From positions 3,034,545 through 3,098,544 of the forward strand of contig OZ241863.1 of the NCBI GenBank assembly GCA_965203055.1: DNA of 64,000 nucleotides, in the 5' to 3' direction. The notes beneath the pieces are model-generated. The model saw nothing but the letters and a program-made list of their open reading frames with translations. It made no database searches and was not told the DNA's origin. Source of the DNA: Spirochaetia bacterium (GTDB taxonomy: Bacteria > Spirochaetota > Spirochaetia > SZUA-6 > Bin103). This document shows, one piece after another, positions 1-64,000 of the stretch. A program made the position numbers and the translations under genes. Positions within the stretch are counted from its first letter, which is position 1, and every line of letters starts with the position of its first letter.

Positions 1-529
1 GGTTCTGATACTTCAGGTAGTAGGCGTGCTCCCACACGTCCATGCCCAGCAGCGGGGTGTCGCCCTGCATCAGCGGGCTGTCCTGATTGGCGGTGCTGTA
101 TACGGCCACGCCGCCGCCGCTGCTCTTGACCAGCCAGGCCCAGCCGCTGCCGAAGCGCTTGGTGCCGGCGTCGGCGAACTTCTCCTTGAAGCCCGCGAAG
201 CTGCCGCAGGCCTGGTTGATGGCGTTGGCCAGGGCGCCGCTCGGCTCCCCGCCGCCGTCCGGTCCCATCACCGACCAGAACAGGCTATGGTTGGCGTGAC
301 CGCCGCCGTTGTTCTGCACCGCGGTGCGGATGTCGGCCGGCACCTGCGAAATGTCGCGCAGCAGCTTCTCGATGCTCCAACTCTCGAACTCGGTGCCGCC
401 CACCGCGGCGTTGAGGTTGGTCACGTAGGTGGCGTGATGCTTGTCGTGGTGGATGGTCATGGTCTGCGCATCGATGTGCGGTTCCAGGGCGTCGTAGGCG
501 TAGGGCAGGGGCGGCGTCTCAAAGGCCAT
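1..529 (-). CDS. Fe/Mn superoxide dismutase; 3' end runs off the window
   Basis: Reverse-complement translation gives [36 protein letters not shown]...[15 protein letters not shown], the canonical Fe/Mn-SOD signature. The ATG is the complement of 527-529. This frame is not in the ORF track because it lacks an in-window stop. Confidence 0.9.
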
Positions 530-629
530 CTGCAACTCCTCGTAACGGGTATTTTCGAAAGAGGCGTGGATTTCCGGGCCAAGCCGGCGCGCCTCAACGC
601 GGCAAAAGTATCAGCCCGCCCGTAACCGG

Positions 630-1787
630 TCAAGGTTGCTGCGGCGCCGCGGCGCCCTCGGCGGCGGCGGCGGCGAGCGCCAGTTCTTCGTCGATGACCT
701 CCGCCAAGCGCTCGAACCGCACCGCTCCTCCGCCCAGCGAGCGGCCGTTCACGAACAGCGCGGGGGTGCCCGTGACCCCGGCCGCGGTGCCGGCGCGCAG
801 GTCGGCGCGCACCGCCGCGTAGTACCGGTCCGAATCGAGGCAGCGGTCGAAGGCCGCGCCGTCCAGCCCCAGCCGGCGCGCCATCTCCTTGAGGGAGGAA
901 ACTTCGAGCGAGTCCTGCTCGGCGAACATCAGGTCGTGCAGCTCCCAGAACTTGCCCTGCTCCCGGGCGCACGACGCTGCTTCCGCCGCCTTTTGGGCAT
1001 GGGGATGGATCGCGTCGAGCGGAAAGTGGCGGTAGACGATGCGCAGCTTGCCGGCATAGTCCCGCTTGGCGCGCTCCAGAGTCGGCAGCAGGCGGGCGCA
1101 GAACGGACACTGGAAGTCGGAGAACTCGACGACGGTCACCGGCGCGTCCGGCGGCCCGAACGCGGCGAAGCCGTCGGCGGCCACCTCGAAGCGCAGCGGA
1201 CCGAGCCGGTACTGCGCGCCGAAGCGCTGCTCCAGGCCGGCGTAGAACCGCTCCTCGGCCCGGCTCAGCGCCTGCTCCTCCAGGTAGGAGCGGATCTGGC
1301 CGGCGACCTGCGCCAGCGGGTAGGGGATGCGCTCCTGGTTCTGCAGGTAGAACGCTTCGATCGCCTCCTGCTCCACCGGCTGCGCCTCCCGGCGGAGGCC
1401 CGCTTCCAGCGCCGCGCGCGTCTCGCCGGTGCGGGCGCTTTCGAGCGCGAGCAGGCGGTCGCGCACGATCCCGCGCAACACCGACTGCAGCGCCTCGTGG
1501 CGGCCGCGCCAGGCGTCGCTCTCGCAGCGCAGGCGCGTCAGCTCGTTCTGTTCCAACGCCGGCGCAGCCGCGGCCAGCAGCTCGGCCCGGTCGATGCTCT
1601 CGGCCCCGATGCTCGCTACGACCGCTGCGGCCTCATCCTCGGCGGCCAGCGGGAGCGCGGCGGCCAGCAGCAGGCCGACGGCCAGCAGGAAACCGCCGCC
1701 GCAACGCCGCGGCCGCGCCGCCAGCCACGCTGCCGGCACGTCAGCGGTCCATCTTGGGAAAGTTATTTCCACGGTCATGCGGCTCAT
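630..1787 (-). CDS. DsbA-family thiol:disulfide oxidoreductase (thioredoxin fold), secreted or membrane-anchored
   Basis: 385 aa ORF with an N-terminal hydrophobic segment (GGGFLLAVGLLLAAALPLAA), a CPFC active-site motif and DsbA-like sequence context (FSDFQCPFCARL). Confidence 0.75.
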   Translation of the reverse strand: MSRMTVEITFPRWTADVPAAWLAARPRRCGGGFLLAVGLLLAAALPLAAEDEAAAVVASIGAESIDRAELLAAAAPALEQNELTRLRCESDAWRGRHEALQSVLRGIVRDRLLALESARTGETRAALEAGLRREAQPVEQEAIEAFYLQNQERIPYPLAQVAGQIRSYLEEQALSRAEERFYAGLEQRFGAQYRLGPLRFEVAADGFAAFGPPDAPVTVVEFSDFQCPFCARLLPTLERAKRDYAGKLRIVYRHFPLDAIHPHAQKAAEAASCAREQGKFWELHDLMFAEQDSLEVSSLKEMARRLGLDGAAFDRCLDSDRYYAAVRADLRAGTAAGVTGTPALFVNGRSLGGGAVRFERLAEVIDEELALAAAAAEGAAAPQQP

Positions 1788-1815
1788 GGCGATATTACTC
1801 TACTTCTTGCCGGGA

Positions 1816-2454
1816 TCAGGCGCCGGCGCTCTGTTCCGGGACGGCGTCCGCGTCCAGTTCGATGTCGAAGACCGTGCCGATCTGGTCGTCGGCCAGGGTG
1901 TCGGCGGCGGCGCCGGCGGGCAGCTCCAACTGCGCGGAGATCAACTCGGCGGGATCGACCCCGCGCAGGCGAAACAGCAGTTCCGGGCTGGCGTCCAGTC
2001 GATTGCCGATGCCGTAGAGCGCCGCGGCGACGTGCTTGCACATGCTCGCCCAGTCGGGGCAACTGCACTGCAGCGTAATCTCGCGCGGCTTGGGGAACAA
2101 GCCGCGGGCGGGATCGGTCACCACCGCCATCACTTCGTCGGACAATGAGCCGCGCAACAGCTCCAGGAGCGAGCCGATCTGGCCGGCGCAACGGGTCTTG
2201 ATCGCCTGCCAAGCGGCATCCGGCAGCGGCTTGACCCGGACCGTGACGGCGTAGGGGCGCGGCCGCGAGCCGCTGACCTTGGCCTTCACCCGGCCCGGCT
2301 CGATCTCCAGATTCAGGATCGAACCGCGGCGCGCGTAGGTGCGGCCGCGCGGCAGCCGGTTGGCGAAGTCGGAGAACGACTCCAGATGCGCGCACCAGCG
2401 CCGCCCCCAGAAGCTGCGCGCAATGAGATTGCCTTTGATCGTGATCGGCTCCAT
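1816..2454 (-). CDS. SWIM zinc-finger domain protein
   Basis: 212 aa with a CxC...CxH SWIM signature (LQCSCPDWASMCKH). It lies immediately downstream of the SNF2 helicase on the same strand with an 18 bp gap. Confidence 0.75.
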   Translation of the reverse strand: MEPITIKGNLIARSFWGRRWCAHLESFSDFANRLPRGRTYARRGSILNLEIEPGRVKAKVSGSRPRPYAVTVRVKPLPDAAWQAIKTRCAGQIGSLLELLRGSLSDEVMAVVTDPARGLFPKPREITLQCSCPDWASMCKHVAAALYGIGNRLDASPELLFRLRGVDPAELISAQLELPAGAAADTLADDQIGTVFDIELDADAVPEQSAGA

Positions 2455-2471
2455 CGTTTTCCCGCTCCTTC

Positions 2472-5189
2472 CTACTCCGCGGCGCGGGATACGTCCAGCC
2501 GCACCAGTTCCAGCAGCTCGTCGTCGGGCAGTTCGGTCAGGTTGATCTCCCCGCCGCCGGCCCCGGCGCCGGGCAGCAGGTCGGCCGCCAACTGCCGCTT
2601 GTCGCGGATCAGGCTATCGATCCGCTCCTCCACCGTGCCGCGGGTAATGAACTTGTGCACCAGGACGTTGCGCCGCTGGCCGATGCGGAAGGCGCGGTCG
2701 GTGGCCTGGTCTTCCACCGCCGGATTCCACCAGCGGTCGAAGTGGATCACGTGCGACGCCGCGGTCAGGTTCAGACCGGTGCCGCCGGCCTTCAGCGACA
2801 GCACCAGAAACGGCGGGCCGTCGTCGCGCTGGAACCGCTCCACCACGGCGCGGCGCTGCTTGACGCTCGTGCCGCCGTGCAGCGCCAGCCCGGCGGCGCG
2901 GAACAGAGTCGCCAGATAGTCGGCGAGCGGATCGATGATCTCCCGATATTGGGTGAAGATCAGCGCCTTCTCCTGGCGGTCCGCGAGTTCCTCGCAGATT
3001 TCCGCCAGGCGCTGGAACTTGCCGCTTGCCGCCGGGGCGTACTCGCCGTCGCCGGAGAGTTGGCTGGGGTGATTGCACACCTGCTTCAGGCGCAGCAGCG
3101 ACGCCAGCACCAGACCGCGCCGCGCCATGCGGTCGCCCGACTCGGCGGATTCCAGGGCGCGCTGCAGGGCCTGCACCACCTGCTGGTAGAGTCGGACCTG
3201 CGCCGGCGAGAGCTGGCAGTAGCGGGCGGTTTCGGTCTTCTCCGGCAGGTCGGCGATGATGCTGCGGTCGGTCTTGAGCCGGCGCAGGAGGTAGGGGCTC
3301 ACCAGCCGGCGCAACGGCGCGAACGGTTGCTGCGCCCGCGCCTGCAGGGTCTTGACGAAGGCGCGGAACACGCTTTGCGAGCCGAGCAGTCCGGGATTGA
3401 GGAAGTCGAACAGCGCCCACAGGTCGCCGAGCCGGTTTTCGACCGGCGTACCGGTCAGGGCCACGCGGGCGTCCGCGGGCAGCGCTCGGGCGGCGCGGCT
3501 CTGCCGGGTGGCCGGGTTTCTGATCGCCTGCGCCTCGTCCAGGATCACCAGCCGCCAGCGGATCTCCGCCAGCCAACTCTGGCGTACCAACATGGCGTAG
3601 GTGGTAACGACCAGGTCGGCGGCGGCCAGATGCTTCCGCGGCGCCGCGGCGATCTCCGCCAGGATCTGGCGGTCGTTCTCGGCCGGATGGAGGAAGCAGA
3701 GCCGCAGGGAGGGCGCGAACCGCTCCGCTTCGGCGCGCCAGTTGCCCAGCAGCGACGCCGGCACGACCAGCAGGGCGGGAGCGCGCCGCCGGGCTCCGTT
3801 CGCGGGCCGGTCGCACAGCAGCAGGGCCAGCACCTGGATCGTCTTGCCGAGCCCCATGTCGTCGGCCAGACAGGCGCCGAACCCCAGCCGGGTCAAAAAG
3901 TGCAACCAGGCCAGCCCGGCGCGTTGATAGGGCCGCAGCGTTCCCTGCAGGGCGGCGCCCAGTTCCGCTTCGCGCCGCTCCGAGCCGCCCGGCTGGCGCA
4001 GCCCGGCCAGCAGCTCGCGCATTGCGGCGCCGGCTTCGATCCGCACCCACGGCCGGTCGGCTTCGGTCTGTTCCTCCTGCTGCAGGTCGGCGGAGGCGCC
4101 GGCCAGCAGTCGCATCCCTTCGATGAAGGAGAGGCCGTCGCCGCCCGCCTGCTCCTGCAATGCTTCCCAGTGGGAGATCGCCTGTTGCAACCGTTCGCGG
4201 TCCACCTCCACCCACTGGTTGCGCAGCTGAACCAGGTTGCCCGCGCCGTCCCGCAACTCCTGCAGTTCAGCCGCCGACAGCGCGCGGTCGCCCAGGGCTA
4301 CCTCGACCTTGAAGTCTAGCATCGCCGCGGCGTCCACCCGCGCCGGGGTCTCCGTGCCGATCGTCACCGCCACCCGCGGCCGGGGCCGTTTGCGCCACCA
4401 GTTCGGCACCCGTACCGACAAGCCGCACCGCTCCAGATCGGGCACGCTCTGCAGGAAGCGGTAGGCCTGCTCGGGCGGCCACGTCAGCGCGCCATAGAGG
4501 TTGCCCGAGCCCGCCAGTTCCCGCACCCAGGAGCATGCCTTGGCAGCTTCCTCCACCGGCGACAGCAGCTTGAGCAGCGCGGCCCGGTCGTCCGCTCCGG
4601 CGTACTGTTGCAGGGCGTTGCGCAGCGGCGCGTGCTTCAACCGGCCGCCGGCGCCGAAGCCGGTGGAGTAGGTGGCCAGAAACGCGAACGGGCGCTCCTC
4701 ATCGGCGCGGTTCTCGGCCAGGTGAAAGCAGACCCGGCCCACCTGATGCCAGCGCGGCGCCCGCCGGCTCAGCAGCTCCTCCAGGCCGCCGGCCTCCGCC
4801 GCGGCGGCGCGGACCCACTGGCCGAGTTGCTCCCACAGCCGCTGCAGGAGCTCCGGCGACAGGTACTCTCCGCCCTCCATCGGCGGGGCGGTGAGCATCC
4901 AGGCCGCGCACTGGGCGGCGGTCGGCGGCGCCGCCAGGGGACATGCGGAATCCGGCCCCGCGGCCGCCGGCAGGTGGCACAAGGCGGTGAGATACTGCTC
5001 GGCGAATTGCTGCCAGTAGCGCAGCGCCGGGAACTCCTGCGCCGGCAGCCGTTCGGCCGCCAGGGTGAACAGCGCGCTGCGCCAGTCGCTCCGCATCGCC
5101 TCCGGGACGCCGCCCAGTTCGGCCGGCGCCGGCGCGTCCGCGGCCGGCTCCCAGCGCAACTGGCCGGCCGGCGTCAGCCGCACGCTCAT
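2472..5189 (-). CDS. SNF2-family DEAD/DEAH-box helicase with a long N-terminal SNF2-associated region
   Basis: 905 aa. Helicase motifs: LADDMGLGKT (motif I), DEAQAIRN (motif II), and the helicase-C motif FRIGQRRNVLVHKF. Partner of the SWIM protein. Confidence 0.85.
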   Translation of the reverse strand: MSVRLTPAGQLRWEPAADAPAPAELGGVPEAMRSDWRSALFTLAAERLPAQEFPALRYWQQFAEQYLTALCHLPAAAGPDSACPLAAPPTAAQCAAWMLTAPPMEGGEYLSPELLQRLWEQLGQWVRAAAAEAGGLEELLSRRAPRWHQVGRVCFHLAENRADEERPFAFLATYSTGFGAGGRLKHAPLRNALQQYAGADDRAALLKLLSPVEEAAKACSWVRELAGSGNLYGALTWPPEQAYRFLQSVPDLERCGLSVRVPNWWRKRPRPRVAVTIGTETPARVDAAAMLDFKVEVALGDRALSAAELQELRDGAGNLVQLRNQWVEVDRERLQQAISHWEALQEQAGGDGLSFIEGMRLLAGASADLQQEEQTEADRPWVRIEAGAAMRELLAGLRQPGGSERREAELGAALQGTLRPYQRAGLAWLHFLTRLGFGACLADDMGLGKTIQVLALLLCDRPANGARRRAPALLVVPASLLGNWRAEAERFAPSLRLCFLHPAENDRQILAEIAAAPRKHLAAADLVVTTYAMLVRQSWLAEIRWRLVILDEAQAIRNPATRQSRAARALPADARVALTGTPVENRLGDLWALFDFLNPGLLGSQSVFRAFVKTLQARAQQPFAPLRRLVSPYLLRRLKTDRSIIADLPEKTETARYCQLSPAQVRLYQQVVQALQRALESAESGDRMARRGLVLASLLRLKQVCNHPSQLSGDGEYAPAASGKFQRLAEICEELADRQEKALIFTQYREIIDPLADYLATLFRAAGLALHGGTSVKQRRAVVERFQRDDGPPFLVLSLKAGGTGLNLTAASHVIHFDRWWNPAVEDQATDRAFRIGQRRNVLVHKFITRGTVEERIDSLIRDKRQLAADLLPGAGAGGGEINLTELPDDELLELVRLDVSRAAE

Positions 5190-5249
5190 CGCGCGCTCGC
5201 CGGCTGCGTTGGGCCGCCCCTCACCGCCCCGGCGGCAGGCAACGGAAGA

Positions 5250-7067
5250 TCACTGGCTGGCGACCAGGGTACCGTCGCGCCCGACGGCGAGGAGCCGGGA
5301 ACCGTTCCAGGCAACGCTCAGGAGCGGAGTCGGGATCACGGGACCGGCCGCCTGCGCCCAGGAGATGCCGTCGCTGCTGTGCAGCACCACCGCGCCGGTG
5401 TATGCGCCGTCCCGGTCTTCGGTCTCGCCGACGGCGACGAAGCGCGTCCCGTTCCAGATCACGTCGTAGAGAAAGTGAGTCACCGGGGAGGGACTCGCGG
5501 TCCAGTCGATCCCGTCGCTGCTGCGCAGGATCGTGCCGCCCTCCCCGACCGCGACGAACTGCGCGCCGCCCCAGGCGAGGCCGTCGAGAATGTTCTCCGT
5601 CGGCGAGGCCGCCGCCGTCCAGTCGCTGCCGTCGCCGCTGTAGATGACCGCTCCGTCGAACCCTACCGCTACGAAGCGGGAACCGTTCCACTCCACGTCG
5701 GTAAGGTGGCTCGACACCGGGCTGGCGGTCTCGCTCCAGTGCACGCCGTCGTCGCTGCGCAGGATGATGCCGTCGCCGTCGCCCCAGTTCCCGCCCACGG
5801 CGACGAAGCGCGCGCCGTCGGTGGCGACCGCCTGCAGCGGTACGGCCTTGTCCGGCGTCGCCGCGGCCGTCCAGACGATCCCGTCGCTGCCGTACAGGAT
5901 GGTGCTGCCGCGCCGCCAGTAGCCGCCGACCGCGACCAGGCGGGCGCCGTCGCCGGCCACGTCGAACAGCCGCTCCGAGGTGGGGCTGACGGCCGCGGTC
6001 CAGGCGCTGCCGTCGCTGCTGTAGGCGATCGTGCCGTCGAACCCCACGGCGATGAACCGGGAGCCGGTCCAGACCACGGCCTCCGGCAGGTTCACCACCG
6101 GCTTGGCCGCGGCCGTCCAGACGATCCCGTCGCCGCTATGCAGGATCGTGCTGCCCATCCCCACCGCCGCGAAGCGGGCGCCGCTCCAGGCCACGCCCCA
6201 CAGCGGCTCCGGCGTCGGGACAGCGGCTGCGGTCCAGGTCGTGCCGTCGTCGCTGTAGAGCGCGGCGCCGTCGAACCCGACCGCGACGAAGCGCTCCCCG
6301 CCCCAGGCGGCGCCGTAGAGCCAGGAGGTAACCGGCGTGGCGGCGGGCACCCAGACGACCCCGTCGGCGCTGGACAGGATCACGCCGTTCGTCCCCGCGG
6401 CGAGGAAGCGGGAGCCGGCCCACGCCACGCTGTTGAGGCGCACCGCCGTGGGGCTGGGCACCGCGCGCCAGGCGCTGCCGTCGCCGCTGACCAGCACGGT
6501 GCCGTCCAGGCCTACCGCGACGAAGCGCCCGCCGCCCCAGGCCACCCCGCGCAGATCGTGTTGCGTCGGATTTGTGGCGGCGGTCCAACTGCGGCCGTCG
6601 CCGTATACGATCACCCCGTCCGAACCGACCGCCGCGAAGCGCCCGCCGCCCCAGGCCACGGCGCGCAGATTGACGTCGGTCGGGCTCGGCGCCGCGGTCC
6701 ACGCCAGCCCGTCGCCGCTGCGCAGCGTCACGCCGCGATTGCCTACCGCGACGAAGCGCCCGCCGCCCCAGGCCACCCCGCTCAGCGTGTCATGCACCGG
6801 CGCGGCGGCCTTCGCCCACTCGATCCCGTCGCTGCTGTGCGCGATGCCGCCGAACGACCCGACCGCGACGAAGCGCGCGCCGTTCCAGACCACCTCCCGG
6901 AAATGGGACGAGGCGCCTTCCCGCATGATCCTCCAGTCGCCTTCCGCCTGCTGCCCGCTGGTCTCCGCATACCCCGCCGCGGCCGCCGCCAGCATGATGG
7001 CCAGCGGACCAATGATCTTCAGGAAAGAGAGCCGCGGCGCTGCGGAGCGCGCTCGCGCCAAGTCCAT
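5250..7067 (-). CDS. secreted BNR/Asp-box repeat beta-propeller protein
   Basis: About 13 repeats of roughly 40 aa, each with an Asp-box SxDxGxxW (SSDGIDWT, SDDGTTWT, SGDGSAW) plus VAWGGGRFVAVG. Signal-peptide-like N-terminus MDLARARSAAPRLSFLKIIGPLAIMLAAAAAGYA. Start chosen at the internal Met at 7067, not the 7637 ORF-track start, which would overlap the + strand ATPase. Confidence 0.7.
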   Translation of the reverse strand: MDLARARSAAPRLSFLKIIGPLAIMLAAAAAGYAETSGQQAEGDWRIMREGASSHFREVVWNGARFVAVGSFGGIAHSSDGIEWAKAAAPVHDTLSGVAWGGGRFVAVGNRGVTLRSGDGLAWTAAPSPTDVNLRAVAWGGGRFAAVGSDGVIVYGDGRSWTAATNPTQHDLRGVAWGGGRFVAVGLDGTVLVSGDGSAWRAVPSPTAVRLNSVAWAGSRFLAAGTNGVILSSADGVVWVPAATPVTSWLYGAAWGGERFVAVGFDGAALYSDDGTTWTAAAVPTPEPLWGVAWSGARFAAVGMGSTILHSGDGIVWTAAAKPVVNLPEAVVWTGSRFIAVGFDGTIAYSSDGSAWTAAVSPTSERLFDVAGDGARLVAVGGYWRRGSTILYGSDGIVWTAAATPDKAVPLQAVATDGARFVAVGGNWGDGDGIILRSDDGVHWSETASPVSSHLTDVEWNGSRFVAVGFDGAVIYSGDGSDWTAAASPTENILDGLAWGGAQFVAVGEGGTILRSSDGIDWTASPSPVTHFLYDVIWNGTRFVAVGETEDRDGAYTGAVVLHSSDGISWAQAAGPVIPTPLLSVAWNGSRLLAVGRDGTLVASQ

Positions 7068-7196
7068 CACTGCTGTGTGCAAGAAATCCTCCGTCGGGAC
7101 CAGTAACGGCCAGCGCGGCCAGCGCCGGCAGCGGCAATTGCCGGCCGCGCACCTATCTTGAAGAAAATGCACCAGCCATGCAACTATGGAGAAACC

Positions 7197-8384
7197 ATGA
7201 GCCACGTCAAAGAGCTCAAGCAACACAGCCGACAGGAAGCGCAGGCAGGGATGTCGGACAACGGCGCATCGGCAGGTCCGCGACCGCGGCTGAAGAGCGT
7301 CAAGGTCAAGGGGTTCCGGTCCATCAAGGAGATGGATTTGGAGATGCGGCCGCTCAACGTCTGCATCGGCGCCAACGGCGCAGGAAAGAGCAACCTCATC
7401 GCGTTCTTCAAGCTGATAAACGAAATGATGGGCGGACGACTCCAACAATACTTCGGCACGACCGGACGGGCCACCGCCAATCTGTACTTCGGACCCCGCA
7501 TAACTCCGCAAATGGAGGTGGAGCTGGACTTCGAGGTCGATAGAGGAACCAACGCGTACCGCATGAGGCTCGTTCACGCGGCCGATGACTCGGTGATCTT
7601 CGCCGATGAGTCGGTCTCCTTTCACCAGGAAGGCCATGATCTGCCTCAGCTAATGTCGTTGGGCGCCGGGCATCAGGAGACGCGTATCAGAGAGGACTCG
7701 ATATACGATCCTCTCCCGAATACCCTGAGGCACCTATTGAGTCACTGCCGCGTGTACCACTTCCACGATACGTCGCAGACTGCGCGCGTTCGCCAGTACT
7801 GTTACGTTGAGGACAGTAAGTGGCTCATGCCCGATGCAGCGAATCTTGCCGCCGTTCTCCATCGGCTGAAGACCGAGAACGAGCTGGTCTACCGGCAAAT
7901 CGTGAGGAACGTGAAACAGGTAGCGCCGTTCTTCGTGGACTTCGATCTCCAGCCTTCCGGGCGCAACAAGACCGACATCATTCTCAACTGGAGACATAGA
8001 GATTCCGATCTGGTATTTGGGCCGCATCAGCTATCCGATGGCACCTTGCGCGCAATCTGCCTGATCGCGCTGCTACGGCAGCCACACGAGGACTTGCCGT
8101 ACCTGATCGTGGTTGACGAGCCGGAGCTCGGTTTGCACCCGCATGCGCTCGACATGATCGCTTCGTTTTTTCAAGCCGCGAGCGAGCACGCCCAAGTGCT
8201 CATCAGCACGCAGTCCAGCGCGTTCGTCGACGCCTTCGATCCCGAGGACATCGTGGTGGTCGAACGAGACTGCGAAGCCACGACATTCACGCGACCCGAC
8301 GCCGAGAAACTCGGCGCGTGGCTGGAAGACTACTCGCTCGGCGAAGTATGGGAAAAGAACGTCATAGGCGGCGGACCGCACTGA
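7197..8384 (+). CDS. AAA_21/ABC-type (OLD/AbiLi/AriA-like) ATPase
   Basis: Walker A GANGAGKSN, signature-like LSDGTLRAI, Walker B LIVVDEPELGLHP. GGAG sits 7 nt before the ATG at 7197; alternative starts are 7158 (TTG) and 7251. The stop overlaps the next gene's start (TGATG). Confidence 0.8.
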   Translation: MSHVKELKQHSRQEAQAGMSDNGASAGPRPRLKSVKVKGFRSIKEMDLEMRPLNVCIGANGAGKSNLIAFFKLINEMMGGRLQQYFGTTGRATANLYFGPRITPQMEVELDFEVDRGTNAYRMRLVHAADDSVIFADESVSFHQEGHDLPQLMSLGAGHQETRIREDSIYDPLPNTLRHLLSHCRVYHFHDTSQTARVRQYCYVEDSKWLMPDAANLAAVLHRLKTENELVYRQIVRNVKQVAPFFVDFDLQPSGRNKTDIILNWRHRDSDLVFGPHQLSDGTLRAICLIALLRQPHEDLPYLIVVDEPELGLHPHALDMIASFFQAASEHAQVLISTQSSAFVDAFDPEDIVVVERDCEATTFTRPDAEKLGAWLEDYSLGEVWEKNVIGGGPH

Positions 8385-9070
8385 TGCCCCGGCTCCACCT
8401 GTTCGCCGAGGGCCGTACGGAACAGGTCTTCGCTACCCAGGTGCTGCAACCGCACTTGGCGAATTTCGACGTGTGGCTGCATAATCCGATGTTGGTGGCT
8501 CACGCGCGTAAGAAGGGCCGCACCCATCGCGGGGGAGGCCGGCATTTCGAGCCAATGCAGAACGACATCATGCGGCGCCTCAAGGAGGACGCCAACGCCG
8601 ACGTGTACTTTACGACGATGGTCGATCTGTACGCATTGTATAACGACTTTCCTGGGCGCTCGGAGGCAGAGAAGGTGCGTGCCGATCCCTATAAACGTGT
8701 GGCGTCGCTCGAAGAATCATGGCGGAAGAAGACCGCGGACAATCGCTTCATCCCTTACATTCAGTTGCACGAGTTCGAAGCGTACCTGTTTGCCGACGTG
8801 TCGAAGTTCGCCGAGTGGCAATGCCCGATCCCTGCAATCACCGCGTTGCAGAACGTGGTTAACGAGGCGAAGTCTCCGGAGAGGATCGACGACGGGCAAC
8901 ACACCGCGCCATCCAAGCGGATTATCGCCCGGTTCGGTAAGTACAAGAAATTGAAGACCACCATAGGCCCGCAGATGGCAGAGATGATCGGCTTGTCGGC
9001 CATCAGGGCGAAGTGCCCTCACTTCCACGAATGGATCAGGCGGTTGGAGCGGCTCGGAACCGGCGTGTAA
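8384..9070 (+). CDS. DUF4276-family protein (possible TOPRIM-like effector), translationally coupled to the ATPase
   Basis: About 228 aa starting MPRLHLFAEGRTEQVF. Its length and conserved N-terminal Glu resemble DUF4276/RloB/AbiLii-type partners of AAA_21 ATPases. This family call is from memory, not a search. Confidence 0.6.
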   Translation: MPRLHLFAEGRTEQVFATQVLQPHLANFDVWLHNPMLVAHARKKGRTHRGGGRHFEPMQNDIMRRLKEDANADVYFTTMVDLYALYNDFPGRSEAEKVRADPYKRVASLEESWRKKTADNRFIPYIQLHEFEAYLFADVSKFAEWQCPIPAITALQNVVNEAKSPERIDDGQHTAPSKRIIARFGKYKKLKTTIGPQMAEMIGLSAIRAKCPHFHEWIRRLERLGTGV

Positions 9071-9073
9071 CGG

Positions 9074-11899
9074 TCATGAACGCGCCGCGGCGGCGAGGAG
9101 GTCGTGGACGTCTTCGGGGGTTCTCGACACGGCGCATGACCAGCGGCCGAAGCCGCCGTGGTCGGTTACGGCGGCGCACCACTCCTTGAGATACGTGCGT
9201 TTGGCGCGGTCGCCGTCGCGGTCCAGGCCCTTCACTTCCATGACCAGCATGTCTCCGGTCGTGAGCCGGATCAGGAAGTCGGGGCGGTACTTGCGGACCA
9301 CGCCGCGGTGCACGTAGAGCACCTCGAAGCCGAGATGATCGTTCTTCACCCAGGCGTCGACCGCCGGGTGGTGGTCGAGGGCATAGGCTTCCGATGCCTC
9401 CCAGGCGCTGTCGTACACGCACAGGTTGACGTGGCTGCGATCCGTGTGTTCGCACGGCTTGCCGGTGTACCAGGTGAGCATGTCGCCGGTCGAGCGGATC
9501 GGGTGATCGCGGTCGAAGATCGGCGCCAGCCGTTCCGCGTTCTGGAAGCGGATCGCCTGCAGGAGATGCTGCACGACCTTGGTCATGTTGAGCATCAGCA
9601 TGAGCCGCCGCTTCACCGCGTCGCAGGCGAACGCCGCCGGTTCGATCACCACCCGGTCCGACTGGAGCAACTGCTCAGTGAGGCGCACCAGTTGCGCGAC
9701 GAGCGCGGCCCGGTTTCCGCGCCAATCCGGCCGCATCTCGTCGTAGACCTGCTGCGCGGTCTCGAACACGATGCTTTGCAGACGGCGCTTCCGCGCCAGA
9801 CGTTGCAGGTCGATCGTCGCGATCCTGGTCAGGTCGGGCTTGCCCTCCACGACCGGCGCCAGCTCCGCGACCCCGGCGGTCTGCGCCGCGGAGAGCGCCA
9901 GCGGTTCCACGTCGTCCCAGTCCACGGTCAGATGCGGTCTGAGCACGCGGTCGACGCGCACCACGTTTGGCCACGAAAGCGCGAACCGCTCCTTCTCCCG
10001 GACCGGTTCGATGGCGGTCTTCGGCAGCGGCGGCGGCGGCACCCCGGCCCGCGACTCGTGCGGCAGGAACGTGAACGGCACGCCGAAGACGTTCACGTAC
10101 TCCGGCTCCAGCAGGCCGGTTTCGTCGCTGACGTCGTAGGCGGTGCGGCGCAGCCCGCGGCCGATCACCTGTTCGCACAGCAACTGGCTGGCGAAGGCGC
10201 GCAGGCCCATGATGTGGGTCACGGTCTTGGCGTCCCACCCCTCGGACAGCATGCCGACCGAGATCACGTTCTGTATCCGTTCGCCGGGACCGCCGGCGCG
10301 GCCCACCGTATCGACCTGCCGGCGCAGCAGTTCGGCCCGCTGCCGGGCGTTCAGCCGGCGCCTTTGGCCCGCTTGACCGCCTGCCTCGTCCTGCGCGCCG
10401 GGACCGCCGGCGTCCGCGCCATCTTCGCCGACGGCCGCCAACGGCTCCGCGGCGGCCTCGGCTTCGGCCAGCGTCTTCGAGTCGATATGCAGCGTGCGCT
10501 CGGGATCGCACAGCTCCGCGATGCGGATGCTGCCGCGCGCGAACGCGTGCCGGACGCGCGCCGCGGTCTCGGTGCGGTTGGCGACGGTGATCATCGCCGG
10601 CGGCGTCGGGAACCCCAGCGCCGCCCACTGCCGGGCGGTCTCGCGCCAGTCGTACCCCAGGAAGTAGTAGCCGTTCAGCACCAGGTCCGGCAGCGGGTCG
10701 GTAGGCGCGGCCCGGCGGTTCAGGTCGTCCCTTACCTCCGGGTCGTTGTAGATGTGGTAGAAGCGGGAGCGGTAGGTCCGCGCGTCGGGCGCCGCATCGT
10801 CGCGCACCACCACGCGCGGCGTCTTGACCAGACCCGCCTCGATGGCGTCGTTCAATCCGAAGTCGCTCACGATCCAGTCGAACAACGCCTCCTCGGAGCT
10901 GCTCCTGCCGGACGGCACGAACGGCGTGGCGGAGAAGTCGTAGCAGCGCAGGATGCCGCGCGCGCGGTGGATGCGGTCGAGGCCGCCGATCCACTTGGTG
11001 GCGGTTTCCAGGTCGGCCTTGGCGATGCCCCTGGTCGCGGACTGTTCGGAGATGCGCCAGGCGTGGTGCGCTTCGTCGTTGATGACCAGCAGGTCGCGGG
11101 CCGCGGCGAGGTCGCCGAGTACCGCGCGGACGTAGGCTTCGTCGCTCACGGCGCCGCGCTTGTCGACGCTGCGCCGCCGCGCGACCTGCGCCTCGGTCTC
11201 CCAGTTGAGCGCGTGCCAGTTGCGGACCACGACCCGGCCCAGGCGCAGCTTGTCGAGCAGCGCGGACGGGACGATGCGGAACTGCCGGTAGTAGTTGTCG
11301 GGGTGCGGCGGATCGAGGACCGCCAGCCGGCTCTTGACGGTGAGGCCGGGCGCGACCACCAGGACGTTGCGGGAGAACCGGCGGTCCTGCGGATAGGCGG
11401 CCTTGTTCAGCACCTGCCAGGCGATGACCATCGCCATGACCACGGTCTTGCCGGTGCCGGTCGCCATCTTGGCGCACAGCCGGGGGAATGCGCCGCCGTC
11501 GCCGGGAACGTCGATGCCCACCCGGTCGGCGGCCGGCGCCTCGCGCAGCCACATCAGGGTCTCCACCGCCTCGAGCTGGCAGAAGAAGAACCGGCGCGAA
11601 TCGAACTCCTCCGGGTCGGTCCAGTGCGCGAGCAGCCGCCGGGTCACGGTGGAGGCGCCGGGGTAGCCGGCGGTCCGCCATGCCTTGACGCGCGGGCGGA
11701 TGGCGTTGACCAGCGGAATCTCGACCGTGACGCCCGGATCGTCGAACGCCCGCGAGTCGGGCGAAGCGATGACGTATCCCGCCGGCCGGCGGCCCGGCGC
11801 CAGGTCGAACAGCCGCGTCGCCCGGTCGTACCGCCAGTGCCGCGCCGGCTCCTCATACGGCGAGTTGACCGTCAGCCGGTCGATGGTGGTTTGCGCCAC
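9074..11899 (-). CDS. res: type III restriction endonuclease Res subunit (SF2 helicase + C-terminal PD-(D/E)xK)
   Basis: 941 aa with ATGTGKT (Walker A) and INDEAHH (DEAH box). C-terminal nuclease-like motif DMLVMEVKG. Directly downstream of mod and the nucleotidyltransferase. Confidence 0.85.
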   Translation of the reverse strand: MAQTTIDRLTVNSPYEEPARHWRYDRATRLFDLAPGRRPAGYVIASPDSRAFDDPGVTVEIPLVNAIRPRVKAWRTAGYPGASTVTRRLLAHWTDPEEFDSRRFFFCQLEAVETLMWLREAPAADRVGIDVPGDGGAFPRLCAKMATGTGKTVVMAMVIAWQVLNKAAYPQDRRFSRNVLVVAPGLTVKSRLAVLDPPHPDNYYRQFRIVPSALLDKLRLGRVVVRNWHALNWETEAQVARRRSVDKRGAVSDEAYVRAVLGDLAAARDLLVINDEAHHAWRISEQSATRGIAKADLETATKWIGGLDRIHRARGILRCYDFSATPFVPSGRSSSEEALFDWIVSDFGLNDAIEAGLVKTPRVVVRDDAAPDARTYRSRFYHIYNDPEVRDDLNRRAAPTDPLPDLVLNGYYFLGYDWRETARQWAALGFPTPPAMITVANRTETAARVRHAFARGSIRIAELCDPERTLHIDSKTLAEAEAAAEPLAAVGEDGADAGGPGAQDEAGGQAGQRRRLNARQRAELLRRQVDTVGRAGGPGERIQNVISVGMLSEGWDAKTVTHIMGLRAFASQLLCEQVIGRGLRRTAYDVSDETGLLEPEYVNVFGVPFTFLPHESRAGVPPPPLPKTAIEPVREKERFALSWPNVVRVDRVLRPHLTVDWDDVEPLALSAAQTAGVAELAPVVEGKPDLTRIATIDLQRLARKRRLQSIVFETAQQVYDEMRPDWRGNRAALVAQLVRLTEQLLQSDRVVIEPAAFACDAVKRRLMLMLNMTKVVQHLLQAIRFQNAERLAPIFDRDHPIRSTGDMLTWYTGKPCEHTDRSHVNLCVYDSAWEASEAYALDHHPAVDAWVKNDHLGFEVLYVHRGVVRKYRPDFLIRLTTGDMLVMEVKGLDRDGDRAKRTYLKEWCAAVTDHGGFGRWSCAVSRTPEDVHDLLAAAARS

Positions 11900-11911
11900 T
11901 ACCCCGGTTCC

Positions 11912-12220
11912 CTACTCATAGATGGTCTCTGCCGACTCCAGTATCGCCCGGCGGCGCAGGTGATTGCGGCTGCGCTCGACGCCGCGGCGGCTGACGAGAT
12001 CGACGTCCCGTCCGAATAGCGAGCGGAGTTCTTCCTCCATTTGGTGCAGGTCGAACAGCGTGTGGCGTGCGCTTTCGTCCAGGCTGACCAGCACGTCGAC
12101 GTCGCTTTCGGGTCCGAAGTCTTCGCGGAGCACCGAGCCGAACAGCGCGAGCTCGACCACGTTCCAGCGCTTGCAGAACTCGGCGAGCGCGGCGCGGTCC
12201 AGCGGTATCGCCTCGATCAT
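11912..12220 (-). CDS. MNT/MntA-type minimal nucleotidyltransferase (Pol-beta fold), nested between mod and res
   Basis: 102 aa with the core NTase motif LFGSVLREDFGPESDVDVLV. It is 8 nt downstream of the mod stop and 10 nt upstream of the res ATG. No HepT/DUF86 partner was found nearby. Confidence 0.8.
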   Translation of the reverse strand: MIEAIPLDRAALAEFCKRWNVVELALFGSVLREDFGPESDVDVLVSLDESARHTLFDLHQMEEELRSLFGRDVDLVSRRGVERSRNHLRRRAILESAETIYE

Positions 12221-12230
12221 GTCGTCTCGG

Positions 12231-14810
12231 TCATGGCCGTGACGAACCGTTGAGCGGGATCACCTTCAGGCTTTCGATGCCGCGGTCGTCGACGATCTTG
12301 ACCGCGGCCCGCTCGTGGGCGCCCGGCGCGAACGGCAGGGAGACGGTGCCGTGGTAGGCGGCGATCAACCGCTCGTCGATCTCGGTGCGGAGGCTGCGGG
12401 CGAGGCGCTTCCAGCCGTCGCGGGGGGAACCGGCCATGGGGAAGAAGACCTGGCGCGGAAACAGGCTGCGGCCGTCGTAGTCCGGGTCCAGCATCCACAA
12501 GGCGATGCGGTCGCCGCCGCCCGATTCGAGGCCGCCGGTGCGGGTGTTGTAGTAGTCGAACCCGTGCACGGCGACGCGCAGCTTGCCGGCGTGCTCGCCC
12601 GCCTCGATCCGCTCGACTTCGACTTCCGGCTGGCCGATCAGCCAGAAGCTCTCGTTGCCGGCGCGCTTGCGCTTGAGGTCGTCGGTCAGCAGGTCGGCGT
12701 TCATCTGCGCCTTGAGCAGGGTGACGCTCGGCCAGTTGGTCTCGTCGATGTCCTTGGCGGCTTCCGGGTCGAACTGGAAGGCGGCGAATACCAGGACGGT
12801 CGGCCGCGGCACCAGCGTCAGCGATTCCTCCAGGGCGCGGGTTACCTGGCGCTGCTCCAGCGGCGCGTGGTCGGGGCCGAACGAGACCACCGCCCGTTGC
12901 GCGTGATAGGCGGTGCCGGTTTCGCGGACGCGGTCCGCCCCGGAGGAGTCCGGGCGCGTGTCGCCCTCGGCGTGCAGCCAGCGGGTGCCGGGCAGCGGCT
13001 CGACCCGCGCGAAGGAGATGCGCTGGCCGGCCTTGCCGCGGATGCCGGTCTTCAGCAGCTCGTCGCGCCAATCGCCCTGCCGCAGCGTCTCGCCGGAGCG
13101 CGCGATCGACTCGTCAGCCGGCTGCTGCGGCGCTTCCAGCTCGTCGAGCGGCTGAACGGTTGGCGCGGGGACCGCCTCGACGGTGAAGGGGCCGGTGACG
13201 CGCGCCTTGCGCCGGTCCGGTTCCGGCTGGTCGTAGAGGATGGTCTCGACGGGCGGCTCGTCGTAGCCCAGGATTCTTGGCGAAACGGTGGCGACGCTGC
13301 GGTAGCGGAGCCCTGAGCCGATCCCTTCGTCGGGATGGGCCAGCTCGTAGTAGTCGAAGTTCGCGGTCATCAGCCGCTGGCGGGCGATGGCGACGGCCAC
13401 GCGCGAGGTGTCGCAGGTGATCCACCGGCGGCCCCACTGCTCCGCGACGTACGCGGTGGTGCCGGAACCGCAGGTCGGGTCGAACACCAGATCGCCGGGA
13501 TCGGTCGTCATGAGGATGCAGCGCTGAATCGCCTTGGCGGCGGTCTGTACGACGTACCGCTTGTCGGTGGGGGACATCGGCGCGGCCCAGATGTTGTTGA
13601 TGCGGCGCCCGGGCACTTCGTCTTCGTACCGCTTCCACATGAGCGAAGATTGCCCTTCCAGCGCTTCCAGCCGTCCCAACTCGGCCAGTCGATCCATACC
13701 GGCCGCGGAAATCGCCCAGTGGCGATCTCGACCACAACGAAAGACTCGTCCGTTCCATTCGTACGGTTCGGAACGCCCGGTCGTGGAGACACCCTGCGAA
13801 TCGAGCGGCATGCGCCGGTAGATACGTGCCCTTTTCGGAAGATTCTCGTCCGGGTCGAAACACTCTTCGGGCGTCGGTTTACGACAATGGCCGTCCGGCA
13901 ACTCGACCATGACGTGCCAACTGAAGGATTCGATCACCTCGGCGCGCGTGAGCAGCTCGTACAACTGGCGGTACTTGGTATGCTTCCGGTCCTTGGCGTA
14001 CCACAACAGATAGTCGGCGACCTCCGACAACGTCGTCGTCGAACTGGCGCCGGTCGTGGCGTACGAAATCGTCGCCATCCGGTTTTCGGCGCCGAAGATC
14101 TCGTCCATGACGAGGCCGGCGCGGTGCACGTTCTCGGGACCGATCTGCACGAAGCAGCTTCCGCTCTCGTGCAGCAACTCGCGCGCCAGCAGCAGGCGGT
14201 CGCGGAGATAGGCGAGATAGGAGTGGATGCCGAGCTCCCAGGTATCGCGGAAGGCGCGGATCTGCTCCGGTTCGGACGTCAGGTCCGCGTCCCGGCCGTC
14301 GGTGACCTCGCGCCGGTTCACGAACGGCTGGAAGTTGGAGCCGTAGCGGATGCCGTAGGGCGGGTCGAGGTAGACCGTCTGCACCCGCCCGCCGAGCCCT
14401 TCCTTCTCCAACAGGCTGTTCATCACCAGCAGGCTGTCGCCGGCGATCAGGCGGTTGCTCCAGTTATGCCGGTGGCGGTAGAATTCGATCGCCTGTCGGA
14501 TCGGCGGGTTCTCCTCGGGCGCGTCGAACAGCGAGCGCTGCCCCTCCGCGCCGTTGCGCCGGCGCACCGCCTCGACCACGGTGCGCGGGTCGATGCGCTC
14601 GTGCACGTGCAGCGAGACCGTCGGCACCGTGAACGAGGTGTGCTCGGCCTTCCCCGCCCAGTCGAGCCGCGGCTCCAGGTGCGGATCGTAGGCGTAGGCC
14701 GCCGCCCCCGCGTCCCGGTCGGTCTCCGGCGTCACCAGCCCCACCGGCGGATTGTTCGCCCGCTCCTCGGTATGGGCGTAGCTCTCGATCTCCCGCTTGC
14801 TCTTCGCCAT
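12231..14810 (-). CDS. mod: type III RM Mod subunit (N6-adenine/N4-cytosine DNA methyltransferase)
   Basis: 859 aa with motif IV DPPYGIRY and FxGxG-like motif I DPTCGSGTT. The N-terminus MAKSKREIE... is homologous to the second Mod at 57289. Confidence 0.85.
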   Translation of the reverse strand: MAKSKREIESYAHTEERANNPPVGLVTPETDRDAGAAAYAYDPHLEPRLDWAGKAEHTSFTVPTVSLHVHERIDPRTVVEAVRRRNGAEGQRSLFDAPEENPPIRQAIEFYRHRHNWSNRLIAGDSLLVMNSLLEKEGLGGRVQTVYLDPPYGIRYGSNFQPFVNRREVTDGRDADLTSEPEQIRAFRDTWELGIHSYLAYLRDRLLLARELLHESGSCFVQIGPENVHRAGLVMDEIFGAENRMATISYATTGASSTTTLSEVADYLLWYAKDRKHTKYRQLYELLTRAEVIESFSWHVMVELPDGHCRKPTPEECFDPDENLPKRARIYRRMPLDSQGVSTTGRSEPYEWNGRVFRCGRDRHWAISAAGMDRLAELGRLEALEGQSSLMWKRYEDEVPGRRINNIWAAPMSPTDKRYVVQTAAKAIQRCILMTTDPGDLVFDPTCGSGTTAYVAEQWGRRWITCDTSRVAVAIARQRLMTANFDYYELAHPDEGIGSGLRYRSVATVSPRILGYDEPPVETILYDQPEPDRRKARVTGPFTVEAVPAPTVQPLDELEAPQQPADESIARSGETLRQGDWRDELLKTGIRGKAGQRISFARVEPLPGTRWLHAEGDTRPDSSGADRVRETGTAYHAQRAVVSFGPDHAPLEQRQVTRALEESLTLVPRPTVLVFAAFQFDPEAAKDIDETNWPSVTLLKAQMNADLLTDDLKRKRAGNESFWLIGQPEVEVERIEAGEHAGKLRVAVHGFDYYNTRTGGLESGGGDRIALWMLDPDYDGRSLFPRQVFFPMAGSPRDGWKRLARSLRTEIDERLIAAYHGTVSLPFAPGAHERAAVKIVDDRGIESLKVIPLNGSSRP

Positions 14811-14844
14811 CCCCGTCCCGCATCCAGTCTACGCCAACCCACGA

Positions 14845-15605
14845 ACCATCGGGTAGAGTCGCGCCGGCGTCCCGCTCAGCCATGCCGGCCGCTGGAGAAC
14901 TGCGGGGGTGACCAAGCTCCTCGGCGTGTCGTCAGGTCCCGTCGCCGCCTGCCGCGGCCGCGCCGTTGGGTTGGCTCTTGAGCTTCTGATACTCCTGCTC
15001 GCCAATTCCGGTCGCCCGCTCGATCAACGACCAGTCGACGCCGGTCCGCAGGAAACCGTCGATCGTCTCCAACCGCCCCTCGCGCTGGCCGTCGCGGTGC
15101 CGCTGTTCGGCAACCGCTCGCATCTCGTTACGCATCTGGTCGCGCATCTGGTCGCGCCCTTCCTGGCGCAGCCGCTCGCCGCTCGTCATCAACTCCCCTC
15201 CTGCCGCTGTGCGGCTCAGTATATCGCCCATCGCCTCGGGCGTGTCTTCAGGCCCCGTCTCCGCGATATAGTGCATGAACATCTTCATGTCGTCCTGACC
15301 GCCGCTTCCTTCCCGCTCCAAGTCGTCCAGCAGCGGCCGCATCCGCGCCCGTGCCTCCCGCACCGCGCGGCTGAAGGCGTGCATCATCGTCAGTTGCAGC
15401 AACCGCGCCCGGACGCTGCCGGCCGCCTGCGCCGGCGACATTTGAGTCTGGTCGAACAGCACGTGCTCGAACCGGGGCAGCCATGGCCAGTCCCGCGTTG
15501 CGGCCGGAAACAGGTCAGCGAACTGCGGGGAGTGCTGCCAGCCGGTGGGACCCTGGTAGAAGACCAGCGGCAGGATCGGGCGCAGGTAGCCGGAATAACG
15601 GGCCG
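14845..15605 (-). repeat. repeat copy A: remnant of an Rpn-family (YhgA-like, transposase_31/PDDEXK_7) element
   Basis: About 95% nucleotide identity to 23115-24190. It encodes only the C-terminal roughly 220 aa of an Rpn protein (YLRPILPLVFYQGPTGWQ...GRLETIDGFLRTGVDWSLIERATGIGEQEYQKL). The nuclease core is absent. Confidence 0.7.
14932..15600 (-). pseudogene. truncated Rpn-family recombination-promoting nuclease/putative transposase (C-terminal fragment)
   Basis: Translation matches the Rpn C-terminal region only. Upstream, in-frame sequence is non-homologous read-through that the ORF track merges into a 624 aa artefact. Confidence 0.65.
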
Positions 15606-15743
15606 GCTGTCTGTGGCGCTTCAACGCGCGGCGGTCACGGCCGCCGAATCGATCACGACGGGGCAGCCGCCGCCGCAAGCGGGCGCCGTGGCCGGTGGAC
15701 AATCGACGCGCGTCATGCGCCGGCCAGGCCAGGCAGTCCGCTC

Positions 15744-16859
15744 TCAGGAGGAGTAGGGATCGGCGGCGTCGCGCAGGCCGTCGCCGAGGAAGTTGTAGAG
15801 CAGCACCGTAATCACCACGAAGATGCAGGGGATGAGCAGCCACGGCTGACTCGCCACCGCCTGGAAGTTCTGCGCGTCCTGCAGCAACGTGCCCCAACTC
15901 ACCGCCGGCGGCTGGATGCCGAGCCCCAGAAAGCTCAGCGCGGTTTCGCCCAGGATCATCGCCGGAATCGCCAGCGTCAGCGACACGATGATGTAGCTCA
16001 GGAACGACGGCAGCAGGTGCCCGAAGATGATGGCGCGTTCGGGCGCCGCCGACACCACCGCGGCCATCACGAAGTCCTCCTCCCGCAGGGACAGGAAGCG
16101 GCCGCGCACCACGCGCGCGAGCTGGGTCCAGCCGACCAGCGACAGGATCAGCGTGATGGCGAAGTAGGTGGTGAGCACGCTCCACTGCCGGGGTACCGCC
16201 GCGGCCAGCCCCATCCACAGCGGAATGGTGGGAATGGAGGACAGCAGGTCGACCAGCCGCATCACCACCCGGTCCGCGATGCCGCCAAAGTAGCCGGCCA
16301 GCCCGCCTAGCAGCACTCCCAGAACGGTGCTTACCGCCACCCCCACCAGGCCGATCGACAGGGAGATGCGGGCGGCGTGGAGCACCCGCGAAAACAGATC
16401 GCGCCCCAGCCGGTCGGTACCGAACAGAAACAGGGGCGCCCCGTCTGCGGCTTCCGCGTCCGGCACGAACAGATGCGCGCGCGTCTTGAACAGGCCCCAG
16501 AAGCGGTACTCCTCGCCGGCGCCGAAGAACCGGATCGGGTAGCGCCGCTCGCGGTCGAGCTCGTAGATCTTGCGCATCGTGTAGGGGTGGCGCTCCTGCC
16601 GCAGGCCGTACACGTACGCCCCGCCGGCGCCGCCGGCCAGTCGGATGAGATTCGGCGGCGCGTTCAGGTAGTCGGGAAAGCGCGTGGTCACCCCGTACGG
16701 GGCGACGAAGTCCGCAAACAACGCCGCCGCGTACATGAGCGCCAGGGCGGGGCCCGCCACCAGCGCCAGCCGGTGGCGGCGAAACTTCCACCACATCATG
16801 CGCCACTGCGACGCGACGTAGTAGCGGTCGTCGGCGCCCGCCCGCGCGCGCGTGCTCAC
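15744..16859 (-). CDS. peptide/nickel ABC transporter permease (OppC/DppC-like)
   Basis: 371 aa with multiple TM segments and the EAA-loop region typical of OppC. Its ATGA overlaps the upstream permease. Confidence 0.85.
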   Translation of the reverse strand: MSTRARAGADDRYYVASQWRMMWWKFRRHRLALVAGPALALMYAAALFADFVAPYGVTTRFPDYLNAPPNLIRLAGGAGGAYVYGLRQERHPYTMRKIYELDRERRYPIRFFGAGEEYRFWGLFKTRAHLFVPDAEAADGAPLFLFGTDRLGRDLFSRVLHAARISLSIGLVGVAVSTVLGVLLGGLAGYFGGIADRVVMRLVDLLSSIPTIPLWMGLAAAVPRQWSVLTTYFAITLILSLVGWTQLARVVRGRFLSLREEDFVMAAVVSAAPERAIIFGHLLPSFLSYIIVSLTLAIPAMILGETALSFLGLGIQPPAVSWGTLLQDAQNFQAVASQPWLLIPCIFVVITVLLYNFLGDGLRDAADPYSS

Positions 16860-17854
16860 GACTCGAGGCGATCGAACCGGATGCGGGGATCGACCCAGGC
16901 CAGCACGATGTCCGAGATGAGGTTGCCGACCAGCACCAGGACGCTGAGGATCAGCACGAAGCTGCCCGCCAGGTACATGTCCTGCGCCTGCAGCGCGCCC
17001 AGCAGCACCGGCCCGGTCGTCGGCAGATTGAGCACGATCGAGGTGATGGTCGCGCCGGAGATGATCGCCGGCAGCAGCCAGCCGATGCCGCTGATGATCG
17101 GGTTGACGGCAAGCCGCACCGGATACTTGAACAGCAGCCGGCCTTCACCGACCCCCTTGGCGCGCGCGGTCACCACGTACTGCTTGCGCAGCTCGTCCAG
17201 CAAGGTGCCGCGCATGACGCGGATCAACCCCGCCATCCCCGCGGTCCCGACCACCAGGACCGGCGCCCAGAGCCGTTGCAACATGCTCCACACCCGCGCC
17301 AGACTCCACGGCGCGTCGACGTACTCGGGCGCGAACAACCCGGTAATGGCGACGCCGAAGTAGCGGAACGCAATCCACAGGAGCACCAGCGCGAGCAGGA
17401 AGTTCGGGATCGCCAGCCCCACGAATCCCCAGAAGGTCCAGAAGTAGTCGAAGAAGGAATACTGCCGCACCGCCGAATAGACGCCGATCGGCACCGCCGT
17501 CAGGTAGGTGAAGATCAGGGTCGAGATGGTCACCACCAGCGTCAGTCCGATGCGCTCGCCGATCACGGCGGACACCGGCCGGTCATGGGCGAAGGACCAG
17601 CCGAGGTTGCCGCGCAGCACGATGTTGCGCAGCCACAGCAGGTACCGGGTATGGACCGGCTTGTCCAGGCCGTAGTAGGCGGCGAGATTGGCCACCTGTT
17701 CGTCGGTGACCCGGTTCCCCTGGATCTCCAACTGCAGCATGTACGAGCTGAGATAATCTCCCGGCGGGAGCTCGATGATCGCAAAGCTCACCGCCGAGAT
17801 CAGGAACAGGAGCGGCACGAAGGCCGCCACCCGGCGCGCGACGTATTCAAGCAT
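16856..17854 (-). CDS. peptide/nickel ABC transporter permease (OppB/DppB-like)
   Basis: 333 aa starting MLEYVARRVAAFVPLLFLISAVSFAIIELPPGDYL, a typical OppB N-terminus. The 1240 aa ORF in the track is a read-through artefact. Confidence 0.85.
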   Translation of the reverse strand: MLEYVARRVAAFVPLLFLISAVSFAIIELPPGDYLSSYMLQLEIQGNRVTDEQVANLAAYYGLDKPVHTRYLLWLRNIVLRGNLGWSFAHDRPVSAVIGERIGLTLVVTISTLIFTYLTAVPIGVYSAVRQYSFFDYFWTFWGFVGLAIPNFLLALVLLWIAFRYFGVAITGLFAPEYVDAPWSLARVWSMLQRLWAPVLVVGTAGMAGLIRVMRGTLLDELRKQYVVTARAKGVGEGRLLFKYPVRLAVNPIISGIGWLLPAIISGATITSIVLNLPTTGPVLLGALQAQDMYLAGSFVLILSVLVLVGNLISDIVLAWVDPRIRFDRLES

Positions 17855-17877
17855 GTCCCCGCCGGGGCGCGGCGCGG

Positions 17878-19800
17878 TCAGTTCCCGTAATAGAGCTGCT
17901 CCGCGCTGTAGATCACCCACTGCGCCACGCCCTCGGTAAACACGTTGCGCAGTTGCCGGTTGACGATCAGCACGGTAGCCGGATTGTAGGTCACGTTGAT
18001 CTGCGGGATGGTCTCGAAGAACGTCTGCCGGTAGCGGTCGACGATCTCCTGGTCCCACGGGATTCCGGGACCGATGCCCAGGCCCAGGTCGTACAGCTCC
18101 CGGAACCACGCCGGCGGCTCCTCGCCCTGTTCGCCGCCCGACCGGTACCACTGCCGCCACGGCGGAATGTGGTTGATCAGGTGGTCCTTGGCATGGCCGA
18201 AGGCATGCAGCGTGGTCGCCTCGTTCCACAGCGTGTCGATCTGGTACTGGTTGGCGTTGCGGCGCTCTATGAACAGGCCGATCTCCACCACCCCCAGGGT
18301 GGTATACAGCCCCACCGCGCGGTAATGCTCGACGACCAGCTCGTTGGCCGGCACCGTGTCCGGCAGGTGCGCGGTCACCTCCAGGGCGATCTCGAAGCGC
18401 GACCCGTCGGGCGCCAGACGCCAACCGTCGGCGTCGCGCTGGTCCAGGCCCACCGCATCCAGCAGCCGATTCGCCTCCTCGGGATCGTAGGCGGCGGGAA
18501 TCCACTCCGGCGGCGACGCGAAGCCGTAGTACACCGCGTCGATGATCTCGCCGCGGTCGATCGCCAGGTTCAGCGCTTGGCGGAAGCGCAGGTCGCCGGC
18601 GAGCCGGCGCCACGTCGGGTCCTCGTAGCCGAAGTTGAAGGCGTGCACCACCGGGTTGTAGGCGACCCCGGAGGTGAGCGCCCGGTACCCCTTGTCCTCG
18701 TTTTCGCGGTAGAGCGGCAGGGACGATATCTTCGCCAGCTCGTCGGCCAGGTCGACCTCCCCGGCGATGATCTTGAGGCTGGCGCCCTCCGGACCCTCCA
18801 CCTTGGTGCTGACGATGCGGTCGATGTAGGGAAGCTGATTGCCGGCGGCGTCGACCTTGAAGTAGTAGGGGTTGCGCTCGAACACGGTCTGCGTCGGCGA
18901 GGTGCCGGTCACCACCCACGGATGCAGCACGGGAATGTCGACCACGTCCGGGGTCTTCGCTTCCCAGGGCGTGAGCATCTTGATCTGGAACAGGCGCGGC
19001 CACTCGTCGGCCAGCAGATCGGCGGCCGCGACCTTGGCCGCCAACTCCTCGGCGTCGGCGAAGTTGGCGTGGAACTGGGACAGGTAGTGCCGGGGCTGCA
19101 AGAAGCCGGTGTAGTCCATCCACGGCTTGTCGATTTCGTCCAGGAACCCGGGCGTCGGCGCCGAGAAGGTGATGCGATACGAGTAGTCGTCGATCACTTC
19201 CAGGTCGTAGACGTCCCCGGTGGGGCGCAGCCCGGAGCGGTACTGCCAGCCGACGTTGGGGGTGAGCTGCTCGTTGAGCAGGATCTCCTCGTAATGGAAC
19301 GCCACGTCCGCCGTGGTCAGCGGTTCGCCGTCCGACCAGCGCATGCCGCGGCGCAACTGAAAGGTGAACGTGGTGCCGTCCGGACTGATCTCGTAGCTCT
19401 CGTAGATGTTGCCGGTAAGCGGATGCCCCATGCTGATCCAGCCCGGCCGCGCCAGCAGCGTCTCGATGGTCATGAAGTACATCTCCGGCGCGAAGTTGGG
19501 CGCCAGGTTGATCAGCCGCACGTCGCCGCCGTAGGCGCCGATCGCCAGCTCGTCGAGCATGCCGTCGGGAGCGGCGCTCCGTTCCAGCGTGAGCACCAGC
19601 GGGTTCTCCGGGAGCCGCTCGTTCACCGGGGGCAGTTCGCCGGCGGCCACGCGCGCCGCCAGCAGCGGCGCTTCCTGATAGCCTCCGGCGCCGGTCGCGG
19701 CGCTCATGGGGGCGGCGCCTGCGGACTCTTCCTGACCGGTCGCCGCGGCCAGGACGCTGCCCGCCAGGAGCAGCGCAACTGTCATCAACACTCGATTCAC
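17878..19800 (-). CDS. ABC transporter substrate-binding protein, family 5 (peptide/oligosaccharide)
   Basis: Signal peptide (M)NRVLMTVALLLAGSVLAAA. A GTG at 19800 is preceded by GGAGG; an alternative ATG is at 19785. Family-5 SBP-like length and composition. Confidence 0.8.
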   Translation of the reverse strand: MNRVLMTVALLLAGSVLAAATGQEESAGAAPMSAATGAGGYQEAPLLAARVAAGELPPVNERLPENPLVLTLERSAAPDGMLDELAIGAYGGDVRLINLAPNFAPEMYFMTIETLLARPGWISMGHPLTGNIYESYEISPDGTTFTFQLRRGMRWSDGEPLTTADVAFHYEEILLNEQLTPNVGWQYRSGLRPTGDVYDLEVIDDYSYRITFSAPTPGFLDEIDKPWMDYTGFLQPRHYLSQFHANFADAEELAAKVAAADLLADEWPRLFQIKMLTPWEAKTPDVVDIPVLHPWVVTGTSPTQTVFERNPYYFKVDAAGNQLPYIDRIVSTKVEGPEGASLKIIAGEVDLADELAKISSLPLYRENEDKGYRALTSGVAYNPVVHAFNFGYEDPTWRRLAGDLRFRQALNLAIDRGEIIDAVYYGFASPPEWIPAAYDPEEANRLLDAVGLDQRDADGWRLAPDGSRFEIALEVTAHLPDTVPANELVVEHYRAVGLYTTLGVVEIGLFIERRNANQYQIDTLWNEATTLHAFGHAKDHLINHIPPWRQWYRSGGEQGEEPPAWFRELYDLGLGIGPGIPWDQEIVDRYRQTFFETIPQINVTYNPATVLIVNRQLRNVFTEGVAQWVIYSAEQLYYGN

Positions 19801-19926
19801 CGTGTTCCTCCGTCTCTCGGTCGGTCGTCGGTCGATGCAGCCCAGTATATGCCGGTCCCGCTGCGCCCACAATCGGCGGGGCAGCGGTCAGCAGCGGCCA
19901 GCGGTTACCTGCCTCAAGCGTTACCG

Positions 19927-22900
19927 TTACCCGGTGAGCGGCACCCGGATGCGCCCGCCGGCGCCGGGACCGAAGTCGGCGGAGGCTTCCGCTACGGGAC
20001 GGCCGCCGGCATCGAGCACCCGGGCCGTGTAGCGGGCGGCGGCCGGCACCATGTTCCGCGCCTCGATGACGACGGCGCCGCCTGAGCGCCACGCGCGCAC
20101 CCGATCGACCGTCTCCAGGGCGCCGACCCAGTCCCGTTGCGGCGCATCGCCCAGCCGGCAGGTCACGTCTCCGTAGCGGGCCAGGATTGGATCCACGTCC
20201 AAGCCCTCGGCCAGCATGTACATGCTCAGGATCGCCCCGTACTTGGTGGTCCAGTTGCCCCGGTAGGGCCAAGCCGGGAGCACGTCTTCCGTACCGCCGC
20301 CCAGGCAGGCGGCGTCGAACCGGGTATCGGGATTGAACGCATGCTGCGCCGGTACCCGCGCTTCCGACTGATAGTGCGCGTTGAGCCAGCGCCGCTTCTC
20401 TTCCGTCAGCGAGCTCTGCACCCCTTGATGCAGCAGCGCCCGGGCGCGCTCGAACCACTCCGGGTCGGCGGTGTGACGCCACAGCCGCATCAGCTCCGCG
20501 GCGCCCTGGGCGTATACCAGATTGTTGGTGGAGTACTTGACGTCGACGGTGGTGCCGCCGACCGTCCGGTAGTCCCAACGGCCCAGCGGCAGGTGCTCCA
20601 GGCCGTCGGTGCGGACGTTGTAGTGGTACTGCCAGCTCCCGAACCAGCTCGCCGCCACTTCCGCGGCGGCCAGCCAGCGCCGGTCGCCGGTGGCGGCGTA
20701 CAGGTCGTTGTGGGCGGCCAGCAGCGCGTGGCCCTGGCGCTTGTCGATGTTGTAGAAATCCATCTCGGAGCCGGCGAAGACCGCGAAGCGCTCCATCACC
20801 TGCAGCGCCAGCTCGCCCAGCCGCACGGCGTAGTCCAGATAGCGCTGCTCGTTGCAGTGGCGGGCGGCCCGCACGTACGCCCAGATCAGATAGATGAAGT
20901 TGGTGGCGCCGCGCTCGCTCGGCTTGAGGAAGCGGATGTCCGCCGCGCGGGTCTGACGGTCGGTCCAGCGCGAGCGCTCCCAGTAGAGGAGCCGGATGCG
21001 CCGCGCGGCCGGCTTGCCGGTGGCGCCGTCGATGCGCCCCGGTACGTCGGCGTCGGGAAACAGCTCCATGATCCGGTCGAGGGAGCCGCGCACCGCCGGC
21101 AGCCAGCTCCGCGGCGGCTCGCTCCCGTGCCGCCGGAACCGCTCGGCGCAGCGCAGATACCAGTACAGCCCCTCGCCCAGCGGCCCCACGTCGATGCGGC
21201 CGGGGTCGTAGTAGGTGCCGAAGGCGTCGACGATCCCGGCGTGGTCCTCATGGTAAGTGGGATAGAGGATGCCGAGCGGCGAAATGCCGTGCTCGGCGAA
21301 GAAGTCGAGTGTGTCGACGGCGACCCGCACCGCGCCGCCGTCGTCGTGGCGCAGGCCGTGATCGAGGGCCGCATGGGCCGCCAGACCGGCCATGCCGGAC
21401 CATGAGAAGCCGACGAAGCGATGGAAGTATTCCTTGGGCAGGAACCGCCCGTCGCCGGCCGGCGCATCGCCGTACACCCAGCGACCGACGTAGAAGACGC
21501 GGTAGGTCCGCCCGCCGCGCGTGATCTCCTGCATCAGCCCGCGGTCGTCGAGCATGGTCCGCAGGCGCAGATCGCAGTCGGCGCGCAGGGTGTGCGGCGG
21601 GTTGGTGGGGGAGTCGGGGTAGAGCTGGCGCCACGCCGCCGAGAGCGCGCCGCAGTAGCCGGGCCGGTAGACGGCGCCGCGGCGGCGGGCGGCGGCGTAC
21701 AGATAGAGCGTCTTGGCGTACCGGGCGCCATCCTCCAGGGTGAGCCGTTCGTCGCTGTCCAGCAGCAGCCGGCGTCCGAACACGGCCGACTCCGGTACCT
21801 GATGCACCGCCTCGTACCGGCCCGACTCGGGGTCGACCTGCAACCGCACGCTAGCGGCCGCGTCGGCAGCGCGGCGCTGCGGCGCCGCCCAGCCGGCGCA
21901 CACCCGCTCCGCGTCCTCGACGCTGAACCCGGCGGGGAGCGTGGAGGCCGCCTCGGGAAAGTCCTCGCCCAGGTAGTGGCACGCCTCGGCGGTGGGGTTG
22001 CCGTCGTACAGGAGCCCGGGGTGCAGGGTATGGCGCGCATGCGCGGCGGCAATCGGCAGGCGGCTGGTGAGCAGCAGCTTGACCCCGCTCAGCGCCGTCC
22101 CCCGGTAGCGCCAAGTGACCGACACGCGCCACAGGTCGGCGGCGCATGGCGCGACCGCGGCGTCGCAATAGAGCGAGCCGACCACCCCGCCCCGGCTGCG
22201 GTCGCGTATCTCGAAGAGACCGCCCGCGCCGCCGGCGCCGTCGACGCCCTGCGCGGCGGTCACGGTGAACCGTTCCGGCAACAGCGTCTCGAAGTCGAAG
22301 TTGCGCGCGCGGTCTCCCGCTTCGTCGACGCGCCGCGGGCTCGGGGCGCCGTCGGTCTGGCGGATGTCGTCGACCAGGATGAAGCCCCAGTCATCCTCCG
22401 GATAGCGGGGCGCGGCGTGCCAACCCCACGGTTCCACGGGAGCGTAGTCGAGTATCTGCAGGTACGCCTGCCGGCCGCGGAACTCCGCCACGTCCCAGCC
22501 GCGCCGCACCAGCTCCAGGTTGCGTTCGCCGGTAGCGGACCGCACCCGTTCCCAGCCGGCGGCGCCGTTCACGTACAGGTTCAGGCAGGTGACGTCCGCG
22601 AAGTCGCCGCCGCCGATCAGGAAGTCGATGCCGGCGCCGGCGATGGTGAATACCTCCGACTGCAGCTCGCCGATCAGGGTGCCCAGATTGCGGTTCTTGC
22701 TGTTCACCAGGCGCCGGCCCTGAAAGCCGGTCACCGCTCCCTGGCCGGGGAAGGCGCCGAGCGCCGGCTGCATGCCGAACGCCGTTCCGTTGGGCCGCAC
22801 CTGGCCGGTGTCGTGGACGTTGAACGGAACCGAGCGAGAATCCCAGGCGCCGGCCACGGGATGCCATCCCCGGTAGCGGTTCTGGCGGATATCGATGCCG

Positions 22901-22965
22901 GCGGTCAGTTCGACGGCGGCGGCCGCCGGCCCGACCGGCCAGCGCAGCGCGGTGCCCGCGGTCAC
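19927..22965 (-). CDS. large glycoside-hydrolase/lyase-like protein (beta-sandwich + (alpha/alpha)6-like region), function unclear
   Basis: 1012 aa. Co-oriented with the SBP and permeases and rich in Trp/Tyr in the style of carbohydrate-active enzymes. No firm family call is possible by eye. Confidence 0.4.
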   Translation of the reverse strand: MTAGTALRWPVGPAAAAVELTAGIDIRQNRYRGWHPVAGAWDSRSVPFNVHDTGQVRPNGTAFGMQPALGAFPGQGAVTGFQGRRLVNSKNRNLGTLIGELQSEVFTIAGAGIDFLIGGGDFADVTCLNLYVNGAAGWERVRSATGERNLELVRRGWDVAEFRGRQAYLQILDYAPVEPWGWHAAPRYPEDDWGFILVDDIRQTDGAPSPRRVDEAGDRARNFDFETLLPERFTVTAAQGVDGAGGAGGLFEIRDRSRGGVVGSLYCDAAVAPCAADLWRVSVTWRYRGTALSGVKLLLTSRLPIAAAHARHTLHPGLLYDGNPTAEACHYLGEDFPEAASTLPAGFSVEDAERVCAGWAAPQRRAADAAASVRLQVDPESGRYEAVHQVPESAVFGRRLLLDSDERLTLEDGARYAKTLYLYAAARRRGAVYRPGYCGALSAAWRQLYPDSPTNPPHTLRADCDLRLRTMLDDRGLMQEITRGGRTYRVFYVGRWVYGDAPAGDGRFLPKEYFHRFVGFSWSGMAGLAAHAALDHGLRHDDGGAVRVAVDTLDFFAEHGISPLGILYPTYHEDHAGIVDAFGTYYDPGRIDVGPLGEGLYWYLRCAERFRRHGSEPPRSWLPAVRGSLDRIMELFPDADVPGRIDGATGKPAARRIRLLYWERSRWTDRQTRAADIRFLKPSERGATNFIYLIWAYVRAARHCNEQRYLDYAVRLGELALQVMERFAVFAGSEMDFYNIDKRQGHALLAAHNDLYAATGDRRWLAAAEVAASWFGSWQYHYNVRTDGLEHLPLGRWDYRTVGGTTVDVKYSTNNLVYAQGAAELMRLWRHTADPEWFERARALLHQGVQSSLTEEKRRWLNAHYQSEARVPAQHAFNPDTRFDAACLGGGTEDVLPAWPYRGNWTTKYGAILSMYMLAEGLDVDPILARYGDVTCRLGDAPQRDWVGALETVDRVRAWRSGGAVVIEARNMVPAAARYTARVLDAGGRPVAEASADFGPGAGGRIRVPLTG

Positions 22966-23114
22966 CGGCCCTCCGCGTGCGGCGCGCCCGCCGGGACGGC
23001 GGGCAACGAGATGGTGAGCGGCGCGCCGGGTCCAGCCTCCGCTATGGCGTGCGATGTCGCGACGACGGTCGGGCGCGTCATGCGACGGCTATGCGGTCCG
23101 CAACTCCGATACCG

Positions 23115-24190
23115 CCGGACGAGTCGGTCCTGCGCGCCGGCATCCCGCTCAGCCGTGCCGGCGGCTCCTGGTGAACGGCGGGGTGACTGATTTCCTCGGC
23201 GTGTCGTCGTCAGGTCCTGTCGCCGCCCGCCGCGGCCGCGCCGTTGGGTTGGCTCTTGAGCTTCTGATACTCCTGCTCGCCGATCCCGGTCGCCCGCTTG
23301 ATCAACGACCAGTCGACGCCGGTCCGCAGGAAACCGTCGATCATCTCCAGCCGCCCCTCGCGCTGGCCTTCCAGGCGGCCTTCGCGGTGGCCTTCCTGTT
23401 GGCCTTCGCTCCGGCCCTCGCGGTGCCGCCGTTCGGCAACCGCTCGCATCTCGTCGCGCCCTTCCTGGCGCAGCCGCTCGCCGCTCGTCATCAGCTCCCC
23501 TCCTGCCGCCGTGTGGCTCAGTATATCGCCCATCGCCTCGGACGTGTCCTCAGGTCCCGTCTCCGCGATCGGCTCGCCGGTATCGGGATCGATCGGCCCC
23601 CGATCGTAGTCAGGCCATCCGTTCCTGCCTGGGTAGTAGTAGTGGTCGTCATGGCCTGCCACCAACCTGAACGACCCATCTGCGGAAGCGATGCCTTCCA
23701 GATCGGCCAGATCGTCGTGCCAATCTGTATCGTCGAGATCCTCCGGTGGGGGCCGGTCGAGCGGTCGACCGGAGTAGTCGCTGTCTACGGAAGCTTTCTT
23801 CTTGCCCATCCCTTCGCCATCAATAGCCTGTCGATATAGTGCATGAACATCTTCATGTCGTCCTGACCGCCGCTTCCTTCCCGCTCCAAGTCGTCCAGCA
23901 GCGGCCGCATCCGCGCCCGCGCCTCCCGCATCGCGCGGTTGAAGGCGTGCATCATCGTCAGTTGCAGCAACCGCGCCCGGACGCTGCCGGCCGCCTGCGC
24001 CGGCGATATCTGAGTCTGGTCGAAGAGCACGTGCTCGAACCGGGGCAGCCATGGCCAGTCCCGCGTTGCGGCCGGGAACAGGTCAGCGAACTGCGGGGAG
24101 TGCTGCCAGCCGGTGGGCCCCTGGTAGAAGACCAGCGGCAGGATCGGGCGCAGGTAGCCGGCATCCTGGTGGTCCCGGCGGTCGTGCTCC
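23115..24190 (-). repeat. repeat copy B: Rpn-family remnant carrying a 272 bp mini-gene insertion
   Basis: Collinear with copy A at about 95% identity, except for an insertion at 23567-23838 encoding MGKKKASVDSDYSGRPL.... Confidence 0.7.
23210..24190 (-). pseudogene. truncated and interrupted Rpn-family nuclease/putative transposase fragment
   Basis: Same truncation point (YLRPILPLVFYQG) as copy A. The reading frame is disrupted by the 272 bp insertion. Confidence 0.6.
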
Positions 24191-24287
24191 CAGATGCGGC
24201 AGCAGTAGCCGGGCGGCGGTGGCGGTGCCTGACCCGCTCGGAGTATGGTGGCAGTGGATCGCGGCGTCCCGATCCAGGCGTTCAATC

Positions 24288-25160
24288 ATGGCATCCAGCG
24301 TTCTGAAAGAGATCGACCGGCTCAAGGGGGAGCTCGACGAATTGCGGCCGCTGCCGCCGGAGGTGGTCGCCCGCGTCGAACAGAAGCTGCGGATCGAGTC
24401 CAACTACCATTCCAACGCGGTCGAAGGCAATGCGCTCACCCTGGGCGAAACCCGGAGCCTGATCCTCCATGGCCTCACCGCGCGCGGCAAGCCGATGCGC
24501 GACCACCTGGACATCCAGGGACACGACCAGGCCGTCAAGACGATCGAACGGGCGGTCAAGGACGAAGAACCGCTCACCGAAGTCTTCATCCGCAACCTCC
24601 ATCGCGTGCTGTTGAAGGAACCGTACGAAAACGCGGCGGTCACCCCGGACGGCCGCCGCTCCACGCGCCGCATTACGCCCGGCGACTACAAGACCACGCC
24701 GAACAACGTGGTGACCTCGACCGGCGAGATATATCACTTCACGCCGCCGGAGCAGGTGAAGCCGGCGATGAGCGATCTCATCGACTGGTACCGCGCTCGG
24801 GAGGCCGCCGGCGAACATCCGATCATCACCGCCGCAACCGTCCACTACCGATTCGTGCGCATCCACCCGTTCGACGACGGCAACGGACGCATGGCGCGCC
24901 TGCTGATGAACCTGATCCTGATCCGGCACGGCTACACCGTGGCCATCGTCCAGAGCGACCACCGAGAGCGCTACCTGCAAGAGCTCGAACGCGCCGATCG
25001 GACCGAAGACCTCGCGCAGTTCATCGACTACATCGCCTCCTGCAGTCGGTATGCGCTGACCCTGTACCTCAACGCCGCCCGCGGGGAACCGATCGAAGCT
25101 CCTGAAGACATCGACCGCGAAATAGCGCTCTTCAAGCGCACCATCCTGCGCGACGCCTGA
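24288..25160 (+). CDS. Fic/DOC family protein (AMPylase-like) with an internal inhibitory helix motif
   Basis: HPFDDGNGRMARL Fic motif. The N-terminal SNAVEGN matches the (S/T)xxxE(G/N) auto-inhibitory motif. Confidence 0.85.
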   Translation: MASSVLKEIDRLKGELDELRPLPPEVVARVEQKLRIESNYHSNAVEGNALTLGETRSLILHGLTARGKPMRDHLDIQGHDQAVKTIERAVKDEEPLTEVFIRNLHRVLLKEPYENAAVTPDGRRSTRRITPGDYKTTPNNVVTSTGEIYHFTPPEQVKPAMSDLIDWYRAREAAGEHPIITAATVHYRFVRIHPFDDGNGRMARLLMNLILIRHGYTVAIVQSDHRERYLQELERADRTEDLAQFIDYIASCSRYALTLYLNAARGEPIEAPEDIDREIALFKRTILRDA

Positions 25161-25209
25161 GATATTCGATGGAGGTCATGCAGCGGTGGAGCACCGGCGT
25201 CGATTAGCA

Positions 25210-25467
25210 ATGGTCGAGAACGCAGACTCTACGGATCGAGATTTTGACCCGGATACCGCGCCGGACCTTTCGCAGGATGGCTGGCCGGAACAATTCGCCA
25301 AGGCGGCCGTTCAACGCGGTCGGCCACCCTCCGTCCAACCGAAAGTGTCAACCACCATCCGTCTCTCGCAGGAGGTCATAGATCACTTCAAGGCCGACGG
25401 CCGCGGGTGGCAGACGCGGATCGACTGCGCGCTGCGCGAATGGATCAAGGAGCACCAGGCCGGGTAA
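25210..25467 (+). CDS. BrnA-like (RHH/CopG-type) antitoxin, orphan
   Basis: C-terminal TIRLSQEVIDHFKADGRGWQTRIDCALREWIKEH matches the BrnA antitoxin family. No BrnT-like ORF is adjacent. The start could be 25186. Confidence 0.55.
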   Translation: MVENADSTDRDFDPDTAPDLSQDGWPEQFAKAAVQRGRPPSVQPKVSTTIRLSQEVIDHFKADGRGWQTRIDCALREWIKEHQAG

Positions 25468-25529
25468 GGCGCGGGGCAGCTTGGTACGGATGATGCGGAA
25501 ACAACGCGTTGTTTGTACTATGGGAGTCG

Positions 25530-26915
25530 ATGGAACGGGAGTTCTCGGCCTTCCTCGGCGACTGGCTCCATACCAGGCCGCGCCGCCCGCTGGTGGTCCG
25601 CGGCGCCCGGCAGGTAGGCAAGACCTGGCTGGTGCGGGATTGGGCGGCGCGGGCGCGGCGCGTCCTGGTGGAGGTGAACTTCGAGCGCGACCCGCGGCTG
25701 CGGCGCTACTTCGACCAGCCTGACCCGCGCCGCATCTTCGACGATCTCACGCTGGCGCTGGGGGTAGCGGCTGCCCCGGAGCAGGCGGTGCTGTTCCTCG
25801 ACGAGGTGCAGGCGGCGCCCGAGGTGCTGGCGAATCTGCGCTGGTTCGCGGAGGAGCAGCCGGAGCTGCCGGTGGTCGCCGCCGGGTCGCTGTTGGAGTT
25901 CGGCCTTGCCGACTTCGCGTACAGCATGCCGGTGGGACGTATTCGCTACGGTTACGTGGAGCCGCTGAGCTTCGCCGAGTTCCTCGCGGCGCACGGGCAG
26001 ACCGCGCTGCGCGACCGGCTGGCGCGGTGGCGCCCGGAGGAACCGCTGGCGGCCGCGGCGCACGATGCCGCCGGCCGCTGGTACGAGCGGTATGCCATGG
26101 TCGGCGGCATGCCCGGCGTGGTGGCGCAGGACGCCGCGGGCGCCCCGGCGGCGGAGTGCCGCTCCCTGCAGCGGGACCTGCTGCAGACCTATCGCGACGA
26201 CTTCGCCAAGTACGCCGGCCGCACCGAGCACGGGCTGCTGGATTCGGTACTGCTCGCCGTGATCGCCGCGCTGGGCGGCAAGTTCGTCTACCGCCGGGTT
26301 GGTGACGGCGTCAAGCATCACCAGGCGAAGAAGGCCCTGGAGGCCCTGGTCATGGCCCGGTTGTGTCACCTGATTCCGCACAGCGGCGCCAACGGCGTTC
26401 CGCTTGCCGCCGAGGCCAGCGACCGCGTCCGCAAGGTGGGGTTGCTCGACGTGGGACTGGCCCATGGGCTGTGGAACACCCCGGCGGGACGCGGCTTCCC
26501 GCGCTGGAGCGACCTCCCGCCGCAGCTCGCCGGCGGTCTGGCCGAGCAGATGGCGGCGCAGCAGTTGCGCATCGCCACCGGGAGCGCCGCGGTCACCGGG
26601 CAGTTGTTCCACTGGCGCCGGGAAGGCGGCCGCGCCGGCGAAATCGACTACTTGATGGAAGCCGGCGCCCGCGTCGTCCCGATCGAGGTCAAGAGCGGCG
26701 CCGTCGGCGCGATGAAGAGCCTGCACCAGTTCATGTACGAGAAGCGGCTCCCGCTGGCCGTTCGGCTGGACCGCAATCCCCCGTCGCTGCAACAGGTCGA
26801 CGTCCGCACCACCCTGGGGAATCCGGTTCGCTACCGGCTCCTGAACCTCCCGCACTATCTGGCGTGGCGCGCGCCGGAGCTGGTCGAGCTGCTCGACTTC
26901 GGCGAACGCCCGTGA
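25530..26915 (+). CDS. AAA ATPase with DUF4143 C-terminal domain
   Basis: Walker A GARQVGKTWL and Walker B LFLDEVQ. Typical of the AAA_14/DUF4143 family. Confidence 0.75.
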   Translation: MEREFSAFLGDWLHTRPRRPLVVRGARQVGKTWLVRDWAARARRVLVEVNFERDPRLRRYFDQPDPRRIFDDLTLALGVAAAPEQAVLFLDEVQAAPEVLANLRWFAEEQPELPVVAAGSLLEFGLADFAYSMPVGRIRYGYVEPLSFAEFLAAHGQTALRDRLARWRPEEPLAAAAHDAAGRWYERYAMVGGMPGVVAQDAAGAPAAECRSLQRDLLQTYRDDFAKYAGRTEHGLLDSVLLAVIAALGGKFVYRRVGDGVKHHQAKKALEALVMARLCHLIPHSGANGVPLAAEASDRVRKVGLLDVGLAHGLWNTPAGRGFPRWSDLPPQLAGGLAEQMAAQQLRIATGSAAVTGQLFHWRREGGRAGEIDYLMEAGARVVPIEVKSGAVGAMKSLHQFMYEKRLPLAVRLDRNPPSLQQVDVRTTLGNPVRYRLLNLPHYLAWRAPELVELLDFGERP

Positions 26916-26942
26916 GACTGCGCCGGCCCCGGGCGGCTAGCG

Positions 26943-28397
26943 CTAGCGGGAAAGCAGCGCCGCGACCGCGCTCTGGTTGCGGCGGACGGCGCTTTCGTGC
27001 GGCGTTTCGCCGCGGGAATCGCGGGCCGCAAGGTCGGCCCCGGCCTTCAGCAATGCCTCGACGACGCGCTCGATGAACAGGTATTTGTCGCGCAGGTGAT
27101 GGAGGGGGGAGCCGCCGTCCAGCATGGTGGCGGTAGCATACTCGGGATGCTCCGCCAAGTAGCGCTCCAACGCCTCGATCCTGCCGTCGTCGATCAGGTC
27201 GAGACCGTCGGCGCAGTGGTCGAGCAGGTAGTCGCGCATGCCGGCGTGGCCGGCGTGGTCGGCCCATCCGGCCGGCGTGGACCCGTGATTGGCCTCGCGC
27301 AACGGGCGCGCGCCGTGCGCCACCAGCACCTCCGCCGCCGCCCGCCGGTCGTGCCACGCCGCCTGGTGCAGCGCGGTCGTACCGTCGTCCCCGGCGGCGT
27401 TCGGGTCCGCGCCGAGCCGCAGCAGACAACGCAGCGCGGCGAGGTTGCCCCGGCCCGCGGCCGCGTGCAGCGCGCCGGGGTCCTTCAGACTGTCGGGCGC
27501 CCGTTCGAGCGCGGCGCGGGCGGCGGCCTCGTCGCCGCTCATGCAGGCGGCCCGAACCCGGTTCTCCGGGCTCAGCTCGACCGGCTCGGCGCCGGCGCGC
27601 TGCAGCATCGCGGCCACCTCCGGGAAGCCGTTCAACAACGCGTTTTCGTAGTGGGCGCGGCCGTCGTAGTAGCTGGTGCCGCGCGGGTCGGCGCCATGCC
27701 GCAGCAGCAGCGCAACCCGATCCCCGAATCCCTGGCCGGCGGCGTGGCCGAGGAGAAAGTCGAGCGTTCCGACCACGTTGTCGGTCCGCCAGTTGATCTT
27801 GGCCGCCGCGGTCAGCCCGCGCTCCAGCAGCAGTCGCAGCCAGCGGTCGTCGGGCCGGAACATCGTGTTGTAGAGCCCCTGGGCTTCGTTGGGATCTGCC
27901 CCGGCGTCGAGCAGCAGCGCGGCCAGCGCCCAGGCATGGGCATGCGGCGGCTGGCTGACGAGGCCGCCTTCCCCTTCGCCCATCGCTCCGGTCAGGGCGG
28001 TGAACCGGTAGGTGCCGTCCCACATGAAGTGCGCGTTGGGGTCGGCCCCGTGCGCCAGCAGCAGCCGCGCGGCCGCGACGGCGTCGGCGCGGGGAAGCTG
28101 CTCGGTCACCCGCGAGTAGCAGAGGTAGAGCAGCGGCGGCCAGTCGCGCGGTCCGCCCGCGGCCGACGCCCGCCCCGGCTCCTCGCTCAGGAGCTCCTGC
28201 AGCCGCTCCAGGTTGGCCGTCGCCGCGGCGCTATGCGCGCCGGCCCGCGCCAGGTCGGGCTGCGACGACAGCATCGCCCCGGCGCGGCTGATCCGCTCCG
28301 GCGAATCGTCGCCATAGGTCAGGCAGGCCAGGTCCAGAAACCGCTCCGCCTCGCTCCTGCGCGCTGCCGCGCCCAACTCGTCACTCTGTTCCGCCAA
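26943..28397 (-). CDS. ankyrin-repeat protein
   Basis: Multiple ANK repeats (LLLAHGADPNA, LLRHGADP, GTTALHQAAWHDRRAAAEVLVAHGA). Confidence 0.75.
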   Translation of the reverse strand: MAEQSDELGAAARRSEAERFLDLACLTYGDDSPERISRAGAMLSSQPDLARAGAHSAAATANLERLQELLSEEPGRASAAGGPRDWPPLLYLCYSRVTEQLPRADAVAAARLLLAHGADPNAHFMWDGTYRFTALTGAMGEGEGGLVSQPPHAHAWALAALLLDAGADPNEAQGLYNTMFRPDDRWLRLLLERGLTAAAKINWRTDNVVGTLDFLLGHAAGQGFGDRVALLLRHGADPRGTSYYDGRAHYENALLNGFPEVAAMLQRAGAEPVELSPENRVRAACMSGDEAAARAALERAPDSLKDPGALHAAAGRGNLAALRCLLRLGADPNAAGDDGTTALHQAAWHDRRAAAEVLVAHGARPLREANHGSTPAGWADHAGHAGMRDYLLDHCADGLDLIDDGRIEALERYLAEHPEYATATMLDGGSPLHHLRDKYLFIERVVEALLKAGADLAARDSRGETPHESAVRRNQSAVAALLSR

Positions 28398-28549
28398 CTC
28401 CGCGCGCCCTCGCCGTACGCTCGCCTCAGCAAACCACTGCTACCCGGATCGGGTCAACCGTCCGCGCCGGCCCGCCAGCCCGCCGCGCCGGAAGGCCACG
28501 CTTTGACAGGGGCGCGCGCGCCGTCGTAGCGTCCCCCAAGGAGGCCACA

Positions 28550-29242
28550 TTGGCTACGAATTCGTCCGCCGGCTACCCGGTAAAGTTTCAAGTCGACTCC
28601 CCGGAGGGACCGAGGAACCGGCTGTCGGTGCTGCTTCGCCCGATCCTCGCGCTACCGATCCTGATCATCATCACCCTGCTGACCGGACAGAGCGACCCCA
28701 GTCAGTATGACTACGAGTCCTACCGGGGCTGGGAAGTCGCCCACCCGTGGCGCGGCGGCATGAACGACATGGGCCCCGGCATGGCGGGCGTCGGCGCGGG
28801 TCTCGGCATCGCTACGGCGCTCATGATTCTGTTCCGCCGGAAGTACCCGCGCTGGTGGTTCGACTGGAATCTGGAGCTGGCCCGCTTCAGCGCCCGGGTA
28901 GGCGCCTACCTGCTCCTGCTGCGCGACGAGTACCCCTCCACTGATGAACGGCAGGCGGTGACGCTGGACATCGCGTATCCCGACGTGCCGAATGAGCTCA
29001 ACCGGGTCCTGCCGCTGTTCAAGTGGCTGCTGGTGATTCCTCATTACGTCGTTCTGGCGGTGCTGGGCGCGCTGCTGGCGCCGGTCACCTTCATCGGCTG
29101 GATCGTGATTCTGGTCACGGGCCGCACCCCGCCGTGGGCCTTTCGGTACGTGGAAGGCGTCATGCGCTGGGGACTCAGGGTGGCCGCCTACGCGTTCCTG
29201 CTGACCACCGACCAGTACCCGCCGTTCCAGTTCCGGCAGTAG
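28550..29242 (+). CDS. DUF4389-like membrane protein
   Basis: 230 aa with two hydrophobic regions and FDWNLELARFSARVGAYLLLLRDEYP, a pattern typical of DUF4389. Confidence 0.5.
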   Translation: MATNSSAGYPVKFQVDSPEGPRNRLSVLLRPILALPILIIITLLTGQSDPSQYDYESYRGWEVAHPWRGGMNDMGPGMAGVGAGLGIATALMILFRRKYPRWWFDWNLELARFSARVGAYLLLLRDEYPSTDERQAVTLDIAYPDVPNELNRVLPLFKWLLVIPHYVVLAVLGALLAPVTFIGWIVILVTGRTPPWAFRYVEGVMRWGLRVAAYAFLLTTDQYPPFQFRQ

Positions 29243-29303
29243 CGGCGCCCCGCACGCCTGCCCCGCCCGCGCCCGCCGGCGGGGCGCGGCGCGTTGCTCC
29301 TCC

Positions 29304-30389
29304 TCAGCCTGCCCCGCCGGCAGCGAAGATGCCGACCAGCTCCGGCCGCAAGGGGTAGCGCAGCGGTTCGCCGGCGAAGTGCCGGCGCGCATCCTCGCAC
29401 TGGCCCAGAAAGACGCCCCGGTGCGCGCCGTAGGTGGTGCCGGCGCGGTGCGGCGTGTGGATCACGTTGGGCAACGTTCGCCAGGGGCTGTCCGGCGGCG
29501 GCGGCTCCGGGCGGTACACGTCGAGGGCGGCGCGCAGCTCGCCGGCCGTCAGCCGTTCGAGCAGCGGCTCCTGCGCCACCACCGCCATGCGCGATACCAG
29601 CACGAAGACCGCCTCGCGCGGCAGGGCGAAGATCACCTCGCGGCTGATGATCTCGATCGTCTCCGGGGTCGGCGGTATGGCGATGAAGAACACCTCGCTG
29701 CGCGCCGCCATGGCCGCCAGATCGGTCACCTTGCGGCCGCCCGCGGCGGCCATCCGTTCCGCCGGAACGTAGGGATCGAACGCTTCCCAGTCGGTGTCGA
29801 ACGGCGCCAGCATGCGCGCCAGGTGGCGATGGATCTCGCCGAACCCGGCCAGCCCCACGCGCCGGCCTTGCAGCCGGTCGGGGGTTTCGGGCCGCTCGGG
29901 CAGGTTCTTCGAGTTGACCCAGCCGTTGGCGCCCACCGTCTGATGCTCCTGGGGGATGTTGCGCAGCGCGGCCAAGCCTAGCGCCAGTTCATACTCCGCC
30001 ACCCACGGCGACATCACCGGCGCCGTTTCGGTGACGGCGATGCCCTGCGCCAACGCCGCGTTCACGTCGCAGAACTGCGCCTGCTGATAGTGACAGGTGG
30101 ACCCGAGGTAGCGCAGCCGGGTCGCCCGGGCGAGGCGTTCGGCGGACAGGTAGCCGATGCCCTGGCCGCCCCAGCCGCACAGCACCATGCCGTCCGCTTC
30201 GGCGAGCGCGGCATCCACCGCCGCGGCGCGTTCGGCCTCGGTCTGGTCGGGCGTCAGGTGAACGTCGACGCGCTCGGCGAAGGAATCGAGCACCTCCCCG
30301 GCGGCGCTGCTCCAGTGCCAGTGCCGGTCCAATTCCCGGCCTGAGGACCAGGGACCGAATACCACGACGATCCTGGGACGAGCCATCAT
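29304..30389 (-). CDS. D-isomer-specific 2-hydroxyacid dehydrogenase family, NAD-binding
   Basis: GxGxxG-like LAGFGEIHRHLARMLAPF and the catalytic-region motif TPHRAGTT. Confidence 0.65.
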   Translation of the reverse strand: MMARPRIVVVFGPWSSGRELDRHWHWSSAAGEVLDSFAERVDVHLTPDQTEAERAAAVDAALAEADGMVLCGWGGQGIGYLSAERLARATRLRYLGSTCHYQQAQFCDVNAALAQGIAVTETAPVMSPWVAEYELALGLAALRNIPQEHQTVGANGWVNSKNLPERPETPDRLQGRRVGLAGFGEIHRHLARMLAPFDTDWEAFDPYVPAERMAAAGGRKVTDLAAMAARSEVFFIAIPPTPETIEIISREVIFALPREAVFVLVSRMAVVAQEPLLERLTAGELRAALDVYRPEPPPPDSPWRTLPNVIHTPHRAGTTYGAHRGVFLGQCEDARRHFAGEPLRYPLRPELVGIFAAGGAG

Positions 30390-30503
30390 CTCCCTCCTCG
30401 ACGCAACCGCCCGCGCGGGCAGCGCCGGGCCGCAGTGTAGCGCGGTCTCCGGCAGCCGCCAAAGCCCCGCCCCGCGGCGGGGGGAGCGCGGCGCGGGCGG
30501 TCG

Positions 30504-30536
30504 GGGTTCACGCCGGGTTCACACCCGGTTCACGCC
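30504..30536. promoter_or_regulatory. three tandem 11 bp direct repeats GGGTTCACGCC / GGGTTCACACC / CGGTTCACGCC in the region upstream of the dehydrogenase gene
   Basis: Read directly in the 140 bp gap between the PhyH stop (30530) and the dehydrogenase start (30389). Confidence 0.35.
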
Positions 30537-31405
30537 CCCGGCGCCGCCACCGGGATGCCATCCCGGCACACGACCGGGAAGTGCGGGCCGGCCTTGGCCA
30601 TCGGTTCGCCCACCGCCAGGTCGATGAACCCCCGCATCGGGTGATCGCGGCCGGTGAACCGGGCCGCGCCGGTCATGTAGTGAATGGCCAGCGCCCGCCG
30701 CGCCCGCGCCGAGTCGTTCTCCGGCGATCCGTGCCAGGTCAGCGAATGGTGGAAGTGCACCTCCCCGCGCTTGACGGGCCGCGGGACCGCCGCCACTTCG
30801 CGGATCTCGGCGTCCTGCGGCGGGCTGAACCCGGCGCCGATGTTGGCGAAGTCGGCGACGGTGCGCAGGTGGTCGAGGGAGTTGAGGTACTCCTGCTGGC
30901 GGTTCCCCCAGCGGTGCGAGCCGGGCACCATCCACATGCAGCCGTTTTCGACATCGGCGTCGTCGAACGGCAGCCACGCCGACACCGGCGTCATGGGATC
31001 GATGCTCGGCCACAGCGGCGCGTCCTGGTGCCAGCGGGTGGCGCCGCCGGCCCGGGCCGGCTTGTACTGCACCTGGTCGTGCCACACCTGCAGGTCGGCG
31101 AAGCCGGTCAACTGGCTGATGCCCCGGACGATGGCGGGATGGTACATGAGCCGTTCGAAGGCCGGCGACGCCTCCCAGATGTTGAGAATCTGCCACACCG
31201 GCCGTTCCGGCTCGAAGGCGCGGTACAGCACCGGGCGCGGAGCGCCGGCGGCGAAGCCGTCCGGCCCGACGGCGATGATGCGGTTCACCTCGGCCGACAG
31301 CTCATCCAGCTCGGCGTCGTCCAGGAGCCGGCCGGCGTTGAGGAACCCGTCGCGCCGAAAGGAGCTGACCTGTTCGGGGCTGAGCCCGGCGAAGGTTGTC
31401 GGCAT
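30530..31405 (-). CDS. phytanoyl-CoA dioxygenase (PhyH) family Fe(II)/2-OG oxygenase
   Basis: WHQD...H motif region (TRWHQDAPLWP ... HFHHSLTWHGSPEN). Confidence 0.7.
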   Translation of the reverse strand: MPTTFAGLSPEQVSSFRRDGFLNAGRLLDDAELDELSAEVNRIIAVGPDGFAAGAPRPVLYRAFEPERPVWQILNIWEASPAFERLMYHPAIVRGISQLTGFADLQVWHDQVQYKPARAGGATRWHQDAPLWPSIDPMTPVSAWLPFDDADVENGCMWMVPGSHRWGNRQQEYLNSLDHLRTVADFANIGAGFSPPQDAEIREVAAVPRPVKRGEVHFHHSLTWHGSPENDSARARRALAIHYMTGAARFTGRDHPMRGFIDLAVGEPMAKAGPHFPVVCRDGIPVAAPGA

Positions 31406-31497
31406 CTGTCACCTCCTCGATTGCCGGAGTCTGCGGCCTAGGCAACCACCGGCGCAAGTGCCCGCCGGCGCACTTCCGATTTGTTGGTAGACCCTCG

Positions 31498-32026
31498 GTT
31501 TCAGCGACGGCGCGGGAGCTGGTGGAGCAGGCGTCCGGCAAGAGCAGCCGGCAGGTGATGCAGTTGCTGGCCGAGGTGGACCCGGAGCTGGCGGCGTCGG
31601 CGGATCGGGCGCGGCCCCTGGGCGGCGGGCGCTGGGAACTCAAGGCGGTGATCGACGATGAGTGCCGGCGTGGCTTGGAGCGGCTCAAGGAGCTCCTGTC
31701 CCACGTTGATCCGCACCTGCCGTTGGGGCAGCTCATGGGGCGGCTGGTGCGGGAAGGGCTCGACCGCCACGACCCGGCCCGGCCGCCGCGCGGGCGGCGC
31801 GCCGCGCCGGCCAAAGGAGCCGAGCAAACTTCGGCGGCGAAGACGCGGCGCCTCGGCCGGCAGGCTGCGACGACGGGCACGGCGCGGGCTGCGCCGCCGG
31901 CGCGGACCGAAACTTCGCCAGCGAAGACCGGCGGCGCGACCGGGGCCGCTGCCGCTACGTGGACCGCACCAGCGGGCGCCGCTGCGGCTCCCAACACCTG
32001 CTGCAGATCGATCACGTCGTGCCGTC
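31498..32026 (+). pseudogene. truncated copy of the DUF222/HNH endonuclease element (lacks N-terminus; HNH cut after IDHVVP)
   Basis: Aligns to residues about 165 onward of the 35176 copy (RELVEQASGKSSRQVMQLLAEVDPELAA...). The HNH motif RCRYVDRTSGRRCGSQHLLQIDHVVP sits in a shifted frame and is fused to repeat module R2 at 32027. Confidence 0.6.
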
Positions 32027-32095
32027 ATCTTACACTGGGACTTGGGCTTGGCCGCCAAGCGGCCTGACGCTTACCTACATTTTGGAAATGCGCCC
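32027..32095 (+). repeat. repeat module R2 (copy 1): tcatcttacactgggacttgggcttggccgccaagcggcctgacgcttacct...ttggaaatgcgccc
   Basis: Near-identical to 36580-36648. Contains the palindrome GCTTGGC-C-GCCAAGC. Fused to the truncated HNH copy. Confidence 0.75.
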
Positions 32096-32255
32096 CATGA
32101 CAGACGTCCGCTTGCCGTCAAGGCATCAAGCGAGCACGCTGATTCGGTTTGACGCCCAGACGGGCGGTGAGTCGATGCCGCGCTTGGGCCTTGAACCTTG
32201 AACAGACCACTTGCCCATACGTACCAAACGTGAGATATTGATACGTAGCAGCGTC

Positions 32256-32519
32256 ATGAGCACGAAACTCACCCTGAGCGTCAACGCTACGATCGTCCAA
32301 CGGGCGAAGGAGTTGGCGAGACGGCGACGAACGAGCCTCTCCGGACTGGTTGAGGAGTATCTCCGATTTGCCAGCGCCGGCCTTGATGAGCGGCCCGCCG
32401 TCAGCAGCCGAGTTCAGGCGGTTGCCGAATCACTGCCGATGCCGCCGGACGCTACCTACGATCGCTTGCAGGAGCAGTACCTGCGGGAAAAGCTACTCGG
32501 TGCGGAAGATTCTGCTTGA
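32256..32519 (+). CDS. vapB: VapB-like antitoxin (RHH-type)
   Basis: MSTKLTLSVNATIVQRAKELARRRRTSLSGLVEEYL. It overlaps the downstream PIN gene by 20 nt. Confidence 0.65.
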   Translation: MSTKLTLSVNATIVQRAKELARRRRTSLSGLVEEYLRFASAGLDERPAVSSRVQAVAESLPMPPDATYDRLQEQYLREKLLGAEDSA

Positions 32520-32964
32520 TTCCGACGTCATTCTGGACCTGTTCGTCTCGCGCGAACCGCATCACACGGTCGCCTTGCATTTCTTCTCGTGCATCGATCT
32601 CGAGCGAGACACCATCAGCGCAACGGCGTCGCCGGTGGCTATGGCCAACGTCGCCTACGTGTTGGCCAAGTTGAAGAATCAGGCATTTGCGGTGGGTAAA
32701 CTGCGCGAACTCAGAACCATGATCGGGGTGTCTCCCATCAACCAAACGGTCGTGGACCGTGCCCTGGCACGTCCGCATCGTGATTTCGAAGATGCCCTGC
32801 AACGAGAATGCGCGCTGGAGAATGGGATCGAGATTCTCGTGACTCGCAACACCCGCCACTATTCCAAGACCGACGTCGCTATCCTCTCACCGGCTGACTT
32901 CTTGCAGCTTCACGGCGCCGCGCTGGCGCTCATAGGCGGCGGCGGACCGGACAGACCGACCTAA
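32500..32964 (+). CDS. vapC: VapC PIN-domain toxin
   Basis: GTG start. The N-terminus KILLDSDVILDLF is a PIN signature. Confidence 0.7.
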   Translation: MRKILLDSDVILDLFVSREPHHTVALHFFSCIDLERDTISATASPVAMANVAYVLAKLKNQAFAVGKLRELRTMIGVSPINQTVVDRALARPHRDFEDALQRECALENGIEILVTRNTRHYSKTDVAILSPADFLQLHGAALALIGGGGPDRPT

Positions 32965-34930
32965 TCCGCCAGCCGAACCAGAAGCTGCTTGCCCTCCAGC
33001 GTTTGGCGCGCCCAATACAGGTTCTGGTATTGATCGTAGCCGCCCTCGCTCTCTGCCAACCTTGCCGCGCCGGTCGCGGTGGTACCGCCGGACGGCGCTG
33101 CCCCGAAGGTCACGGTTGGAGCAGTCGTGTAACCGCTCCCACGGTCCGTGATCGTCACCGACGCTACGCGCAGCGCCGCAGTGCCGGCGGCCGTGGCGCC
33201 GGCACCCGGCGCCGCGCCAAAGGTCACGGTTGGGGCAGTGGTGTAGCCGCTCCCACGGTTCATGACATTCACCGACGTGACGCGCAGCGCCGCAGTGCCG
33301 GCGGCCGTGGTGCCGCCGCCCGGCGCCGCGCCAAAGGTCACGGTTGGGGCAGTCGCGTAGCCGCTCCCGCGGTTCGTGATCGTCACCGACGCTACGCGCA
33401 GCGCCGCAGTGCCGGCGGCCGTGGTGCCGCCGCCCGGCGCCGCGCCAAAGGTCACGGTTGGGGCAGTCGCGTAGCCGCTCCCACGGTTCGTGAGCGTCAC
33501 CGACGTGACGCCGGTTTGCAGCACTGCGGTGCCGGTGGCCGTGGTGCCGCCGGACGGCGCCGCTCCGAAGGTCACGGTTGGGGCAGAGGTGTAGCCGGCC
33601 CCCGCGTTCGTGAGCGTCACTCCCTCTACTCTGGTCGTCCGTAACGTCGCGGTGGCGCTCGCGCCGGTGCCCCCTCCTCCCGAAAACGATACGGTTGGGG
33701 CAGAGGTGTAGCCGCTCCCCCGGTTCAATAGGATTATGTTCACCACACTACCGGAACTTATCGTCGCCCATCCGATTGCCCGGGTGCCACCGGCGGCCTG
33801 CGGAGCGCTGAACGTTACGGTTGGACCAGACGTGTAGCCGTTCCCCCCGCTCGTGAGCGTCACCGTCCCTACTTCTGATCGCAGCGTTGCGGTGCCGGTC
33901 GCCGTGGTGCCGCCGGACGGCGCTGCTCCGAACGTCACGGTGGGAGCGGACGTGTAGCCGTTCCCCCGGTTCCCGATCGTCACTGACGCGACGCCGCCGG
34001 GCCCCACCGCGGTGCCGGTGGCCGCGGTGCCGCCGGACGGCGGTGCGCTGAACGTCACGCTGGGAACCGACGCGTAGCCGCTTCCCGCAGTCCCGACCGT
34101 CACCGCGTCGACGGCGCCCGCCGCGGCGCCGGTCGCCGTGGTGCCGCCGGACGGCGGCGCGCTGAACGTCACGGTAGGGACGGAAGTGTAGCCGCTTCCT
34201 GCGGTCCCGACCGTCACGGCATCGACGGCGCCCGCCGCGGCGCCGGTCGCCGTGGTGCCGCCGGACGGCGGCGCACTGAACGTCACGGTGGGAGCGGATG
34301 CATATCCGCTTCCTGCGGTCCCGACCGTCACGGCATCGACCGAGGCCACCGCGGTGCCGGTTGCCGTGGTGCCGCCGGACGGCGCCGCCTCGAACGTCAC
34401 GCCGGGAACGGACGCATAGCCGCTCCCCGGGTTCGCTATCGTGACCGCCTGAACCGTGCCGACGGCGCCCGGCTCGATCGTGTCGGAGCCCGACTGATCC
34501 GGGGCGGTGAGCGCCAGTACCACTGCGCCCGCCCGGACTTCCGGGGTGACCGTCCACTCCGCGCCGGTGAGGTCGGACGCGAAGACCGGCTTGGCGCTCG
34601 TGGTCGTGAACGGCAGCGGGTGCCCGCCGATCGACACCTGCACCTTCTCGCCCTCGCCGCCGGTGATCCGCTCCCAGGCATACGGCGCGGAACGGTTGGT
34701 CGTTGCGCTCAGCAGGTCCGCGCCGTCACCAAAGTCAGCCGCGCTGATCGTCCAGCTCTTCTCGGCCGGCTGGGCCGGCTGCGGGGTTGGCGGCGGCTCG
34801 CTCGGCGGTTTACCCCCCCCCCTTGGGCCGGGTCGGCGGTCGCGGCGGGCGGGCCCGCCGCCTGCGCGCAGGCCATCAGCATGGCGATACCGGCGGCCAG
34901 CAACAGCGATACCAGCGACGCTCTGCCCAA
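32961..34930 (-). CDS. tandem-repeat surface lipoprotein with a G10 homopolymer frameshift between signal peptide and mature domain (candidate phase-variable; currently out of frame)
   Basis: Lipoprotein-like signal (TTG start with GGAGGA 5 nt upstream; ...LVSLLLAAGIAMLMAC) in the frame of ORF 34709..35065. Mature part (KPPSEPPPTPQP... then about 16 repeats of 29 aa, GSGY(A/T)SAPTVTF(G/S)A(A/P)PSGGTTATG) in the frame of ORF 32961..35123. The two frames meet at C10 on the + strand, 34813-34822. 11 or 8 G would restore the frame. Confidence 0.6.
33070..34450 (-). repeat. array of 87 bp (29 codon) tandem repeats inside the lipoprotein gene
   Basis: Units around 33100-33520 are near-identical at the nucleotide level (...ccaaaggtcacggttggggcagtcgcgtagccgctccc...). 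Units toward the 5' end are more degenerate. Confidence 0.75.
34813..34822 (-). repeat. homopolymeric G10 (C10 on + strand) tract at the signal-peptide/mature-domain junction
   Basis: Read directly: tacccccccccc ttggg. The two reading frames of the lipoprotein meet here. Confidence 0.9.
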
Positions 34931-35175
34931 GATTATCCTCCTGCCGGGCGGTTGGTCCCAGGCGGCGGCACGGTAGCACGCGCTCCCCAAGCTGTCCATC
35001 CCCACATCGCTCGCTCGCTGCGGGGCGCACTTCCAATTTGCTGGTACCGATCCCGGCAGCAGCATCTGACGGAACGTCCAGCCGCTTGGAAATGCGCCGC
35101 CGAGTCACGCCCGCAGGTGGCATCTTCCGGGCCGAATAACTTGACTCAAGTAGTTTCCATGATTATACTTATATC

Positions 35176-36560
35176 ATGTACAATCAGGCTTCCGACGAGG
35201 CCGTCACCACTACCGTATCAGCCCTCTCAGACGACCGCCTGCTGGAGCGGACCAAGGAACTTTCCGGCATCGAACACCATCTCGAAGTGGTCGTGATCGA
35301 CCACCTGCGCGAGATTCAGAAGCGCCGCCTGTATCTGCGCCGCGGGTTCTCGAGCCTGTTCGATTACGCGGTGCGCGAGTTGGGTTACAGCGACGCTGCG
35401 GCGTGGCGGCGCATCAAGGCGATGCGGCTCTGCGCGGAGGTCGAGGGCGTGCGTGAGCGCCTGCAGAATGGCTCGATGACGCTGAACGCGGCGGCGCAGT
35501 TGCAGAACGCCTTCGACCGGCAGGAGCGCAAGAAGGAACGGGCGGCGCGTAGCGCGCCGGGCGGTGTCGGGTGCGGGGCTGCCGCTCAGTCGCAGAACGG
35601 CTCGGCGCCGCCGCGGTCGGCGGAGCGGAAGCCGGCGCCGGTGCTGGATCCGGAGGCGCGGCGGGAGCTGGTGGAGCAGGCGTCCGGCAAGAGCAGCCGG
35701 GAGGTGATGCAGTTGCTGGCCGAGGTGGACCCGGAGCTGGCGGCGCCGGCGGATCGGGTGCGGGCGCTGGGCGGCGGGCACTGGGAGCTCAAGGCGGTGA
35801 TCGACGATGAGTGCCGGCGCGGCTTGGAGCGGCTGAAGGGCCTCCTGTCCCACGTCGATCCGCACCTGACGATGGGGCAGCTCACGGCGCGGCTGGTGCG
35901 GGAAGGGCTCGACCGTCACGACCCGGCCCGGCCGCCGCGCGGGCGGCGCGCCGCGCCGGCCAAAGGCGCCGAGCAAACTTCGGCGCCGAAGACGCAGGCG
36001 GCCTCGGCTCGCGGCGCTGCCTCGGCAACGAAGCAGGAGGCCGGCGCGGACAGCGCCGCTCCTTCGGCGGCGAGGTATCGGCTCAGGCGGCGGCGCAGCC
36101 GGGAGACGAAGCCGCTGACCGCTCGGACACTTCGGCAGCGAAGCCGGCGGGCGACGCAACTTCGGCGCCGAAGACGCGGCGCCTCGGCCGGCCGGCTGCG
36201 GTGGCGTGCGTGGCGCGGGCTGCGCCGCCGGCGCGGACCGAAACTTCGGAAGCTAAGGCCGGCGGCGCGACCGGCCGCGCCATCCCGGCGGCGGTCAAGC
36301 GCGAGGTCTGGCGGCGCGATCGGGGCCGCTGCCGCTACGTGGACCGCACCAGCGGGCGCCGCTGCGGCTCCCAACACCTGCTGCAGATCGATCACGTGGT
36401 GCCGTATGCCTGCGGCGGCGGCGCCGAGCCGAACAATCTCCGCCTGCTGTGCGCCGCCCATCACCGCTACCGCCACGCCGGCGCCGGGTTCGGCCGCCCC
36501 GGCGAGGATCGGCAGGCGACGGTTCCGTTCAGCCCTACTGCCGAAAGCGTAGACCGGTGA
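35176..36560 (+). pseudogene. DUF222 N-terminal domain / HNH endonuclease (REP13E12-like family); frameshifted between N-domain and HNH
   Basis: N-terminal DUF222-like region (SALSDDRLLERTKELSGIEHHLEVVVIDHLREIQKRRLY) in frame 1 (35176..36552). HNH motif (CRYVDRTSGRRCGSQHLLQIDHVVPYACGGGAEPNNLRLLCAAHHRY) in a second frame (35811..36560). Candidate promoter TTGACT-N17-TATACT about 35 bp upstream. Confidence 0.65.
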
Positions 36561-36579
36561 TCAAGATCGCCGAGAAACG

Positions 36580-36800
36580 TCATCTTACACTGGGACTTGG
36601 GCTTGGCCGCCAAGCGGCCTGACGCTTACCTGCATTTGGAAATGCGCCCAGTGCCCGCCGGCGCGCAGCCCGACATATTGACTAGTGATACCATAATGAA
36701 TACCATATGGCAACGGATATTACTATAGATCGTGTCGGACTCGTTGTGGTGCCGAGAACAGTTCTGTGACCGGGGAACTTGGTTCCTGGTACCGTTCCGG
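36580..36800 (+). repeat. composite repeat patch: R2 copy 2, then a GTGCCCGCCGGCGC palindromic module, then a degenerate copy of the AbrB-antitoxin promoter and 5' coding region
   Basis: 36655-36800 aligns with 56884-57060 (gtgcccgccggcgcgcagcc..ttgact..gataccat..gaataccatat..attac.atagatcg...). The AbrB-like frame is broken by stop codons. Confidence 0.65.
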
Positions 36801-36833
36801 CACCAATAGAAGAATTCCCCTGAGGAGGCGGTT

Positions 36834-37043
36834 ATGATGGGCGGTAATAAAATCAGAGAGATGATCGAATTACTTTCTCACTTTTTTTACTCTGATGAAG
36901 ATGGTTTTGATATTATTGTGGATAGAAATACTTTAACTTTCAGTGATCTTCGGCGGACTGATACTTTTTGTATAAAGACCAAACAAAATTTTGAGATTAC
37001 ACTAGATGAAAGATATGGGCTGCACTATAGACCAAGAAAATAG
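36834..37043 (+). CDS. AT-rich 69 aa orphan ORF (hypothetical)
   Basis: Strong RBS GAGGAGG 7 nt before ATGATG. Local GC is about 33% in a roughly 70% GC context. No recognisable domain. Confidence 0.4.
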   Translation: MMGGNKIREMIELLSHFFYSDEDGFDIIVDRNTLTFSDLRRTDTFCIKTKQNFEITLDERYGLHYRPRK

Positions 37044-37195
37044 AGAGCTAACTGCAAGAGCTATATCGCTTCGCTCGCTTCCGGATGACGGGCATTGCAG
37101 TGGTGACGCCGTGATCCACCCAACAGCGTGCTCACCACCCCGCTACCGGCCGTGTTTGCTACCGGTGACCCCAACGCAGGAGTAGAGGAGCTGGC

Positions 37196-38650
37196 GTGAT
37201 CATCAAGAGCAACCCCGGCCACGTCGATACCGAGCGGATCGTGCTGTTTCCGTTCGACGATCATGGCCTGCCGTTTCGTCACGGGGTGCGGCTCCATCTG
37301 GTGAGCCACCGGACGCCGGTGGACCGCACCCGCATCGTGGTTCCGCCCGGACCTCCCGGCGCGCCCGACAGCAAGCGCGTCATCTACTACGGCACGGTGC
37401 TCCGGGTCGGCGGCGAGCTGTGGATGTGGTATCTCGGACAGGGCGACGACGACCACTGGCACCAGCGCGTGTGCCTGGCCCGGAGCCGCGACGGCTACAC
37501 GTGGGAAAAGCCGCGCCTCGGGCTGGTGGAGTACCGCGGTTCCCGGCGCAACAACCTGGTGGACATGCTCGGCGGCGAGCACTCCATCGTCGCCTGCGTG
37601 GTGTACCACGACCCCGGCGATCCCGACCCCGAACGGCGCTTCAAGGCGGTGATCGAAGTCAAGGGCCGCGGCCAACAGTTCGGGGCGCTGTTCTCCGCCG
37701 ACGGCCTGCGCTGGCGCGAGTACGAGCTCGGTTCCGCCGCGCCGCATTGCGAGCCCACCGGCGGCATCAAGTTCAACGGCTGCTACTACCTCAGCGGCCA
37801 CGGAGGCAGCCACTTCGGCGCGCCGCGCCAGTTGGTGACCTACGTCTCATACGACTTTGAGCACTGGATCGAAGCCTCGTGCCGGGGCCTGCAGCGGGAC
37901 GACGTTCCCCCGCGGCCCTGCCGGGAGACGTTCGCGGGCGGCGAGCAGGTCCACGTCGGCGCGGGGTTGTGGAACCGGGGCAACGTGATCCTCGGGCTGT
38001 ACGGGCAGTGGCACGGTCCCGCCAATGACGACCGCCGCCACGTGGAGATGGACCTGGGGCTGGTGGTGAGCATCGACGGGCTGCACTACAGCGAGCCGAT
38101 CCCCGATTTTCCCATGGTGGCCGCGGCCGAGGACGGCATGCACCACCTGCCGCAGCCGTGGCAGTTCAAGCACCCCGCCCTGGTGCAGGGGCAGGGGTTC
38201 GAGAATCTAGGCGACGAGACCCTGTTCTGGTACGCGCCGTGGCCGGAGCAGTTGAGCGACGGCGTGCGCATCGCCTCCTGGCAGCGCGACCGCCTCGGCT
38301 ACCTGCAGCCGTTCGACCGCCGGCAGTTGCAGATTCCGAACGGCTGCCACGTGATCTCCGCTCCCATCGACCTGGGCGGCCGCCCGGCGCAGGTCGCCTT
38401 GAACGTCGCCGGCCTCTCGCAGTACGCGCAGGTGACGGTCGAGGTGCTGGATGAACGGTTCCGCCCGGTGGACGGCTACTCGCACCGCGACTGCCGGCCT
38501 CTCGAGTCGGGCCTCAAGCAACCGGTCACTTGGCGCGGCCACGCCGTCGTGGACGGGACCGGCGGGCCGATTCGGCTACGGGTGAACTACGCCGGAATCC
38601 GCCCCGAGGACCCGCAACTGTACGCCATCTACGTCGAACCGGCCGCGTAA
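37196..38650 (+). CDS. glycoside hydrolase family 32/43-like (5-bladed beta-propeller) protein
   Basis: 484 aa with GH32/43/130-superfamily-like sequence features (WMWYLGQGDDD, RDGYTWEKP, LFSADGLRWR). GTG start. Confidence 0.5.
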   Translation: MIIKSNPGHVDTERIVLFPFDDHGLPFRHGVRLHLVSHRTPVDRTRIVVPPGPPGAPDSKRVIYYGTVLRVGGELWMWYLGQGDDDHWHQRVCLARSRDGYTWEKPRLGLVEYRGSRRNNLVDMLGGEHSIVACVVYHDPGDPDPERRFKAVIEVKGRGQQFGALFSADGLRWREYELGSAAPHCEPTGGIKFNGCYYLSGHGGSHFGAPRQLVTYVSYDFEHWIEASCRGLQRDDVPPRPCRETFAGGEQVHVGAGLWNRGNVILGLYGQWHGPANDDRRHVEMDLGLVVSIDGLHYSEPIPDFPMVAAAEDGMHHLPQPWQFKHPALVQGQGFENLGDETLFWYAPWPEQLSDGVRIASWQRDRLGYLQPFDRRQLQIPNGCHVISAPIDLGGRPAQVALNVAGLSQYAQVTVEVLDERFRPVDGYSHRDCRPLESGLKQPVTWRGHAVVDGTGGPIRLRVNYAGIRPEDPQLYAIYVEPAA

Positions 38651-38893
38651 CCGGCGGCGCGCTGCCGCGCCCGCCAGCCGCTTGTGCCGGTTGCGCGTCG
38701 GCCCGCCCTGTCGGGAGCCCGCCGGTTCAGCGGGGCGGCGGACTTCCGGCGGCAGTGACGAGCAGTGACGGGCGCTTCCTTGCGGGGGGCCGGGGGCGGT
38801 GGTAGGGTGGACCGATGGGGCCGTGCAGCGGCGCCGGCCCGCGAGTGGGATGGGCAGCCGCCGGCAGCAGGTCCGTAAGCAAGGAGTCAGAAA

Positions 38894-40576
38894 ATGTATC
38901 GCATCAAGACCACTATCGGGTTCGTACTGGCCGGGCTGCTGCTGGCGCCGGCGGCGGGGTTGCTGGCCAGCGGCCAGGAGGAGGCGGCGGGCGCGGCCGC
39001 GGGCGCCGTTCCGCCCGGTTACTTCGGCACCTACGAGCCGGCCATCGACATGGAGTGGATCAAGAGCACTTGGCAGGGCGCGCGCGAGGCGGTCAACAAC
39101 AAGCTCAACCCGGCCACCGGGGAGACTTTCGAGGACAACCGCTGGACGCGGGCGATGCGTGACGAGCTGGGCATCAACGTCACCTACAAGTGGGTGGCGG
39201 ACGGCTCCCAGGCGCAGGAGAAGCTGAAGCTGGCCATGGCATCGGGCGACCTGCCCGACGTCATCACCCTGGAGGGCGCCCAGCGCCTGGTGGACTTCCA
39301 GCAGCTCGCCGAGGCGGACCTGCTCGCCGACGTGACCGACCTGTGGGAGCAGTACGCGGCGCCGCTCACCAAGGAGGTGGTGGGCGCCGACGGGCAGGTG
39401 ATCTTCGACGCGGTGAGCTACGACGGGCGCATGATGGGCATTCCCGGCCCCTCGGCGGGACTGGACACCTTCAGTTACTTCTGGGTGCGCCAGGACTGGC
39501 TGGACAACCTGGGGCTGGCGCCGCCGCGCACCACCGCCGAGCTGCTGGAGATGGCGCGCGCATTCACCCACGACGACCCGGACGGCAACGGCGAGGACGA
39601 CACCTTCGCCATGATGCTGGACAAGTCGCTGTGGTATCGGTCGGAGGGGTTCTTCTGGTCGTTCGGAGCCTATCCCGACACCTGGCTGGAAGCTCCCGGC
39701 GGCGGCCTGACGTACGGCGCGCTGCAGCCGGAGGTGAAGGACGCGCTGGCCGCGCTGCGCGCCATGCACGCCGACGGCCAGCTCGACCCCGAGTGGGCGG
39801 TGAAGGACGGCGCCAAGGCGAACGAGGCGTTCGCGCGCAACGCCGTGGGCATCGCCTACGGCGGCCACTGGATCTCCTACGACTTCCTGCCCGGCTGGGA
39901 GAACGACGACAGCATCGACTGGAGCGTGTACCCGCAGCCGGGCGTGGACGGCACCCCGCCGAAGGGCGAGCTGGAGCTGGGCATGCAGCGCATCTACGCG
40001 GTGCGCAAGGAATATGAGCACCCGGAGGCGCTGCTGAAGGCATACAACCTGTACTGGGAGAAGCTGTACGGCGACACCGGCGACTACGAGTACTGGGGCA
40101 ACGACGAGCACATGGACGGCATCTGGTGGATCGGGCCGTTCGCCGCCTTCCATCCGTGGGTCAACATCCCGCCCTACTACGACATCCAGGCGGTCTACGC
40201 CGGCACCAAGGACCCGGCGGAGCTTACCGGCGTGTCGCTGGACTACTACAACAACACCGAGAACAACCCCCATCCGGCCCAGCAGTGGGCGTGGCAGGAG
40301 ATGTTCAGCGATCCGGCGACCTCGCCGTTCGGCCACATTACCCGCCGGGTCGACGAAGGCAGCCTGTTCATCGACAACTTCGTCGGCGCGCCCACCCCGA
40401 CCATGACCGACCGCTGGGGCACCCTGGAGGAACTGAAGATCACCACCTTCACCCGCATCATCGTCGGCGACCTGGACCTGGATAGCGGCTTCGCGGAGTT
40501 CGTCGAGGACTGGCAGAAGCTGGGCGGCGACCGGATCACCCAAGAGGTGAGCGACTGGTACCGCGCCGGCCGCTAG
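38894..40576 (+). CDS. extracellular solute-binding protein, CUT1 family 1 (sugar ABC)
   Basis: Signal peptide MYRIKTTIGFVLAGLLLAPAAGLLASG. About 560 aa SBP, typical of LipO/YesO-like sugar binders. Confidence 0.8.
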   Translation: MYRIKTTIGFVLAGLLLAPAAGLLASGQEEAAGAAAGAVPPGYFGTYEPAIDMEWIKSTWQGAREAVNNKLNPATGETFEDNRWTRAMRDELGINVTYKWVADGSQAQEKLKLAMASGDLPDVITLEGAQRLVDFQQLAEADLLADVTDLWEQYAAPLTKEVVGADGQVIFDAVSYDGRMMGIPGPSAGLDTFSYFWVRQDWLDNLGLAPPRTTAELLEMARAFTHDDPDGNGEDDTFAMMLDKSLWYRSEGFFWSFGAYPDTWLEAPGGGLTYGALQPEVKDALAALRAMHADGQLDPEWAVKDGAKANEAFARNAVGIAYGGHWISYDFLPGWENDDSIDWSVYPQPGVDGTPPKGELELGMQRIYAVRKEYEHPEALLKAYNLYWEKLYGDTGDYEYWGNDEHMDGIWWIGPFAAFHPWVNIPPYYDIQAVYAGTKDPAELTGVSLDYYNNTENNPHPAQQWAWQEMFSDPATSPFGHITRRVDEGSLFIDNFVGAPTPTMTDRWGTLEELKITTFTRIIVGDLDLDSGFAEFVEDWQKLGGDRITQEVSDWYRAGR

Positions 40577-40603
40577 CGCCGCGCGGCGCCGAGCAACGCC
40601 GCT

Positions 40604-40632
40604 GAACCGGGGGCCGCCGCCGGCCCCGGTTC
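40604..40632 (+). terminator. intercistronic GC-rich stem-loop between the SBP and permease genes (attenuator/terminator-like, no U-tract)
   Basis: gaaccgggggcc-gccgcc-ggccccggttc forms an 11-12 bp inverted repeat. Confidence 0.4.
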
Positions 40633-40704
40633 GGCGGCGCGGCCGCAACCCCGCGGCCCGCCCGCCGCACCTCGCACCCAGCGCCCGGCACCCAAGAGAA
40701 TCCC

Positions 40705-41604
40705 GTGGCTTCCCGACGCGCCAACACGCTGCCCTATCACCTGATGCTGCTGCCCGGCGTCGTGCTGGTGCTGGTCTTCTCCTACGTTCCGATCTACGGC
40801 GTCATCATTGCCTTTCAGCGCTTCATCCCGGCGCGCGGCATGTTCGGGGATCAGACCTGGCTGGGGCTGGGCAACTTCGAGTACCTGCTCGCCCTGCCGA
40901 CGGTGTGGCAGGTGTTCGCCAACACCCTGATCATCGCCATCCTCAAGATTGCCGGCGGCACCGTGCTGCCGATCGTGGTTTCGCTGCTCCTCAACGAGGT
41001 GCGCAGCCGGCTGTTCCGGCGCACCGTGCAGACCATCATCTACTTTCCCTACTTCATCTCCTGGATCGTGTTCGGCGGCATCATGGTGGACCTGCTGTCG
41101 CCCGACGGCGGCATGGTGAATCAGGTGATCGCCGCGTTCGGCTTCGCGCCGGCCTACTTTCTGGGGGACGTCGAGTTGTTCCGCGGCACGCTGGTGGTCA
41201 CCGACGTGTGGAAGACCTTCGGCTTCGTCACGGTGATCTACCTGGCGGCCATCACCTCGATCGACCCGACCCTGTACGAGGCGGCGTCGATCGACGGCGC
41301 CGGGCGCTGGCAGAAGGCGTGGCGCATCACCCTGCCGGGCATGGGCATGGTGATCGTCCTGCTGATGGTGCTCAACCTGGGCAACATCCTCAACGCCGGC
41401 TTCGAGCAGGTGTTCGTGCTGTACAGCCCGCTGGTGTACCAGACCGGCGACATCATCGATACCCTGGTCTACCGCCTCGGCCTGCTGCAGGCGCAGTTCG
41501 GCGTGGCCACCGCGGTGGGGCTGCTCAAGGGCGTGATCTCGTTCGCCCTGATTTCCGCCTCCTACTACGTCGCCTACCGGTTCTTCTCCTACCGGCTGTT
41601 CTGA
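40705..41604 (+). CDS. sugar ABC transporter permease (MalF/LplB-like)
   Basis: GTG start. EAA loop EAASIDGAGRWQKAWRITLP. Six TM segments. Confidence 0.85.
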   Translation: MASRRANTLPYHLMLLPGVVLVLVFSYVPIYGVIIAFQRFIPARGMFGDQTWLGLGNFEYLLALPTVWQVFANTLIIAILKIAGGTVLPIVVSLLLNEVRSRLFRRTVQTIIYFPYFISWIVFGGIMVDLLSPDGGMVNQVIAAFGFAPAYFLGDVELFRGTLVVTDVWKTFGFVTVIYLAAITSIDPTLYEAASIDGAGRWQKAWRITLPGMGMVIVLLMVLNLGNILNAGFEQVFVLYSPLVYQTGDIIDTLVYRLGLLQAQFGVATAVGLLKGVISFALISASYYVAYRFFSYRLF

Positions 41605-42509
41605 TGGCTCGCAGCGCGCGTTCCCGGCGCCGGCAGCGCCCGCGGCTGCCGCTGTTCGCCCTGGTCAACGGCAGCGTGCTGGCGCTGTTCGCCGCGGCCT
41701 GCCTGTTTCCGATGGTGCACGTGGCGGCGGTGTCGTTCAGCACCCGCGCCAAGGCGCTGGCCGGCGAGGTGGTGTTCTGGCCGCGCGGCTTCAACACCGC
41801 CTCCTACGCCTGGGTGCTGCTGCAGAGCGGGTTCTGGACCTCGCTGTGGGTGTCGGCGCAGCGCATGGCGGCGGGAATCGCGATCAACGTGGTCCTCGTG
41901 CTGCTGCTGGCCTTCCCGCTGTCCAAGGAGAAGCACGAGTTCCCGGCGCGCGCCTGGTACGTGTGGTTCTTCTTCTTCACCATGCTGTTCGAGGGCGGGC
42001 TGATCCCGTTGTACATGACGGTGGCGGGGCTTGGCCTGCTGGATACCATCTGGGCGCTGGTGCTGCCGCGCGGGGTGCAGGTGTTCCTGGTGCTGCTGAT
42101 GCTCAACTTCTTCCGCCAGGTGCCGCGCGAGCTGCAGGATGCCGCGGAGATCGACGGCGCCGGCAAGTGGCGCATCCTGTGGCAGGTGTACGTGCCGGTG
42201 TCGCTGCCGGCCATCGCCACCATCACCCTGTTCTCCGGGGTGTTCCACTGGAACTCCTGGTTCGACGGCCTGATCTACGCCAACCACCCGCGGCGCTACC
42301 CGCTGCAGACCTACCTGCAGATTCTGCTGCGCGGCGACATCCTGTCGCAGGCGGCGTCGCTGAGCGAGATCTCGGAGATCTACCACCTGTCCAACCGCAC
42401 GGTGCGGTCGGCGTACATCGTCATCGGCATCGTGCCGATTCTGGCGCTGTACCCGTTCCTGCAGCGCTACTTCGTCAAGGGCATCGTGATCGGCAGCGTG
42501 AAGGGGTAG
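41604..42509 (+). CDS. sugar ABC transporter permease (MalG/LplC-like)
   Basis: ATG overlaps the upstream stop (TGATGG). EAA loop DAAEIDGAGKWRILWQVYVP. Confidence 0.85.
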   Translation: MARSARSRRRQRPRLPLFALVNGSVLALFAAACLFPMVHVAAVSFSTRAKALAGEVVFWPRGFNTASYAWVLLQSGFWTSLWVSAQRMAAGIAINVVLVLLLAFPLSKEKHEFPARAWYVWFFFFTMLFEGGLIPLYMTVAGLGLLDTIWALVLPRGVQVFLVLLMLNFFRQVPRELQDAAEIDGAGKWRILWQVYVPVSLPAIATITLFSGVFHWNSWFDGLIYANHPRRYPLQTYLQILLRGDILSQAASLSEISEIYHLSNRTVRSAYIVIGIVPILALYPFLQRYFVKGIVIGSVKG

Positions 42510-42512
42510 AGA

Positions 42513-43640
42513 TTACTGGTAGGGATCGGCGGCGTCGCGCAGGCCGTCGCCGACGAAGCTGAACATCAGCACGGCAACGACCACGAAGATCCCCGGAATG
42601 AGCTGCCAGGAGCGCTGCGCCACCGCCGCCAGGTCCTGCGCTTCCTTCAGCAACACCCCCCAACTGACCGCCGGCGGCTGCATGCCGAGGCCGAGAAAGC
42701 TGAGCGAGGTTTCGCCGAGGATGGTCTGCGGAATCGCCAGGGTGACGTGGACCACCAGGTAGCTGATGAAGTTGGGCAGCAGGTGGCGCACGATGGTCGC
42801 GGTTTCGGTGGAGCCGGCGATCTTGGCGGCGCGGATGAAGTCCTCCTCGCGCAGCGACAGCAGCTTGCCGCGCACGATCCGCGCCAGGCCGGCCCAGCCC
42901 ACCACCGCCAGCACGATGGTGATCGCGAAGTAGGTCTGGGTCACGCTCCAGTCGCGCGGTATGGCCGCGGCCAGGGCCATCCACAGCGGGATGGTGGGAA
43001 TCGACAGCAGCACCTCGATGATGCGTTGAATCACCTCATCCACGGCGCCGCCGAACATGCCCGAGACGCCGCCGATCAGGCAGCCGAGCACGAAGCTCAC
43101 GAACACCCCGCCGAAGCCGATCAGCAGCGAGATGCGCGCGCCGCTGATGGTGCGCGAGTAGACGTCCCGCCCCAGACGGTCGGTCCCGAACAGAAACACC
43201 GGCGCCCCCTCGGTGCCGAACAGACGCACCCGCGCCGGGATGAATCCCAGCAGCTCGTAGCGCTCGGTGCGCACGAAGAAGCGGATCGGGAAGCGCGCCG
43301 CGCGATCCTCGGTGAACTCCACCCGGAAGGTCTCGCGGTTCACGTTGCGTTCCAGGGCGTGCACGAAGGGACCCTGCAGGCCGGCGCCGGGAGCGAACCA
43401 GCGCACCGGCGTGGGGCGGGCGTTTTCGAATCCCTCGAAGCGGGCGAGGGTGTCGTAGGGCGAGAAGAACTCGGCGAACAGCGCCACGCCGTACATCACC
43501 GCCAGCACCGCGATGCCGGTCAGGGCCAGGCGGTGGCGGCGAAAGCGCCACCAGATCAGTTGCCCCTGGGAGGCGTATTCCAGCCGCTCCAGGCGGCGCG
43601 CGCGGCGCAGGTCGGCGCGCGCCGCCGGCGCCTCAGCCAT
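42513..43640 (-). CDS. peptide ABC transporter permease (OppC-like)
   Basis: 375 aa paralogous to 15744..16859. Overlaps the upstream permease. Confidence 0.85.
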   Translation of the reverse strand: MAEAPAARADLRRARRLERLEYASQGQLIWWRFRRHRLALTGIAVLAVMYGVALFAEFFSPYDTLARFEGFENARPTPVRWFAPGAGLQGPFVHALERNVNRETFRVEFTEDRAARFPIRFFVRTERYELLGFIPARVRLFGTEGAPVFLFGTDRLGRDVYSRTISGARISLLIGFGGVFVSFVLGCLIGGVSGMFGGAVDEVIQRIIEVLLSIPTIPLWMALAAAIPRDWSVTQTYFAITIVLAVVGWAGLARIVRGKLLSLREEDFIRAAKIAGSTETATIVRHLLPNFISYLVVHVTLAIPQTILGETSLSFLGLGMQPPAVSWGVLLKEAQDLAAVAQRSWQLIPGIFVVVAVLMFSFVGDGLRDAADPYQ

Positions 43641-44631
43641 CGCCGGCCCCCAGGCGGATGCGCGGGTCGAGCCAGGCCAGGCAGATGTCGGAGATCAGGG
43701 TGCCGATCACGGTGAGCGTGCCGAGGATCAGCACGATCGCCCCGGCCAGGAACATGTCCTGCGCCAGGGTGGCGCGCAGCAGCACCGGCCCGATGGTCTG
43801 CAGGTTGAGCACGATGCCGACGATCACCTGCCCGGAGATGAGCGACGGCAGCAGCCAGCCGATGGTGCTGAACACCGGATTCATGGCGATCCGGATCGGG
43901 TACTTGAACAGCAGATTGCGCTCGCTCACCCCCTTGGCGCGCGCCGTGATCACGTACTGCTTGCGCAGCTCATCCAGCAGGGTGCCGCGCAGCACCCGGA
44001 TCAGCCCCGCGGTGCCGGCCAGCCCGATGATGATCACCGGCAGCCACACGTTCTTGAGCAGGTCCAGCAGCTTGGCCCACGACCACGGGGCATCCACGAA
44101 CTCCAGCGAGAACAGGCCGGTAATGGCCCAGCCGGTGACGTCGTAGATCACCCAGCTCGTCACCAGCGCCACCAGGAACTGCGGCATCGACAGGCCGATG
44201 AAGCCGATCAGGGTGAACAGGTAGTCGAACCAAGTGTACTGGTTGGTGGCCGACACCACCGCGATCGGAATCGCGAGCAGCCAGACGAAGAACAGACTGG
44301 AGATGGAGATCGCCAGGGTGGTGGGCAGGCGCTCGGCGATCACCTCGTTGACCCGCTTCTCCCACTGGAACGACCAGCCGAGGTCGCCCTGCAGCACGAT
44401 CCCGGTCATCCAGCGGAAGTACTGCACGTGGATTGGCCGGTCCAGCCCGAACTGGGCCGTGAGGTTGGCCACTTCGGCGTCGTCGAGCTCCGCGCCCGAC
44501 TCGCGCAGGGCGGCGATGTAGGTGGTCAGGTAGTCGCCCGGCGGAAGCTGGATCACGGCGAAGGTCAGCACCGAGATCAGCAGCAGCAGCGGGACCATGA
44601 TGGTCAGGCGGCGCGTGATGAAGCGAACCAC
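43633..44631 (-). CDS. peptide ABC transporter permease (OppB-like)
   Basis: 332 aa starting MVRFITRRLTIMVPLLLLISVLTFAVIQLPPGDYL. Confidence 0.85.
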   Translation of the reverse strand: MVRFITRRLTIMVPLLLLISVLTFAVIQLPPGDYLTTYIAALRESGAELDDAEVANLTAQFGLDRPIHVQYFRWMTGIVLQGDLGWSFQWEKRVNEVIAERLPTTLAISISSLFFVWLLAIPIAVVSATNQYTWFDYLFTLIGFIGLSMPQFLVALVTSWVIYDVTGWAITGLFSLEFVDAPWSWAKLLDLLKNVWLPVIIIGLAGTAGLIRVLRGTLLDELRKQYVITARAKGVSERNLLFKYPIRIAMNPVFSTIGWLLPSLISGQVIVGIVLNLQTIGPVLLRATLAQDMFLAGAIVLILGTLTVIGTLISDICLAWLDPRIRLGAGDG

Positions 44632-44756
44632 GTTGGTTTTGAGTTACCGGCCTCCGCCCGGCGGCAGCCGCGCGGAGGCAGCTTCACGCACGGGGCGGGC
44701 GCGCGGCGCGCGCCCGCCCCGCATCACGGTGCCGTCGAGATGCGGCAGGATGCCTC

Positions 44757-46706
44757 CTACTCGAAGAAGAACTGCTCGGCCGCGAACCAGGTGGCCGACG
44801 ACTTGCCGGACACCGCCAGATTGCCCAGGTTCTCGGGAATGATCACCGGCCCCACCACGTCGCGCGCCAGCGGGAACATCGGGACGTGGGTGTTCATCCA
44901 GGTGCTGAACGCGTCCACCGCCTGCATCGCCTGGTCGGAGGTGGGCAGCTCCGCGGTGAAGGTGCCGTACAGATCGTACAGTTCCTTGATCCAGACCGGC
45001 GGTTCCTCGCCCTGCGCGCCGCCGGTTCCCAGCCAGCTATGCCAGCCCTGGCCCCAGCGCGACCGCGTGTTGGGCAGGTAGTCCACCATCAGGATCGGCC
45101 AGTTCACGTCGTCCAGCCAGGACAGCGTGGCGTAGAGCTGGCCGGCGTCGCGGCGCTCGATCCAGAGTTGGCGCGCGATCAGCTTCATCGGCGTGCGGAT
45201 GCCCACCGCTTCCAGGTCGGCGGTGATCAACTCGCCCATCTTCTCCCAGTCGGCGGCGCCTTCGATAATCTCGAACACGAGCTGGAACTGCTCGCCGTCG
45301 GGGCCGAGGCGGAATCCGTCGGCGTCCTTCCGGTCCAGGCCGATCTCGTCCAGGATGCGGTTCGCCTCCGCCGGGTCGTAGTCCGGCTTGATCCACGGGT
45401 TGGGCTCGCCCAGGCCGAGGAACATCACGTCGATGATGTTCTGGTAGTTGATCGCCTTGTTGACGGCATGCCGGAAGCGCGGGTTCCACACCACCTCGCG
45501 CCACGTCTCGTCGGGATTCAGGTAGTTCAGAAACAGCGCCACCGGAGCGTTGTGGTACACCAGGTTGGTGTACACCCGGTATCCGCCGCGCTCCTCGTTC
45601 TCCTTGAGCAGCGGCACCTTGTCGTGGGCGATCAGGTCGCGGTTCAGGTTGACGTCGCCGGCGATCACCTTGAGCGGGATGTTCTCCGCCTTGGCCACGA
45701 TCACCGACTCGTAGCGGTCGACGTAGGGGAGCTGATTGCCGGCCGCGTCCACCTTGTAGTAGTAGGGGTTGCGCTCCATCACCATCAGGTCCTGCGGCGA
45801 GTCGACCCGCACCCACGGTCCCAGGGTGGGGAAGCCGGCGGCCTCGCTGCGCATGTTCTCGTGCCACAGAATGTCCTTCTGCAGGAACAGGCGGTGCCAT
45901 TCATCGCTCTCCAGGCCCGCTTCCCGGAGGTTGGCGGCCAGGGTGGCGGCGTCGGCGTGGTTCTTGTGGTACTGCATCAGCACGTGGCGCGGCTTGAGCA
46001 GCTCGTTGTAACCGCCCCACAGCGCCCCTACGCCCATCGCGATCACGAACCGGCCGTACTGCCGGTCGAAGCTGATGCGGAAGGCGTGATCGTCGACGAT
46101 CTCGAACGTCATCGGCGTGCCGTCGGGCTGGCCCGCGGCCTTGTAGCGCGCAGGCAGCGCCGGCGTCAGGGCGTCGACGAACAACACGTCCTCTACCGCG
46201 AAGCGCATGTCCTCGGTGGTGATCGGCGTGCCGTCCGACCACTTCAACCCGCGCCGCAGGGTGAAGGTGAACACCCGATTGTCGGCGTCCACCTCGAAGC
46301 TCTCCGCCACGTTGCCCATGATCGGCGCCACGGTATGCGCCGGGCTCATCAGGAAGTGCTCCATGGCCGCGTCGCGCAGGTTCCAGTCCAGCTCGGGATT
46401 GGCGGTCACCGAACGCAGCGTGCCGCCGTACTTGCCAATCTCGACCGTGAGATCCTCCGCCCGCACCATGGTGCCGGTGGTGACCACCAGCGGATTTTCG
46501 GGCAGCCGCTCCTCTACCGGCGGCAGTTCGCCCGCCGCCACCATCGCGGCCAGGGCCGGCGCCTCGCCGAACGCGCCGCGTTCCATGGTCGCCGCGCCGG
46601 TGGCCGCGGCCGCGCCCTCCTCGCCCTCGCCGCCGGCCCAGGCGACCAGCGCCGGCGCCGCGCCGAGCAGCGCTGCGCATACGATCCGAATGAACGATCG
46701 TGACAT
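44757..46706 (-). CDS. ABC transporter substrate-binding protein, family 5
   Basis: Signal peptide MSRSFIRIVCAALLGAAPALVAWAG. Paralogous to 17878..19800. Confidence 0.8.
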   Translation of the reverse strand: MSRSFIRIVCAALLGAAPALVAWAGGEGEEGAAAATGAATMERGAFGEAPALAAMVAAGELPPVEERLPENPLVVTTGTMVRAEDLTVEIGKYGGTLRSVTANPELDWNLRDAAMEHFLMSPAHTVAPIMGNVAESFEVDADNRVFTFTLRRGLKWSDGTPITTEDMRFAVEDVLFVDALTPALPARYKAAGQPDGTPMTFEIVDDHAFRISFDRQYGRFVIAMGVGALWGGYNELLKPRHVLMQYHKNHADAATLAANLREAGLESDEWHRLFLQKDILWHENMRSEAAGFPTLGPWVRVDSPQDLMVMERNPYYYKVDAAGNQLPYVDRYESVIVAKAENIPLKVIAGDVNLNRDLIAHDKVPLLKENEERGGYRVYTNLVYHNAPVALFLNYLNPDETWREVVWNPRFRHAVNKAINYQNIIDVMFLGLGEPNPWIKPDYDPAEANRILDEIGLDRKDADGFRLGPDGEQFQLVFEIIEGAADWEKMGELITADLEAVGIRTPMKLIARQLWIERRDAGQLYATLSWLDDVNWPILMVDYLPNTRSRWGQGWHSWLGTGGAQGEEPPVWIKELYDLYGTFTAELPTSDQAMQAVDAFSTWMNTHVPMFPLARDVVGPVIIPENLGNLAVSGKSSATWFAAEQFFFE

Positions 46707-46897
46707 AGGTCAGGGTTCCTCCTTGAGGTAGTAATTGAGTGAGTGACAGTTAAAGCCTGCCGCTCCGCATCTGGTCAAGCTGCCGCCCCTCCACTATCAT
46801 CCGGGGACCGTGCCGGGACTAGCCAGGTGAACTCAATGCGCAACAAGCCTATGACCGCAGCCCCGGGAGTGCGGCCCCTGCGCCGGGCGGCCCGGGC

Positions 46898-47866
46898 GTG
46901 AGCGCCGGCCACGCGGCGGCGCATCCCCGGGTGGCCGCGGCGGCGCGGCCGCGGTTGCTGCTGCGCCTGTATCAGCACCGCGTCAGCTATCTGCTGCTGC
47001 TGCCGGCGCTGGCGGCGGTCACCATCTTCGCCTACCGCACCTACCCCTGGGTGTTGATGTCGTTCCAGGACTTCACCTTCAAGCGCGGCCTGCTCGGCAG
47101 CGACTGGGTCGGCCTGCTCCACTTCCGGGAGATGTTCGCCAACCCGGTGTTCTACCGCGCGGTGCGCAACACTCTGGTAATAAACTTCCTCACCTTCCTG
47201 GTGGGCATTCCCGCGCCGATCATCTTCGCGCTGCTGCTCAACGAACTGCGCCAGCGGCTGTTCAAGCGGGTTACCCAGACCATCACCTATCTGCCCCACT
47301 TCCTTTCCTGGGTGATTACCGCCGGTCTGTTCTATCAACTGCTCAACGTCGATACCGGCCTGATCAACCTCGCCATCCGCGGCCTGGGGCTGCAGCCGGT
47401 GGCGTTCTTCCGCGAGCCCGAGCTGTTCTGGCCGATCATGGTGGGCGTCTCGATATGGAAGGAGGTGGGCTGGACTTCGATCATCTATCTCGGCGCGCTG
47501 TCGGCGATCAACGCCGAGCTGTACGAGGCCGCCACCATCGACGGCGCCAACCGCTGGCAGCAGGTGTGGCACGTCACGGTGCCGGGCTTGCTGGGCACCA
47601 TGGCGGTGGTGCTGATCCTCACTGCCGGTCAGATCATCCGCGGCGGCGGCATCATTCCGGACTTCGAGGCCATCTTCAACATGCGCAATCCGCTGGTGGC
47701 GATGCGCTCCGATACCGTCGCGGTGCATACCTACCTGGAGGGAGTGCTGCACTCGCGCTACGCCTACGGCACCGCGGTGGGGCTGGCCGAGTCGGTGTTC
47801 GCACTGGTGGCGGTGGTGTCCGCCAACTGGTTGGCCAAGCGGTTCCGCGGTTCGGGGGTGTTCTAA
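46898..47866 (+). CDS. sugar ABC transporter permease (MalF-like)
   Basis: GTG start. EAA loop EAATIDGANRWQQVWHVTVP. Confidence 0.8.
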   Translation: MSAGHAAAHPRVAAAARPRLLLRLYQHRVSYLLLLPALAAVTIFAYRTYPWVLMSFQDFTFKRGLLGSDWVGLLHFREMFANPVFYRAVRNTLVINFLTFLVGIPAPIIFALLLNELRQRLFKRVTQTITYLPHFLSWVITAGLFYQLLNVDTGLINLAIRGLGLQPVAFFREPELFWPIMVGVSIWKEVGWTSIIYLGALSAINAELYEAATIDGANRWQQVWHVTVPGLLGTMAVVLILTAGQIIRGGGIIPDFEAIFNMRNPLVAMRSDTVAVHTYLEGVLHSRYAYGTAVGLAESVFALVAVVSANWLAKRFRGSGVF

Positions 47867-47870
47867 GACG

Positions 47871-48758
47871 GTGCAGGGCCGCTCTTCCGCAGAACGCATA
47901 TTCGCCGGCGCCAACGTCATCTTCTTCCTGTTCTTCTGCGCCATCACCATCTACCCGTTCATCAATGCAATCGCCTATTCGCTGTCCTCGGCCGACGGCG
48001 TGCGGCGCAACATCATCACCTTCCTGCCGTATGGCCTGACGCTGGAGAACTACGGCATCATCTTCCGCCGCGCGGACATTCTCCGGGCCAGCGGCATCTC
48101 GCTCGCGCGCACGGTGCTGGGCACCCTCTACGCGATCGTCATCACCACGCTCGCCGCCTATGCCCTGCTCGACCGGCGGCTGCCGCTGCGGCGTCCGATC
48201 ACCATCTATCTGATCATCCCGATGTACGTGTACGCCGGGCTGATCCCCTACTTCGTGCTGATCTACGATCTCAAGTTGATGAACAACTTCCTGGTGTACG
48301 TGCTGCCGCATGGCTTCTGGGCCTTCAACATGATTCTGATTCGCACCTACATGGAATCGATCCCCGACAGCCTCGTGGAGTCGGCCAAGATCGACGGCGC
48401 CCGGGAGTTGACTATCATGACGCGCATCGTGGTCCCGCTGTCGTTGCCGATCATCGCCGTGATCTGCCTGTTCCTCGCGGTGTGGCAGTGGAACTCCTGG
48501 TTCGACGCCATGCTCTTCGTCACCCGGCCGGAGCTGCAGCCGTTGGCCATCATGTTGCGCAAGATCCTGCTCCAGGAAGTGGTCGCCGACGCCTCCTCGA
48601 TGATGTCGCTCACGCGGGTGGACGCGGTGCGCAAGGTGAGCAGCGAAGGCGTCAAGATGGCAACCCTGATCGTCGCCACGCTGCCGATCATATTCGCGTA
48701 TCCGTTCTTCCAACGCTACTTCATCAAGGGCATCATGATCGGGGCAGTAAAAGAATGA
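47871..48758 (+). CDS. sugar ABC transporter permease (MalG-like)
   Basis: GTG start. EAA loop ESAKIDGARELTIMTRIVVP. Confidence 0.8.
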   Translation: MQGRSSAERIFAGANVIFFLFFCAITIYPFINAIAYSLSSADGVRRNIITFLPYGLTLENYGIIFRRADILRASGISLARTVLGTLYAIVITTLAAYALLDRRLPLRRPITIYLIIPMYVYAGLIPYFVLIYDLKLMNNFLVYVLPHGFWAFNMILIRTYMESIPDSLVESAKIDGARELTIMTRIVVPLSLPIIAVICLFLAVWQWNSWFDAMLFVTRPELQPLAIMLRKILLQEVVADASSMMSLTRVDAVRKVSSEGVKMATLIVATLPIIFAYPFFQRYFIKGIMIGAVKE

Positions 48759-48826
48759 GCAACAGGAGCCCGCAGCCGCGGGCGTTCGCCTCGGAACAAG
48801 CGCGCAATCACGCAACAGGAGGATTG

Positions 48827-50587
48827 ATGATGAAACGCCTTGGTATTCTGATAATGACGCTGGCGCTGGCCGCGCCGTTCGCGCTCCTGGCCGGCGGAAC
48901 TGAAGAACAGACCGCGGTCGGCGAAGATGAGTGGGCGGAATATGAAGTATTCATGTTCACCCGCTTCGAGAACCTGTGGATGAACAATCCGGGGGACGTC
49001 GTCACCCCGTACATAGAGGAGAAGTTCAAGCTGCGCATCAGCGACCTGCAATGGCAGGGCGAGATGACGGCGCAGCAACGCATCGCCCAATACGCCGCCA
49101 CCGGATCGTGGCCGGACGTGTTCATCGGCGACCCCAACTTCCTGCAGCTCATGCTCAAGCAGGATGAGCACATGGACCTGACCGAGCTGGTGCCGCAGTA
49201 CATGCCCACCTACTGGAACGAGGTGATGACCGACGTCGATAAGCAGCTCAACTACGGCATGAGCGGCGGCGACGGCAAGATCGCGTTCATCTACAAGCAC
49301 AGCCTGCATCCGTTCGACCCGGCGAAGGACGACGATCCCTACACCGTGTTCAACCGCAGCTCGCACGCCCTGCAGACGCGCGAGGATCTGTTGACCGCGG
49401 CGGGGTATACCTTCAAGCCGATGGCCGAAATCGTGGCCGAGGCGCAGCGCACCGGCAAACCGCCGAGCCGGGAAGACTTCGCCCTCGATCCACCCATCGA
49501 CACGCCGGAGCAACTCACCGAGTACCTGCGCAAGATCAAGGCGATGAACCTGACCATGAACAACGCGCCGGTCTACCCGATCACCTGGGACTGGTCGATG
49601 TTTCACATTGGCACGATGTACGACTGGGGGCACTGGAAGTACAACTTCGAGACCCGGACCGCGGACGGCTACCTGGGCAGTCCGGGGGCCAAGGAATGGT
49701 TCTGGCTGGTCAATCGCTGGTACCAGGAAGGGCTCGTGGATCCTGACTTCCTGGTCGACAAGAAGGCGCAGATTCGCCAGAAGTACGCCGGCGGCCGGAT
49801 CGGCACGTTCTTCGACGTGTACGACCTGCCGGGGACCATCCGCGCGCTCAAGGCGCTCGATTCAAGCTACGTCATGCGCCCGATACCGATGGTCGAGGCC
49901 GATCCCTCCAACCACGGCTATTGGGACGCCTATGTGCCCGGTTGGTTCGACGTCGTGCTGAGCGCCGACCTGGATGAGTCGATTGCGATCCGGCTGCTGA
50001 AGATGTGGGACTGGATGTACACCCGCGAAGGGATGGAGATCCTGACCTGGGGGCCACCCGACAGCGGCTTGTGGGAGCTCCGCGACGGGGTCAAGGTGTT
50101 CACCGATCCGGCGGTATGGGAAGCGGGGCGCACCATGAGCGAAGGCCAGGGCGGACCGGAGGAGTATGGACTGCAGGCCCTGCGCGGCCATACCGAGGGC
50201 GACATGTGGTCGCGCATCGCCAATGCGAGCGCCGGCCCGCAAGCCGCCCGCTTCTTCCCTTCCAGCATCCAACGCAGCTATCCGCTGGATATCAACGATA
50301 CGCTGGTCTACAACGCCGGCAAGGTACTGACCGGGTTCAGCCACCACCGTCCGCTGCGCGGCAACGTGAGTTACGGCGTGGGCGAGGTGGTCGGCAAGAC
50401 TTCCGACTACTACTGGGGCGACTTCCGCACCGGGCTCAATCAGGACTTGACGTCGTTGATCAACGCCGAAACGCGGCAGGAGTACGATGCCGCATGGGAG
50501 GACGTGTTCTCCCGCTTCAAGCGCACCACCCGCTACGACGAGGCGCAACAGATCATGACCGAGTATTTTCAGAGCTACCTGGAGTAG
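48827..50587 (+). CDS. extracellular solute-binding protein, CUT1 family (sugar ABC)
   Basis: AGGAGG RBS. Signal peptide MMKRLGILIMTLALAAPFALLAGG. 586 aa. Confidence 0.8.
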   Translation: MMKRLGILIMTLALAAPFALLAGGTEEQTAVGEDEWAEYEVFMFTRFENLWMNNPGDVVTPYIEEKFKLRISDLQWQGEMTAQQRIAQYAATGSWPDVFIGDPNFLQLMLKQDEHMDLTELVPQYMPTYWNEVMTDVDKQLNYGMSGGDGKIAFIYKHSLHPFDPAKDDDPYTVFNRSSHALQTREDLLTAAGYTFKPMAEIVAEAQRTGKPPSREDFALDPPIDTPEQLTEYLRKIKAMNLTMNNAPVYPITWDWSMFHIGTMYDWGHWKYNFETRTADGYLGSPGAKEWFWLVNRWYQEGLVDPDFLVDKKAQIRQKYAGGRIGTFFDVYDLPGTIRALKALDSSYVMRPIPMVEADPSNHGYWDAYVPGWFDVVLSADLDESIAIRLLKMWDWMYTREGMEILTWGPPDSGLWELRDGVKVFTDPAVWEAGRTMSEGQGGPEEYGLQALRGHTEGDMWSRIANASAGPQAARFFPSSIQRSYPLDINDTLVYNAGKVLTGFSHHRPLRGNVSYGVGEVVGKTSDYYWGDFRTGLNQDLTSLINAETRQEYDAAWEDVFSRFKRTTRYDEAQQIMTEYFQSYLE

Positions 50588-50678
50588 CGGAGTCACCGCA
50601 TCCGGGGGCGGGGCGGCGGCGTGGTTACCGCGCCGCTCCCCGCCGTTTCGCAAGGATTTCGCAGCAAGGATACTGCAG

Positions 50679-51563
50679 ATGGCCAACGAGCAAACGGTGC
50701 GGCCGGCGCTGGCGGCCGCCGACTGGGAGCGGCTGAACGCCGCGCCGCTGCCTGACCTGGACGGCGAATACCCGCTCAGCGAGGCGCAGGTGGAGCGCTT
50801 CCGGGAGCAGGGATTCATCGTCCTGGAAGGGGTGCTGGACCGCGCCGAGATCACCGCCTACGGGGAGGCGATCCGCGCCGTCGCCATGGCCCACTTCCGC
50901 GCCCGCGGGCTGGCCGCGTCGTTCGGCGGCGCCTTCCTGCAGCAGCTCAACCTGCGCTACTGCTCCGACGCGGTGCGCAGCTTCGTGCTCAGCCCGCGCT
51001 TCGGGCGCATTGCCAGCCGCCTGCTGGGCGCGCCCGCGGTGCGCCTGTATCACGAGCAGGCGCTGTTCAAGCCGCCGGGCGGGATCGACTCGCACTGGCA
51101 CCAGGACCAGTTCTACTTCCCGTTCGACGATACCTTCACCCTGGGAATGTGGATGCCGCTGGTGGACTGCTCGCCGGACATGGGGCCGCTGCGCTTCATC
51201 GCCGGCTCGCACAAGTACGGCAACCTGGAGGGCATGTCGATCAGCGAGGAGTCGAAGCACTTCTTCGACGACTTCGCCGCGCGCGAGGGGCTGCAGGTGG
51301 TGCAGGTGCCTGGGCTTCGGGCCGGCGACTGCTCGCTGCACCTGGGCTGGACCGTGCACGGCGCGCCGGCCAACCGCTCGGACAAGATGCGCGAGGCGAT
51401 GACCGCCAACTACTTCCCCGACGGCGCGCGCATCACCGACCTGGCGCGCTCGCCGGACGGGCTGCGCTTCGTGGGCGGCCTGCTGCCCGGCCAGCTCGCC
51501 ACCAGCGCGATGAACCCGATCGTCTTTTCCGCCGCCGACGCGGCGGCGGCGGAGGGCGGCTGA
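50679..51563 (+). CDS. phytanoyl-CoA dioxygenase (PhyH) family oxygenase
   Basis: HWHQDQFYFP ... HLGWTVHGAPAN. Paralogous in fold to 30530..31405. Confidence 0.7.
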   Translation: MANEQTVRPALAAADWERLNAAPLPDLDGEYPLSEAQVERFREQGFIVLEGVLDRAEITAYGEAIRAVAMAHFRARGLAASFGGAFLQQLNLRYCSDAVRSFVLSPRFGRIASRLLGAPAVRLYHEQALFKPPGGIDSHWHQDQFYFPFDDTFTLGMWMPLVDCSPDMGPLRFIAGSHKYGNLEGMSISEESKHFFDDFAAREGLQVVQVPGLRAGDCSLHLGWTVHGAPANRSDKMREAMTANYFPDGARITDLARSPDGLRFVGGLLPGQLATSAMNPIVFSAADAAAAEGG

Positions 51564-53101
51564 TGGAGCAGTGGAGCGCCGCGCGCGCGAACGAGTGGTT
51601 CGCTTCGATCCCGCTGCCGTTCGGCTGCAACTTCCTGCCGAGCAGCGCGGTGAATAGCACCGAGATGTGGCAGGCGGAGAGCTTCGACCCGGCCACCATC
51701 GAGCGCGAGCTGAGCTGGGCGGCCGGGCTCGGCTACAACACGGTGCGCGTGTTCCTGCAGTTCATGGTCTGGGAGGCGGACCCGGAGGGCCAGAAGGAGC
51801 GCCTGGAGACGTTCCTCAGGCTGGCTGACGCGGCCGGCATTTCGATGATGCCGATCCTGTTCGACGATTGCCGCTTCGACGACCGCGACCCCTACCCGGG
51901 GCGCCAGGATGAGCCCAAGCCGGGGGTGCACAACAGCCGCTGGACGCCGAGCCCCGGCTACGCCGCGGCCGACGACCCGGCGCGCTGGCCGCAGCTCGAA
52001 GCGTACGTGACCGACCTGGTGGGGGCGTTCGGCGGCGACCGCCGGGTGCTGGTGTGGGACCTGTACAACGAGCCGGGCGGGGCGCGCCCCCAGGCCAGCC
52101 TGCCGCTGCTGGAGGCGGCGTTCCGCTGGGCGCGCGCCGCGCGGCCGCGCCAGCCGCTGACCGTGGGGTCATTCTTCTGGGACGACTACATGACCGAGAT
52201 TCGGCTTCGCGGCGAACGCAACTCCGACGTGGTGTCGTTCCACAGCTACGGCAACCTCAACGAAATCGGGGAGCGGCTCGACGAGCTGGCGCGGTACGGG
52301 CGGCCGCTGCTGTGCACCGAATGGCTGGCGCGCCACCACGGCTCCAAGTTCGCCAGCCACCTGCCGCTGTTCCGCGACCGCAACGTCGGCAGCTATCAGT
52401 GGGGGCTGGTGGCCGGGCGCACTCAGACCTTCCTGCACTGGTACACGCGCTACAGCCCGGAGCCGGCGCCGCCGGAGCCGCGCCTGTGGCTGCACGACGT
52501 GCTGCGGCGCGACGGCTCGCTGTACGATCCCGCGGAAGCCGCGCCGCTGCGCGCGCACGCCGGCGAGGAGCTGGCGCTGGAACCGGCGCCAATGACGCCG
52601 GAGCTGATGGCCGACCTGGAGCGGCGCGGGCTGATCATCCGCCTGCGGCCCGGCGCCCATGACCTGGCGGCGCGGCCGGGCGAGACCCTCGGCGAGTCGA
52701 TCTACGAGAGCGCTGGCCGGTACGGCCCGCACAAGCTGATCGCGGTCACCGTGAACCGCGCCGAGTTCGCGGCCTTCGGCACCCATCCCGACAACGAGGA
52801 GTTCCTGTTGCTCGGCAACCCCGACAGCCAGCCGCTGTACCTTGCGGTGGCGCTGTGCCTGCGGGAGGAGTTCGAGGACAAGGTGAAGAGCGGCCGGCTG
52901 ACCGCCGCGGACCTGGTGATGATCGAGTGCCGTTACAACGACCCGGAGGTGAGTTTCTTCGTGATGCGCGCCGGCGTGCCGCACGGCGAGGCGGTGATGC
53001 CGGCGGCGGGCAAGCCGGCGCCCAGCTTCTACGTCACCGAATCGCGCGACCTGCCGCTGGACCTGCTCGACCTGCGCAAGTACCGCCTGTCCGCGACCTG
53101 A
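51563..53101 (+). CDS. TIM-barrel glycoside-hydrolase-like domain fused to a C-terminal cupin-like domain
   Basis: The N-terminal half has GH5/GH113-like features (NTVRVFLQFMVWEADP, VLVWDLYNEPG, LCTEWL). The C-terminal roughly 150 aa are separate. The ATG overlaps the upstream stop. Confidence 0.45.
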   Translation: MEQWSAARANEWFASIPLPFGCNFLPSSAVNSTEMWQAESFDPATIERELSWAAGLGYNTVRVFLQFMVWEADPEGQKERLETFLRLADAAGISMMPILFDDCRFDDRDPYPGRQDEPKPGVHNSRWTPSPGYAAADDPARWPQLEAYVTDLVGAFGGDRRVLVWDLYNEPGGARPQASLPLLEAAFRWARAARPRQPLTVGSFFWDDYMTEIRLRGERNSDVVSFHSYGNLNEIGERLDELARYGRPLLCTEWLARHHGSKFASHLPLFRDRNVGSYQWGLVAGRTQTFLHWYTRYSPEPAPPEPRLWLHDVLRRDGSLYDPAEAAPLRAHAGEELALEPAPMTPELMADLERRGLIIRLRPGAHDLAARPGETLGESIYESAGRYGPHKLIAVTVNRAEFAAFGTHPDNEEFLLLGNPDSQPLYLAVALCLREEFEDKVKSGRLTAADLVMIECRYNDPEVSFFVMRAGVPHGEAVMPAAGKPAPSFYVTESRDLPLDLLDLRKYRLSAT

Positions 53102-53117
53102 AAAAGGGCCGGTTCGG

Positions 53118-53804
53118 GTGGAACGGCCGCACTATCACCAACACCGCCGGCGGCTGCGCGAACGCTTCCTCAAGAGCGGCGTGGCCGGGTTCGCCGAGCA
53201 TGAGGTCATCGAGCTGATCCTGACGCTGGCCATTCCCCGCCGCGACGTAAAGGAACCCGCCAAGGCGCTGCTCGCGCGCTTCGGCAACCTGCGCGGCGTC
53301 ATGGATGCGCCGCGTTCCGAATTGCAGGCCGTAGCGGGCGTGGGCGAAGTCGCCGCAACCGCGCTGCAAGTCATACGCGCGGTCGCCACGCTCTACCTGC
53401 AGCAGGCGTCCGAGGACGAAGCGGAAGCGCTGAGCGATCCCCGGCGGCTGAGCGACTTCTGGCGCATGCGGATCGGCGCCCTGAAGCACGAAGTGTTCGC
53501 CGTGGCATATCTGGATTCGGCGGGCCGGCTGCTCCGCGACGGCGTGGAGACCCTGCAGGAGGGCACCATCGACCGCGCCGCGGTGTATCCCCGCCGGGTG
53601 GCGGCGGCCGCGCTCCGGCGGGAGGCGGCGGCCATCGTGCTGGCGCACAATCATCCGAACGGCCTGCTGCAGCCGAGCGAGCACGACAAGCTGATCACGC
53701 GCGCGATCGTGCTGGCCGCCGAGACCGTCGGGCTGCGCGTCGTCGATCACCTGATCGTGGCCGCGCAGGACACCTTCAGCTTCCGGCAGGCCGGCCTGCT
53801 GTGA
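53118..53804 (+). CDS. radC: RadC-family JAB/MPN domain protein
   Basis: HhH N-terminal region and JAMM-like motif HNHPNGLLQPSEHD. GTG start. Confidence 0.75.
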   Translation: MERPHYHQHRRRLRERFLKSGVAGFAEHEVIELILTLAIPRRDVKEPAKALLARFGNLRGVMDAPRSELQAVAGVGEVAATALQVIRAVATLYLQQASEDEAEALSDPRRLSDFWRMRIGALKHEVFAVAYLDSAGRLLRDGVETLQEGTIDRAAVYPRRVAAAALRREAAAIVLAHNHPNGLLQPSEHDKLITRAIVLAAETVGLRVVDHLIVAAQDTFSFRQAGLL

Positions 53805-53887
53805 GCGCCGCCTGCCGTCCTGACGTTCGTTCGCTCGTCTCGACGGCGCCGGCCCGAAAAGGGTAGATTCCGGTCAGGAGAGTTGGA

Positions 53888-54628
53888 ATGCCGTTTACCG
53901 TCGAAGACTTCCAAGACTTGGTGCAACTGCTCGATGAGCGTCCGGAGTGGCGGTCGGAACTGCGTCGTCTGGTATTGAGCGACGAGTACCTGGCGCTGCC
54001 GGAGCAGCTTGCCGAGTTCCGGCGCGACATGGAACAGCGCTTTATCGAGGTCGAGAAGCAGATCGCCGACCTGCGGCGCGACATGGAGCAGCGTTTTTGC
54101 GAAGTCGAGAAGCAGATCGCTGAACTGCGGGGCGACACCGACGTCCACTTCCATCGTGTCAACGTGCAGATCGGGCAACTCAAGGGCGAGAACCTGGAGC
54201 GGCGCTACCGGGAACGCGCGCACGCCTACTTCGGCCGGCTGCTCCGCAAGGGCCGGGTGGTAGGGTCGCAAGAACTGTCCGATCTCCTGGAGGAAGCGGC
54301 CGACCGCGGCGTCCTGTCGCAGAGCGACCGGGAGGAGGTGGCGTGGGCCGATCTGATCATGCGCGGCCGGTGGCGCGCTGACGGCCGGCAGGTCATGGTG
54401 CTCGCGGAGGTCTCGTGGGTCGTCGACCGCAACGACGTGCGGCGGGCCGTGGACCGGGCGGCGCTGCTGAGCCGGCTGGGCACGCCGGTGGTGCCGGTGG
54501 TCGCCGGAGACTCCGTCACCGAGCGCGCGGCGGACATGGCGCGCAGCCGCAACGTGTGGCAAATGCTCGATGGCCGATTGGTTGAACCGGATGGCATGAG
54601 CCAGACTGAGTTGGCAGCGCGTCCGTAA
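53888..54628 (+). CDS. hypothetical coiled-coil protein (DUF3782-like?) with an internal 22 aa duplication
   Basis: EFRRDMEQRFIEVEKQIADLRR immediately repeated as DMEQRFCEVEKQIAELRG. The C-terminal region has a possible restriction-endonuclease-like motif (VLAEVSWVVDRND). Confidence 0.4.
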   Translation: MPFTVEDFQDLVQLLDERPEWRSELRRLVLSDEYLALPEQLAEFRRDMEQRFIEVEKQIADLRRDMEQRFCEVEKQIAELRGDTDVHFHRVNVQIGQLKGENLERRYRERAHAYFGRLLRKGRVVGSQELSDLLEEAADRGVLSQSDREEVAWADLIMRGRWRADGRQVMVLAEVSWVVDRNDVRRAVDRAALLSRLGTPVVPVVAGDSVTERAADMARSRNVWQMLDGRLVEPDGMSQTELAARP

Positions 54629-54637
54629 GCGGCCGCG

Positions 54638-56146
54638 ATGACACCCGCTGATCTGGAAGTCCTCATCCAGCAGGGCGAAGGCACGACGCTCGAATTCAAG
54701 GAAGCGGTGTCGTCGTCGTTCGCGCGGGAGCTCGTGGCGCTGGCCAACACCGTCGGCGGGAAGATTTTGCTAGGTGTACGGGACGATCATTCCATCGTCG
54801 GGATCCGGGACGCCAACGAGCTGCGCGCCCGACTCCAGGGCCTTGCCCGCAACTGCGATCCTCCGGTGAAGGTGCGCGTGGAGCCGGTCGGCAACGTGCT
54901 GGTGGTCCACGTACGGGAGAGCGACGCCAAACCGGTGCAGTGCAGCGACGGGTTCTTCAGTCGCCAAGGCGCGGTAACGCAGAAGCTGAACCGAAACGAG
55001 ATCCGCGACTTCTTCCGGGTCGAAGGGGCGATCCGGTTCGACTTGGCGGTTTGCCCCCGGTTCCGCTATCCGGAGGACTTCGACCGCGAGAAGTACGACC
55101 GGTGGGTAGGTTACTCCGGCATCACCGGACGGCCGCCGGTGGAGGACACTCTGGTCAACATCGAGGCGGCCGAGCGGGCTGGCGACCGGCTGCTGTTCCG
55201 CAACGCCGGCGTGCTGTTCTTCGCCCGGAACGTGCGGCACTTCTTCCCGGAGGCATATATCACCTGTCTGTTGGGCCGGGGGACCGACAAGGTTCACATT
55301 CTGGATCGCAAGGACTTCGCCGGGGGGACCGTGGCCGACATCGAGGAAGCCATGCGCTTCATCGAGCGCAATACCCGCACCGCCTACCGGATCGAGGGCC
55401 TGCGCCGGGAAAACGTCCCGGAGTACCCGATGAACGCGCTGCGCGAGGCGATCACCAACGCGGTCATGCATCGCGACTGGTTCTACAACGGCACCAACGT
55501 GTTCGTGGAGCTCTACGCCGACCGCATCGAGGTGATCAGTCCCGGCAGCCTGCCCCCCGGCCTGACCGTTGCCGAGCTGGGGCGCCGGAGCGTGCGGCGC
55601 AACCCGCTCATCTCCGACCTGCTCCACCGCATCGAGTTCATCGAGATGGCCGGCACCGGCATCCGGCGCATCCGGGAGGAAGCGCGGGCGCGCCGCTGCC
55701 CGGAGCCGACGTTCGAGGCCAACAGCTTCGTGACCGTCACCTTCCGGCCCAACCCCGAGGTGCGGGCGGCGACCGGCGATGATGGGACTACCGGGGAAGT
55801 CACCGGGGATGTTACCGGGGTAGTTACGCCGCAGGAGACGCATCAAACCCCTTCCCGGGCAACCACCGGGGAAGTCACCGGGGATGTTACCGGGGAAGTC
55901 ACCGGGGAAGTCGCGGCGGTTGTCCGGCTGCTGCGAGCGATGGCCGGCGACATGACCAGGCAGCATCTCCAGGAGGCGCTTGGCCTGAAGCACGAGGACC
56001 ACTTCCGCAGTGCGTACCTGCAGCCCGCTCTGCGCGCCGGCCTGGTAGAAATGACCATCCCCGACAAGCCGCGCAGCCGCAGCCAGCGCTACCGGCTGAC
56101 GCCCGCCGGCAGCCGCTACCTGAGACGAACGGAGGAGACCCCGTAG
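54638..56146 (+). CDS. AlbA_2 (Schlafen-like) + HATPase_c_4 (RecG C-terminal-like) putative DNA-binding / ATP-binding regulator
   Basis: The N-terminus TLEFKEAVSSSFARELVALANTVGGKILLGV is typical of AlbA_2. The C-terminal HATPase_c_4-like region is ...NALREAITNAVMHRDW. A linker carries TGEVTGDVTG heptad-like repeats. Confidence 0.7.
   Translation: MTPADLEVLIQQGEGTTLEFKEAVSSSFARELVALANTVGGKILLGVRDDHSIVGIRDANELRARLQGLARNCDPPVKVRVEPVGNVLVVHVRESDAKPVQCSDGFFSRQGAVTQKLNRNEIRDFFRVEGAIRFDLAVCPRFRYPEDFDREKYDRWVGYSGITGRPPVEDTLVNIEAAERAGDRLLFRNAGVLFFARNVRHFFPEAYITCLLGRGTDKVHILDRKDFAGGTVADIEEAMRFIERNTRTAYRIEGLRRENVPEYPMNALREAITNAVMHRDWFYNGTNVFVELYADRIEVISPGSLPPGLTVAELGRRSVRRNPLISDLLHRIEFIEMAGTGIRRIREEARARRCPEPTFEANSFVTVTFRPNPEVRAATGDDGTTGEVTGDVTGVVTPQETHQTPSRATTGEVTGDVTGEVTGEVAAVVRLLRAMAGDMTRQHLQEALGLKHEDHFRSAYLQPALRAGLVEMTIPDKPRSRSQRYRLTPAGSRYLRRTEETP
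55789..55911 (+). repeat. 12-nt tandem repeats (accggggaagtc / accggggatgtt) in two blocks inside the AlbA_2/HATPase gene
   Basis: Block 1 is three units at 55789-55824 and block 2 is four units at 55864-55911. They encode TGEV/TGDV repeats. Confidence 0.8.
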
Positions 56147-56166
56147 ATGGCGAAGATCGATGGCCC
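56061..56166 (+). repeat. about 95 bp direct duplication (copy 1) of the AlbA_2-gene 3' end plus the mod 5' start; copy 2 is at 57221-57306
   Basis: gccgcagccagcgctaccgg...ccgctacctgagacgaa(c/t)ggaggagac(c/g)ccgtagATGgcgaagatcga occurs at both sites. Copy 1 ends the AlbA_2 gene and copy 2 immediately precedes mod #2. Confidence 0.8.
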
Positions 56167-56950
56167 GCGTACTATAGGTGCCACGGCGTCGCGCAGGCTC
56201 TCAGCCCCTCGCGTGGGATCGACGTTGCCGGTCCGTATCCGCCAAGGCCAGTTCCTCGACGGCGGCCATAGCACGCTCAGGACCGCTGGCTCGACCAGGG
56301 CCTGCGCGGGCGCGCAGCGGTCGGCGACGGCTTGCGCGGCGGCAGCTTCTCGCCGGTGTACGCGTCCCACTCGTTGCCGTCAGCGTCGGCCATGATAAAG
56401 CGGTCCTCGCGGCGCACCCTGCCGCTCGCGAGCGACTCCCGGACCCCTTCCGGCGTCAGCTCCCCGAGCGGGCGCCCGGAGTAGTCGCTGTCTACGGCTT
56501 GGGTTTCGTCGGCTTCTTCTTTCTGCTTGCCCATCTGCGACTCATCAGGAGCTTGTCATTGGCTTGCGCGATCGGCACGAACTCGTCATACGGCCACTGC
56601 CTGACCCGCAACACCCTGTTCTTTGTGGGTGAGCATCTTGTCGAGCTGCGCCTTTAGGACCGATGACCCGCTCCGCCACGCAATATACTGCGCATACGCC
56701 CGCGCCCACAACTCGGCCTCGTGGGTCAGGTAGGTATCGCCCTGCAGGAGCGCATACCTCTTGCTCTGCAGGATCGCCTTATGACCGCCTGCATCGTCCG
56801 AGTCGACTCCCGCTTAGACTCGAGGTCGTCTATTTCGGCGACGCCCTTCTTTGACATGCCCGACGTCAGTACGCGCCGGCGCGAGTGCCCGCCGGCGCGC
56901 AGCCTGGATGCCTGTTTGACTGATGATACCATGGCGAATACCATATAGCC

Positions 56951-57220
56951 GTGGTCATTACCATAGATCGCGACGGGCGCGTCGTAGTGCCGAAGCAGTT
57001 CCGTGACCGCTTCAACTTGGTTGCTGGTACGCAGTTGGAGATCGAAGCCGCAGGTGACGGGCTGAAGCTTCGTAAGGTCGTAAGCGAGCCGACGCTGGTT
57101 CGGAAGAAAGGGTTCCTGGTGCATCACGGCACTGCTCGTCCCGACATCGATATCGTCGAGTTCATCCGTGCCGAGCGCGACGCCCGCAGCCGTCATATTG
57201 CCACGGACACCACGGATTGA
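56951..57220 (+). CDS. AbrB/MazE/SpoVT-family antitoxin-like DNA-binding protein
   Basis: The N-terminus (V)ITIDRDGRVVVPKQFRDRFNLVAGTQLEIE is the swapped-hairpin AbrB signature. GTG start. An upstream TTGACT and three ACCATA/ATACCAT repeats suggest an autoregulated promoter. Confidence 0.65.
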   Translation: MVITIDRDGRVVVPKQFRDRFNLVAGTQLEIEAAGDGLKLRKVVSEPTLVRKKGFLVHHGTARPDIDIVEFIRAERDARSRHIATDTTD

Positions 57221-57288
57221 TGCGCAAGCCGCAGCCAGCGCTACCGGCCGGCCGCCGCTACCTGAGACGAATGGAGGAGACGCCGTAG

Positions 57289-59247
57289 ATGGCGAAGATC
57301 GACGTCACCCGGACCGAGCTGGTCTGGCCGGGCAAGTACAACGAAGACGGCACGCTCAATGAAGCGCCGCGCGTCAACCTGCCGTTCCAGGTCATCGAGA
57401 CCGTCAACGAGAGCCGCGCCACCCGCGAGGCGCGCAAGACGAAGGGCATGTCATTATTCGACGTGTACGAGGGCACCGAAGGCGATACCTTCGAGGAGGG
57501 TTGGCGGAACAAGCTGATCTGGGGCGACAATCTGCTGGTGATGGGCTCGCTCCTGGAGAAGTTCGCCGGAAAGATCGATCTGATCTACATCGACCCACCA
57601 TTCGCGACCGGAGCAGACTTCTCATTTACGGCGCCAATAGGAGAGTCCGGGGAAGAAGTGTTCAAGGCGCAATCTGCCATTGAGGAGAAAGCATATCGTG
57701 ATACATGGGGAAGTGGGCATTCATCTTATGTTTCCATGCTCCATGATCGCTTGATGCTTATACGAGAACTCCTTTCAAGTACCGGCAGCGTATATGTACA
57801 CATTGATCCCCGGGTAGACTATCTTGTCAGAGGTATTCTCGATGACGTATTCGGTCAAGAGTCATTTCGTAACGTCATTGTCTGGAAGCGAGACGTTGCA
57901 GGTAAAGGAGCCAAGAGAACCAGCAGTCAATGGCCACGAAATGCAGACACAATAATTTGGTATGGTAGGTCTCCGGCATCGTGGACGTTCGAACAACAGT
58001 ATGCGCAGTTGAGCGATGATCAGAAGAAACCATATCGATACCACGATTCGAACGGCCGTCGGTATAAGGCAGTTCAACTCGGTGACTACTCCGAAAGATC
58101 AATTGCAATTATGGTTCAGAAAGGGATGATTCATACTTCCTCCACTGGTAAGATGTATAAGAAATACTACTTGGATGAAGCTCGCTCGACAATCGACTGT
58201 ATTTGGACCGATATTCTTGGTTTTGGAACAAAGACCGCCTCGCACGAGATTCAAGGATTCCCTACTCAGAAGCCTGAGATGCTACTTGAACGTATTGTCG
58301 CTGCGTCATCCAAGAAGGGGGACCTCGTAGCCGACTTCTTCTGTGGTTCGGGAACTACCCTTGCCGTGGCCGAGAAGCTCGGGCGCCGCTGGATCGGCTG
58401 CGACCTGGGCCGCTGGGGAATACACGTCACCCGCAAGCGGCTACTTGGTATCGAAGACTGCAAGCCGTTCGAAATTCTGAATCTCGGCAAGTATGAACGG
58501 CAGTACTGGCAGGGCGCGACCTTCAGCGAACAAGGCTCCGAGCAGGCGCTCTACGAGTACCTCGCGTTCATCCTCAAGCTGTACGGCGCGCAACCGGTCG
58601 CCGGCATGGCGCACGTGCACGGCAAGAAGCATCGGGCCATGGTCCACGTCGGCGCGGTGGATGCGCCGGTGACTATCGACGAGATCGAACAGGCGGTCAA
58701 CGAATGCCAGCGGCTCCGCCAGAACGAGCTGCACGTGCTAGGTTGGGAGTGGGAGATGGGGCTGGCTGGCCCCAACAACGACCTGCGCAAGGGCGGATTG
58801 ATGCACGAATCGGCCAAGGCGCGCGGCGTCAAGCTCATCCTGCTGCAGATACCGCGCGAGGTGATGGAGCAGCAGGTGCGCGACGAGAACGACGTGCGCT
58901 TCTTCGAGCTGGCGTACCTGGAAGCGGCGGTCGAGACTCCGGATACGCTGACCGCGCAGGTGCGGCTCGAGGACTTCGTCATTCCCAACGACGAGCTGAT
59001 CCCGGACGAGGTGCGCGGCAAGGTCCGGCAGTGGTCCGATTACATCGACTACTGGGCGGTGGATTGGGACTTCCGCAACGACACCTTCATGCAGGGCTGG
59101 GTAACCTACCGCACGCGCAAGGAGCGCAGTCTGCCGCTCGCCTCCGATCCGCACCGCTACGAATCTCCCGGCACCTATCAGGTGCTGATCAAGGTAATCG
59201 ACATCTTCGGCAACGACACGTCGCAATGCTACCCGGTGACGGTATGA
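57289..59247 (+). CDS. mod: type III RM Mod subunit #2 (DNA methyltransferase) with a low-GC central target-recognition region
   Basis: Motif IV IDPPFATGADF, motif I FFCGSGTTLAVAEKLGRRWIGCDL. The N-terminus is homologous to Mod #1. 57660-58340 is about 45% GC while the flanks are about 68% GC. Confidence 0.85.
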   Translation: MAKIDVTRTELVWPGKYNEDGTLNEAPRVNLPFQVIETVNESRATREARKTKGMSLFDVYEGTEGDTFEEGWRNKLIWGDNLLVMGSLLEKFAGKIDLIYIDPPFATGADFSFTAPIGESGEEVFKAQSAIEEKAYRDTWGSGHSSYVSMLHDRLMLIRELLSSTGSVYVHIDPRVDYLVRGILDDVFGQESFRNVIVWKRDVAGKGAKRTSSQWPRNADTIIWYGRSPASWTFEQQYAQLSDDQKKPYRYHDSNGRRYKAVQLGDYSERSIAIMVQKGMIHTSSTGKMYKKYYLDEARSTIDCIWTDILGFGTKTASHEIQGFPTQKPEMLLERIVAASSKKGDLVADFFCGSGTTLAVAEKLGRRWIGCDLGRWGIHVTRKRLLGIEDCKPFEILNLGKYERQYWQGATFSEQGSEQALYEYLAFILKLYGAQPVAGMAHVHGKKHRAMVHVGAVDAPVTIDEIEQAVNECQRLRQNELHVLGWEWEMGLAGPNNDLRKGGLMHESAKARGVKLILLQIPREVMEQQVRDENDVRFFELAYLEAAVETPDTLTAQVRLEDFVIPNDELIPDEVRGKVRQWSDYIDYWAVDWDFRNDTFMQGWVTYRTRKERSLPLASDPHRYESPGTYQVLIKVIDIFGNDTSQCYPVTV

Positions 59248-59583
59248 ACGAGCTGCACCTTACGCCCGAGGAGAGCGCATGGTTGCGCGCATATCGGAGT
59301 CTGATACGTCGGCGGTACCCGGAAACGGTGGCGCGAATGCTCGTCTATGGTTCCAAGGCGCGCGGCGACGCCCACGCCGACAGCGACCTGGACGTTCTCA
59401 TCATCGTCCGGAACGACGCCGCCGACGAAGCGGGAGCTGCGCGGAATCGGCTACGATCTGGCGGCAACCTCCCACGCGGTGCCGTCGATCCTGGCGTATT
59501 CGCTGAAGGAATGGCAGGAACGGAGCGCACGGGGGTACCCGTTCCAACGCGCGGTCGAGCGCGACGGCGTGTCCGTCCTGTGA
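59244..59583 (+). pseudogene. MNT-type nucleotidyltransferase #2 between mod and res, carrying a +1 frameshift near 59425
   Basis: Frame A reads MNELHLTPEESAWLRAYRSLIRRRYPETVARMLVYGSKARGDAHADSDLDVLIIVRND. Frame B continues RELRGIGYDLAATSHAVPSILAYSLKEWQERSARGYPFQRAVERDGVSVL*. The ATG overlaps the mod stop (ATGA), and the res ATG lies 10 nt after frame B's stop. Confidence 0.65.
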
Positions 59584-59592
59584 AATCGGACG

Positions 59593-62364
59593 ATGGCTGA
59601 GTCGGTCGTTTCTTACGACCGGGACCTGCCGCAGATTGCCGGCCGTCTGCCGTGGGAGGCGCCGTGCTCCTGCCTGGTGAAGGACGACGCGGCGCGCACC
59701 GGCTGGCGCGAGGATCGTTCCGGGCGGCGCCCGAGCCAACTGCTGCTGGTGCCGAAGATTCGCGACGCGGTGGACTCATGGCGCGCGGCCGGGTACGACG
59801 GCGCGTCCGGCGTGACCAAGCGGCTGTTCGCGTACTGGTTCGAGGAGGATCACGAAGTCTCAGGCTTCGACGCGCCGTTCCGGTACTATTTCTGCCAGCG
59901 CGAGGCGATCGAGACACTGGCGTGGCTGGTGGAAATCGCCGGCAGGCGCGACGCGCTCGCGTTGATCCGGGACTACGGGACGATCTCCGTCACCGATCGG
60001 TTTCAGACCGCGATGGACGGCCGGCGGCAGCTTCGCCGTTATGTCCCGGAACTGGATAAGGACGTCGAGCAGGAGCTGCCGCCGGAGAACTTGCGCCGCT
60101 ACGCCCTCAAGCTGGCGACCGGCGCCGGCAAGACCTGGGTGATGGCGATGGCGGTCGTGTGGTCGCGCTTCCACCGGCTGCGCGTGGCAGACTCCGAACT
60201 CTCCACCAACTTCCTCATCGTCGCCCCCAACGTGATCGTCTATCAGCGGCTCGAAAGGGACTTCGCCAACAACAATATCTTCCACCGGTTGCCGCTGATC
60301 CCGCCGGAGTGGAAGGGCAGCTTCACCCAGAAAGTGATCCTGCGCGGCGAGGCCGCCGAACCCGCTCCGTCCGGGAATCTGTTTCTCACCAACATCCAGC
60401 AACTCTACGAGTCGCGCGACGATACCTGGACTCCCGCGAACCCCGTCGAGGCGCTATTGGGAGAGAAACCGGCGCAGGATCTCGCGGGGTCCGCCGGGCG
60501 TTCCATGCTGGAACGGGTCAAGTCGCTCCCCGATCTGGTGGTGATGAACGATGAGGCGCACCACGTGCACGACGAGGACCTGGCGTGGAGCAGGTCGCTG
60601 CTCGGCGTTCACGGTGGGCTGCCGCAGGGGGTCGGCGCCTGGCTCGACTTCTCGGCCACGCCCAAGGACCGGAACGGCATGTACTTCCCGTGGACGGTGT
60701 GCGACTACCCGCTGGCGCAGGCGGTGGAGGACCGGATCGTCAAGGCGCCGATCATCGTCACCAACGAGGACGACGCCGGGCAGCCGGCGCAAGACCCGGA
60801 GGGGGTGACGAAGGACAATGTCGCCGCCAAGTACGGCTACTGGCTGCAAGCCGCGGTACGGCGCTGGCAGGAGCACCGCGCCGCGTACGGCCCGCTCGGC
60901 ATCAAACCGGTGCTCTTCATCATGGCGGAGAAGAACGTCTACGCCGACGCGTTGGGCGAGTATCTCGTCACGACCGCAGGATTCAAGACGTCAGAGGTAC
61001 TGGTGATCCACACCGACACCACCGGCGAGGTGCGGAAGGGAGACCTGGAAAAGGCGCGGCAGGCGGCGCGCGACATCGACCGCCGCGGCAGCCGGATCAA
61101 GGCGATCGTGAGCGTGATGATGCTGCGCGAGGGCTGGGACGTGCGCAACGTGACGGTCGTGCTGGGGCTGCGGCCGTTCACCGCCAAGGCGGAGATCCTG
61201 CCGGAGCAGGTGATCGGGCGCGGGCTGCGGCTCATGACGCAGGTGAGCCCGGACCGCACGCAGACGCTGGAGGTGCTCGGCACGCGCAATCTGCTCAACG
61301 TGCTGCGCGAGCAACTGGAAGCCGAGGGAGTCGGCGTGGCCAGCACGGCGCAGGGTCCGCCGCCGCCGGTGACCATCGCACCGGTGCGGGAGCGGCTGGC
61401 GCACGACATCGCGATCCCCCTCACCAAGCCGAGTCTGACGCATGACTCCCGCAAGCTGTCGGAGCTCGACGTGCAGTCGCTCATTCCGATCTACGAATCG
61501 AACGATCTGGCGGAACCGGTGCGAATCACGATGCGGATGGAGTTCGCGACCACGGAGACCGAAGTCCATCAGGCGGCCTTGGCGCCGGAGGGGAGTCCGG
61601 CGCGGGAGCTCCTGGCCGGCATCGCCGGCGAGGTGAGCAAGCGGACCGGGCTCACCAACCGGTTCGCCGAGCTCTACCCGATCGTGCGGCGGTACGTGGC
61701 GGAGCGCTGCTTCGGCGGGCCGGTCGACGTGGAGGATTCCGGGATTCGATCGCACCTGACGCGGCTGGAACTGCGCGAAGGAATCGCCCGCTATCTGGCC
61801 GGGGCGATCGGCGAGCTCACCGTCGAACGCCGCTCGCTGCAGTTCGAGCGCACCGACTTCCGGCTGTCCGCTACCAGACCGTTCAGTTGGCGGCGCAATC
61901 TGCCGCCCCTCGAAGCCGACAAGACCGTGTTCAACTACGTGGCGACCTACAACGAGTTCGAGCGCAGCTTCGCCGAGTTCCTGGACCGCGCGGCCGACGT
62001 GCCGCGCTTCGCCGCGCTGGGCACCACCGATCAGGGCAGCTCCGGCACCGCGTTCCGCGTCGACTACCTGAAGGCGAGCGGCGCCATCGGCTTCTACTAT
62101 CCCGACTGGGTAGCCGTCCAGCAAACCGAAGACGGCGCCGAAGACGGCGAGGTGCACTGGATCATCGAAACCAAGGGCCGCGTCTGGGAAGGCACCGACC
62201 GGAAGGACGCCGCAATGCGCGAGTGGTGCCGGCGCGTGCACGACGCCGCCGGCATCGTCTGGCGCTACCTGCGCGTCAACCAAGCCGAGTTCCGCAAGCT
62301 CCCGCCCGACTCCCCGACCCTCAAGGCCCTGATCGCGCAACTCTCCGACGACGCCCTGTCTTGA
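59593..62364 (+). CDS. res: type III restriction endonuclease Res subunit #2
   Basis: LATGAGKT (Walker A), VMNDEAHH (DEAH box), C-terminal PD-(D/E)xK-like VHWIIETKG. 923 aa. Confidence 0.85.
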   Translation: MAESVVSYDRDLPQIAGRLPWEAPCSCLVKDDAARTGWREDRSGRRPSQLLLVPKIRDAVDSWRAAGYDGASGVTKRLFAYWFEEDHEVSGFDAPFRYYFCQREAIETLAWLVEIAGRRDALALIRDYGTISVTDRFQTAMDGRRQLRRYVPELDKDVEQELPPENLRRYALKLATGAGKTWVMAMAVVWSRFHRLRVADSELSTNFLIVAPNVIVYQRLERDFANNNIFHRLPLIPPEWKGSFTQKVILRGEAAEPAPSGNLFLTNIQQLYESRDDTWTPANPVEALLGEKPAQDLAGSAGRSMLERVKSLPDLVVMNDEAHHVHDEDLAWSRSLLGVHGGLPQGVGAWLDFSATPKDRNGMYFPWTVCDYPLAQAVEDRIVKAPIIVTNEDDAGQPAQDPEGVTKDNVAAKYGYWLQAAVRRWQEHRAAYGPLGIKPVLFIMAEKNVYADALGEYLVTTAGFKTSEVLVIHTDTTGEVRKGDLEKARQAARDIDRRGSRIKAIVSVMMLREGWDVRNVTVVLGLRPFTAKAEILPEQVIGRGLRLMTQVSPDRTQTLEVLGTRNLLNVLREQLEAEGVGVASTAQGPPPPVTIAPVRERLAHDIAIPLTKPSLTHDSRKLSELDVQSLIPIYESNDLAEPVRITMRMEFATTETEVHQAALAPEGSPARELLAGIAGEVSKRTGLTNRFAELYPIVRRYVAERCFGGPVDVEDSGIRSHLTRLELREGIARYLAGAIGELTVERRSLQFERTDFRLSATRPFSWRRNLPPLEADKTVFNYVATYNEFERSFAEFLDRAADVPRFAALGTTDQGSSGTAFRVDYLKASGAIGFYYPDWVAVQQTEDGAEDGEVHWIIETKGRVWEGTDRKDAAMREWCRRVHDAAGIVWRYLRVNQAEFRKLPPDSPTLKALIAQLSDDALS

Positions 62365-62420
62365 CGCGGACCGCTACCCGCCGAGTGGAGAAGATGGAGT
62401 CCTTGCCTTGCTTGGCGCTG

Positions 62421-63581
62421 TCACGGGCCGGCCGGGGCGGTTGCGAGGAAGTTGATGAAGCCGTCGAGGTCGCATACTACTTGGTGGTCGCGGGCCAGCC
62501 ACGGGCTGCGCCGGCAGATCAGGAACCGCCGGCTGGCGGCGATCAGGTCGGCGGCGGCGTTGAGGCGCTTCAGGTCGTCGAGTCCGGGGCGGGTGGTCAG
62601 CTTGACTTCGAGCGCCCACAGTTCCGTGCCGACGCGCAGCACCAAGTCGATTTCGCGCTGGTCGCTGGTGCGGAACGAGAATGCCTCGAACGGTCGTCCG
62701 GCGTGCCGCAAGGCCGTGAACACCTGGTCGATGACGAACCCCTCCCAACTGGCCCCGACCCACGGCTGATTCAGCAGCTCGCCGGCGCTGGCGCCAAGCA
62801 GCGCGTGCAGCAGCCCGCTGTCGCGCCAGTAGACGCGCGGGCGCTTGACGATGCGCTTGCGGATGTTGGCGTGGAACGGGAGCAGGCGGCGGATCAGGAA
62901 CGCGCCTTCGAGGTAGTCCAGGTAGCTGTTGACCGTGTGGTAGGAGAGGGCCAAGCTCTTGCCGATCTGGGTGGCGTTCCACTCCTGGCCGTTGGTCGCC
63001 GCCAGCATCTGCAGCAGGCGCCGCGTGGTCGGCGCGCGGGCGGGCAGCCCCCAGTTCGGCAGGTCGCGCTGCATCAGCAGGTCCAGGTAATCGTGCTGCC
63101 ACTGGGGAAAGCCGCGCCCGGTCAGCACGCCGCCGTCCGCATACCCGCCGCAGAGCCACAGCCGTTCCCGCTGCCCGGGAGCGGCCAGTTCCGACCATGA
63201 CAACGGCGCCAGTTCCACCACCGAGAGTCGGCCGGCCAGCGACTCCGAGACCTGGGTCATGAGCGCCGGCGAGACCGATCCCAGCAGCAGGAACCGCCCC
63301 ATGCGCCGGCGGTCGTCGTCGATGGCGCCGCGCAGGCGCGGAAACACCTCCGGCCACGCCTGCGCCTCGTCCAGCACGATCAGTTCGCGTCCGCTGACCA
63401 CCGTGTCCCACGTCAGGTCCAGGCGCAGCCGGTCGCTCTCCTGCTCCAGGTCGAAGTAGACGCCGCCGAGCGACCGGGCCAACGTAGTCTTGCCGCACTG
63501 GCGCGGCCCCACCAGCGCCGCCGCCGGATAGTTGCGGAGCCGCGCGAGCAGCACCGGCGTCAGGCCCCGTTCCACCATCAC
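62421..63581 (-). CDS. AAA ATPase with DUF4143 domain (second copy of this family)
   Basis: Walker A GPRQCGKTTLA and Walker B LIVLDEAQ. Confidence 0.75.
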   Translation of the reverse strand: MMVERGLTPVLLARLRNYPAAALVGPRQCGKTTLARSLGGVYFDLEQESDRLRLDLTWDTVVSGRELIVLDEAQAWPEVFPRLRGAIDDDRRRMGRFLLLGSVSPALMTQVSESLAGRLSVVELAPLSWSELAAPGQRERLWLCGGYADGGVLTGRGFPQWQHDYLDLLMQRDLPNWGLPARAPTTRRLLQMLAATNGQEWNATQIGKSLALSYHTVNSYLDYLEGAFLIRRLLPFHANIRKRIVKRPRVYWRDSGLLHALLGASAGELLNQPWVGASWEGFVIDQVFTALRHAGRPFEAFSFRTSDQREIDLVLRVGTELWALEVKLTTRPGLDDLKRLNAAADLIAASRRFLICRRSPWLARDHQVVCDLDGFINFLATAPAGP

Positions 63582-63604
63582 TACGACATTTTAGAAATCG
63601 ATTT

Positions 63605-63889
63605 CTATTTTGCAAGATTGGGGGCGCGGAGCTGGTGCAGCCGGTAGTCCTTCTCGATGCCGAGCCAGATTTTGGCATCGACGCCGAGCACCATCTCGAA
63701 CTGGAGGGCGGTCTTTGGCTCGATCGGGGCCTTCCCGGCGATGATCTCGCTGATGAGCTTCGCGGACCGGCCGCACCGACGTGCGAACTCGGCTTGAGAG
63801 ACGCCGTGCGCCTCCAGGCGTTCCTCCAGCACCAGCCCGGGCGGAACCGCATAGTCAGGCCGGTACTCATTGATCGCTGCCGTCGCCAT
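63605..63889 (-). CDS. higA: HigA-family HTH (XRE) antitoxin
   Basis: GVSQAEFARRCGRSAKLISEIIAGKAPIEPKTALQFEMVLGVDAKIWLGIEKDYRL matches the HigA antidote family. GGAGGA RBS upstream. Confidence 0.7.
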   Translation of the reverse strand: MATAAINEYRPDYAVPPGLVLEERLEAHGVSQAEFARRCGRSAKLISEIIAGKAPIEPKTALQFEMVLGVDAKIWLGIEKDYRLHQLRAPNLAK

Positions 63890-63892
63890 GTC

Positions 63893-64000
63893 CTCCTCTA
63901 TCCCGGACCGTGGCCAGGATAGCTGAGAATGGCTGTTCCGGGTCGAGGGCGCGCAGGAACGGGGCGCATGGCAGGCACAGCACGCCGTGTTCGCGGAGCC
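63893..64000 (-). CDS. possible HigB/RelE-like toxin, 3' end only (5' end beyond the window)
   Basis: An open frame ends with TAG at about 63896, immediately before the HigA RBS. Only about 35 codons are visible, so no family motif can be confirmed. Confidence 0.25.

Follow-up and report, generated by a model that had tools for sequence, protein, structure and literature searches.

The window, by which we mean the whole stretch of 64,000 nucleotides analysed here, carries two copies (A and B) of an HNH endonuclease gene that is repeated at scattered sites along with the promoter it brings; both belong to a family with at least 20 copies in related genomes. We propose from sequence comparison that these are selfish multi-copy cassettes which probably spread by break-repair copying and by movement in trans of a carrier bounded by terminal inverted repeats (TIRs). 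The features discussed below are collected in Table 1.

The HNH cassette and its two copies in the window

The cassette consists of its own promoter and a single gene of about 450 codons. The promoter upstream of copy A, which the initial annotation had described as textbook, was confirmed. Searches recovered more than 2000 homologues of the HNH protein, and single chromosomes carry many different paralogues. The related 4.1-Mb chromosome OZ241907.1 has 20 loci, with 15 full-length copies (nine in a single frame and six broken) and at least seven fragments, intactness being taken from tblastn frame analysis of 19 of the 20 loci as the longest-ORF test is unreliable in GC-rich DNA. At unrelated loci the repeated unit starts some 51 to 130 nt upstream of the ATG and continues for about 20 nt past the stop codon. 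Copies of the gene adjoin restriction-modification and toxin-antitoxin genes.

The two window copies are related, as first reported, with 90–98% identity over three blocks (31512-31846 vs 35661-35995, 94%; 31827-31943 vs 36158-36274, 90%; 31930-32025 vs 36310-36405, 98%). The frameshift described in copy A was borne out: residues 1-301 of protein P0001, which comes from an intact copy, match one frame and residues 302-452 another, with the junction at nucleotide 36072, where one A is missing (GCGAAGGTA to GCGAGGTA). This deletion is also present in a 99%-identical assembly and is not found in other copies. Programmed -1 frameshifting was considered for copy A and is ruled out, as intact relatives simply have one extra A. 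Some frameshifts may be errors, since the assemblies appear, from record and contig names, to be of the long-read metagenome type. Copy B is truncated as described, its alignment starting at about residue 165. Its HNH motif was thought to have been cut by insertion of the R2 module, but the junction is a deletion: the 172 bp corresponding to 36406-36577 of copy A are missing, and IDHVVP is joined directly to the element's own 3' flank. Of its other deletions relative to copy A, one took out 182 bp flanked by 20-bp direct repeats, the other 35 bp; the deletion in copy B of strain L080 differs from that in the window. Copy A is newly inactivated by its 1-nt deletion, and copy B is old and worn down by deletions.

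Copy A encodes an N-terminal helical, DNA-binding-like domain with a ParB/KorB-like fold that may be remotely DUF222-like, a helical middle domain, a disordered linker and an HNH domain. The last matches PF01844 (E 6.8e-6; 26.6 bits against a cut-off of 21.4), resembles McrA and TagI, and has its catalytic H, N and H residues, as well as its Cys residues, invariant in an alignment of 50 sequences. Purifying selection acts on the protein domains: among 12 paralogues dN/dS was 0.17 for the N-terminal domain, 0.37 for the middle domain and 0.33 for the HNH domain, against 0.89 for the linker. The linker contains two to six in-frame CTTCG-N4-CGAAG palindromes conserved at synonymous sites; three remain in copy A and a fourth, at 36063-36075, was destroyed by the frameshift. 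These palindromes were absent from both genuine DUF222 genes checked (n=2). A search of plasmids for relatives returned short HNH proteins only. The IscB model (NF040563) was also tried and is rejected (22.7 bits against a cut-off of 175, with only model positions 179-238 covered).

The DUF222 label given to the protein does not hold in the strict sense. Pfam DUF222 (PF02720) did not match any of the eight family members scanned (threshold E 0.01 for repaired copy A, E 10 for its N-terminal and middle segments and for P0001, and E 1 for six distant members), whereas genuine DUF222 controls scored 80–87 bits. Comparison by hhalign of the full-length family with 26 genuine DUF222 proteins gave 97.4% probability (E 9e-12, 305 columns); for single domains the values were 69.8% (E 4e-5) for the N-terminal and 2% for the middle domain, and with single sequences the HNH domain alone aligned. 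At most, these profile-profile values favour a distant kinship with DUF222.

Table 1. Features of the HNH elements and their flanks, by position in the window.
Feature	Position	Strand	Description
Palindromic module AGTGCCCGCCGGCGC, directly outside left end of copy B	31457..31471	+	Same as 36650-36664 and 56884-56898
Left terminal inverted repeat, copy B	31467..31489	+	GGCGCACTTCCGATTTGTTGGTA; 23 nt, 78% complementary to 32072-32094
Copy B, eroded HNH gene remnant	31512..32025	+	Lacks ~164 N-terminal codons and, compared with copy A, 182, 35 and 172 bp internally
R2 of copy B	32023..32095	+	3' subterminal sequence; right terminal repeat TTGGAAATGCGCC at 32082-32094
Left terminal inverted repeat, copy A	35019..35046	+	GGGGCGCACTTCCAATTTGCTGG...; inverted motif at 35024-35036
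Passenger remnant inside carrier	35047..35085	+	Apparently 3' end of a methylase-like gene; also in L002, L003, L094 and L096
Internal direct copy of 13-nt end motif TTGGAAATGCGCC	35086..35098	+	With 35024-35036 makes a hairpin-like left module
Sigma-70-type promoter of the element	35141..35169	+	TTGACT-N17-TATACT; conserved in 15 paralogues of OZ241907.1
Copy A, HNH endonuclease gene	35176..36560	+	1-nt deletion at ~36072 breaks the frame
Linker palindromes CTTCG-N4-CGAAG, copy A	35978-35991, 36130-36143, 36160-36173	+	Region 35978..36173
Conserved 3' tail of cassette	36561..36581	+	GATCAAGATCGCCGAGA; hsdS 5' fragment-like
R2 of copy A	36578..36649	+	3' subterminal sequence and right terminal repeat 36636-36648
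Flanking block after copy A	36650..36792	+	Palindromic module, then truncated paralogue of the MazE/AbrB promoter and first codons at 56884-57030
Palindromic module, unoccupied paralogous copy	56884..56904	+	Upstream of intact MazE/AbrB gene 56951-57220

Carrier ends and flanking DNA

The initial annotation suggested a composite mobile unit with conserved ends, which is true of the sub-family that includes both window copies and not of most other copies. In this sub-family the cassette lies in a carrier of about 1.6–1.8 kb with imperfect terminal inverted repeats of about 20–27 nt ending in TTGGAAATGCGCC (end sequence, GGGGCGCACTTCCAATTTG). The terminal repeats of this carrier are what had been identified as the left module and the final part of R2, and the remaining modules are subterminal sequence and gene scraps. 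Left module and R2 are both repeated as claimed, the left modules agreeing at 21 of 23 bases (35024-35046 vs 31467-31489) and the R2 copies at 97% (32023-32095 vs 36578-36649). Exact copies of the 13-mer lie at 32082, 35086 and 36636, with inverted ones at 31468 and 35025, a count reached by none of 100 shuffles. Homology of copy A with all other copies ends exactly at 36649, and within this sub-family the right end is identical in eight element copies with eight differing flanks (window A, window B, L079 copy A, L001, L013, L094, L096 and L098); L003 keeps it as a remnant only. The left end of copy A likewise adjoins differing flanks in L003, L096, L097 and L102.

Target duplications were sparse. 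Both ends of L003 carry a perfect 8-bp direct repeat, CACGCGGA, the only perfect target duplication found, and L096 has a near-match (7/8, with an indel). In the window a repeat of 10–15 nt was found only across both copies jointly, and none for A or B alone. A generic search over all copies found no target duplications of 8 bp or more except in L001 (44 nt, imperfect) and for the 13-nt motif. Most copies (L004-L014) had neither inverted repeats nor detectable duplications of at least 8 bp. The carrier explains one sub-family only. Some loci have imperfect long flanking repeats. The L013 element has the reverse orientation with respect to the same surface-protein gene and is joined at the same GCGAGCGAGCG site, and the left end of L103 is made up of the R2 tail, the motif and the leader. 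Because of the internal direct copy of the 13-nt motif, a site-specific or circle-junction model, as suggested by L103, fits better than a simple TIR model. The element encodes the HNH protein alone, no transposase matching the carrier TIRs was seen, and Rfam returned no guide-RNA family near it.

The palindromic module GTGCCCGCCGGCGC is repeated in the window as stated, with three exact copies (31458, 36651 and 56885) and five matches when one mismatch is allowed, a number reached by none of 100 shuffles. Immediately beyond the left end of B, and likewise beyond the right end of A, is AGTGCCCGCC(GGCGC), which runs uninterrupted at 56884. The AGTGCCCGCCGGCGC/GTGCCCGCCGGCGC module represents flanking or target DNA and is a candidate target-site duplication. 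Positions 36650-36670 equal 56884-56904 (21/21), and the fragment described earlier as an AbrB promoter is just that: 36650-36792 is 76% identical to 56884-57030, which spans the promoter and the start of a MazE/AbrB-type gene. The suggestion that the element had seeded this fragment is not supported: the fragment lies in a 532-bp block (36650-37181) that adjoins the right end of the element exactly and is absent from the 97%-identical strain L079. The block therefore marks an indel at the element boundary, which could have occurred in either direction.

The other modules appear to be gene fragments from earlier sites, a 3' piece of a methylase gene and a 5' piece of hsdS. The methylase-like passenger is 150 nt longer in the 99%-identical strain L080, with the indel at 35051-35055. 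By similarity, the cassette's conserved 3' tail resembles a piece of the 5' region of hsdS, and intact hsdS genes lie directly downstream of other cassette copies.

Possible routes of spread

We propose that breaks made by the nuclease would be repaired in such a way that the cassette, sometimes with neighbouring DNA, is copied into new sites, and that the TIR-bounded carrier would be moved by a transposase supplied in trans. A search for an empty orthologous site through neighbouring proteins returned only occupied sites or no matches.

Another possibility is that the HNH protein is the element's own transposase or recombinase, its N-terminal domain recognizing the TTGGAAATGCGCC ends and its HNH domain cutting, which would make the element autonomous. 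Consistent with this are the lack of any other encoded protein, the precise ends in eight loci, the inversion at one site, and the three copies of the motif together with the left end of L103, which resemble a circle or tandem junction. Against it, the motif is entirely absent from most paralogues, HNH nucleases are not known to catalyse the strand transfer needed for transposition, and duplication of 8 bp at the target is typical of DDE transposases. On balance we regard autonomy as unlikely.

It could also be argued that the protein is a host defence nuclease, such as a McrA-like type IV restriction enzyme, and that it expanded by gene duplication into paralogues that are not mobile and are kept for the benefit of the host. 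One source (JGI) names relatives 'McrA', and the likeness of the HNH domain to McrA and TagI, the restriction-modification and toxin-antitoxin neighbours and the purifying selection speak for this view. A defence role sits poorly with a single chromosome carrying so many full-length, broken and fragmentary copies at unrelated loci with the same promoter and sharp boundaries, with inversion of an element in place between genomes, and with the inverted repeats and target duplication, and we consider it quite improbable as the reason for the copies.

The short modules might instead be independent small repeats (MITEs, REP-like sequences or small RNA genes) lying near HNH genes by chance. They are short and non-coding, and the minus strand of the left module can form a long hairpin (z -4.8), which we considered as a functional RNA and rejected: its spacing shifts in the close relatives L080 (by 150 nt) and L096 (by about 200 nt), which marks the hairpin as a by-product of deletion. 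The folding check recommended for R2 gave no sign of a conserved RNA structure (z-scores -0.5 and -0.2; no Rfam match at E up to 1). Nor did the modules behave as free-standing repeats, as every copy seen sits at the end of an HNH element or in its flanking DNA; this covers the window and about 100 loci, a biased sample in that nearly all were fetched through HNH homologues or neighbours of the window copies. A 20-mer from R2 gave five hits in a metagenome collection, at chance level and with similarity that did not extend, which rejects an independent repeat there. We consider chance proximity very unlikely. That the two window copies, 4 kb apart in the same orientation and with the same ends, merely reflect a local segmental duplication followed by decay can be dismissed as highly improbable, because the DNA between them is not duplicated and the HNH unit lies at many unlinked loci in several genomes, which contradicts this explanation unless those loci are assembly artefacts.

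Relation to known repeats and significance

The closest parallel is REP13E12, a DUF222-HNH repeat of M. tuberculosis known since 1999 and without a defined function or mechanism of spread (PMC13061034); such repeats are reported to be a hotspot of gene conversion (PMC13061034, PMC10589994). The identification of the window elements as REP13E12-type is apt for the situation they resemble and fails for strict membership of Pfam DUF222. As in the repeats of Mycobacterium and other Actinomycetota, a unit of about 1.4 kb encodes an N-terminal helical domain and a C-terminal HNH domain, and each genome has several copies at scattered places, some of them interrupted by frameshifts. In contrast to REP13E12, the window family does not match the Pfam DUF222 model, comes from another phylum (Spirochaetia MAGs, according to the record labels), carries its own conserved promoter, has a shorter protein and a linker with palindromes conserved at the nucleotide level, and has one sub-family packaged between inverted repeats.

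Like free-standing HNH homing genes of the phage type, the family consists of one selfish nuclease gene under a promoter of its own, and neighbouring DNA seems to travel along, comparable to the co-conversion of flanks. A homing gene usually sits at one homologous site in a genome, whereas the family here is found at 20 or more unrelated sites. MITE-like non-autonomous TIR elements likewise have imperfect inverted repeats of this length, internal gene fragments and deletion derivatives, and the perfect 8-bp duplication of L003 would be in keeping with them; the window carrier differs in its extra internal copy of the end motif, and most cassettes lie outside such a carrier. IscB/OMEGA systems of IS200/IS605 are set apart by the RuvC domain, which the window protein lacks.

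An idea that we put forward tentatively, and consider doubtful, is that the linker palindromes are putative binding or cleavage sites of the element's own ParB/KorB-like HTH-HNH protein. Spread would then be self-targeted: every copy would be a target of the family's nuclease, and breaks in the linker would lead to gene conversion, duplication and truncation of copies. If true, self-targeting could also account for the unexplained REP13E12-type repeats.

For annotation, the short modules are best described as element ends and carried-along gene scraps and not as RNA genes or independent repeats. With at least 20 copies per genome, intact, broken and fragmentary, this lineage offers a richer natural experiment, and the precise ends of one sub-family, the strain differences at those ends and the array of palindromes in a variable linker provide testable candidates for the DNA that the HNH nuclease recognizes. 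Candidate sites of binding and cleavage are CTTCGGCGCCGAAG, the TTGGAAATGCGCC ends and the promoter palindrome ACTTGACTCAAGT.

Copies A and B and their protein family

A tblastn search found only two family members in the window, copies A and B, as the initial annotation had read it; self-comparison aligned them in three segments, and R2, the 3' subterminal module, was repeated as described (see table). Copy B is copy A without its first ~164 codons and minus three internal deletions, the third of which fuses "IDHVVP" straight to the element's own 3' flank, and so, contrary to what had been proposed, R2 did not interrupt the HNH motif by insertion. Copy A is indeed frameshifted: relative to intact relatives such as P0001, a single A is missing at ~36072 (GCGAAGGTA to GCGAGGTA). 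This loss is common to L080, an independent assembly 99% identical, and is not found in L079, L094, L001 and L002; in L079, a 97% identical strain, copy A is also broken, at another place. The promoter noticed ahead of copy A was recovered by a promoter scan.

The DUF222-HNH identity held in part. HNH was the sole Pfam match in the window protein (E 6.8e-6), NCBIfam added no more than a weak hit to IscB, in its HNH part, and DUF222 was not matched by Pfam in the window protein, P0001 or six distant members, relaxed thresholds included. However, profile-profile comparison with 26 aligned genuine DUF222 proteins (Pfam-confirmed at 80-87 bits) gave 97.4% probability over the whole length (E 9e-12) and 69.8% for the N-terminal domain alone (E 4e-5). 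Together with the Pfam failure, these scores suggest that the family is a remote DUF222 relative of the same architecture, below Pfam-level membership. In an AlphaFold model (mean pLDDT 68.6) the N-terminal, middle and HNH domains are predicted with confidence, and the linker, residues 257-368, is disordered. With 8733 clusters at 50% identity (E below 1e-30), this is a very large family, plentiful in soil Acidobacteriota, where one source names it "McrA".

Coordinates of features in the window and in one related locus (L103)
Feature	Position	Detail
Copy A promoter	35141-35169	TTGACT-N17-TATACT
Copy B / copy A	31512-31846 / 35661-35995	94%
Copy B / copy A	31827-31943 / 36158-36274	90%
Copy B / copy A	31930-32025 / 36310-36405	98%
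R2, copy B / copy A	32023-32095 / 36578-36649	97%
Copy B deletion 1 (copy A coordinates)	between 35976-35995 and 36158-36177	182 bp, between identical 20-bp direct repeats
Copy B deletion 2 (copy A coordinates)	36275-36309	35 bp
Copy B deletion 3 (copy A coordinates)	36406-36577	172 bp
13-mer, exact	32082, 35086, 36636	
13-mer, inverted	31468, 35025	1-2 mismatches
AbrB fragment / paralogue	36650-36792 / 56884-57030	76%; paralogue is promoter and 5' end of MazE/AbrB-type gene
Candidate composite block		5.2 kb: copy B, DUF6364-PIN pair, surface-protein gene, copy A
Block absent from L079	36650-37181	truncated AbrB-type promoter and 5' end, then low-GC stretch with 69-codon ORF (no Pfam match)
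Imperfect direct repeat	56071-56160, 57222-57302	~90 nt, 85%; flanks 1.06-kb block holding MazE/AbrB gene
Gene fragment between copy B and DUF6364-PIN pair	32150-32185	resembles 3' end of gene intact in L001 700-760 (...AGIKAQRGIDF*); further gene scrap, rearranged region
Surface-protein-like gene	32961-34913, minus strand	tandem repeats of 114-120 nt (GSGYTSAPTVTF...); no Pfam match
Run of 10 C near its 5' end	~34817-34826	longer in L013 orthologue; could be phase variation or long-read assembly error
Duplication	14860-15596 / 23133-24164	83-97%
Paralogous gene cluster (longer)	15753-18885 / 42519-45782	~66-68%
12-nt tandem repeats	55787-55926	ACCGGGGAAGTC and variants, encoding (TGEV/TGDV)n; gene product has Schlafen AlbA_2, HATPase_c_4 and Fic-like C-terminal domains
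117-nt repeat array (long)	5270-6920	60-88%; probably a repeat protein, minus strand
Imperfect 42-nt repeat, both element sides	L103 1840-1880, 3620-3665	start regions of two paralogous AAA_14/DUF4143 genes, between which the HNH copy lies

A dispersed repeat with linker palindromes

The family is dispersed in multiple copies, the first homologue search having returned many distinct paralogues per single chromosome. A scan of OZ241907.1, a related 4.1-Mb chromosome labelled as a Spirochaetia MAG, found 20 HNH-family loci, 19 of which were taken into the copy analysis; 15 copies are full length (nine single-frame, six broken), with at least seven fragments besides. Their positions are unrelated, and the shared similarity starts 51-130 nt ahead of the ATG, promoter included, and stops ~20 nt past the stop codon. 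Individual copies decay and the protein is under selection: across 12 paralogues, dN/dS was 0.17 in the N-terminal domain, 0.37 in the middle domain, 0.33 in HNH and 0.89 in the linker.

In-frame palindromes of the form CTTCG-N4-CGAAG, with the codons xCT TCG GCN NCG AAG (T/P/A-S-A-A/P-K), lie within the linker. Nearly all full-length copies of the clade have two to six per gene, even paralogues with ~50% protein identity, and L023 has none. Gene regions of 41 loci contained 124; outside gene regions they occurred only within linker fragments of the same gene, and they were absent from the Acidobacteriota, Oligoflexia and genuine DUF222 relatives checked. Counted over paralogues, which are non-independent samples, the first codon was NCT in 91 of 94 palindrome peptides (4-12% elsewhere in the same genes) and the serine codon was TCG in 93 of 94 (32% elsewhere). 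That the linker is near-neutral at the protein level argues for a constraint acting on nucleotides, not on the protein. Fragment ends and deletions cluster in the linker, and the copy A frameshift destroys one palindrome. The KorB and ParB operators provide a precedent for dimeric helix-turn-helix proteins on palindromes, and by analogy a natural guess is that the 14-bp palindrome is a candidate site for such a protein.

Carrier ends and adjoining sequence

One sub-family has precise ends. An AT-rich 13-mer, TTGGAAATGCGCC, whose observed count was reached by none of 100 shuffles, stands at the ends of these elements (window copies A and B, L001-L003, L013, L079, L080, L094, L096-L098 and L102) and is absent from the other paralogues compared. 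Eight element copies, each with a different flank, share the right end ...CATTTGGAAATGCGCC(C); the left end reads GGGGCGCACTTCCAATTTG..., and the ends of copy B form a 23-nt inverted repeat of 78% complementarity. In L003 a perfect 8-bp direct repeat, CACGCGGA, lies directly outside both element ends, with a near match to this type of repeat in L096; in L013 the element as a whole has the opposite orientation with respect to the same surface-protein gene, with its junction at the same GCGAGCGAGCG site. The shared ends, inverted repeat, L003 direct repeat and L013 inversion together argue that the left module and the R2 end are the terminal inverted repeats (TIRs) of a ~1.6-1.8 kb carrier. The composite mobile unit with conserved flanking modules suggested initially is borne out, in this sub-family, as a TIR-bounded carrier.

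What separates the left repeat from the internal motif copy apparently derives from the 3' end of a methylase-like gene; this remnant is 150 nt longer in L080 and is also found in L002, L003, L094 and L096. Because this remnant varies in length, the hairpin that encloses it at 35017-35100 (minus-strand fold z -4.8) was rejected as a feature in its own right and is only a by-product of deletion. The cassette's conserved 3' tail resembles part of an hsdS gene; an intact hsdS lies directly 3' of the HNH gene in L095 and apparently also in L012 and L005. A check of R2 for a conserved RNA structure, as had been recommended, gave no significant fold and no Rfam match, and the hits to a 20-mer from R2 in a metagenome collection were all attributable to chance.

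The palindromic module recurs as annotated, with three exact occurrences of GTGCCCGCCGGCGC in the window. The module, as AGTGCCCGCC(GGCGC), borders copy B on its left and copy A on its right, immediately beyond the element ends, and is uninterrupted at 56884, ahead of the intact MazE/AbrB gene; the pair is possibly a target duplication from a composite move of the 5.2-kb block. Rearrangements at the ends are seen at strain level. L079 has 48 other, unrelated nucleotides in place of 36650-37181, which leaves the composite-transposon reading possible, not established; the firm result is that an indel of 532 bp, this block, starts exactly where the element ends. The AbrB fragment placed at 36655-36800 is a paralogue of the MazE/AbrB promoter and 5' end, but its seeding by element remnants is not supported, as L079 lacks the whole block and the indel at the element boundary may have arisen in either direction. 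Since the ~90-nt repeat takes in the start of an N6_N4 DNA methylase gene (MAKID...), the 1.06-kb MazE/AbrB block looks like either an insertion with target duplication or a recombination between paralogous sites.

Relation to REP13E12 and routes of spread

The closest known case is mycobacterial REP13E12 (DUF222-HNH), whose repeats are multi-copy, often split, gene-conversion hotspots and without defined function (PMC13061034, PMC10589994). The window family is likewise multi-copy, but it fails the Pfam DUF222 model, comes from a different phylum and has its own conserved promoter, linker palindromes and, in one sub-family, packaging between inverted repeats.

We propose that the nuclease makes breaks whose repair would copy the cassette to new places, sometimes with neighbouring DNA; such copying would account for carried-along fragments and for the long, imperfect repeats that flank the element in L001 (44 nt) and L103 (42 nt). 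The TIR-bounded carrier may be moved by a transposase in trans. A less likely alternative is that the 13-nt motif is acted on by the HNH protein itself; the left end of L103 leaves room for it, since the order R2 tail, motif, leader there may point to a circular or tandem intermediate. The HNH protein is kept functional while many single copies decay, as one would expect of a selfish element.

Follow-up and report, generated by a model that had tools for sequence, protein, structure and literature searches.

Type III restriction–modification (RM) systems of the EcoP15I kind consist of an N6_N4_Mtase/MTase_III methyltransferase (Mod) followed by a Res subunit that combines a ResIII helicase with an endonuclease domain at its C terminus; the target-recognition domain of Mod is variable, and strains exchange it. 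Schlafens of the pSlfn-HisKinase-HTH or 'Schlatpase' architecture (PMC13056530; bioRxiv 10.64898/2026.05.29.728809) combine an SLFN_AlbA_2 domain bearing an E-x4-E-x-K motif, a HATPase_c_4 (GHKL) domain and a C-terminal HTH; they occupy defence-gene neighbourhoods, are widely transferred horizontally and have no known activity. The two reports place Schlafens generally near defence genes, with one type I RM association in Poribacteria, and in the text searched make no mention of a conserved junction, stop codon against start codon, that ties them to a type III Mod-MNT-Res cassette. The locus analysed here, which lies in a window of 64,000 nt of Spirochaetia DNA, shares the domains, gene order and target-recognition exchange of the RM systems, and the domains, neighbourhood and horizontal transfer of these Schlafens. 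It differs from EcoP15I-like RM in having an MNT-type nucleotidyltransferase (NTase) gene between mod and res, and a Schlafen-GHKL-wHTH gene upstream whose stop is joined to the mod start in relatives. In the window, this junction is interrupted by an insert that is an ordinary, decaying scar of dead DNA. The value of the locus resides in the conserved Schlafen–type III RM cassette and not in the insertion. The reading that we favour, at a probability of about 0.8, is that a contiguous cassette suffered one illegitimate-recombination episode inserting a 1,066-nt patchwork, which then decayed as junk.

The cassette is encoded on the forward strand. It is preceded by a RadC-like JAB gene (53118–53804, +; Pfam RadC E=1.5e-34), a frequent companion, and by p246 (53888–54628, +), a clade-specific coiled-coil-like protein with no Pfam, NCBIfam or PADLOC family and homologues in sister contigs only. 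The Schlafen-type gene (54638–56146, +) is intact and encodes 502 aa matching SLFN_AlbA_2, HATPase_c_4 (GHKL) and Fic-like_C (wHTH) in Pfam (E=7e-18, 4e-22 and 2e-26, respectively); its translation contains E14-x4-E19-x-K21, and its PADLOC matches are pAgo-associated Schlafen/GHKL regions. Mod (57289–59247, +; 652 aa; PADLOC MTase_III E=9e-120, Pfam N6_N4_Mtase) carries a target-recognition region at about 57711–58255 that coincides with a dip in GC and a homology gap. The NTase gene (59244–59600, +; Pfam NTP_transf_2) has a 2-nt deletion that shifts the frame after about codon 62, as revealed by alignment with the intact 112-aa genes of L069 and L078. Res (59593–62364, +; 923 aa, the same length as in L078) is intact and matches Pfam ResIII and PADLOC REase_III; its best NCBIfam match is the BPTD_3080 restriction-endonuclease family, at 268 bits, far under the cut-off of 800.

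The preliminary description had proposed that the AlbA_2 gene was ancestrally coupled to mod in a four-gene AlbA_2-mod-NTase-res operon. A survey of related genomes for AlbA_2 next to this Mod family revealed that mod starts 5–18 nt past the last aligned AlbA_2 residue in 12 of 67 GTDB loci with an AlbA_2 homologue, at a TAGATG, TAAATG or overlapping TAATG junction, with NTase-Res coming next in most of them. These hosts belong to several phyla and include Acidobacteriota, Gammaproteobacteria, Binatia and members of other lineages. Because AlbA_2 and mod are directly joined in 12 other genomes, the split of the junction in the window is real and, together with co-varying pairwise identities in AlbA_2 and Res (r=0.84, Mantel p=2e-4), this arrangement supports the ancestral coupling. 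The term 'four-gene operon' is approximate, since the NTase is frameshifted in the window and distant relatives carry an extra HEPN-like ORF. Linkage to this RM family extends to about one third of close AlbA_2 homologues only, and a RadC homologue lies less than 10 kb from AlbA_2 in about 20 of the 67 loci. No empty site was found in closely related (>90% nt) genomes, so the pre-insertion state is read only from the loci of other lineages, at 72–82% protein identity. The ancestor would have been a contiguous, horizontally mobile cassette, RadC ... AlbA_2(Schlafen-GHKL-wHTH)-Mod-MNT-Res, with the AlbA_2 stop abutting the mod start as TAGATG. The HEPN-like ORF of the distant relatives, called by eye, is located between NTase and Res.

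The claimed duplication of the AlbA_2 end and mod start was borne out by local alignment of 56040–56200 with 57190–57340, which scored 126 against 18.3 ± 2.9 (maximum 35) for shuffles, and by two exact occurrences of the 20-mer CCGTAGATGGCGAAGATCGA in the window (0 expected). Both copies are present, yet the outer limits first assigned to them (56061–56166 and 57221–57306) were a few bases too generous and are corrected here to 56067–56160 and 57227–57302 (both +). Copy 1, 94 nt long, spans 77 nt at the functional 3' end of the AlbA_2/HATPase_c_4/wHTH gene, its TAG stop, and the 14 nt with which a truncated mod begins (56147–56160). Copy 2, of 76 nt, preserves the AlbA_2 3' end as a decaying relic that leads into the real mod start. 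It differs from copy 1 by three substitutions and two deletions, one of 10 nt that all sister strains share and one of 8 nt found in the window lineage alone. Across these strains copy 1 is nearly invariant, and copy 2 gathers indels and substitutions, including an in-frame TAG gained in L069/L070; its least-decayed versions (L078, L079 and L091) show 2–3 substitutions and one 10-nt deletion with respect to copy 1. Eight sister contigs, assembled from no fewer than four metagenomes, carry the scar (L001, L069, L070, L078, L079-81 and L091). The window derives from a metagenome-assembled genome, and several structural variants coexist in one sample (L070, L078, L080 and L081; ERZ25070167), as would befit strain variants misassembled into a repeat plus insert. 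However, the probability of such a chimera is negligible, given junctions that are base-for-base the same in independent assemblies of at least four samples, long-read contigs of 0.8–4.1 Mb with up to 238x coverage among them, and copies that have diverged from each other, unlike products of assembly collapse or duplication.

Foreign DNA does separate the two copies, over 1,066 nt (56161–57226), as anticipated by the claim of a single insertion of about 1.05 kb; however, two or more unrelated pieces, mainly a phage head fragment and an orphan vapB, make up this mosaic, which is neither a single nor a mobile element. It has in common with transposable-element insertions the direct repeats around inserted DNA. 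Unlike these, it has no transposase, terminal inverted repeats, recombinase or other mobility function, its flanking duplication is of 94 nt versus 2–14 nt, and its Mu-like DNA comes from within the head genes rather than from a Mu end. The mini-gene, frameshifted fragment, palindromic module, AbrB/MazE-like gene and ATACCAT repeats reported in the preliminary description were all recovered within it.

The phage piece (56216–56863, −; about 650 nt) is an inverted Mu-like head-morphogenesis fragment that retains the 3' part of a MuF-like gene and the next small gene. It is 92% identical at the nucleotide level to the IMG/VR contig L086 (4525–5115), which encodes a terminase, a Mu-type portal (E=1.5e-91) and a Phage_Mu_F protein of 495 aa, and also 92% identical to L077. 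The 55-nt left end of the insert, between copy 1 and this fragment (56161–56215), has no match in any locus or collection searched; it is probably the phage fragment continued, but the reference contig ends there. The frameshifted fragment is a MuF-like/LPD1-type pseudogene (about 56492–56863, −) that keeps the 3' ~40% of the gene, with two frameshifts and a 5' truncation just past the HEIGH motif of intact homologues (P0001-P0014), and that matches the PHROG 'minor head protein and DNA pilot' (E=2e-5). L069 differs from the window by two single bases in this stretch and lacks one of the frameshifts, and residues 25–115 of the reconstructed product align to it as a single tblastn match. The mini-gene, p85 (56277–56534, −), is a homologue of the small phage gene next after the MuF-like gene, with 87% aa identity to a 70-aa ORF of L086. 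Its dN/dS against this phage copy, which is outside the clade, is 0.95; p85 is partly deleted or rearranged in L070 and, judged from its substitutions, is evolving neutrally.

The second piece opens with the palindrome GCGCCGGCG-N8-CGCCGGCGC (56873–56898), whose right half is native vapB upstream region; its AGTGCCCGCCGGCGCGCAGCC is found again at about 36650, upstream of a decayed vapB paralogue. A promoter-like site, TTGACT-17-TACCAT (56916–56950, +; a consensus match only, with one found versus 0.2 expected), overlaps ATACCAT direct repeats spaced by 12 nt (56926 and 56938, plus ATTACCAT at about 56959). This heptamer is present at only five places in the 64 kb, two further occurrences sitting in the paralogous remnant (36688/36700), and the repeats upstream of vapB are kept in L071, L088 and this paralogue; they constitute a putative VapB operator. 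The AbrB/MazE-type antitoxin gene itself (56951–57220, +; 89 aa; PF04014 E=1.4e-10, TIGR01439) starts with GTG in the window and ATG in sister strains. It has 160 homologues, mostly of 89 aa; at native loci, with which it shares 75–79% nt identity, a PIN toxin gene comes next, overlapping the vapB stop. Here, only the first 7 nt of vapC (57220–57226, +; ATGCGCA) remain before the right breakpoint, which shows a 2-nt (CA) microhomology with AlbA_2 sequence; L071/L088 read TGATGCGCAC... at the vapC start, that is, M-R-T-L-F-D-T-S. This truncation makes vapB an orphan antitoxin rather than a toxin–antitoxin (TA) system. The gene resembles VapBC type II TA loci (AbrB-type VapB plus PIN VapC) in its standard length and autoregulatory-looking promoter and repeats, but is toxin-less, neutrally evolving and deleted in sister strains. 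The decayed paralogue, a vapB promoter and 5' remnant (36650–36792, +), is 76% identical to 56884–57030 over 148 nt (E=1e-23) and marks the native position of vapBC, ahead of the p484 gene (37196–38650), in synteny with the MR_MLE_C-vapB-vapC-p484 order of L088.

In the common ancestor of the strain cluster, one illegitimate-recombination episode would have placed the 1,066 nt between AlbA_2 and mod and also duplicated 94 nt of their junction. The patchwork would have comprised the inverted phage head piece (about 650 nt), a short filler and a vapB segment that includes the native promoter/operator and breaks off 7 nt into the gene for the PIN-toxin partner. Templated insertion of a complex kind, or break repair, could have produced all this in a single event, through replication template switching or end-joining with staggered-break fill-in, which would explain the long flanking duplication around multi-source DNA. 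Template-switch/MMBIR-type, end-joining 'filler DNA' and Campbell-type scars have in common with this locus an insert from several sources, one piece of it inverted, microhomology (2 nt at the one readable breakpoint here), direct duplication of the target and lack of mobility genes. For end-joining a duplication of 94 nt is long, and for efficient homologous (Campbell) integration it is short; the present data fit a one-step as well as a multi-step origin.

Tandem duplication followed by imprecise deletion is the commonest bacterial rearrangement, which counts for a two-step origin. A segment from the AlbA_2 3' end to 7 nt into a downstream vapC would have been duplicated, and most of the first copy (mod-NTase-res onward) then lost, leaving the phage fragment and vapB between the junction copies. 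The vapC/AlbA_2 join with its 2-nt microhomology resembles a duplication join point, and large deletions are demonstrably frequent at the locus. We nonetheless deem this course unlikely, because neither vapBC nor Mu-like phage DNA lies downstream of Res in the window or any sister contig, and the native vapBC site of the genome family is about 20 kb upstream, beside p484. Alternatively, copy 2 might have arrived in a foreign [vapB-AlbA_2 relic-mod-NTase-res] segment, joined by homologous recombination on the right and illegitimate recombination 14 nt into the resident mod on the left, either as homology-facilitated illegitimate recombination or as Campbell-type integration of a circular fragment with the 94-nt junction, which gives exactly such a direct-repeat architecture. 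The target-recognition region of Mod is freely exchanged among sister strains, with homology breaking at 57711–58255, so recombination with imported alleles does happen at the locus, and other lineages have independently truncated AlbA_2/mod relics (L002, L054, L065 and L082, the last with about 29 nt of its mod). However, the least-decayed copy 2 is close to copy 1, while outside the clade the nearest allele (L082) diverges by about 12%; a donor would therefore have had to be nearly the same strain, and with an AlbA_2 already shrunk to a 94-nt relic flanked by vapB. Such an import is quite improbable.

After a single insertion episode, the insert and copy 2 would have evolved as junk, through frameshifts, small deletions, a dN/dS near 1 and large independent deletions, with copy 1, Mod and Res remaining under purifying selection. 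Most of the insert was independently deleted in five of the eight sister contigs. The deletions seen among the eight are nested and independent (56554–56827, 56029–57129 and 56144–57098), and the vapB tail, copy 2 and mod are kept in all eight. Within the clade, dN/dS is 0.13 for Res, 0.23 for AlbA_2 and 0.87 for vapB, versus 0.10–0.16 between native vapB genes. By this measure vapB appears to evolve neutrally. Its ORF is still intact in four sequences, however, and its dN/dS comes from only 11 substitutions, so the gene may retain residual function.

By analogy with the C proteins of type II RM, the captured VapB might act as a controller-type mod-res repressor, so that the RM operon would have an autoregulated promoter of its own that does not depend on AlbA_2. 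In favour of such a role, the 89-aa ORF is intact and is immediately preceded by a promoter-like site and conserved operator-like repeats, and no sister strain has lost the 3' tail of vapB or copy 2 from in front of mod. The role is nevertheless very improbable: promoter and AbrB DNA-binding domain are gone in five of nine sister sequences, most of which keep an intact Mod, and L078 and L079 among them an intact Res as well; vapB evolves at the above dN/dS of 0.87 versus 0.1 at native loci; and the short ORF bridging vapB to mod is broken by a TAG in L069/L070. Under the favoured single-episode reading, strains with the full insert would now transcribe mod-res from the captured vapB promoter and not with AlbA_2; this uncoupling could have relaxed selection on AlbA_2. 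The AlbA_2 gene is truncated in five of nine sister sequences, and Mod is 652, 624, 605 or 604 aa long among these strains.

Gapped local alignment of the segments 56040-56200 and 57190-57340 returned a score of 126, against 18.3 ± 2.9 for shuffled sequence, and CCGTAGATGGCGAAGATCGA, a 20-mer, has exactly two occurrences in the 64 kb, with none expected, which establishes as real the duplicated AlbA_2-mod gene boundary proposed in the preliminary description. The limits of the duplicated unit (94 nt) were set after comparison with sister strains, namely another eight contigs (at least four ENA metagenome samples) that are 94-100% identical to the locus and carry the scar in every case (8/8). 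Copy 1 (56067-56160) takes in the final 77 nt of the AlbA_2-type gene, the TAG stop that follows them and the 14 nt with which mod begins (ATGGCGAAGATCGA). Copy 2 (57227-57302) deviates by three substitutions, an 8-nt deletion and a 10-nt deletion, and an insert of 1,066 nt (56161-57226) lies between the two. The 10-nt deletion is common to all clade members and the 8-nt one is private to the window; copy 2 of the sister contigs L069 and L070 has about six additional substitutions and an in-frame TAG, and copy 1 is almost invariant among the sister strains. That the least-decayed versions of copy 2 (contigs L078, L079 and L091) depart from copy 1 only by two or three substitutions and the 10-nt deletion argues that both copies were identical, or nearly so, when the event happened.

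When the AlbA_2 protein was searched against GTDB at one genome per species, 67 loci from many phyla were obtained at 44-84% identity, all except one at 58% or higher; an exact-protein look-up gave no match. The window proteins were compared with these loci by tblastn, and the junctions were then inspected. The mod gene starts 5-18 nt past the last aligned AlbA_2 residue in 12 of the 67 (L004, L008, L020, L023, L032, L035, L041, L049, L050, L053, L065 and L066), which belong to Acidobacteriota, Gammaproteobacteria, Binatia and other lineages. Here TAGATG, TAAATG or an overlapping TAATG forms the junction, with NTase and Res next in most, so that the uninterrupted AlbA_2-mod-NTase-res arrangement anticipated for relatives was indeed found and synteny supports this stop/start-joined order as ancestral. 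Mod/Res of this family lies within 10 kb in about 22 of the 67 loci, and RadC is close by in about 20. The link to restriction-modification (RM) is not obligatory, other homologues adjoining gyrA, amidohydrolases, a PLD-SNF2 protein or an Eco57I-type methylase. Among nine loci with complete genes, pairwise identities of AlbA_2 and Res correlate (r=0.84, Mantel p=2e-4); those of Mod show no correlation in the same comparison, consistent with exchange of the Mod specificity domain.

Two candidate parallels among the homologous loci were discarded. L082 seemed to share the left breakpoint of the window, but the alignment reflects an independent truncation of mod after ~29 nt. At L082 3724-3810, the AlbA_2 gene (86% identical, in another genomic context) is followed by a ~29-nt relic of the mod start with ATG changed to ACG and by no RM genes, which represents an independent mod-res loss from the same cassette. 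Because L024, L026, L056, L049 and L061 gave additional matches to the AlbA_2 C-terminus, recurrent junction duplication had been suspected, which was also rejected; L026 (10001-11758) and L056 (10470-12119), the two inspected, hold an in-frame two- or threefold linker and wHTH module within one ORF, and many AlbA_2 homologues of 560-600 aa may carry this repeated module too.

Pfam, NCBIfam and PADLOC scans provided the gene map, which runs from RadC (53118-53804) through an unclassified 246-aa protein (p246, 53888-54628), the 502-aa AlbA_2 protein (54638-56146), a type III Mod (57289-59247) and an MNT-type nucleotidyltransferase (59244-59600) to a type III Res (59593-62364). Mod belongs to the beta-class N6/N4 methyltransferase family (PADLOC MTase_III PDLC03633, E=9.4e-120; Pfam N6_N4_Mtase, E=1.3e-38). 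Res, encoded after mod, combines an SF2 helicase (Pfam ResIII, E=2.8e-13; PADLOC REase_III, E=6e-17) with an endonuclease domain whose Pfam RE_endonuc match is weak (E=1e-3) and below cut-off. Together, Mod and Res present the sequence features of a type III RM system. A frameshift in Res was suspected from the 1,223-aa call in the sister contig L001 and rejected, 923 aa being the normal length; the only differences between the window and the near-identical L001 (4125-7796) are two homopolymer indels of one base each, at window positions 62353 and 63014, which are probably low-coverage (3x) long-read errors and not biology. The AlbA_2 protein contains SLFN_AlbA_2 (PF04326, E=7.2e-18), and its E14-GTTL-E19-F-K21 fits the Schlafen catalytic motif E-x4-(E/D)-x-K as defined in PMC13056530; a GHKL domain (HATPase_c_4, PF13749, E=3.7e-22) and a C-terminal Fic-like_C wHTH (PF21247, E=1.7e-26) follow. 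Between the latter two domains, 12-nt tandem repeats (ACCGGGGAAGTC-like, encoding a TGEV/TGDV linker) occupy 55787-55926; the homology between L078 and the window is disrupted across this repeat, and the protein measures 514 aa in L069.

Compared with L069 and L078, whose MNT genes are intact at 112 aa, the MNT gene of the window has lost 2 nt near 59424 and is thereby frameshifted; its C-terminal half, of correct sequence, is readable in another frame, and L001 shares the frameshift. With MNT frameshifted and a HEPN ORF absent from the window and the sister strains, the locus does not encode a type VII toxin-antitoxin-like pair of intact MNT and neighbouring HEPN. Two of the directly joined loci, L008 (13582-14076) and L053 (13678-14172), which hold distant relatives of the cassette, have an ORF between NTase and Res that is HEPN-like by eye only, listed at 164 aa with a true start that may be further in; if it is a HEPN, an MNT-HEPN pair would be embedded in their type III operon.

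The AlbA_2 protein matches the pSlfn-HisKinase-HTH architecture, which PMC13056530 puts at 19% of prokaryotic Schlafens, as well as the 'Schlatpase' supradomain of bioRxiv 10.64898/2026.05.29.728809. These papers describe general proximity to defence islands and one type I RM association. The searched text of the Schlafen papers contains no description of a conserved stop/start link between a Schlafen and type III Mod-MNT-Res, and ranks pSlfn-HisKinase-HTH among the commonest bacterial Schlafen forms, reported without a known trigger. A fixed RM partner would offer it a concrete, testable context. We tentatively propose, at a probability of roughly 0.3, that the Schlafen-GHKL-wHTH protein is a working, translationally coupled part of a mobile type III RM cassette, AlbA_2-Mod-MNT(-HEPN)-Res, which would constitute a layered defence with a tRNase-type abortive effector wired to restriction. 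A conserved, mobile cassette that links a Schlafen-GHKL-wHTH gene with a type III RM operon, and the natural series of structural variants, seem to us more interesting than the insertion itself, whose worth is that of a marker: the duplicated boundary retains the ancestral stop/start junction and led to the dozen genomes in several phyla where this gene adjoins Mod-(MNT-HEPN)-Res, stop to start, and co-evolves with Res.

The claim that an insertion split the ancestral AlbA_2-mod junction is likewise supported, with the qualification that the inserted DNA amounts to a 1,066-nt mosaic and is a scar, not a mobile element. Piece A (56216-56863, minus strand) is 92% identical in nucleotide sequence to the IMG/VR contig L086, which has genes for a large terminase, a Mu-type portal (E=1.5e-91), a 495-aa Phage_Mu_F protein and then a 70-aa ORF. 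Of the MuF-like gene, the 3' ~40% alone is kept, cut directly after the HEIGH motif of intact homologues and matching the PHROG family 'minor head protein and DNA pilot'. The frameshifted fragment noticed earlier corresponds to this part, which is frameshifted twice in the window, and the accompanying 'mini-gene' (p85, 56277-56534, minus strand) to the small gene downstream of it. The window contains only ~650 nt of the region spanning MuF and the next gene, with no terminase, portal or N-terminal 60% of MuF, and hence no Mu-like prophage. Neither p85, p246 nor the MuF-like fragment matched PADLOC, and p85 and the fragment had no NCBIfam match. A second IMG/VR scan with p85 recovered the same 5.1 kb contig only, and scans of JGI metagenomes, one with a 22-mer from the left end of the insert and one with p85, gave no match. 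A short ORF in unrelated context (23741-23809, minus strand) begins MGKKKK..VDSDYSGRPL, resembling the p85 N-terminus at 55% over 29 aa.

Piece B (~56882 to 57226) consists of a vapB gene and its upstream region. Its product, the AbrB-type antitoxin of the preliminary description, was identified by PF04014 (E=1.4e-10) and TIGR01439 (E=1.8e-10) as an AbrB/MazE family protein whose 89 aa are the usual length in a set of 160 homologues. In the native loci L088 and L089, the start of a 143-aa PIN toxin gene overlaps the vapB stop, and L071 and L088 read TGATGCGCAC..., encoding MRTLFDTS. The window retains just 7 nt of vapC (ATGCGCA) before the AlbA_2 relic; the right breakpoint, GCGCA|AGCC, shows a 2-nt (CA) microhomology. 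No cognate PIN toxin adjoins vapB, and tblastn of the native PIN protein found no match in the window, so vapB does not form a VapBC toxin-antitoxin pair because its toxin is missing. Upstream of vapB, a predicted promoter-like TTGACT-17-TACCAT and ATACCAT repeats are both kept in L071 and L088. The palindrome described before is present, its right half being native vapB upstream region. A decayed vapB paralogue remnant at 36650-36792 (76% identical, E=1e-23), which holds the promoter-like site, the ATACCAT repeats and the first ~80 nt of vapB, occupies the native vapBC position upstream of the gene p484 (37196-38650); 3' of it, an AT-rich stretch (~36830-37050) stands where vapC is expected.

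The 55 nt at the left end of the insert (56161-56215) have no source in the loci or collections searched. Insertion of a transposon, IS or MITE was rejected, given a 94-nt duplication, no transposase family in the insert ORFs, and neither transposase, recombinase nor terminal inverted repeats in the insert or at its ends. Since a long duplication flanks multi-source, partly inverted, non-mobile DNA with a 2-nt microhomology at its one readable breakpoint, a single complex templated insertion would account for the structure, with template switching during replication or fill-in during break repair as the route. A tandem duplication followed by deletion is one possible alternative; the other is import of a foreign relic-mod segment, or Campbell-type integration via the 94-nt homology. 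Whether or not by templated insertion, the result is an ordinary, decaying scar of illegitimate recombination.

The full insert is present in L001 and L069. L070 lacks 56554-56827; L078 lacks 56029-57129, and with it copy 1 and the AlbA_2 C-terminus; L079, L080, L081 and L091 lack 56144-57098, which fuses AlbA_2 to the VapB tail, and have N-terminal AlbA_2 deletions too. In these four contigs (L079 8900-9100), the AlbA_2 frame passes, immediately ahead of its stop codon, into the toxin-binding C-terminal tail of VapB, and the N-terminal Schlafen domain is gone. The vapB 3' tail, vapC heptamer, copy 2 and mod are kept in all eight. No empty site was found among the clade members examined, and the insertion is older than the sampled diversity. 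In full-insert strains, mod-res would probably rely on the captured vapB promoter; in the deletion variants, it would lie once more downstream of the remaining AlbA_2.

Nei-Gojobori estimates of dN/dS were 0.87 for vapB within the clade (eight non-synonymous and three synonymous changes) and 0.10-0.16 between native vapB loci, 0.95 for p85 versus the phage copy in L086, outside the clade, and, within the clade, 0.13 for Res and 0.23 for AlbA_2. The inserted genes therefore behave as neutral DNA, the captured phage DNA and orphan antitoxin being neutral filler and not new functions. Five of the nine sister sequences have a truncated AlbA_2, while most have an intact Mod and some an intact Res (L080 has a split Res, and L091 degraded versions of both genes), which suggests relaxed selection on AlbA_2 after uncoupling, or its dispensability for RM. 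If the proposed coupling is true, the strain cluster would be a natural experiment in which a junk insertion, itself ordinary genome decay, uncouples AlbA_2 from mod and AlbA_2 decays while Mod and Res stay mostly intact. The series, with its full insert, three deletion derivatives, decaying AlbA_2 and swapped Mod specificity domains, records erosion and rewiring of a defence island in one natural population.

A low-GC block in mod (57711-58255; 46-50% versus ~65% in the flanks) corresponds to the target-recognition region, in place of which sister strains have unrelated sequence (Mod of 652, 624, 605 or 604 aa), and specificity swapping is therefore ongoing within one population. Finally, the clade-specific, coiled-coil-like p246 gene contains 54-nt tandem repeats at 54003-54142, and a second, partial copy of it lies at the start of L070.

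Follow-up and report, generated by a model that had tools for sequence, protein, structure and literature searches.

A type III restriction-modification operon with a frameshifted nucleotidyltransferase gene, probably the remnant of an MNT-HEPN pair

Genes and features of the locus

The window, by which we mean the whole 64-kb stretch of DNA that was analysed (G+C content about 68%), contains two sets of mod, nucleotidyltransferase (NTase) and res genes (Table 1), of which system #2 is the subject here. The original prediction had proposed the coordinates and gene order of this system (mod, NTase, res, with an ATGA overlap between the first two) and had described it as diverged from system #1, on the opposite strand and identical in order. 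The open reading frames confirmed all of these points, and Mod and Res were found to be 27-35% identical between the two systems.

Mod2 matches the PADLOC MTase_III profile (E 9.4e-120), shows the motifs IDPPF and FCGSG in its translation and is 56-72% identical to the Mod proteins of related cassettes. For Res2, Pfam searches returned ResIII (E 2.8e-13) and RE_endonuc (E 1e-3, under the Pfam cut-off) and PADLOC returned REase_III (E 6e-17); the translation carries a Walker A motif (ATGAGKT), DEAH and PD...ETK, and the protein is 70-82% identical to the Res proteins of related cassettes. The pair has the features by which type III restriction-modification (R-M) systems are recognised, namely a Mod with an N6/N4 methyltransferase domain, a Res combining SF2 helicase motifs with a C-terminal PD-(D/E)xK endonuclease, and a single operon with mod before res, here on one strand and linked via overlapping short ORFs.

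Table 1. Coordinates of system #2, of the region upstream of it and of system #1 within the window.
Feature	Position	Strand	Remarks
AlbA_2 / HATPase_c_4 / Fic-like_C gene	54638-56146	+	502 aa; Pfam matches; conserved neighbour 5' of mod in the cassette family
Duplicated junction, copy 1	56075-56172		3' end of the AlbA_2 gene, TAG, then ATGGCGAAGATCGA (mod start)
Insert between AlbA_2 and mod2	56173-57226		about 1.05 kb
MazE/AbrB-type antitoxin gene	56951-57220		inside the insert; PF04014
Duplicated junction, copy 2	57227-57314		remnant of the AlbA_2 3' end, then the true mod2 start
mod2	57289-59247	+	type III N6-adenine DNA methyltransferase; 652 aa, intact; PF01555 E 1.3e-38
MNT (minimal nucleotidyltransferase, NTase2), split gene	59244-59583	+	between mod2 and res2; ATG at 59244 overlaps the mod2 stop (ATGA)
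MNT codons 1-61 plus one stray base	59244-59427	+	catalytic GS...DxD motif YGSKARGDAHADSDLDV; PF01909 E 7e-9
Frameshift site	59426-59428	+	2-nt deletion (TG or GT) relative to L002; blastn of the window against L002
MNT codons 63-113 plus stop, out of frame	59428-59583	+	includes 13 of the family's 27 invariant columns
HEPN deletion scar, 6-codon mini-ORF	59580-59600	+	GTG AAA TCG GAC GAT GGC TGA; junction comparison with L008, L011 and L016
res2	59593-62364	+	type III restriction subunit; 923 aa, intact; ResIII and RE_endonuc; PADLOC REase_III
mod1	12231-14810	-	PF01555
NTase1	11912-12220	-	intact MntA-type MNT, 102 aa; PF01909 E 6.7e-17; weak NCBIfam MntA_antitoxin match
HepT deletion scar, mini-ORF	11899-11919	-	ATG AGT AGG GAA CCG GGG TAG; overlaps with the stop of NTase1 and the GTG start of res1
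res1	9074-11899	-	ResIII

Upstream of system #2, the junction between the AlbA_2 gene and mod is duplicated, with direct repeats (D2 and D7) that are 87-88% identical, and both copies map onto the one AlbA-mod junction of relatives such as locus L016. The copies are separated by an insert of which a homologue was sought in related loci and none was found. The insert encodes a MazE/AbrB-type antitoxin, and the toxin gene is absent from it.

The frameshift in the NTase2 gene

The NTase2 gene is split across two frames, as had been proposed, and the change of frame falls between 59426 and 59428. It had been ascribed to one extra nucleotide near 59425; comparison with the intact homologues (111-113 aa) and with the closely related contig L002 indicates that 2 nt are missing instead. 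Frame A (MNELH...VRNDAAD, in full MNELHLTPEESAWLRAYRSLIRRRYPETVARMLVYGSKARGDAHADSDLDVLIIVRNDAAD) runs into nonsense, and frame B (KRELRGIGYDL...GVSVL*, in full KRELRGIGYDLAATSHAVPSILAYSLKEWQERSARGYPFQRAVERDGVSVL*) ends at 59583. L002 comes from a separate metagenome project and is 97% identical in nucleotides to window positions 59042-59620; at the break, blastn aligned its GACGTGAAGCGG with GAC--GAAGCGG of the window (in short form, GACGTGAAG with GAC--GAAG). The MNT encoded on L002 (P0001) is the closest homologue of NTase2, with an intact length of 113 aa, 95% identity and the reading DAADVKRELRG across the break. NTase2 belongs to a large family whose members, with few exceptions, are 110-114 aa long and encoded in a single frame. 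The frameshift strips 51 residues off the NTase2 product, and with them 13 of the 27 positions that are invariant across the family alignment.

The lesion was also found on an 11-kb contig (L001, labelled 3x, ENA assembly ERZ26167708), which matches window positions 55469-64000 with zero mismatches and has the same 2-nt deletion. L001 differs from the window by two additional 1-nt insertions, which break res and an AAA gene, and therefore represents a separate, poorer assembly. Two contigs are on record for the 78-aa frame-B ORF and likewise for Mod2, the longer measuring 4,557,819 bp; their read sets are possibly not independent. Relative to the NTase gene of L002, NTase2 has four synonymous and four non-synonymous differences, and the part downstream of the frameshift has one synonymous and no non-synonymous change. 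The frameshift is probably a real and very recent mutation, because it is present on two assembled contigs and because no non-synonymous changes have accumulated downstream of it.

The original prediction had offered a decaying copy or a sequencing error as the two explanations. Decay is the one favoured by the 2-nt deletion common to the window and L001, and we regard a sequencing or assembly artefact, under which the MNT would be intact and system #2 would be a HEPN-less Mod-MNT-Res operon like that of L002, as unlikely, at a level that still deserves serious weight. Such an artefact would fit the look of the assemblies in the data set, which resemble long-read metagenome assemblies, as well as the two obvious 1-nt indel errors within 8.5 kb of L001; it would also fit the lack of non-synonymous change past the shift relative to L002 and the conservation of the orphan MNT among relatives (see below). 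It agrees less well with the sequence context, since the deletion lies outside any homopolymer and a 2-nt deletion there is atypical of long-read errors, with the occurrence of an identical lesion in the window and in L001, a 3x contig assembled separately, and with the record of the frame-B product on two contigs, one of them of 4.56 Mb.

MNT-HEPN pairs and deletion scars in related loci

One genome per GTDB species was queried with the NTase2-family alignment, yielding 80 loci, and HEPN status was assigned by an HMM search of the translated sequence downstream of the NTase; being anchored on the MNT, the scan does not see loci that lost the MNT first. A full-length HEPN gene directly followed the NTase in 38 of the 80 loci, the HEPN gene was truncated or split in 24 (some split genes possibly being long-read assembly errors) and absent in 18. 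Homologous Mod upstream and Res downstream of the MNT, with or without HEPN, were found in at least 17 loci, where they are 56-82% identical to those of the window and where the three HEPN states are represented by 10, 5 and 2 loci respectively. Ten of these 17 loci also have an AlbA_2 homologue (72-82% identity) directly 5' of Mod. The mod-NTase-res layout is no chance juxtaposition, because homologous Mod and Res flank members of the NTase2 family in this many species-representative loci.

In 57 of the 80 loci, neither Mod nor Res flanks the MNT, and in L079 Mod and Res are directly adjacent, with the MNT-HEPN pair upstream of both. The HEPN gene is lost or degraded in 33 of the 57 loci without R-M genes, compared with 7 of the 17 flanked by both Mod and Res. 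HEPN loss is thus comparable with and without R-M genes, and orphan MNTs are therefore not specific to R-M loci. Since the loci of relatives carry the pair both with and without R-M genes, NTase2 would represent the MNT partner in a mobile MNT-HEPN pair, frequently but not invariably lodged between mod and res.

The complete arrangement is seen in L005, a locus from a 6.87-Mb Vicinamibacterales MAG whose NTase is 70% identical to NTase2. Its genes encode, in this order, a UvrD-like helicase-nuclease, Mod (626 aa), NTase (111 aa), a HEPN protein of the PF05168 family that keeps the Rx6H motif (144 aa), Res (949 aa) and a PIN protein, with neighbouring genes that abut or overlap. L011 has the same Mod-MNT-HEPN(PF05168)-Res-PIN order with overlapping genes. 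At least 10 homologous cassettes have a HEPN gene inside or beside the R-M operon; in the window it has been deleted, and no overlapping HEPN gene follows the MNT of either system, where only 6-codon scars are present. We searched the whole 64-kb window for a HEPN or HepT partner of the orphan MNTs with HMMs built from relatives and found none, and a tblastn search with the L005 HEPN returned only noise. A HEPN domain hidden in the Mod, Res or AlbA_2 proteins was ruled out, as these have no such Pfam match.

The scar in system #2 was recognised by comparison with L008, L011 and L016, in which a full HEPN gene lies between the same flanks. At the 5' end, the HEPN-bearing relatives read ...CTx TGA ATC GTG ACG..., with the HEPN start overlapping the MNT stop, and at the 3' end ...GCG GAC GAT GGC TGA, with the HEPN stop overlapping the res ATG. 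The junction in the window reads CTG TGA AAT CGG ACG ATG GCT GAG and so retains the first codons of HEPN, its last three codons and both overlaps, with the MNT stop (GTGA) and with the res2 start (ATGGCTGA). A GACG microhomology present at both ends of the HEPN gene in L008 would explain the deletion in the window. The window locus would be a degenerate derivative of an R-M operon with an embedded HEPN module.

The frameshifted MNT ORF (59244-59600) ends at the TGA of the scar, which overlaps the res2 ATG. The 2-nt deletion shifts the ribosome into the frame of the mini-ORF, so the broken MNT ORF still ends on this TGA, and coupling of res2 to upstream translation should survive.

At least five distinct HEPN scars were observed. 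L002 has the scar of the window; L007 and L170 have the MNT fused in frame to the HEPN tail ATKADDG; L015, L017 and L024 have a common 29-codon HEPN remnant; and L020 and L036 have one private scar each. Because the scars differ among HEPN-less cassettes, the toxin would have been lost at least five times independently in family #2. The common scar of L015, L017 and L024 means that these loci diverged after the deletion. Among them and L020, dN/dS of the MNT was 0.07-0.12, and among L015, L017 and L024 it was 0.15-0.18 for Res and 0.10-0.21 for Mod. Between L170 and L007, the values were 0.25 for the MNT and 0.14 for Res.

Both NTases have the hallmarks of an MNT (Pol-beta fold, GS-x(9-10)-DxD and about 100-140 aa), with the motif reading YGSKARGDAHADSDLDV in NTase2 and FGSVLREDFGPESDVDV in NTase1; the reading frame is intact in NTase1 and broken by the 2-nt deletion in NTase2. 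When the frames of NTase2 are joined, it matches PF01909 and PF18765 in Pfam. A comparison of the two proteins, suggested by the original prediction, points to a common Pol-beta nucleotidyltransferase fold, as both match PF01909 and their profiles align with 93.7% probability (profile-profile comparison), over only 34 columns around the GS...DxD core. NTase1 belongs to a different MNT subfamily from NTase2. Against the NCBIfam model NF047752 (MntA_antitoxin, cut-off 60 bits), NTase1 scored 40 bits and the repaired NTase2 26.8 bits, both below the cut-off; they are subfamilies related to MntA and not equivalogs of it.

A metagenome scan for the NTase1 family likewise yielded 80 loci. Most of them have an ORF of 110-120 aa overlapping the MNT stop, and all eight such ORFs that were tested are HepT (PF01934). 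The order is Mod-MntA-HepT-Res in L098 and L123 (their Mod and Res share 59-75% identity with system #1), MntA-HepT-Res in L109 (the contig ends upstream) and Mod-MntA-HepT in L092 (the contig ends downstream). Where L098, L109 and L123 have MntA-HepT-Res junctions, system #1 has a scar of six codons, which is also present in the close relatives L086 and L087. L088 has Mod and Res proteins that share 86-88% identity with system #1; its mod-res slot holds a TIR-domain gene in place of the MNT pair, and the mod-res junction therefore behaves as a cargo site.

Origin of the orphan nucleotidyltransferases and comparison with known systems

We interpret system #2 as a type III R-M operon with the remnant of an MNT-HEPN pair, in which the HEPN gene was deleted and the orphan MNT was then frameshifted, and we put the probability of this interpretation at roughly 70%. 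The ancestral cassette would have held an MNT-HEPN pair between mod and res, coupled to each of them through stop-start codon overlaps, in the full order (UvrD-like)-AlbA_2-Mod-MNT-HEPN-Res-(PIN). By analogy with HepT/MntA, the HEPN RNase toxin would be kept silent through nucleotidylation by the MNT, and the pair would complement restriction, either as an addiction module or as a second line of abortive infection, and would, in full cassettes, stabilise or back up the R-M system. In a first step, a near-exact deletion of the HEPN gene would have left a 6-codon scar preserving the coupling overlaps, so that res should stay expressed; in a second, the 2-nt deletion at codon 62 would have broken the orphan MNT. 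In system #1, which involves an unrelated pair, only the first step seems to have taken place: HepT is deleted and MntA still intact. Nothing of the pair's role would remain in the window; since Mod2 and Res2 look intact, system #2 is most likely still functional as a plain type III system of two subunits that carries a dead antitoxin gene. Judging from the related loci, the NTases of both systems would be orphan antitoxins of embedded toxin-antitoxin modules rather than restriction subunits, and, both toxins having been deleted in the window, the apparent three-gene design would be a four-gene design minus its toxin.

The dN/dS values of the orphan MNTs speak for purifying selection, which fits poorly with a view of them as purely useless remnants. 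An orphan MNT may be kept against other HEPN toxins, or for another target. We entertain only tentatively, as a rather unlikely extension, that an MNT retained without its toxin serves an independent function and that the toxin-less Mod-MNT-Res operon is a selected three-gene state that has arisen repeatedly. On this proposal, the MNT may neutralise HEPN toxins that are encoded elsewhere or arrive on mobile elements, or may nucleotidylate something else (Res or a phage protein, for instance), and the three-gene state would have come about through deletions preserving the coupling, as in the five or more scars of family #2 and once more in family #1.

The original prediction had taken the two diverged mod-NTase-res layouts in the window as a sign that the NTase is an integral third component. 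The two layouts stand; the role assigned to the NTase finds no support, as relatives carry MNT-HEPN pairs whole in the slot. We consider it improbable that the NTase is an integral component, such as a regulator nucleotidylating Res or Mod, retained whether or not HEPN is present. This idea draws on the presence of two unrelated MNT families in the same slot in a single genome, on purifying selection on orphan MNTs after HEPN loss (dN/dS 0.07-0.25), on the preserved translational coupling to mod and res and on the listing of single MNT genes as the defence candidate PDC-S09. It is countered by the 57 of 80 family loci in which the pair or MNT lies without flanking Mod and Res, by L079, in which Mod and Res adjoin with the pair elsewhere, by the TIR gene in the slot of L088, by the broken MNT beside intact Mod and Res in the window, and by HEPN loss that is as frequent without R-M genes as with them, orphan MNTs being no peculiarity of R-M loci. 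Finally, a programmed ribosomal frameshift yielding a full-length MNT, for which nothing speaks except the two overlapping frames, can be rejected with near certainty, given that there is no slippery sequence at GACGAAGCGG and that the hundreds of homologues, including L002 at 97% identity, are single-frame.

Under the interpretation as a remnant of an MNT-HEPN pair, the nearest described systems are the type VII toxin-antitoxin modules HepT/MntA, such as SO_3166/SO_3165 of Shewanella oneidensis (PMC7641770, PMC4621449), in which the gene of a small Pol-beta-fold MNT with GS...DxD is likewise followed, with an overlap, by a HEPN RNase gene. By adenylylating HepT, MntA prevents it from acting as a toxic RNase (PMC7641770). 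The relatives of NTase1 resemble these modules in pairing with HepT (PF01934), whereas the partner of the NTase2 family is a PF05168 HEPN rather than HepT/DUF86; the pairs of both families differ from HepT/MntA in being embedded in a type III R-M operon, and both copies in the window differ in having lost the toxin. By sequence match only, the closest solved relatives of the NTase2 family (E 6e-10) and of its HEPN partner (E 1e-13) are in PDB 9xbd, a complex of HEPN and nucleotidyltransferase domains, of which the window lacks the HEPN part.

HEPN genes in R-M operons have been described before, with the general remark that PF05168 (HEPN-T) genes cluster with R-M operons (PMC3710099, Table 1) and with the proposal that they form a suicidal second line of defence (PMC3710099). 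PrrC-EcoprrI and other such genes (PMC3710099, PMC3632139) similarly place a suicidal RNase module, proposed as second-line defence, inside a restriction operon. PrrC has a type Ic host system and is restrained by the R-M proteins instead of an MNT, whereas here the host is of type III, the module is a two-gene toxin-antitoxin pair and the toxin is gone. With classical type III systems of the EcoP15I type, system #2 shares the order mod then res, a beta-class N6-adenine methyltransferase and a Res made of an SF2 helicase and a PD-(D/E)xK nuclease; it differs in the additional gene between mod and res and in the conserved AlbA_2-family gene upstream. Both NTases of the window match PADLOC PDC-S09 (single MNT; E 5e-16 and 5e-23), and the L005 HEPN matches PDC-M05B of PDC-M05 (MNT + HEPN), candidates that are defined by enrichment near defence genes and are silent on mechanism.

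In the literature searched, we found no specific description of an MNT and HEPN together with a type III R-M system. The R-M operon with an embedded HEPN-MNT module is already known, and the window locus is a degenerate member of it; the type III cassette and the repeated toxin excision that preserves coupling are an elaboration and no new principle. The analysis corrects a tempting misreading, in that the 'three-component type III system' would be a type III operon that retains the stump of an MNT-HEPN pair, and it documents a widespread soil-bacterial cassette, (UvrD)-AlbA_2-Mod-MNT-HEPN-Res-(PIN), undescribed in the literature searched. Its toxin appears to be excised cleanly and repeatedly, leaving mini-ORF scars that would keep res translationally coupled, and the orphan antitoxins under purifying selection raise a small question, open to testing, of how defence operons rid themselves of toxic parts.

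Duplicated AlbA_2–mod junction of system #2 and its surroundings

In system #2 (AlbA_2 gene, mod, frameshifted MNT nucleotidyltransferase and res2), the junction formed by the 3' end of the AlbA_2 gene, TAG and the start of mod (ATGGCGAAGATCGA) is present in two copies with 87-88% identity, separated by an insert of ~1.05 kb (see table). We found no homologue of this insert in related cassettes, where mod adjoins AlbA_2 directly with nothing in between. The insert encodes a MazE/AbrB-type antitoxin, with no toxin gene beside it within the insert. This stretch may be an insertion, or the leftover of a recombination between two tandem cassettes. Upstream, the AlbA_2/Fic-like_C gene itself carries two blocks of tandemly repeated 12-nt units resembling ACCGGGGAAGTC, which are translated into TGEV/TGDV runs that could constitute a length-variable linker. 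Further away, the ATPase/DUF4276 genes and the SNF2/DUF3670 helicase, together with the two R-M systems, look like a defence island.

Coordinates of features in the window and in related loci
Feature	Sequence	Positions	Strand	Location
SNF2/DUF3670 helicase gene	window	2472-5189		
AAA_21/AAA_15 ATPase and DUF4276 genes	window	7158-9070	opposite to res1	just downstream of res1
HepT scar, system #1	window	11899-11919	minus	
12-nt tandem repeats	window	55787-55926		AlbA_2/Fic-like_C gene
Junction copy 1	window	56075-56172		
Insert	window	56173-57226		between junction copies
MazE/AbrB-type antitoxin gene	window	56951-57220		inside insert
Junction copy 2	window	57227-57314		
AAA_14/DUF4143 ATPase gene	window	62421-63581	minus	downstream of res2
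HTH_3 (HigA-like) gene	window	63605-63889	minus	downstream of res2
PIN-domain gene	L005	11601-12029		directly after Res
mod, called as two ORFs	L086	197-2779		
CAP12-PCTIR TIR-domain gene	L088	2130-2936		between Mod and Res

Indels and divergence among related loci

Compared with the window, the 3x contig covering the same locus (L001) has two single-base insertions, at its positions 6886 and 7547 (window 62354 and 63014), one of which produces a Res read-through of 1223 aa. These two insertions provide a gauge of indel error for these long-read assemblies. In L086, closely related to system #1, gene calling splits mod into two ORFs of 392 and 448 aa, which reflects either a frameshift or one more assembly indel. 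Between two loci of the NTase family of system #2 (L170 and L007), dS is 0.26 for MNT versus 0.085 for the adjacent Res; because MNT is the more diverged, this hints at its recombination or gene conversion with paralogues.

Toxin loss, a PIN gene and possible cargo in the type III operons

In L005, another locus of this family, Res and a PIN-domain gene share base 11601. Homologues of the PIN gene occur in ~11 further loci, and no separate antitoxin gene for it is visible in any of these or in L005. Res proteins of PIN-carrying loci have a ~25-aa C-terminal extension that is lacking from the window Res, and the PIN gene is likewise absent from the window. In L088, a relative of system #1, the Mod and Res flanking the TIR-domain gene are 86-88% identical to those of system #1, and an MNT with 87% identity to NTase1, the MntA-type MNT of system #1, is placed beyond a DDE transposase. 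The mod–res junction thus seems to take varied effector cargo. System #1 itself has a 6-codon scar in place of the HepT toxin of its relatives, so that the toxin is gone from two unrelated MNT-HEPN pairs in this genome, both embedded in type III operons.

What the first reader, a model, noticed from the sequence alone, without database searches (positions are those of the whole stretch)
57660..58340. Mod #2 is a mosaic whose central target-recognition region is low-GC and looks like a recent specificity swap
The N-terminal (motif IV DPPF) and C-terminal (motif I FxGxG) parts of Mod #2 are about 68% GC like the host. The roughly 680 bp between them is about 45% GC with AT-rich codons. In type III Mod proteins the central region between the conserved blocks is the DNA-recognition domain and is known to be exchanged horizontally (ModA allele shuffling). 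The sharp composition boundaries suggest a target-recognition-domain cassette acquired from a low-GC donor. That would have changed the methylation and restriction specificity of this system.
Basis: partly seen in the sequence, partly recalled or inferred. Interest (0 to 1): 0.6.

Follow-up and report, generated by a model that had tools for sequence, protein, structure and literature searches.

The report
Swapped specificity cassette in a methylase
The middle third of this DNA-methylase gene has been exchanged by recombination, which probably gave the restriction system a new target sequence; this kind of swap is already known, and the low GC content is a shared trait of such cassettes, not proof of a low-GC donor.

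Summary
Within Mod #2 (57289-59247, +), a ~755-nt tract (about 57579-58330) has 47.5% GC and GC3 0.46. The rest of the gene has GC3 0.87 and the window averages 68% GC. It is the lowest-GC tract of its size in the window (z = -4.5). The mosaic is real. A syntenic relative (L004, ~96% nt over 13 kb) matches the gene at 97% on both sides but only 51% inside the tract. An unrelated organism (L001) matches at 95.5% inside the tract and 76% downstream. Crossovers map to 57570-57588 (motif IV, IYIDPPF) and 58326-58335 (just before motif I, FFCGSG). The swapped unit is larger than the TRD: it carries motifs V-VIII, the TRD (about aa 203-320) and motif X. Five related genomes carry five different cassettes at this one locus. 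The "recent low-GC donor" part is not supported. All five sister cassettes are equally AT-rich. Every relative of this cassette found (95-72% aa) sits in a 61-67% GC host. Synonymous changes show no amelioration. A lower-GC3 centre is family-wide (49/54 and 53/58 loci). En-bloc exchange of type III Mod recognition domains, with a lower-GC domain, is already published for modA. This is a new member of a known kind. The persistent AT shift is unexplained.

The parts
57289..59247 (+). Mod #2: a 652-aa beta-class N6-adenine methyltransferase, the Mod subunit of a type III R-M system. The ORF is intact.
   Evidence: Pfam N6_N4_Mtase covers aa 96-373, E=1e-38. PADLOC MTase_III PDLC03633, E=9e-120. 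Best solved relatives are EcoP15I Mod 4zcf by sequence and by fold (weak model).
57289..57578 (+). 5' backbone segment with host-like codon use (GC3 about 0.89).
   Evidence: 97% nt identity to the syntenic relative L004; 87-94% to L001. GC3.
57570..57588 (+). Left crossover interval, in the codons for IYIDPPF (motif IV).
   Evidence: Maximum chi-squared on 481 informative sites: 386, against a permutation maximum of 17. The alignment is shown.
57592..57603 (+). Motif IV, DPPF (aa 102-105), the catalytic motif.
   Evidence: Translation. Invariant in 41 homologues.
57579..58330 (+). Exchanged central cassette (about aa 98-347): motifs V-VIII, the TRD and motif X. GC 0.475, GC3 0.46.
   Evidence: 96% of informative sites inside follow L001, and 93% outside follow L004. 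Across 57712-58331 the nt identity is 95.5% to L001 and 50.9% to L004. GC3 change-points fall at 57595 and 58362.
57895..58248 (+). Target-recognition domain proper (about aa 203-320), the hypervariable core.
   Evidence: It lies between the blocks that align to EcoP15I Mod, MboIIA and CcrM (query 73-202 and 321-390). It is the conservation minimum, at 17-32% identity across 120 homologues. TRD cores are 14-32% identical between alleles that share a 92-99% identical C-terminus.
58326..58335 (+). Right crossover interval, immediately 5' of motif I.
   Evidence: Maximum chi-squared. The alignment shows the window switching from L001-like to L004-like here.
58339..58353 (+). Motif I, FCGSG (aa 351-355), the AdoMet-binding motif.
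   Evidence: Translation. Invariant in homologues.
58332..59247 (+). 3' backbone: motifs I-III plus the family-specific C-terminal domain. GC3 0.86.
   Evidence: 96.6% nt identity to L004 and 76.4% to L001. PADLOC MTase_III profile positions 292-612 match aa 324-646.
59244..59583 (+). MNT-type nucleotidyltransferase gene between mod and res, apparently frameshifted in this genome.
   Evidence: The intact 112-aa L004 homologue (Pfam NTP_transf_2) matches the window in two frames.
59593..62364 (+). Res subunit (923 aa): helicase plus a C-terminal endonuclease. It is not part of the swap.
   Evidence: Pfam ResIII E=3e-13; RE_endonuc is below its cutoff. PADLOC REase_III. About 95.7% nt identity to L004 throughout. 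GC3 0.89 with no internal dip.

Best explanation
Mod #2 is the methyltransferase and specificity subunit of a chromosomal type III restriction-modification system. Its central ~750 bp were replaced in situ by homologous recombination with another member of the same Mod family. That block encodes catalytic motifs V-VIII, the target-recognition domain and motif X. The crossovers fell in the two blocks that are nearly invariant at the nucleotide level across the family: the motif IV (IYIDPPF) region and the motif I (FFCGSG) region. These act as built-in homology arms around a non-homologous core. In type III enzymes Mod alone reads the DNA sequence, and Res is recruited by Mod. The swap should therefore have changed both the methylated and the restricted sequence at once, without creating a lethal mismatch between the two activities. 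This last step is inferred.

The immediate donor was most likely another GC-rich bacterium of the same community that carries this Mod family. The cassette's low GC was inherited from the pool of cassettes. It is not a mark of a low-GC donor or of recency.
For: Shown:
(1) L004 is syntenic with window 50265-63617 at ~96% nt, except for the mod centre 57711-58255 and a 1-kb indel upstream.
(2) Protein identity to P0007 (L004) is 98/41/99/98% for the N, centre, C1 and C2 segments. To P0003 (L001) it is 91/95/88/72%.
(3) Of 481 informative sites, the best two-breakpoint split puts the crossovers at 57570-57588 and 58326-58335. Chi-squared is 386, against a permutation maximum of 17.
(4) The junctions are present in an independent metagenome assembly, L006, which is 100% identical over 56289-60247. 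The mosaic is therefore not an assembly chimera.
(5) Five related genomes (flanks 91-96% nt) carry five unrelated cassettes at the same locus. The 13 proteins of the backbone clade carry 7 alleles whose TRD cores are 14-32% identical.
(6) Among 95 family genes there are 62 alleles, and 99 pairs have a C-terminus >=90% identical but a centre <50% identical.
(7) L001, L004 and L090 come from one metagenome sample, ERZ25070167.
(8) Family assignment: PADLOC MTase_III E=9e-120 and REase_III; EcoP15I Mod is the best solved relative.

From the literature: en-bloc DRD exchange between modA alleles, a lower-GC DRD in modA12, and alleles defined by the DRD (Gawthorne et al. 2012, PMC3311624).
Against: The change of specificity is inferred from TRD divergence and was not measured. 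The actual donor was not found: the nearest cassette is 95.5% nt identical. The direction of the event cannot be fixed, because the ancestral allele at this locus is unknown and the sister lineages may also be the ones that changed. The left crossover rests on few informative sites, because all three sequences are 97-99% identical over 57576-57711. The cassette includes part of the catalytic domain, so 'TRD swap' understates what moved.
Confidence: 0.85

Rival explanations
1. One reading: the cassette came recently and directly from a low-GC organism, and its AT-richness is an unameliorated foreign signature.
For: GC3 is 0.46 in a host whose genes have GC3 0.80-0.95. Other alleles of the family do occur in hosts from 37% to 65% GC.
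Against: All relatives of this allele (95-72% aa identity: L001, L087, L088, L089, L092, L094-97) are in 61-67% GC hosts with GC-rich backbones. Four other alleles at the same locus are equally AT-rich. No relative above 46% identity was found on viral contigs, plasmids or phages. The nearest relative is 4.5% diverged, so the event is not demonstrably recent.
Confidence: 0.12
2. The exchange is real, but the low GC is maintained locally and not imported. The non-homologous core cannot pair with other alleles, so it escapes GC-biased gene conversion. Alternatively, AT-rich coding is selected in TRD DNA. Under either mechanism the cassettes sit at an AT-shifted equilibrium wherever they reside.
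For: Centre GC3 is below backbone GC3 in 49/54 GTDB loci (Wilcoxon p=3e-9) and in 53/58 metagenome loci (p=2e-10). Centre GC3 tracks host GC (r=0.78) but stays about 0.18 lower. There is no amelioration signal on the window/L001 cassette lineage (binomial p=1e-6 against the host-equilibrium expectation). Mod #1, an unrelated MTase in the same window, also has a lower-GC3 block at its TRD position.
Against: The size of the effect here (0.46 vs 0.87) far exceeds anything seen in the other window ORFs tested apart from Mod #1. The same TRD family reaches GC3 0.94 in an orphan MTase (L093) and 0.84 in L075, so high GC3 is attainable. The L087 lineage does show a W>S excess (15:2). Single-outgroup parsimony with small counts is fragile.
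Confidence: 0.3
3. Artefact: the mosaic is an assembly chimera joining reads from two co-occurring organisms that both carry this conserved gene family.
For: The relatives L001, L004 and L090 co-occur in one metagenome. The crossovers lie in nearly identical sequence, which is where assemblers can switch templates.
Against: The same 652-aa protein is on a 4.56-Mb NCBI contig and on separate ENA contigs. L006 is 100% identical over 3,959 nt spanning both junctions. The cassette is only 95.5% identical to L001, so it is not a copy of that co-assembled organism.
Confidence: 0.03

Closest known systems
modA / modB / modD / modH allelic DNA-recognition-domain (DRD) exchange in Haemophilus influenzae, Neisseria and Helicobacter pylori type III Mod genes (Gawthorne et al. 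2012, PMC3311624)
   Same: [quoted passage not shown] Whole-domain (en-bloc) replacement occurs between alleles and between species. The DRD has lower GC than the flanks (reported for modA12). Many alleles occur on one backbone at one locus.
   Different: There are no simple-sequence repeats in or before the gene, so there is no evidence of phase variation or a phasevarion role. The hosts are GC-rich environmental bacteria, not host-adapted pathogens. The Mod family differs: it has a long, highly conserved C-terminal domain and is only distantly related to EcoP15I and ModA. The exchanged unit extends from motif IV to motif I and so includes motifs V-VIII and X.
EcoP15I (type III R-M; Mod2Res1; structure 4ZCF)
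   Same: Beta-class motif order: IV-VIII, TRD, X, I. EcoP15I Mod is the best solved relative by sequence (E=2e-15) and by fold (E=1e-17). The adjacent Res has a ResIII helicase region and a C-terminal endonuclease-like region.
   Different: Sequence similarity is confined to the motif blocks (15-17% identity in the fold alignment). The C-terminal 280 aa have no sequence match to EcoP15I. An MNT-type gene sits between mod and res.
Domain movement and TRD shuffling in type I hsdS and type IIG enzymes (Furuta, Abe and Kobayashi 2010, PMC2853133)
   Same: Specificity is diversified by swapping recognition domains between conserved flanking sequences in closely related genomes.
   Different: Those cases involve S subunits or fused R-M-S proteins, often with repeat-mediated or invertase-mediated movement within one genome. 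Here a single TRD-bearing block of a Mod gene was replaced by allelic recombination with an external copy.

Membership tests
Type III restriction-modification system (Mod + Res) | The Mod subunit is a beta-class N6-adenine MTase with motif order IV (DPPY/F) ... TRD ... X, I (FxGxG). | tested here: met
   DPPF at aa 102-105 and FCGSG at aa 351-355. Pfam N6_N4_Mtase E=1e-38. HMMER alignment to EcoP15I Mod, MboIIA and CcrM places motifs IV-VIII at aa 73-202 and X/I at aa 321-390.
Type III restriction-modification system (Mod + Res) | The Mod matches curated type III Mod models in preference to type II or orphan MTase models. | tested here: met
   The best PADLOC hit is MTase_III PDLC03633, E=9e-120, covering the C-terminal domain. 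The best type II model scores 5e-57. NCBIfam has no model above its cutoff.
Type III restriction-modification system (Mod + Res) | An adjacent co-oriented res gene encodes an SF2 helicase-like ATPase with a C-terminal PD-(D/E)xK endonuclease. | tested here: inconclusive
   Res at 59593-62364: Pfam ResIII E=3e-13. RE_endonuc scores 19.3 bits, below its 23.4 cutoff. PADLOC REase_III E=6e-17. NCBIfam BPTD_3080-family restriction endonuclease scores 268 bits, below its 800 cutoff. The helicase part is met; the nuclease motif was not verified residue by residue.
Type III restriction-modification system (Mod + Res) | Activity: hemimethylation of a short asymmetric site, and ATP-dependent cleavage that needs two inversely oriented sites. 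| not testable with these tools
   This needs a methylome and biochemistry.
Allelic TRD/DRD exchange in type III mod genes (modA-type) | A near-identical 5' and 3' backbone with an unrelated central domain in closely related genomes at the same locus. | tested here: met
   Window vs L004: 97% / 51% / 97% nt for 5' flank, centre and 3' flank, within 13 kb of ~96% synteny. Five alleles occur at one locus.
Allelic TRD/DRD exchange in type III mod genes (modA-type) | The same central domain occurs on a different backbone or in a different organism (en-bloc transfer). | tested here: met
   L001: centre 95.5% nt, 3' part 76.4% nt, and flanking genes about 75% or unalignable.
Allelic TRD/DRD exchange in type III mod genes (modA-type) | Different alleles methylate different sequences. 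| not testable with these tools
   Inferred only, from 14-26% TRD-core identity between this allele and the other alleles on the same backbone.
Phasevarion (phase-variable Mod) | A simple-sequence repeat tract in the mod ORF or promoter that causes ON/OFF switching. | tested here: not met
   Tandem Repeats Finder finds no array in 56000-59300. The only hit is a 2-copy 12-mer inside res.

The most novel reading that the evidence does not exclude
The recognition cassettes of this very widespread type III Mod family may be held at an AT-shifted synonymous composition as a rule. They sit about 0.2 GC3 units below their own backbone in over 100 loci from many bacterial and archaeal phyla, and 0.4 below in this clade. 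The lineage studied here shows no drift toward host composition. If this is not just lagging amelioration, there are two readings. One is a hidden lower-GC reservoir that continually reseeds specificity cassettes across phyla. The other is a local mechanism, such as the non-homologous core escaping GC-biased gene conversion while the flanking homology arms experience it. The second reading would make these genes a natural within-gene experiment on what maintains high GC in bacteria. It would also give a sequence-only signature for finding specificity cassettes.
Probability: 0.25. Interest if true: 0.6.

Novelty: new member of a known kind. Interest (0 to 1): 0.35.

Why it matters
For this genome, the type III system probably recognises a different sequence from the systems of its closest relatives. 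That would erect a restriction barrier and a different methylome between strains that are ~96% identical. More generally, the locus is a clean example from uncultured GC-rich environmental bacteria of the recombination logic known from pathogen mod genes. Crossovers map to within 10-20 nt inside catalytic motifs IV and I, and five alleles occupy one locus. The side observation could matter beyond R-M biology if it reflects a mechanism such as biased gene conversion and not just repeated import: cassettes are systematically AT-shifted across phyla, and this one shows no amelioration.

Tried and rejected
(1) Search for a low-GC donor of this cassette. This used a centre-only protein search, a metagenome scan, a viral-contig scan, and plasmid and phage tblastn. 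Only GC-rich hosts carried this allele. Nothing above 46% identity appeared on viral contigs, plasmids or phages.

(2) The short MTases that topped the centre-only search. P0121 is a fragment of a frameshifted type III mod on a 2x-coverage contig. P0122 is a true orphan 345-aa MTase, but in a 73% GC host with GC3 0.94, so it is not a donor.

(3) The second GC dip at 36600-37200 as 'Mod #1'. Rejected: it has no long ORF. Mod #1 is at 12231-14810 on the minus strand.

(4) L006 as an independent context for the same protein. It is the same strain (100% nt), so it only serves as an assembly control.

(5) Phase variation. No repeats were found.

(6) Internal promoters in the AT-rich tract. One weak consensus match, not above the shuffled expectation in any meaningful way.

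(7) Structure prediction. Mean pLDDT was 58 with a 41-sequence alignment. Only residues ~150-310 are confident. The fold search supports the family assignment but not detailed domain boundaries.

(8) Identifying the source organism by name. Cluster look-up gave no names. The nearest named record is a MAG titled 'Spirochaetia bacterium' (L011), which I did not verify.
Full report
**1. The observation**

Mod #2 is the ORF 57289-59247 (+), 652 aa. Sliding 200-nt windows show GC of 0.425-0.485 across 57600-58300, against 0.60-0.70 on either side. In 700-nt windows it is the deepest dip in the whole 64-kb window. The tract later defined by recombination, 57576-58331, has GC 0.475. All 756-nt windows average 0.680 with sd 0.045 (z = -4.5), and no other window comes within 0.02 of it.

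The signal sits at synonymous sites. GC3 drops from about 0.9 to 0.4-0.5, while GC1 and GC2 change little. A two-breakpoint likelihood fit puts the low-GC3 block at codons 103-358 (nt 57595-58362), with GC3 0.46 inside and 0.87 outside. The likelihood ratio is 126, against a permutation maximum of 20. Five other long ORFs of the window (res and four others) give LR 12-21 and have no low-GC3 block.

Three details need correcting. The flanking parts of the gene are 62-63% GC overall, although their GC3 is host-like. The centre is 47.5% GC.

**2. What the gene is**

- Pfam N6_N4_Mtase covers aa 96-373.
- DPPF (motif IV) is aa 102-105 and FCGSG (motif I) is aa 351-355. Both are invariant in 41 homologues.
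- HMMER against solved structures aligns aa 73-202 to EcoP15I Mod residues 94-229 (motifs IV-VIII). It aligns aa 321-390 to the motif X/I region of MboIIA, CcrM and RsrI. The TRD proper is therefore about aa 203-320 (nt 57895-58248). This is also the conservation minimum, at 17-32% identity across 120 homologues.
- The best PADLOC model is MTase_III, E=9e-120.
- The next gene, 59593-62364, is a 923-aa Res. ResIII scores E=3e-13, PADLOC gives REase_III, and the endonuclease domain is below its cutoff.
- A weak AlphaFold model (pLDDT 58, confident only at ~150-310) finds EcoP15I Mod and the H. pylori type III Mod as top folds.
- No tandem repeats are present, so there is no sign of phase variation.

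**3. The mosaic**

The family is very conserved: 120 listed homologues have 61-87% identity at 99-100% coverage. Identity is strongly segmental.

| Relative | N-terminal | Centre | C1 | C2 |
|---|---|---|---|---|
| P0007, P0013 | 98% | 36-41% | 99% | 98-99% |
| P0010 | 87% | 39% | 97% | 99% |
| P0003 | 91% | 95% | 88% | 72% |

At the DNA level, L004 (which encodes P0007) is syntenic with window 50265-63617 at ~96%. The exceptions are 57711-58255, which does not align, and a ~1-kb indel upstream. L001 (which encodes P0003) belongs to a different organism: its flanking genes are ~75% identical or unalignable. Nucleotide identities are in the table below.

| Segment | Window vs L001 | Window vs L004 |
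|---|---|---|
| 57712-58331 (centre) | 95.5% | 50.9% |
| 58332-59247 (3' part) | 76.4% | 96.6% |

Of 481 informative sites, 96% inside the best tract follow L001 and 93% outside follow L004. Maximum chi-squared is 386, against a permutation maximum of 17. The crossovers fall at 57570-57588 (the IYIDPPF codons) and 58326-58335 (just before FFCGSG). These coincide with the GC3 change-points to within about 10-30 nt.

The mosaic is not an assembly artefact. An independent metagenome contig, L006, is 100% identical over 56289-60247, which spans both junctions.

**4. It is one of many swaps**

L004, L011, L090, L091 and the window share the same chromosomal neighbourhood, with flanks 91-96% nt identical. 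Each carries a different central allele. Among the 13 proteins whose C-terminal 230 aa are 92-99% identical, there are 7 alleles with TRD cores only 14-32% identical. Across 95 family genes in hand there are 62 alleles. There are also 99 pairs with a C-terminus >=90% identical but a centre <50% identical.

The blocks around motif IV and motif I are nearly invariant even at the nucleotide level between distant backbones (L001 vs L004 is 92-98% over 57401-57711). This explains why crossovers occur there. It also explains why the exchanged unit (motifs V-VIII, TRD and motif X) is larger than the TRD.

**5. The low-GC donor idea**

This part of the interpretation does not hold up.

- All five alleles at this locus have centre GC3 of 0.43-0.58, against a backbone of 0.83-0.91, in 67-69% GC hosts.
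- Every relative of this particular allele lies in a 61-67% GC host, on a GC-rich backbone, with centre GC3 of 0.44-0.62. These relatives are L001 (95%), L087 (84%), L088 (77%), L094-97 (76%), L092 (74%) and L089 (72%).
- No relative above 46% identity was found on viral contigs, plasmids or phages.
- AT-rich codons are not forced by the protein. The same TRD family reaches GC3 0.94 in an orphan MTase (L093) and 0.84 in L075.
- The lower-GC3 centre is family-wide: 49/54 GTDB loci (p=3e-9) and 53/58 metagenome loci (p=2e-10). It tracks host GC but sits about 0.18 lower.
- Synonymous third-position changes on the window/L001 cassette lineage are W>S 9: S>W 11. About 90% W>S is expected if it were relaxing toward host GC3 (binomial p=1e-6). 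The L087 lineage shows 15:2.

Low GC thus marks the cassette's boundaries but does not show recency or a low-GC donor. An ultimate lower-GC reservoir is not excluded, and the balanced substitution pattern is compatible with one.

**6. Timing**

The nearest cassette (L001) is 4.5% diverged. The sister strain's backbone is 3-4% diverged. The swap is therefore of roughly the same age as the split from L004-type strains. That is recent on the scale of species, but it is not demonstrably a fresh event, and the true donor is unsampled. L001, L004 and L090 come from the same metagenome sample. Donors and recipients therefore co-occur.

**7. Mechanism and consequence**

Shown: allelic replacement with mapped crossovers in conserved motifs. 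Inferred from established knowledge of type III enzymes (Mod carries sequence recognition for both methylation and restriction): the replacement re-targets both activities together. This avoids self-restriction and creates a new barrier between sister strains. Res is unaffected, at ~95.7% identity to L004 throughout.

**8. Comparison with the known**

This is the same kind of event as the en-bloc DRD exchange described for modA in Neisseria and Haemophilus. That work also noted that the modA12 DRD has lower GC than its flanks, and it defines alleles by the DRD alone (PMC3311624). TRD diversification between close genomes is also documented for type IIG and type I systems (PMC2853133).

The differences here are:
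- no phase-variation repeats;
- GC-rich environmental hosts;
- a distinct Mod family with a long conserved C-terminal domain;
- an exchanged unit spanning motif IV to motif I.

A search of the held literature found no general statement that TRDs are systematically AT-shifted.

**9. Verdict**

The mosaic and swap interpretation is supported. The 'recent acquisition from a low-GC donor' part is not supported. This is a new member of a known kind, of moderate-to-low interest by itself. The family-wide, non-ameliorating AT shift of the cassettes remains unexplained. It is echoed by a weaker lower-GC3 block at the TRD position of the unrelated Mod #1 in the same window. This is the part worth a follow-up.

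Noticed in passing
window 12231-14810 (-), especially 13647-13889: Mod #1 is an 859-aa ORF only 30-35% identical to Mod #2. It also has an internal lower-GC3 block (0.59 vs 0.93, LR 60) lying between its two MTase homology blocks, which is its TRD position.
   Followed up: partly
window 56065-57300: About 1 kb (56160-57130) is absent from the syntenic relative L004. It carries an AbrB/MazE-like ORF at 56951-57220 (TIGR01439, E=2e-10). It is bounded by a degenerate duplicate of the mod 5' end: 56065-56160 is about 85% identical to the sequence around the mod start at 57289 ('MAKIDGPRT' vs 'MAKIDVTRT'). This looks like an insertion with target duplication, or a remnant of an earlier mod rearrangement.
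   Followed up: partly
window 36600-37200 and 35176-36560: A 35-45% GC patch has no long ORF. Part of it (36650-36792) is 76-78% similar to 56884-57030, upstream of the AbrB-like gene. Next to it is an HNH-endonuclease-like gene read in two overlapping frames (possible frameshift). Homologous copies lie downstream of res in L004 and L090, and in L011 a copy occupies the place of res.
   Followed up: no
window 59244-59583: The MNT-type nucleotidyltransferase gene between mod and res is split over two reading frames here. It is an intact 112-aa gene in L004. In L087 and L088 it is paired with a HEPN gene, a toxin-antitoxin-like pair embedded in the R-M operon.
   Followed up: partly
L011 (OZ241907.1, titled 'Spirochaetia bacterium'), locus 6850-7900: This close relative keeps mod but has lost most of res, leaving an apparently orphan Mod with yet another TRD allele.
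   Followed up: no
L087 316-2109 and 4537-6507: One contig carries two paralogous mod genes of this family with different central alleles (GC3 0.67 and 0.51). They are separated by GmrSD and HEPN genes. This could be an in-genome source of cassettes for exchange.
   Followed up: no
L001, L004, L088-L091 and window 53119-62364: The neighbourhood is conserved around this Mod family in different organisms: RadC, then UvrD/PDDEXK helicase-nuclease or SLFN_AlbA_2/HATPase_c_4 genes, then mod, MNT with or without HEPN, res, and sometimes a PIN gene. This suggests a larger defence island that travels or is assembled together.
   Followed up: no
family-wide (L007-L181): This Mod family is unusually conserved (backbone about 77-87% aa identity across the 120 best hits). 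It is found in many bacterial phyla and in archaea (Methanothrix, Bathyarchaeia, Woesearchaeota). In mid-GC hosts the backbone GC3 (about 0.67) is well above the centre GC3 (about 0.41-0.48).
   Followed up: partly
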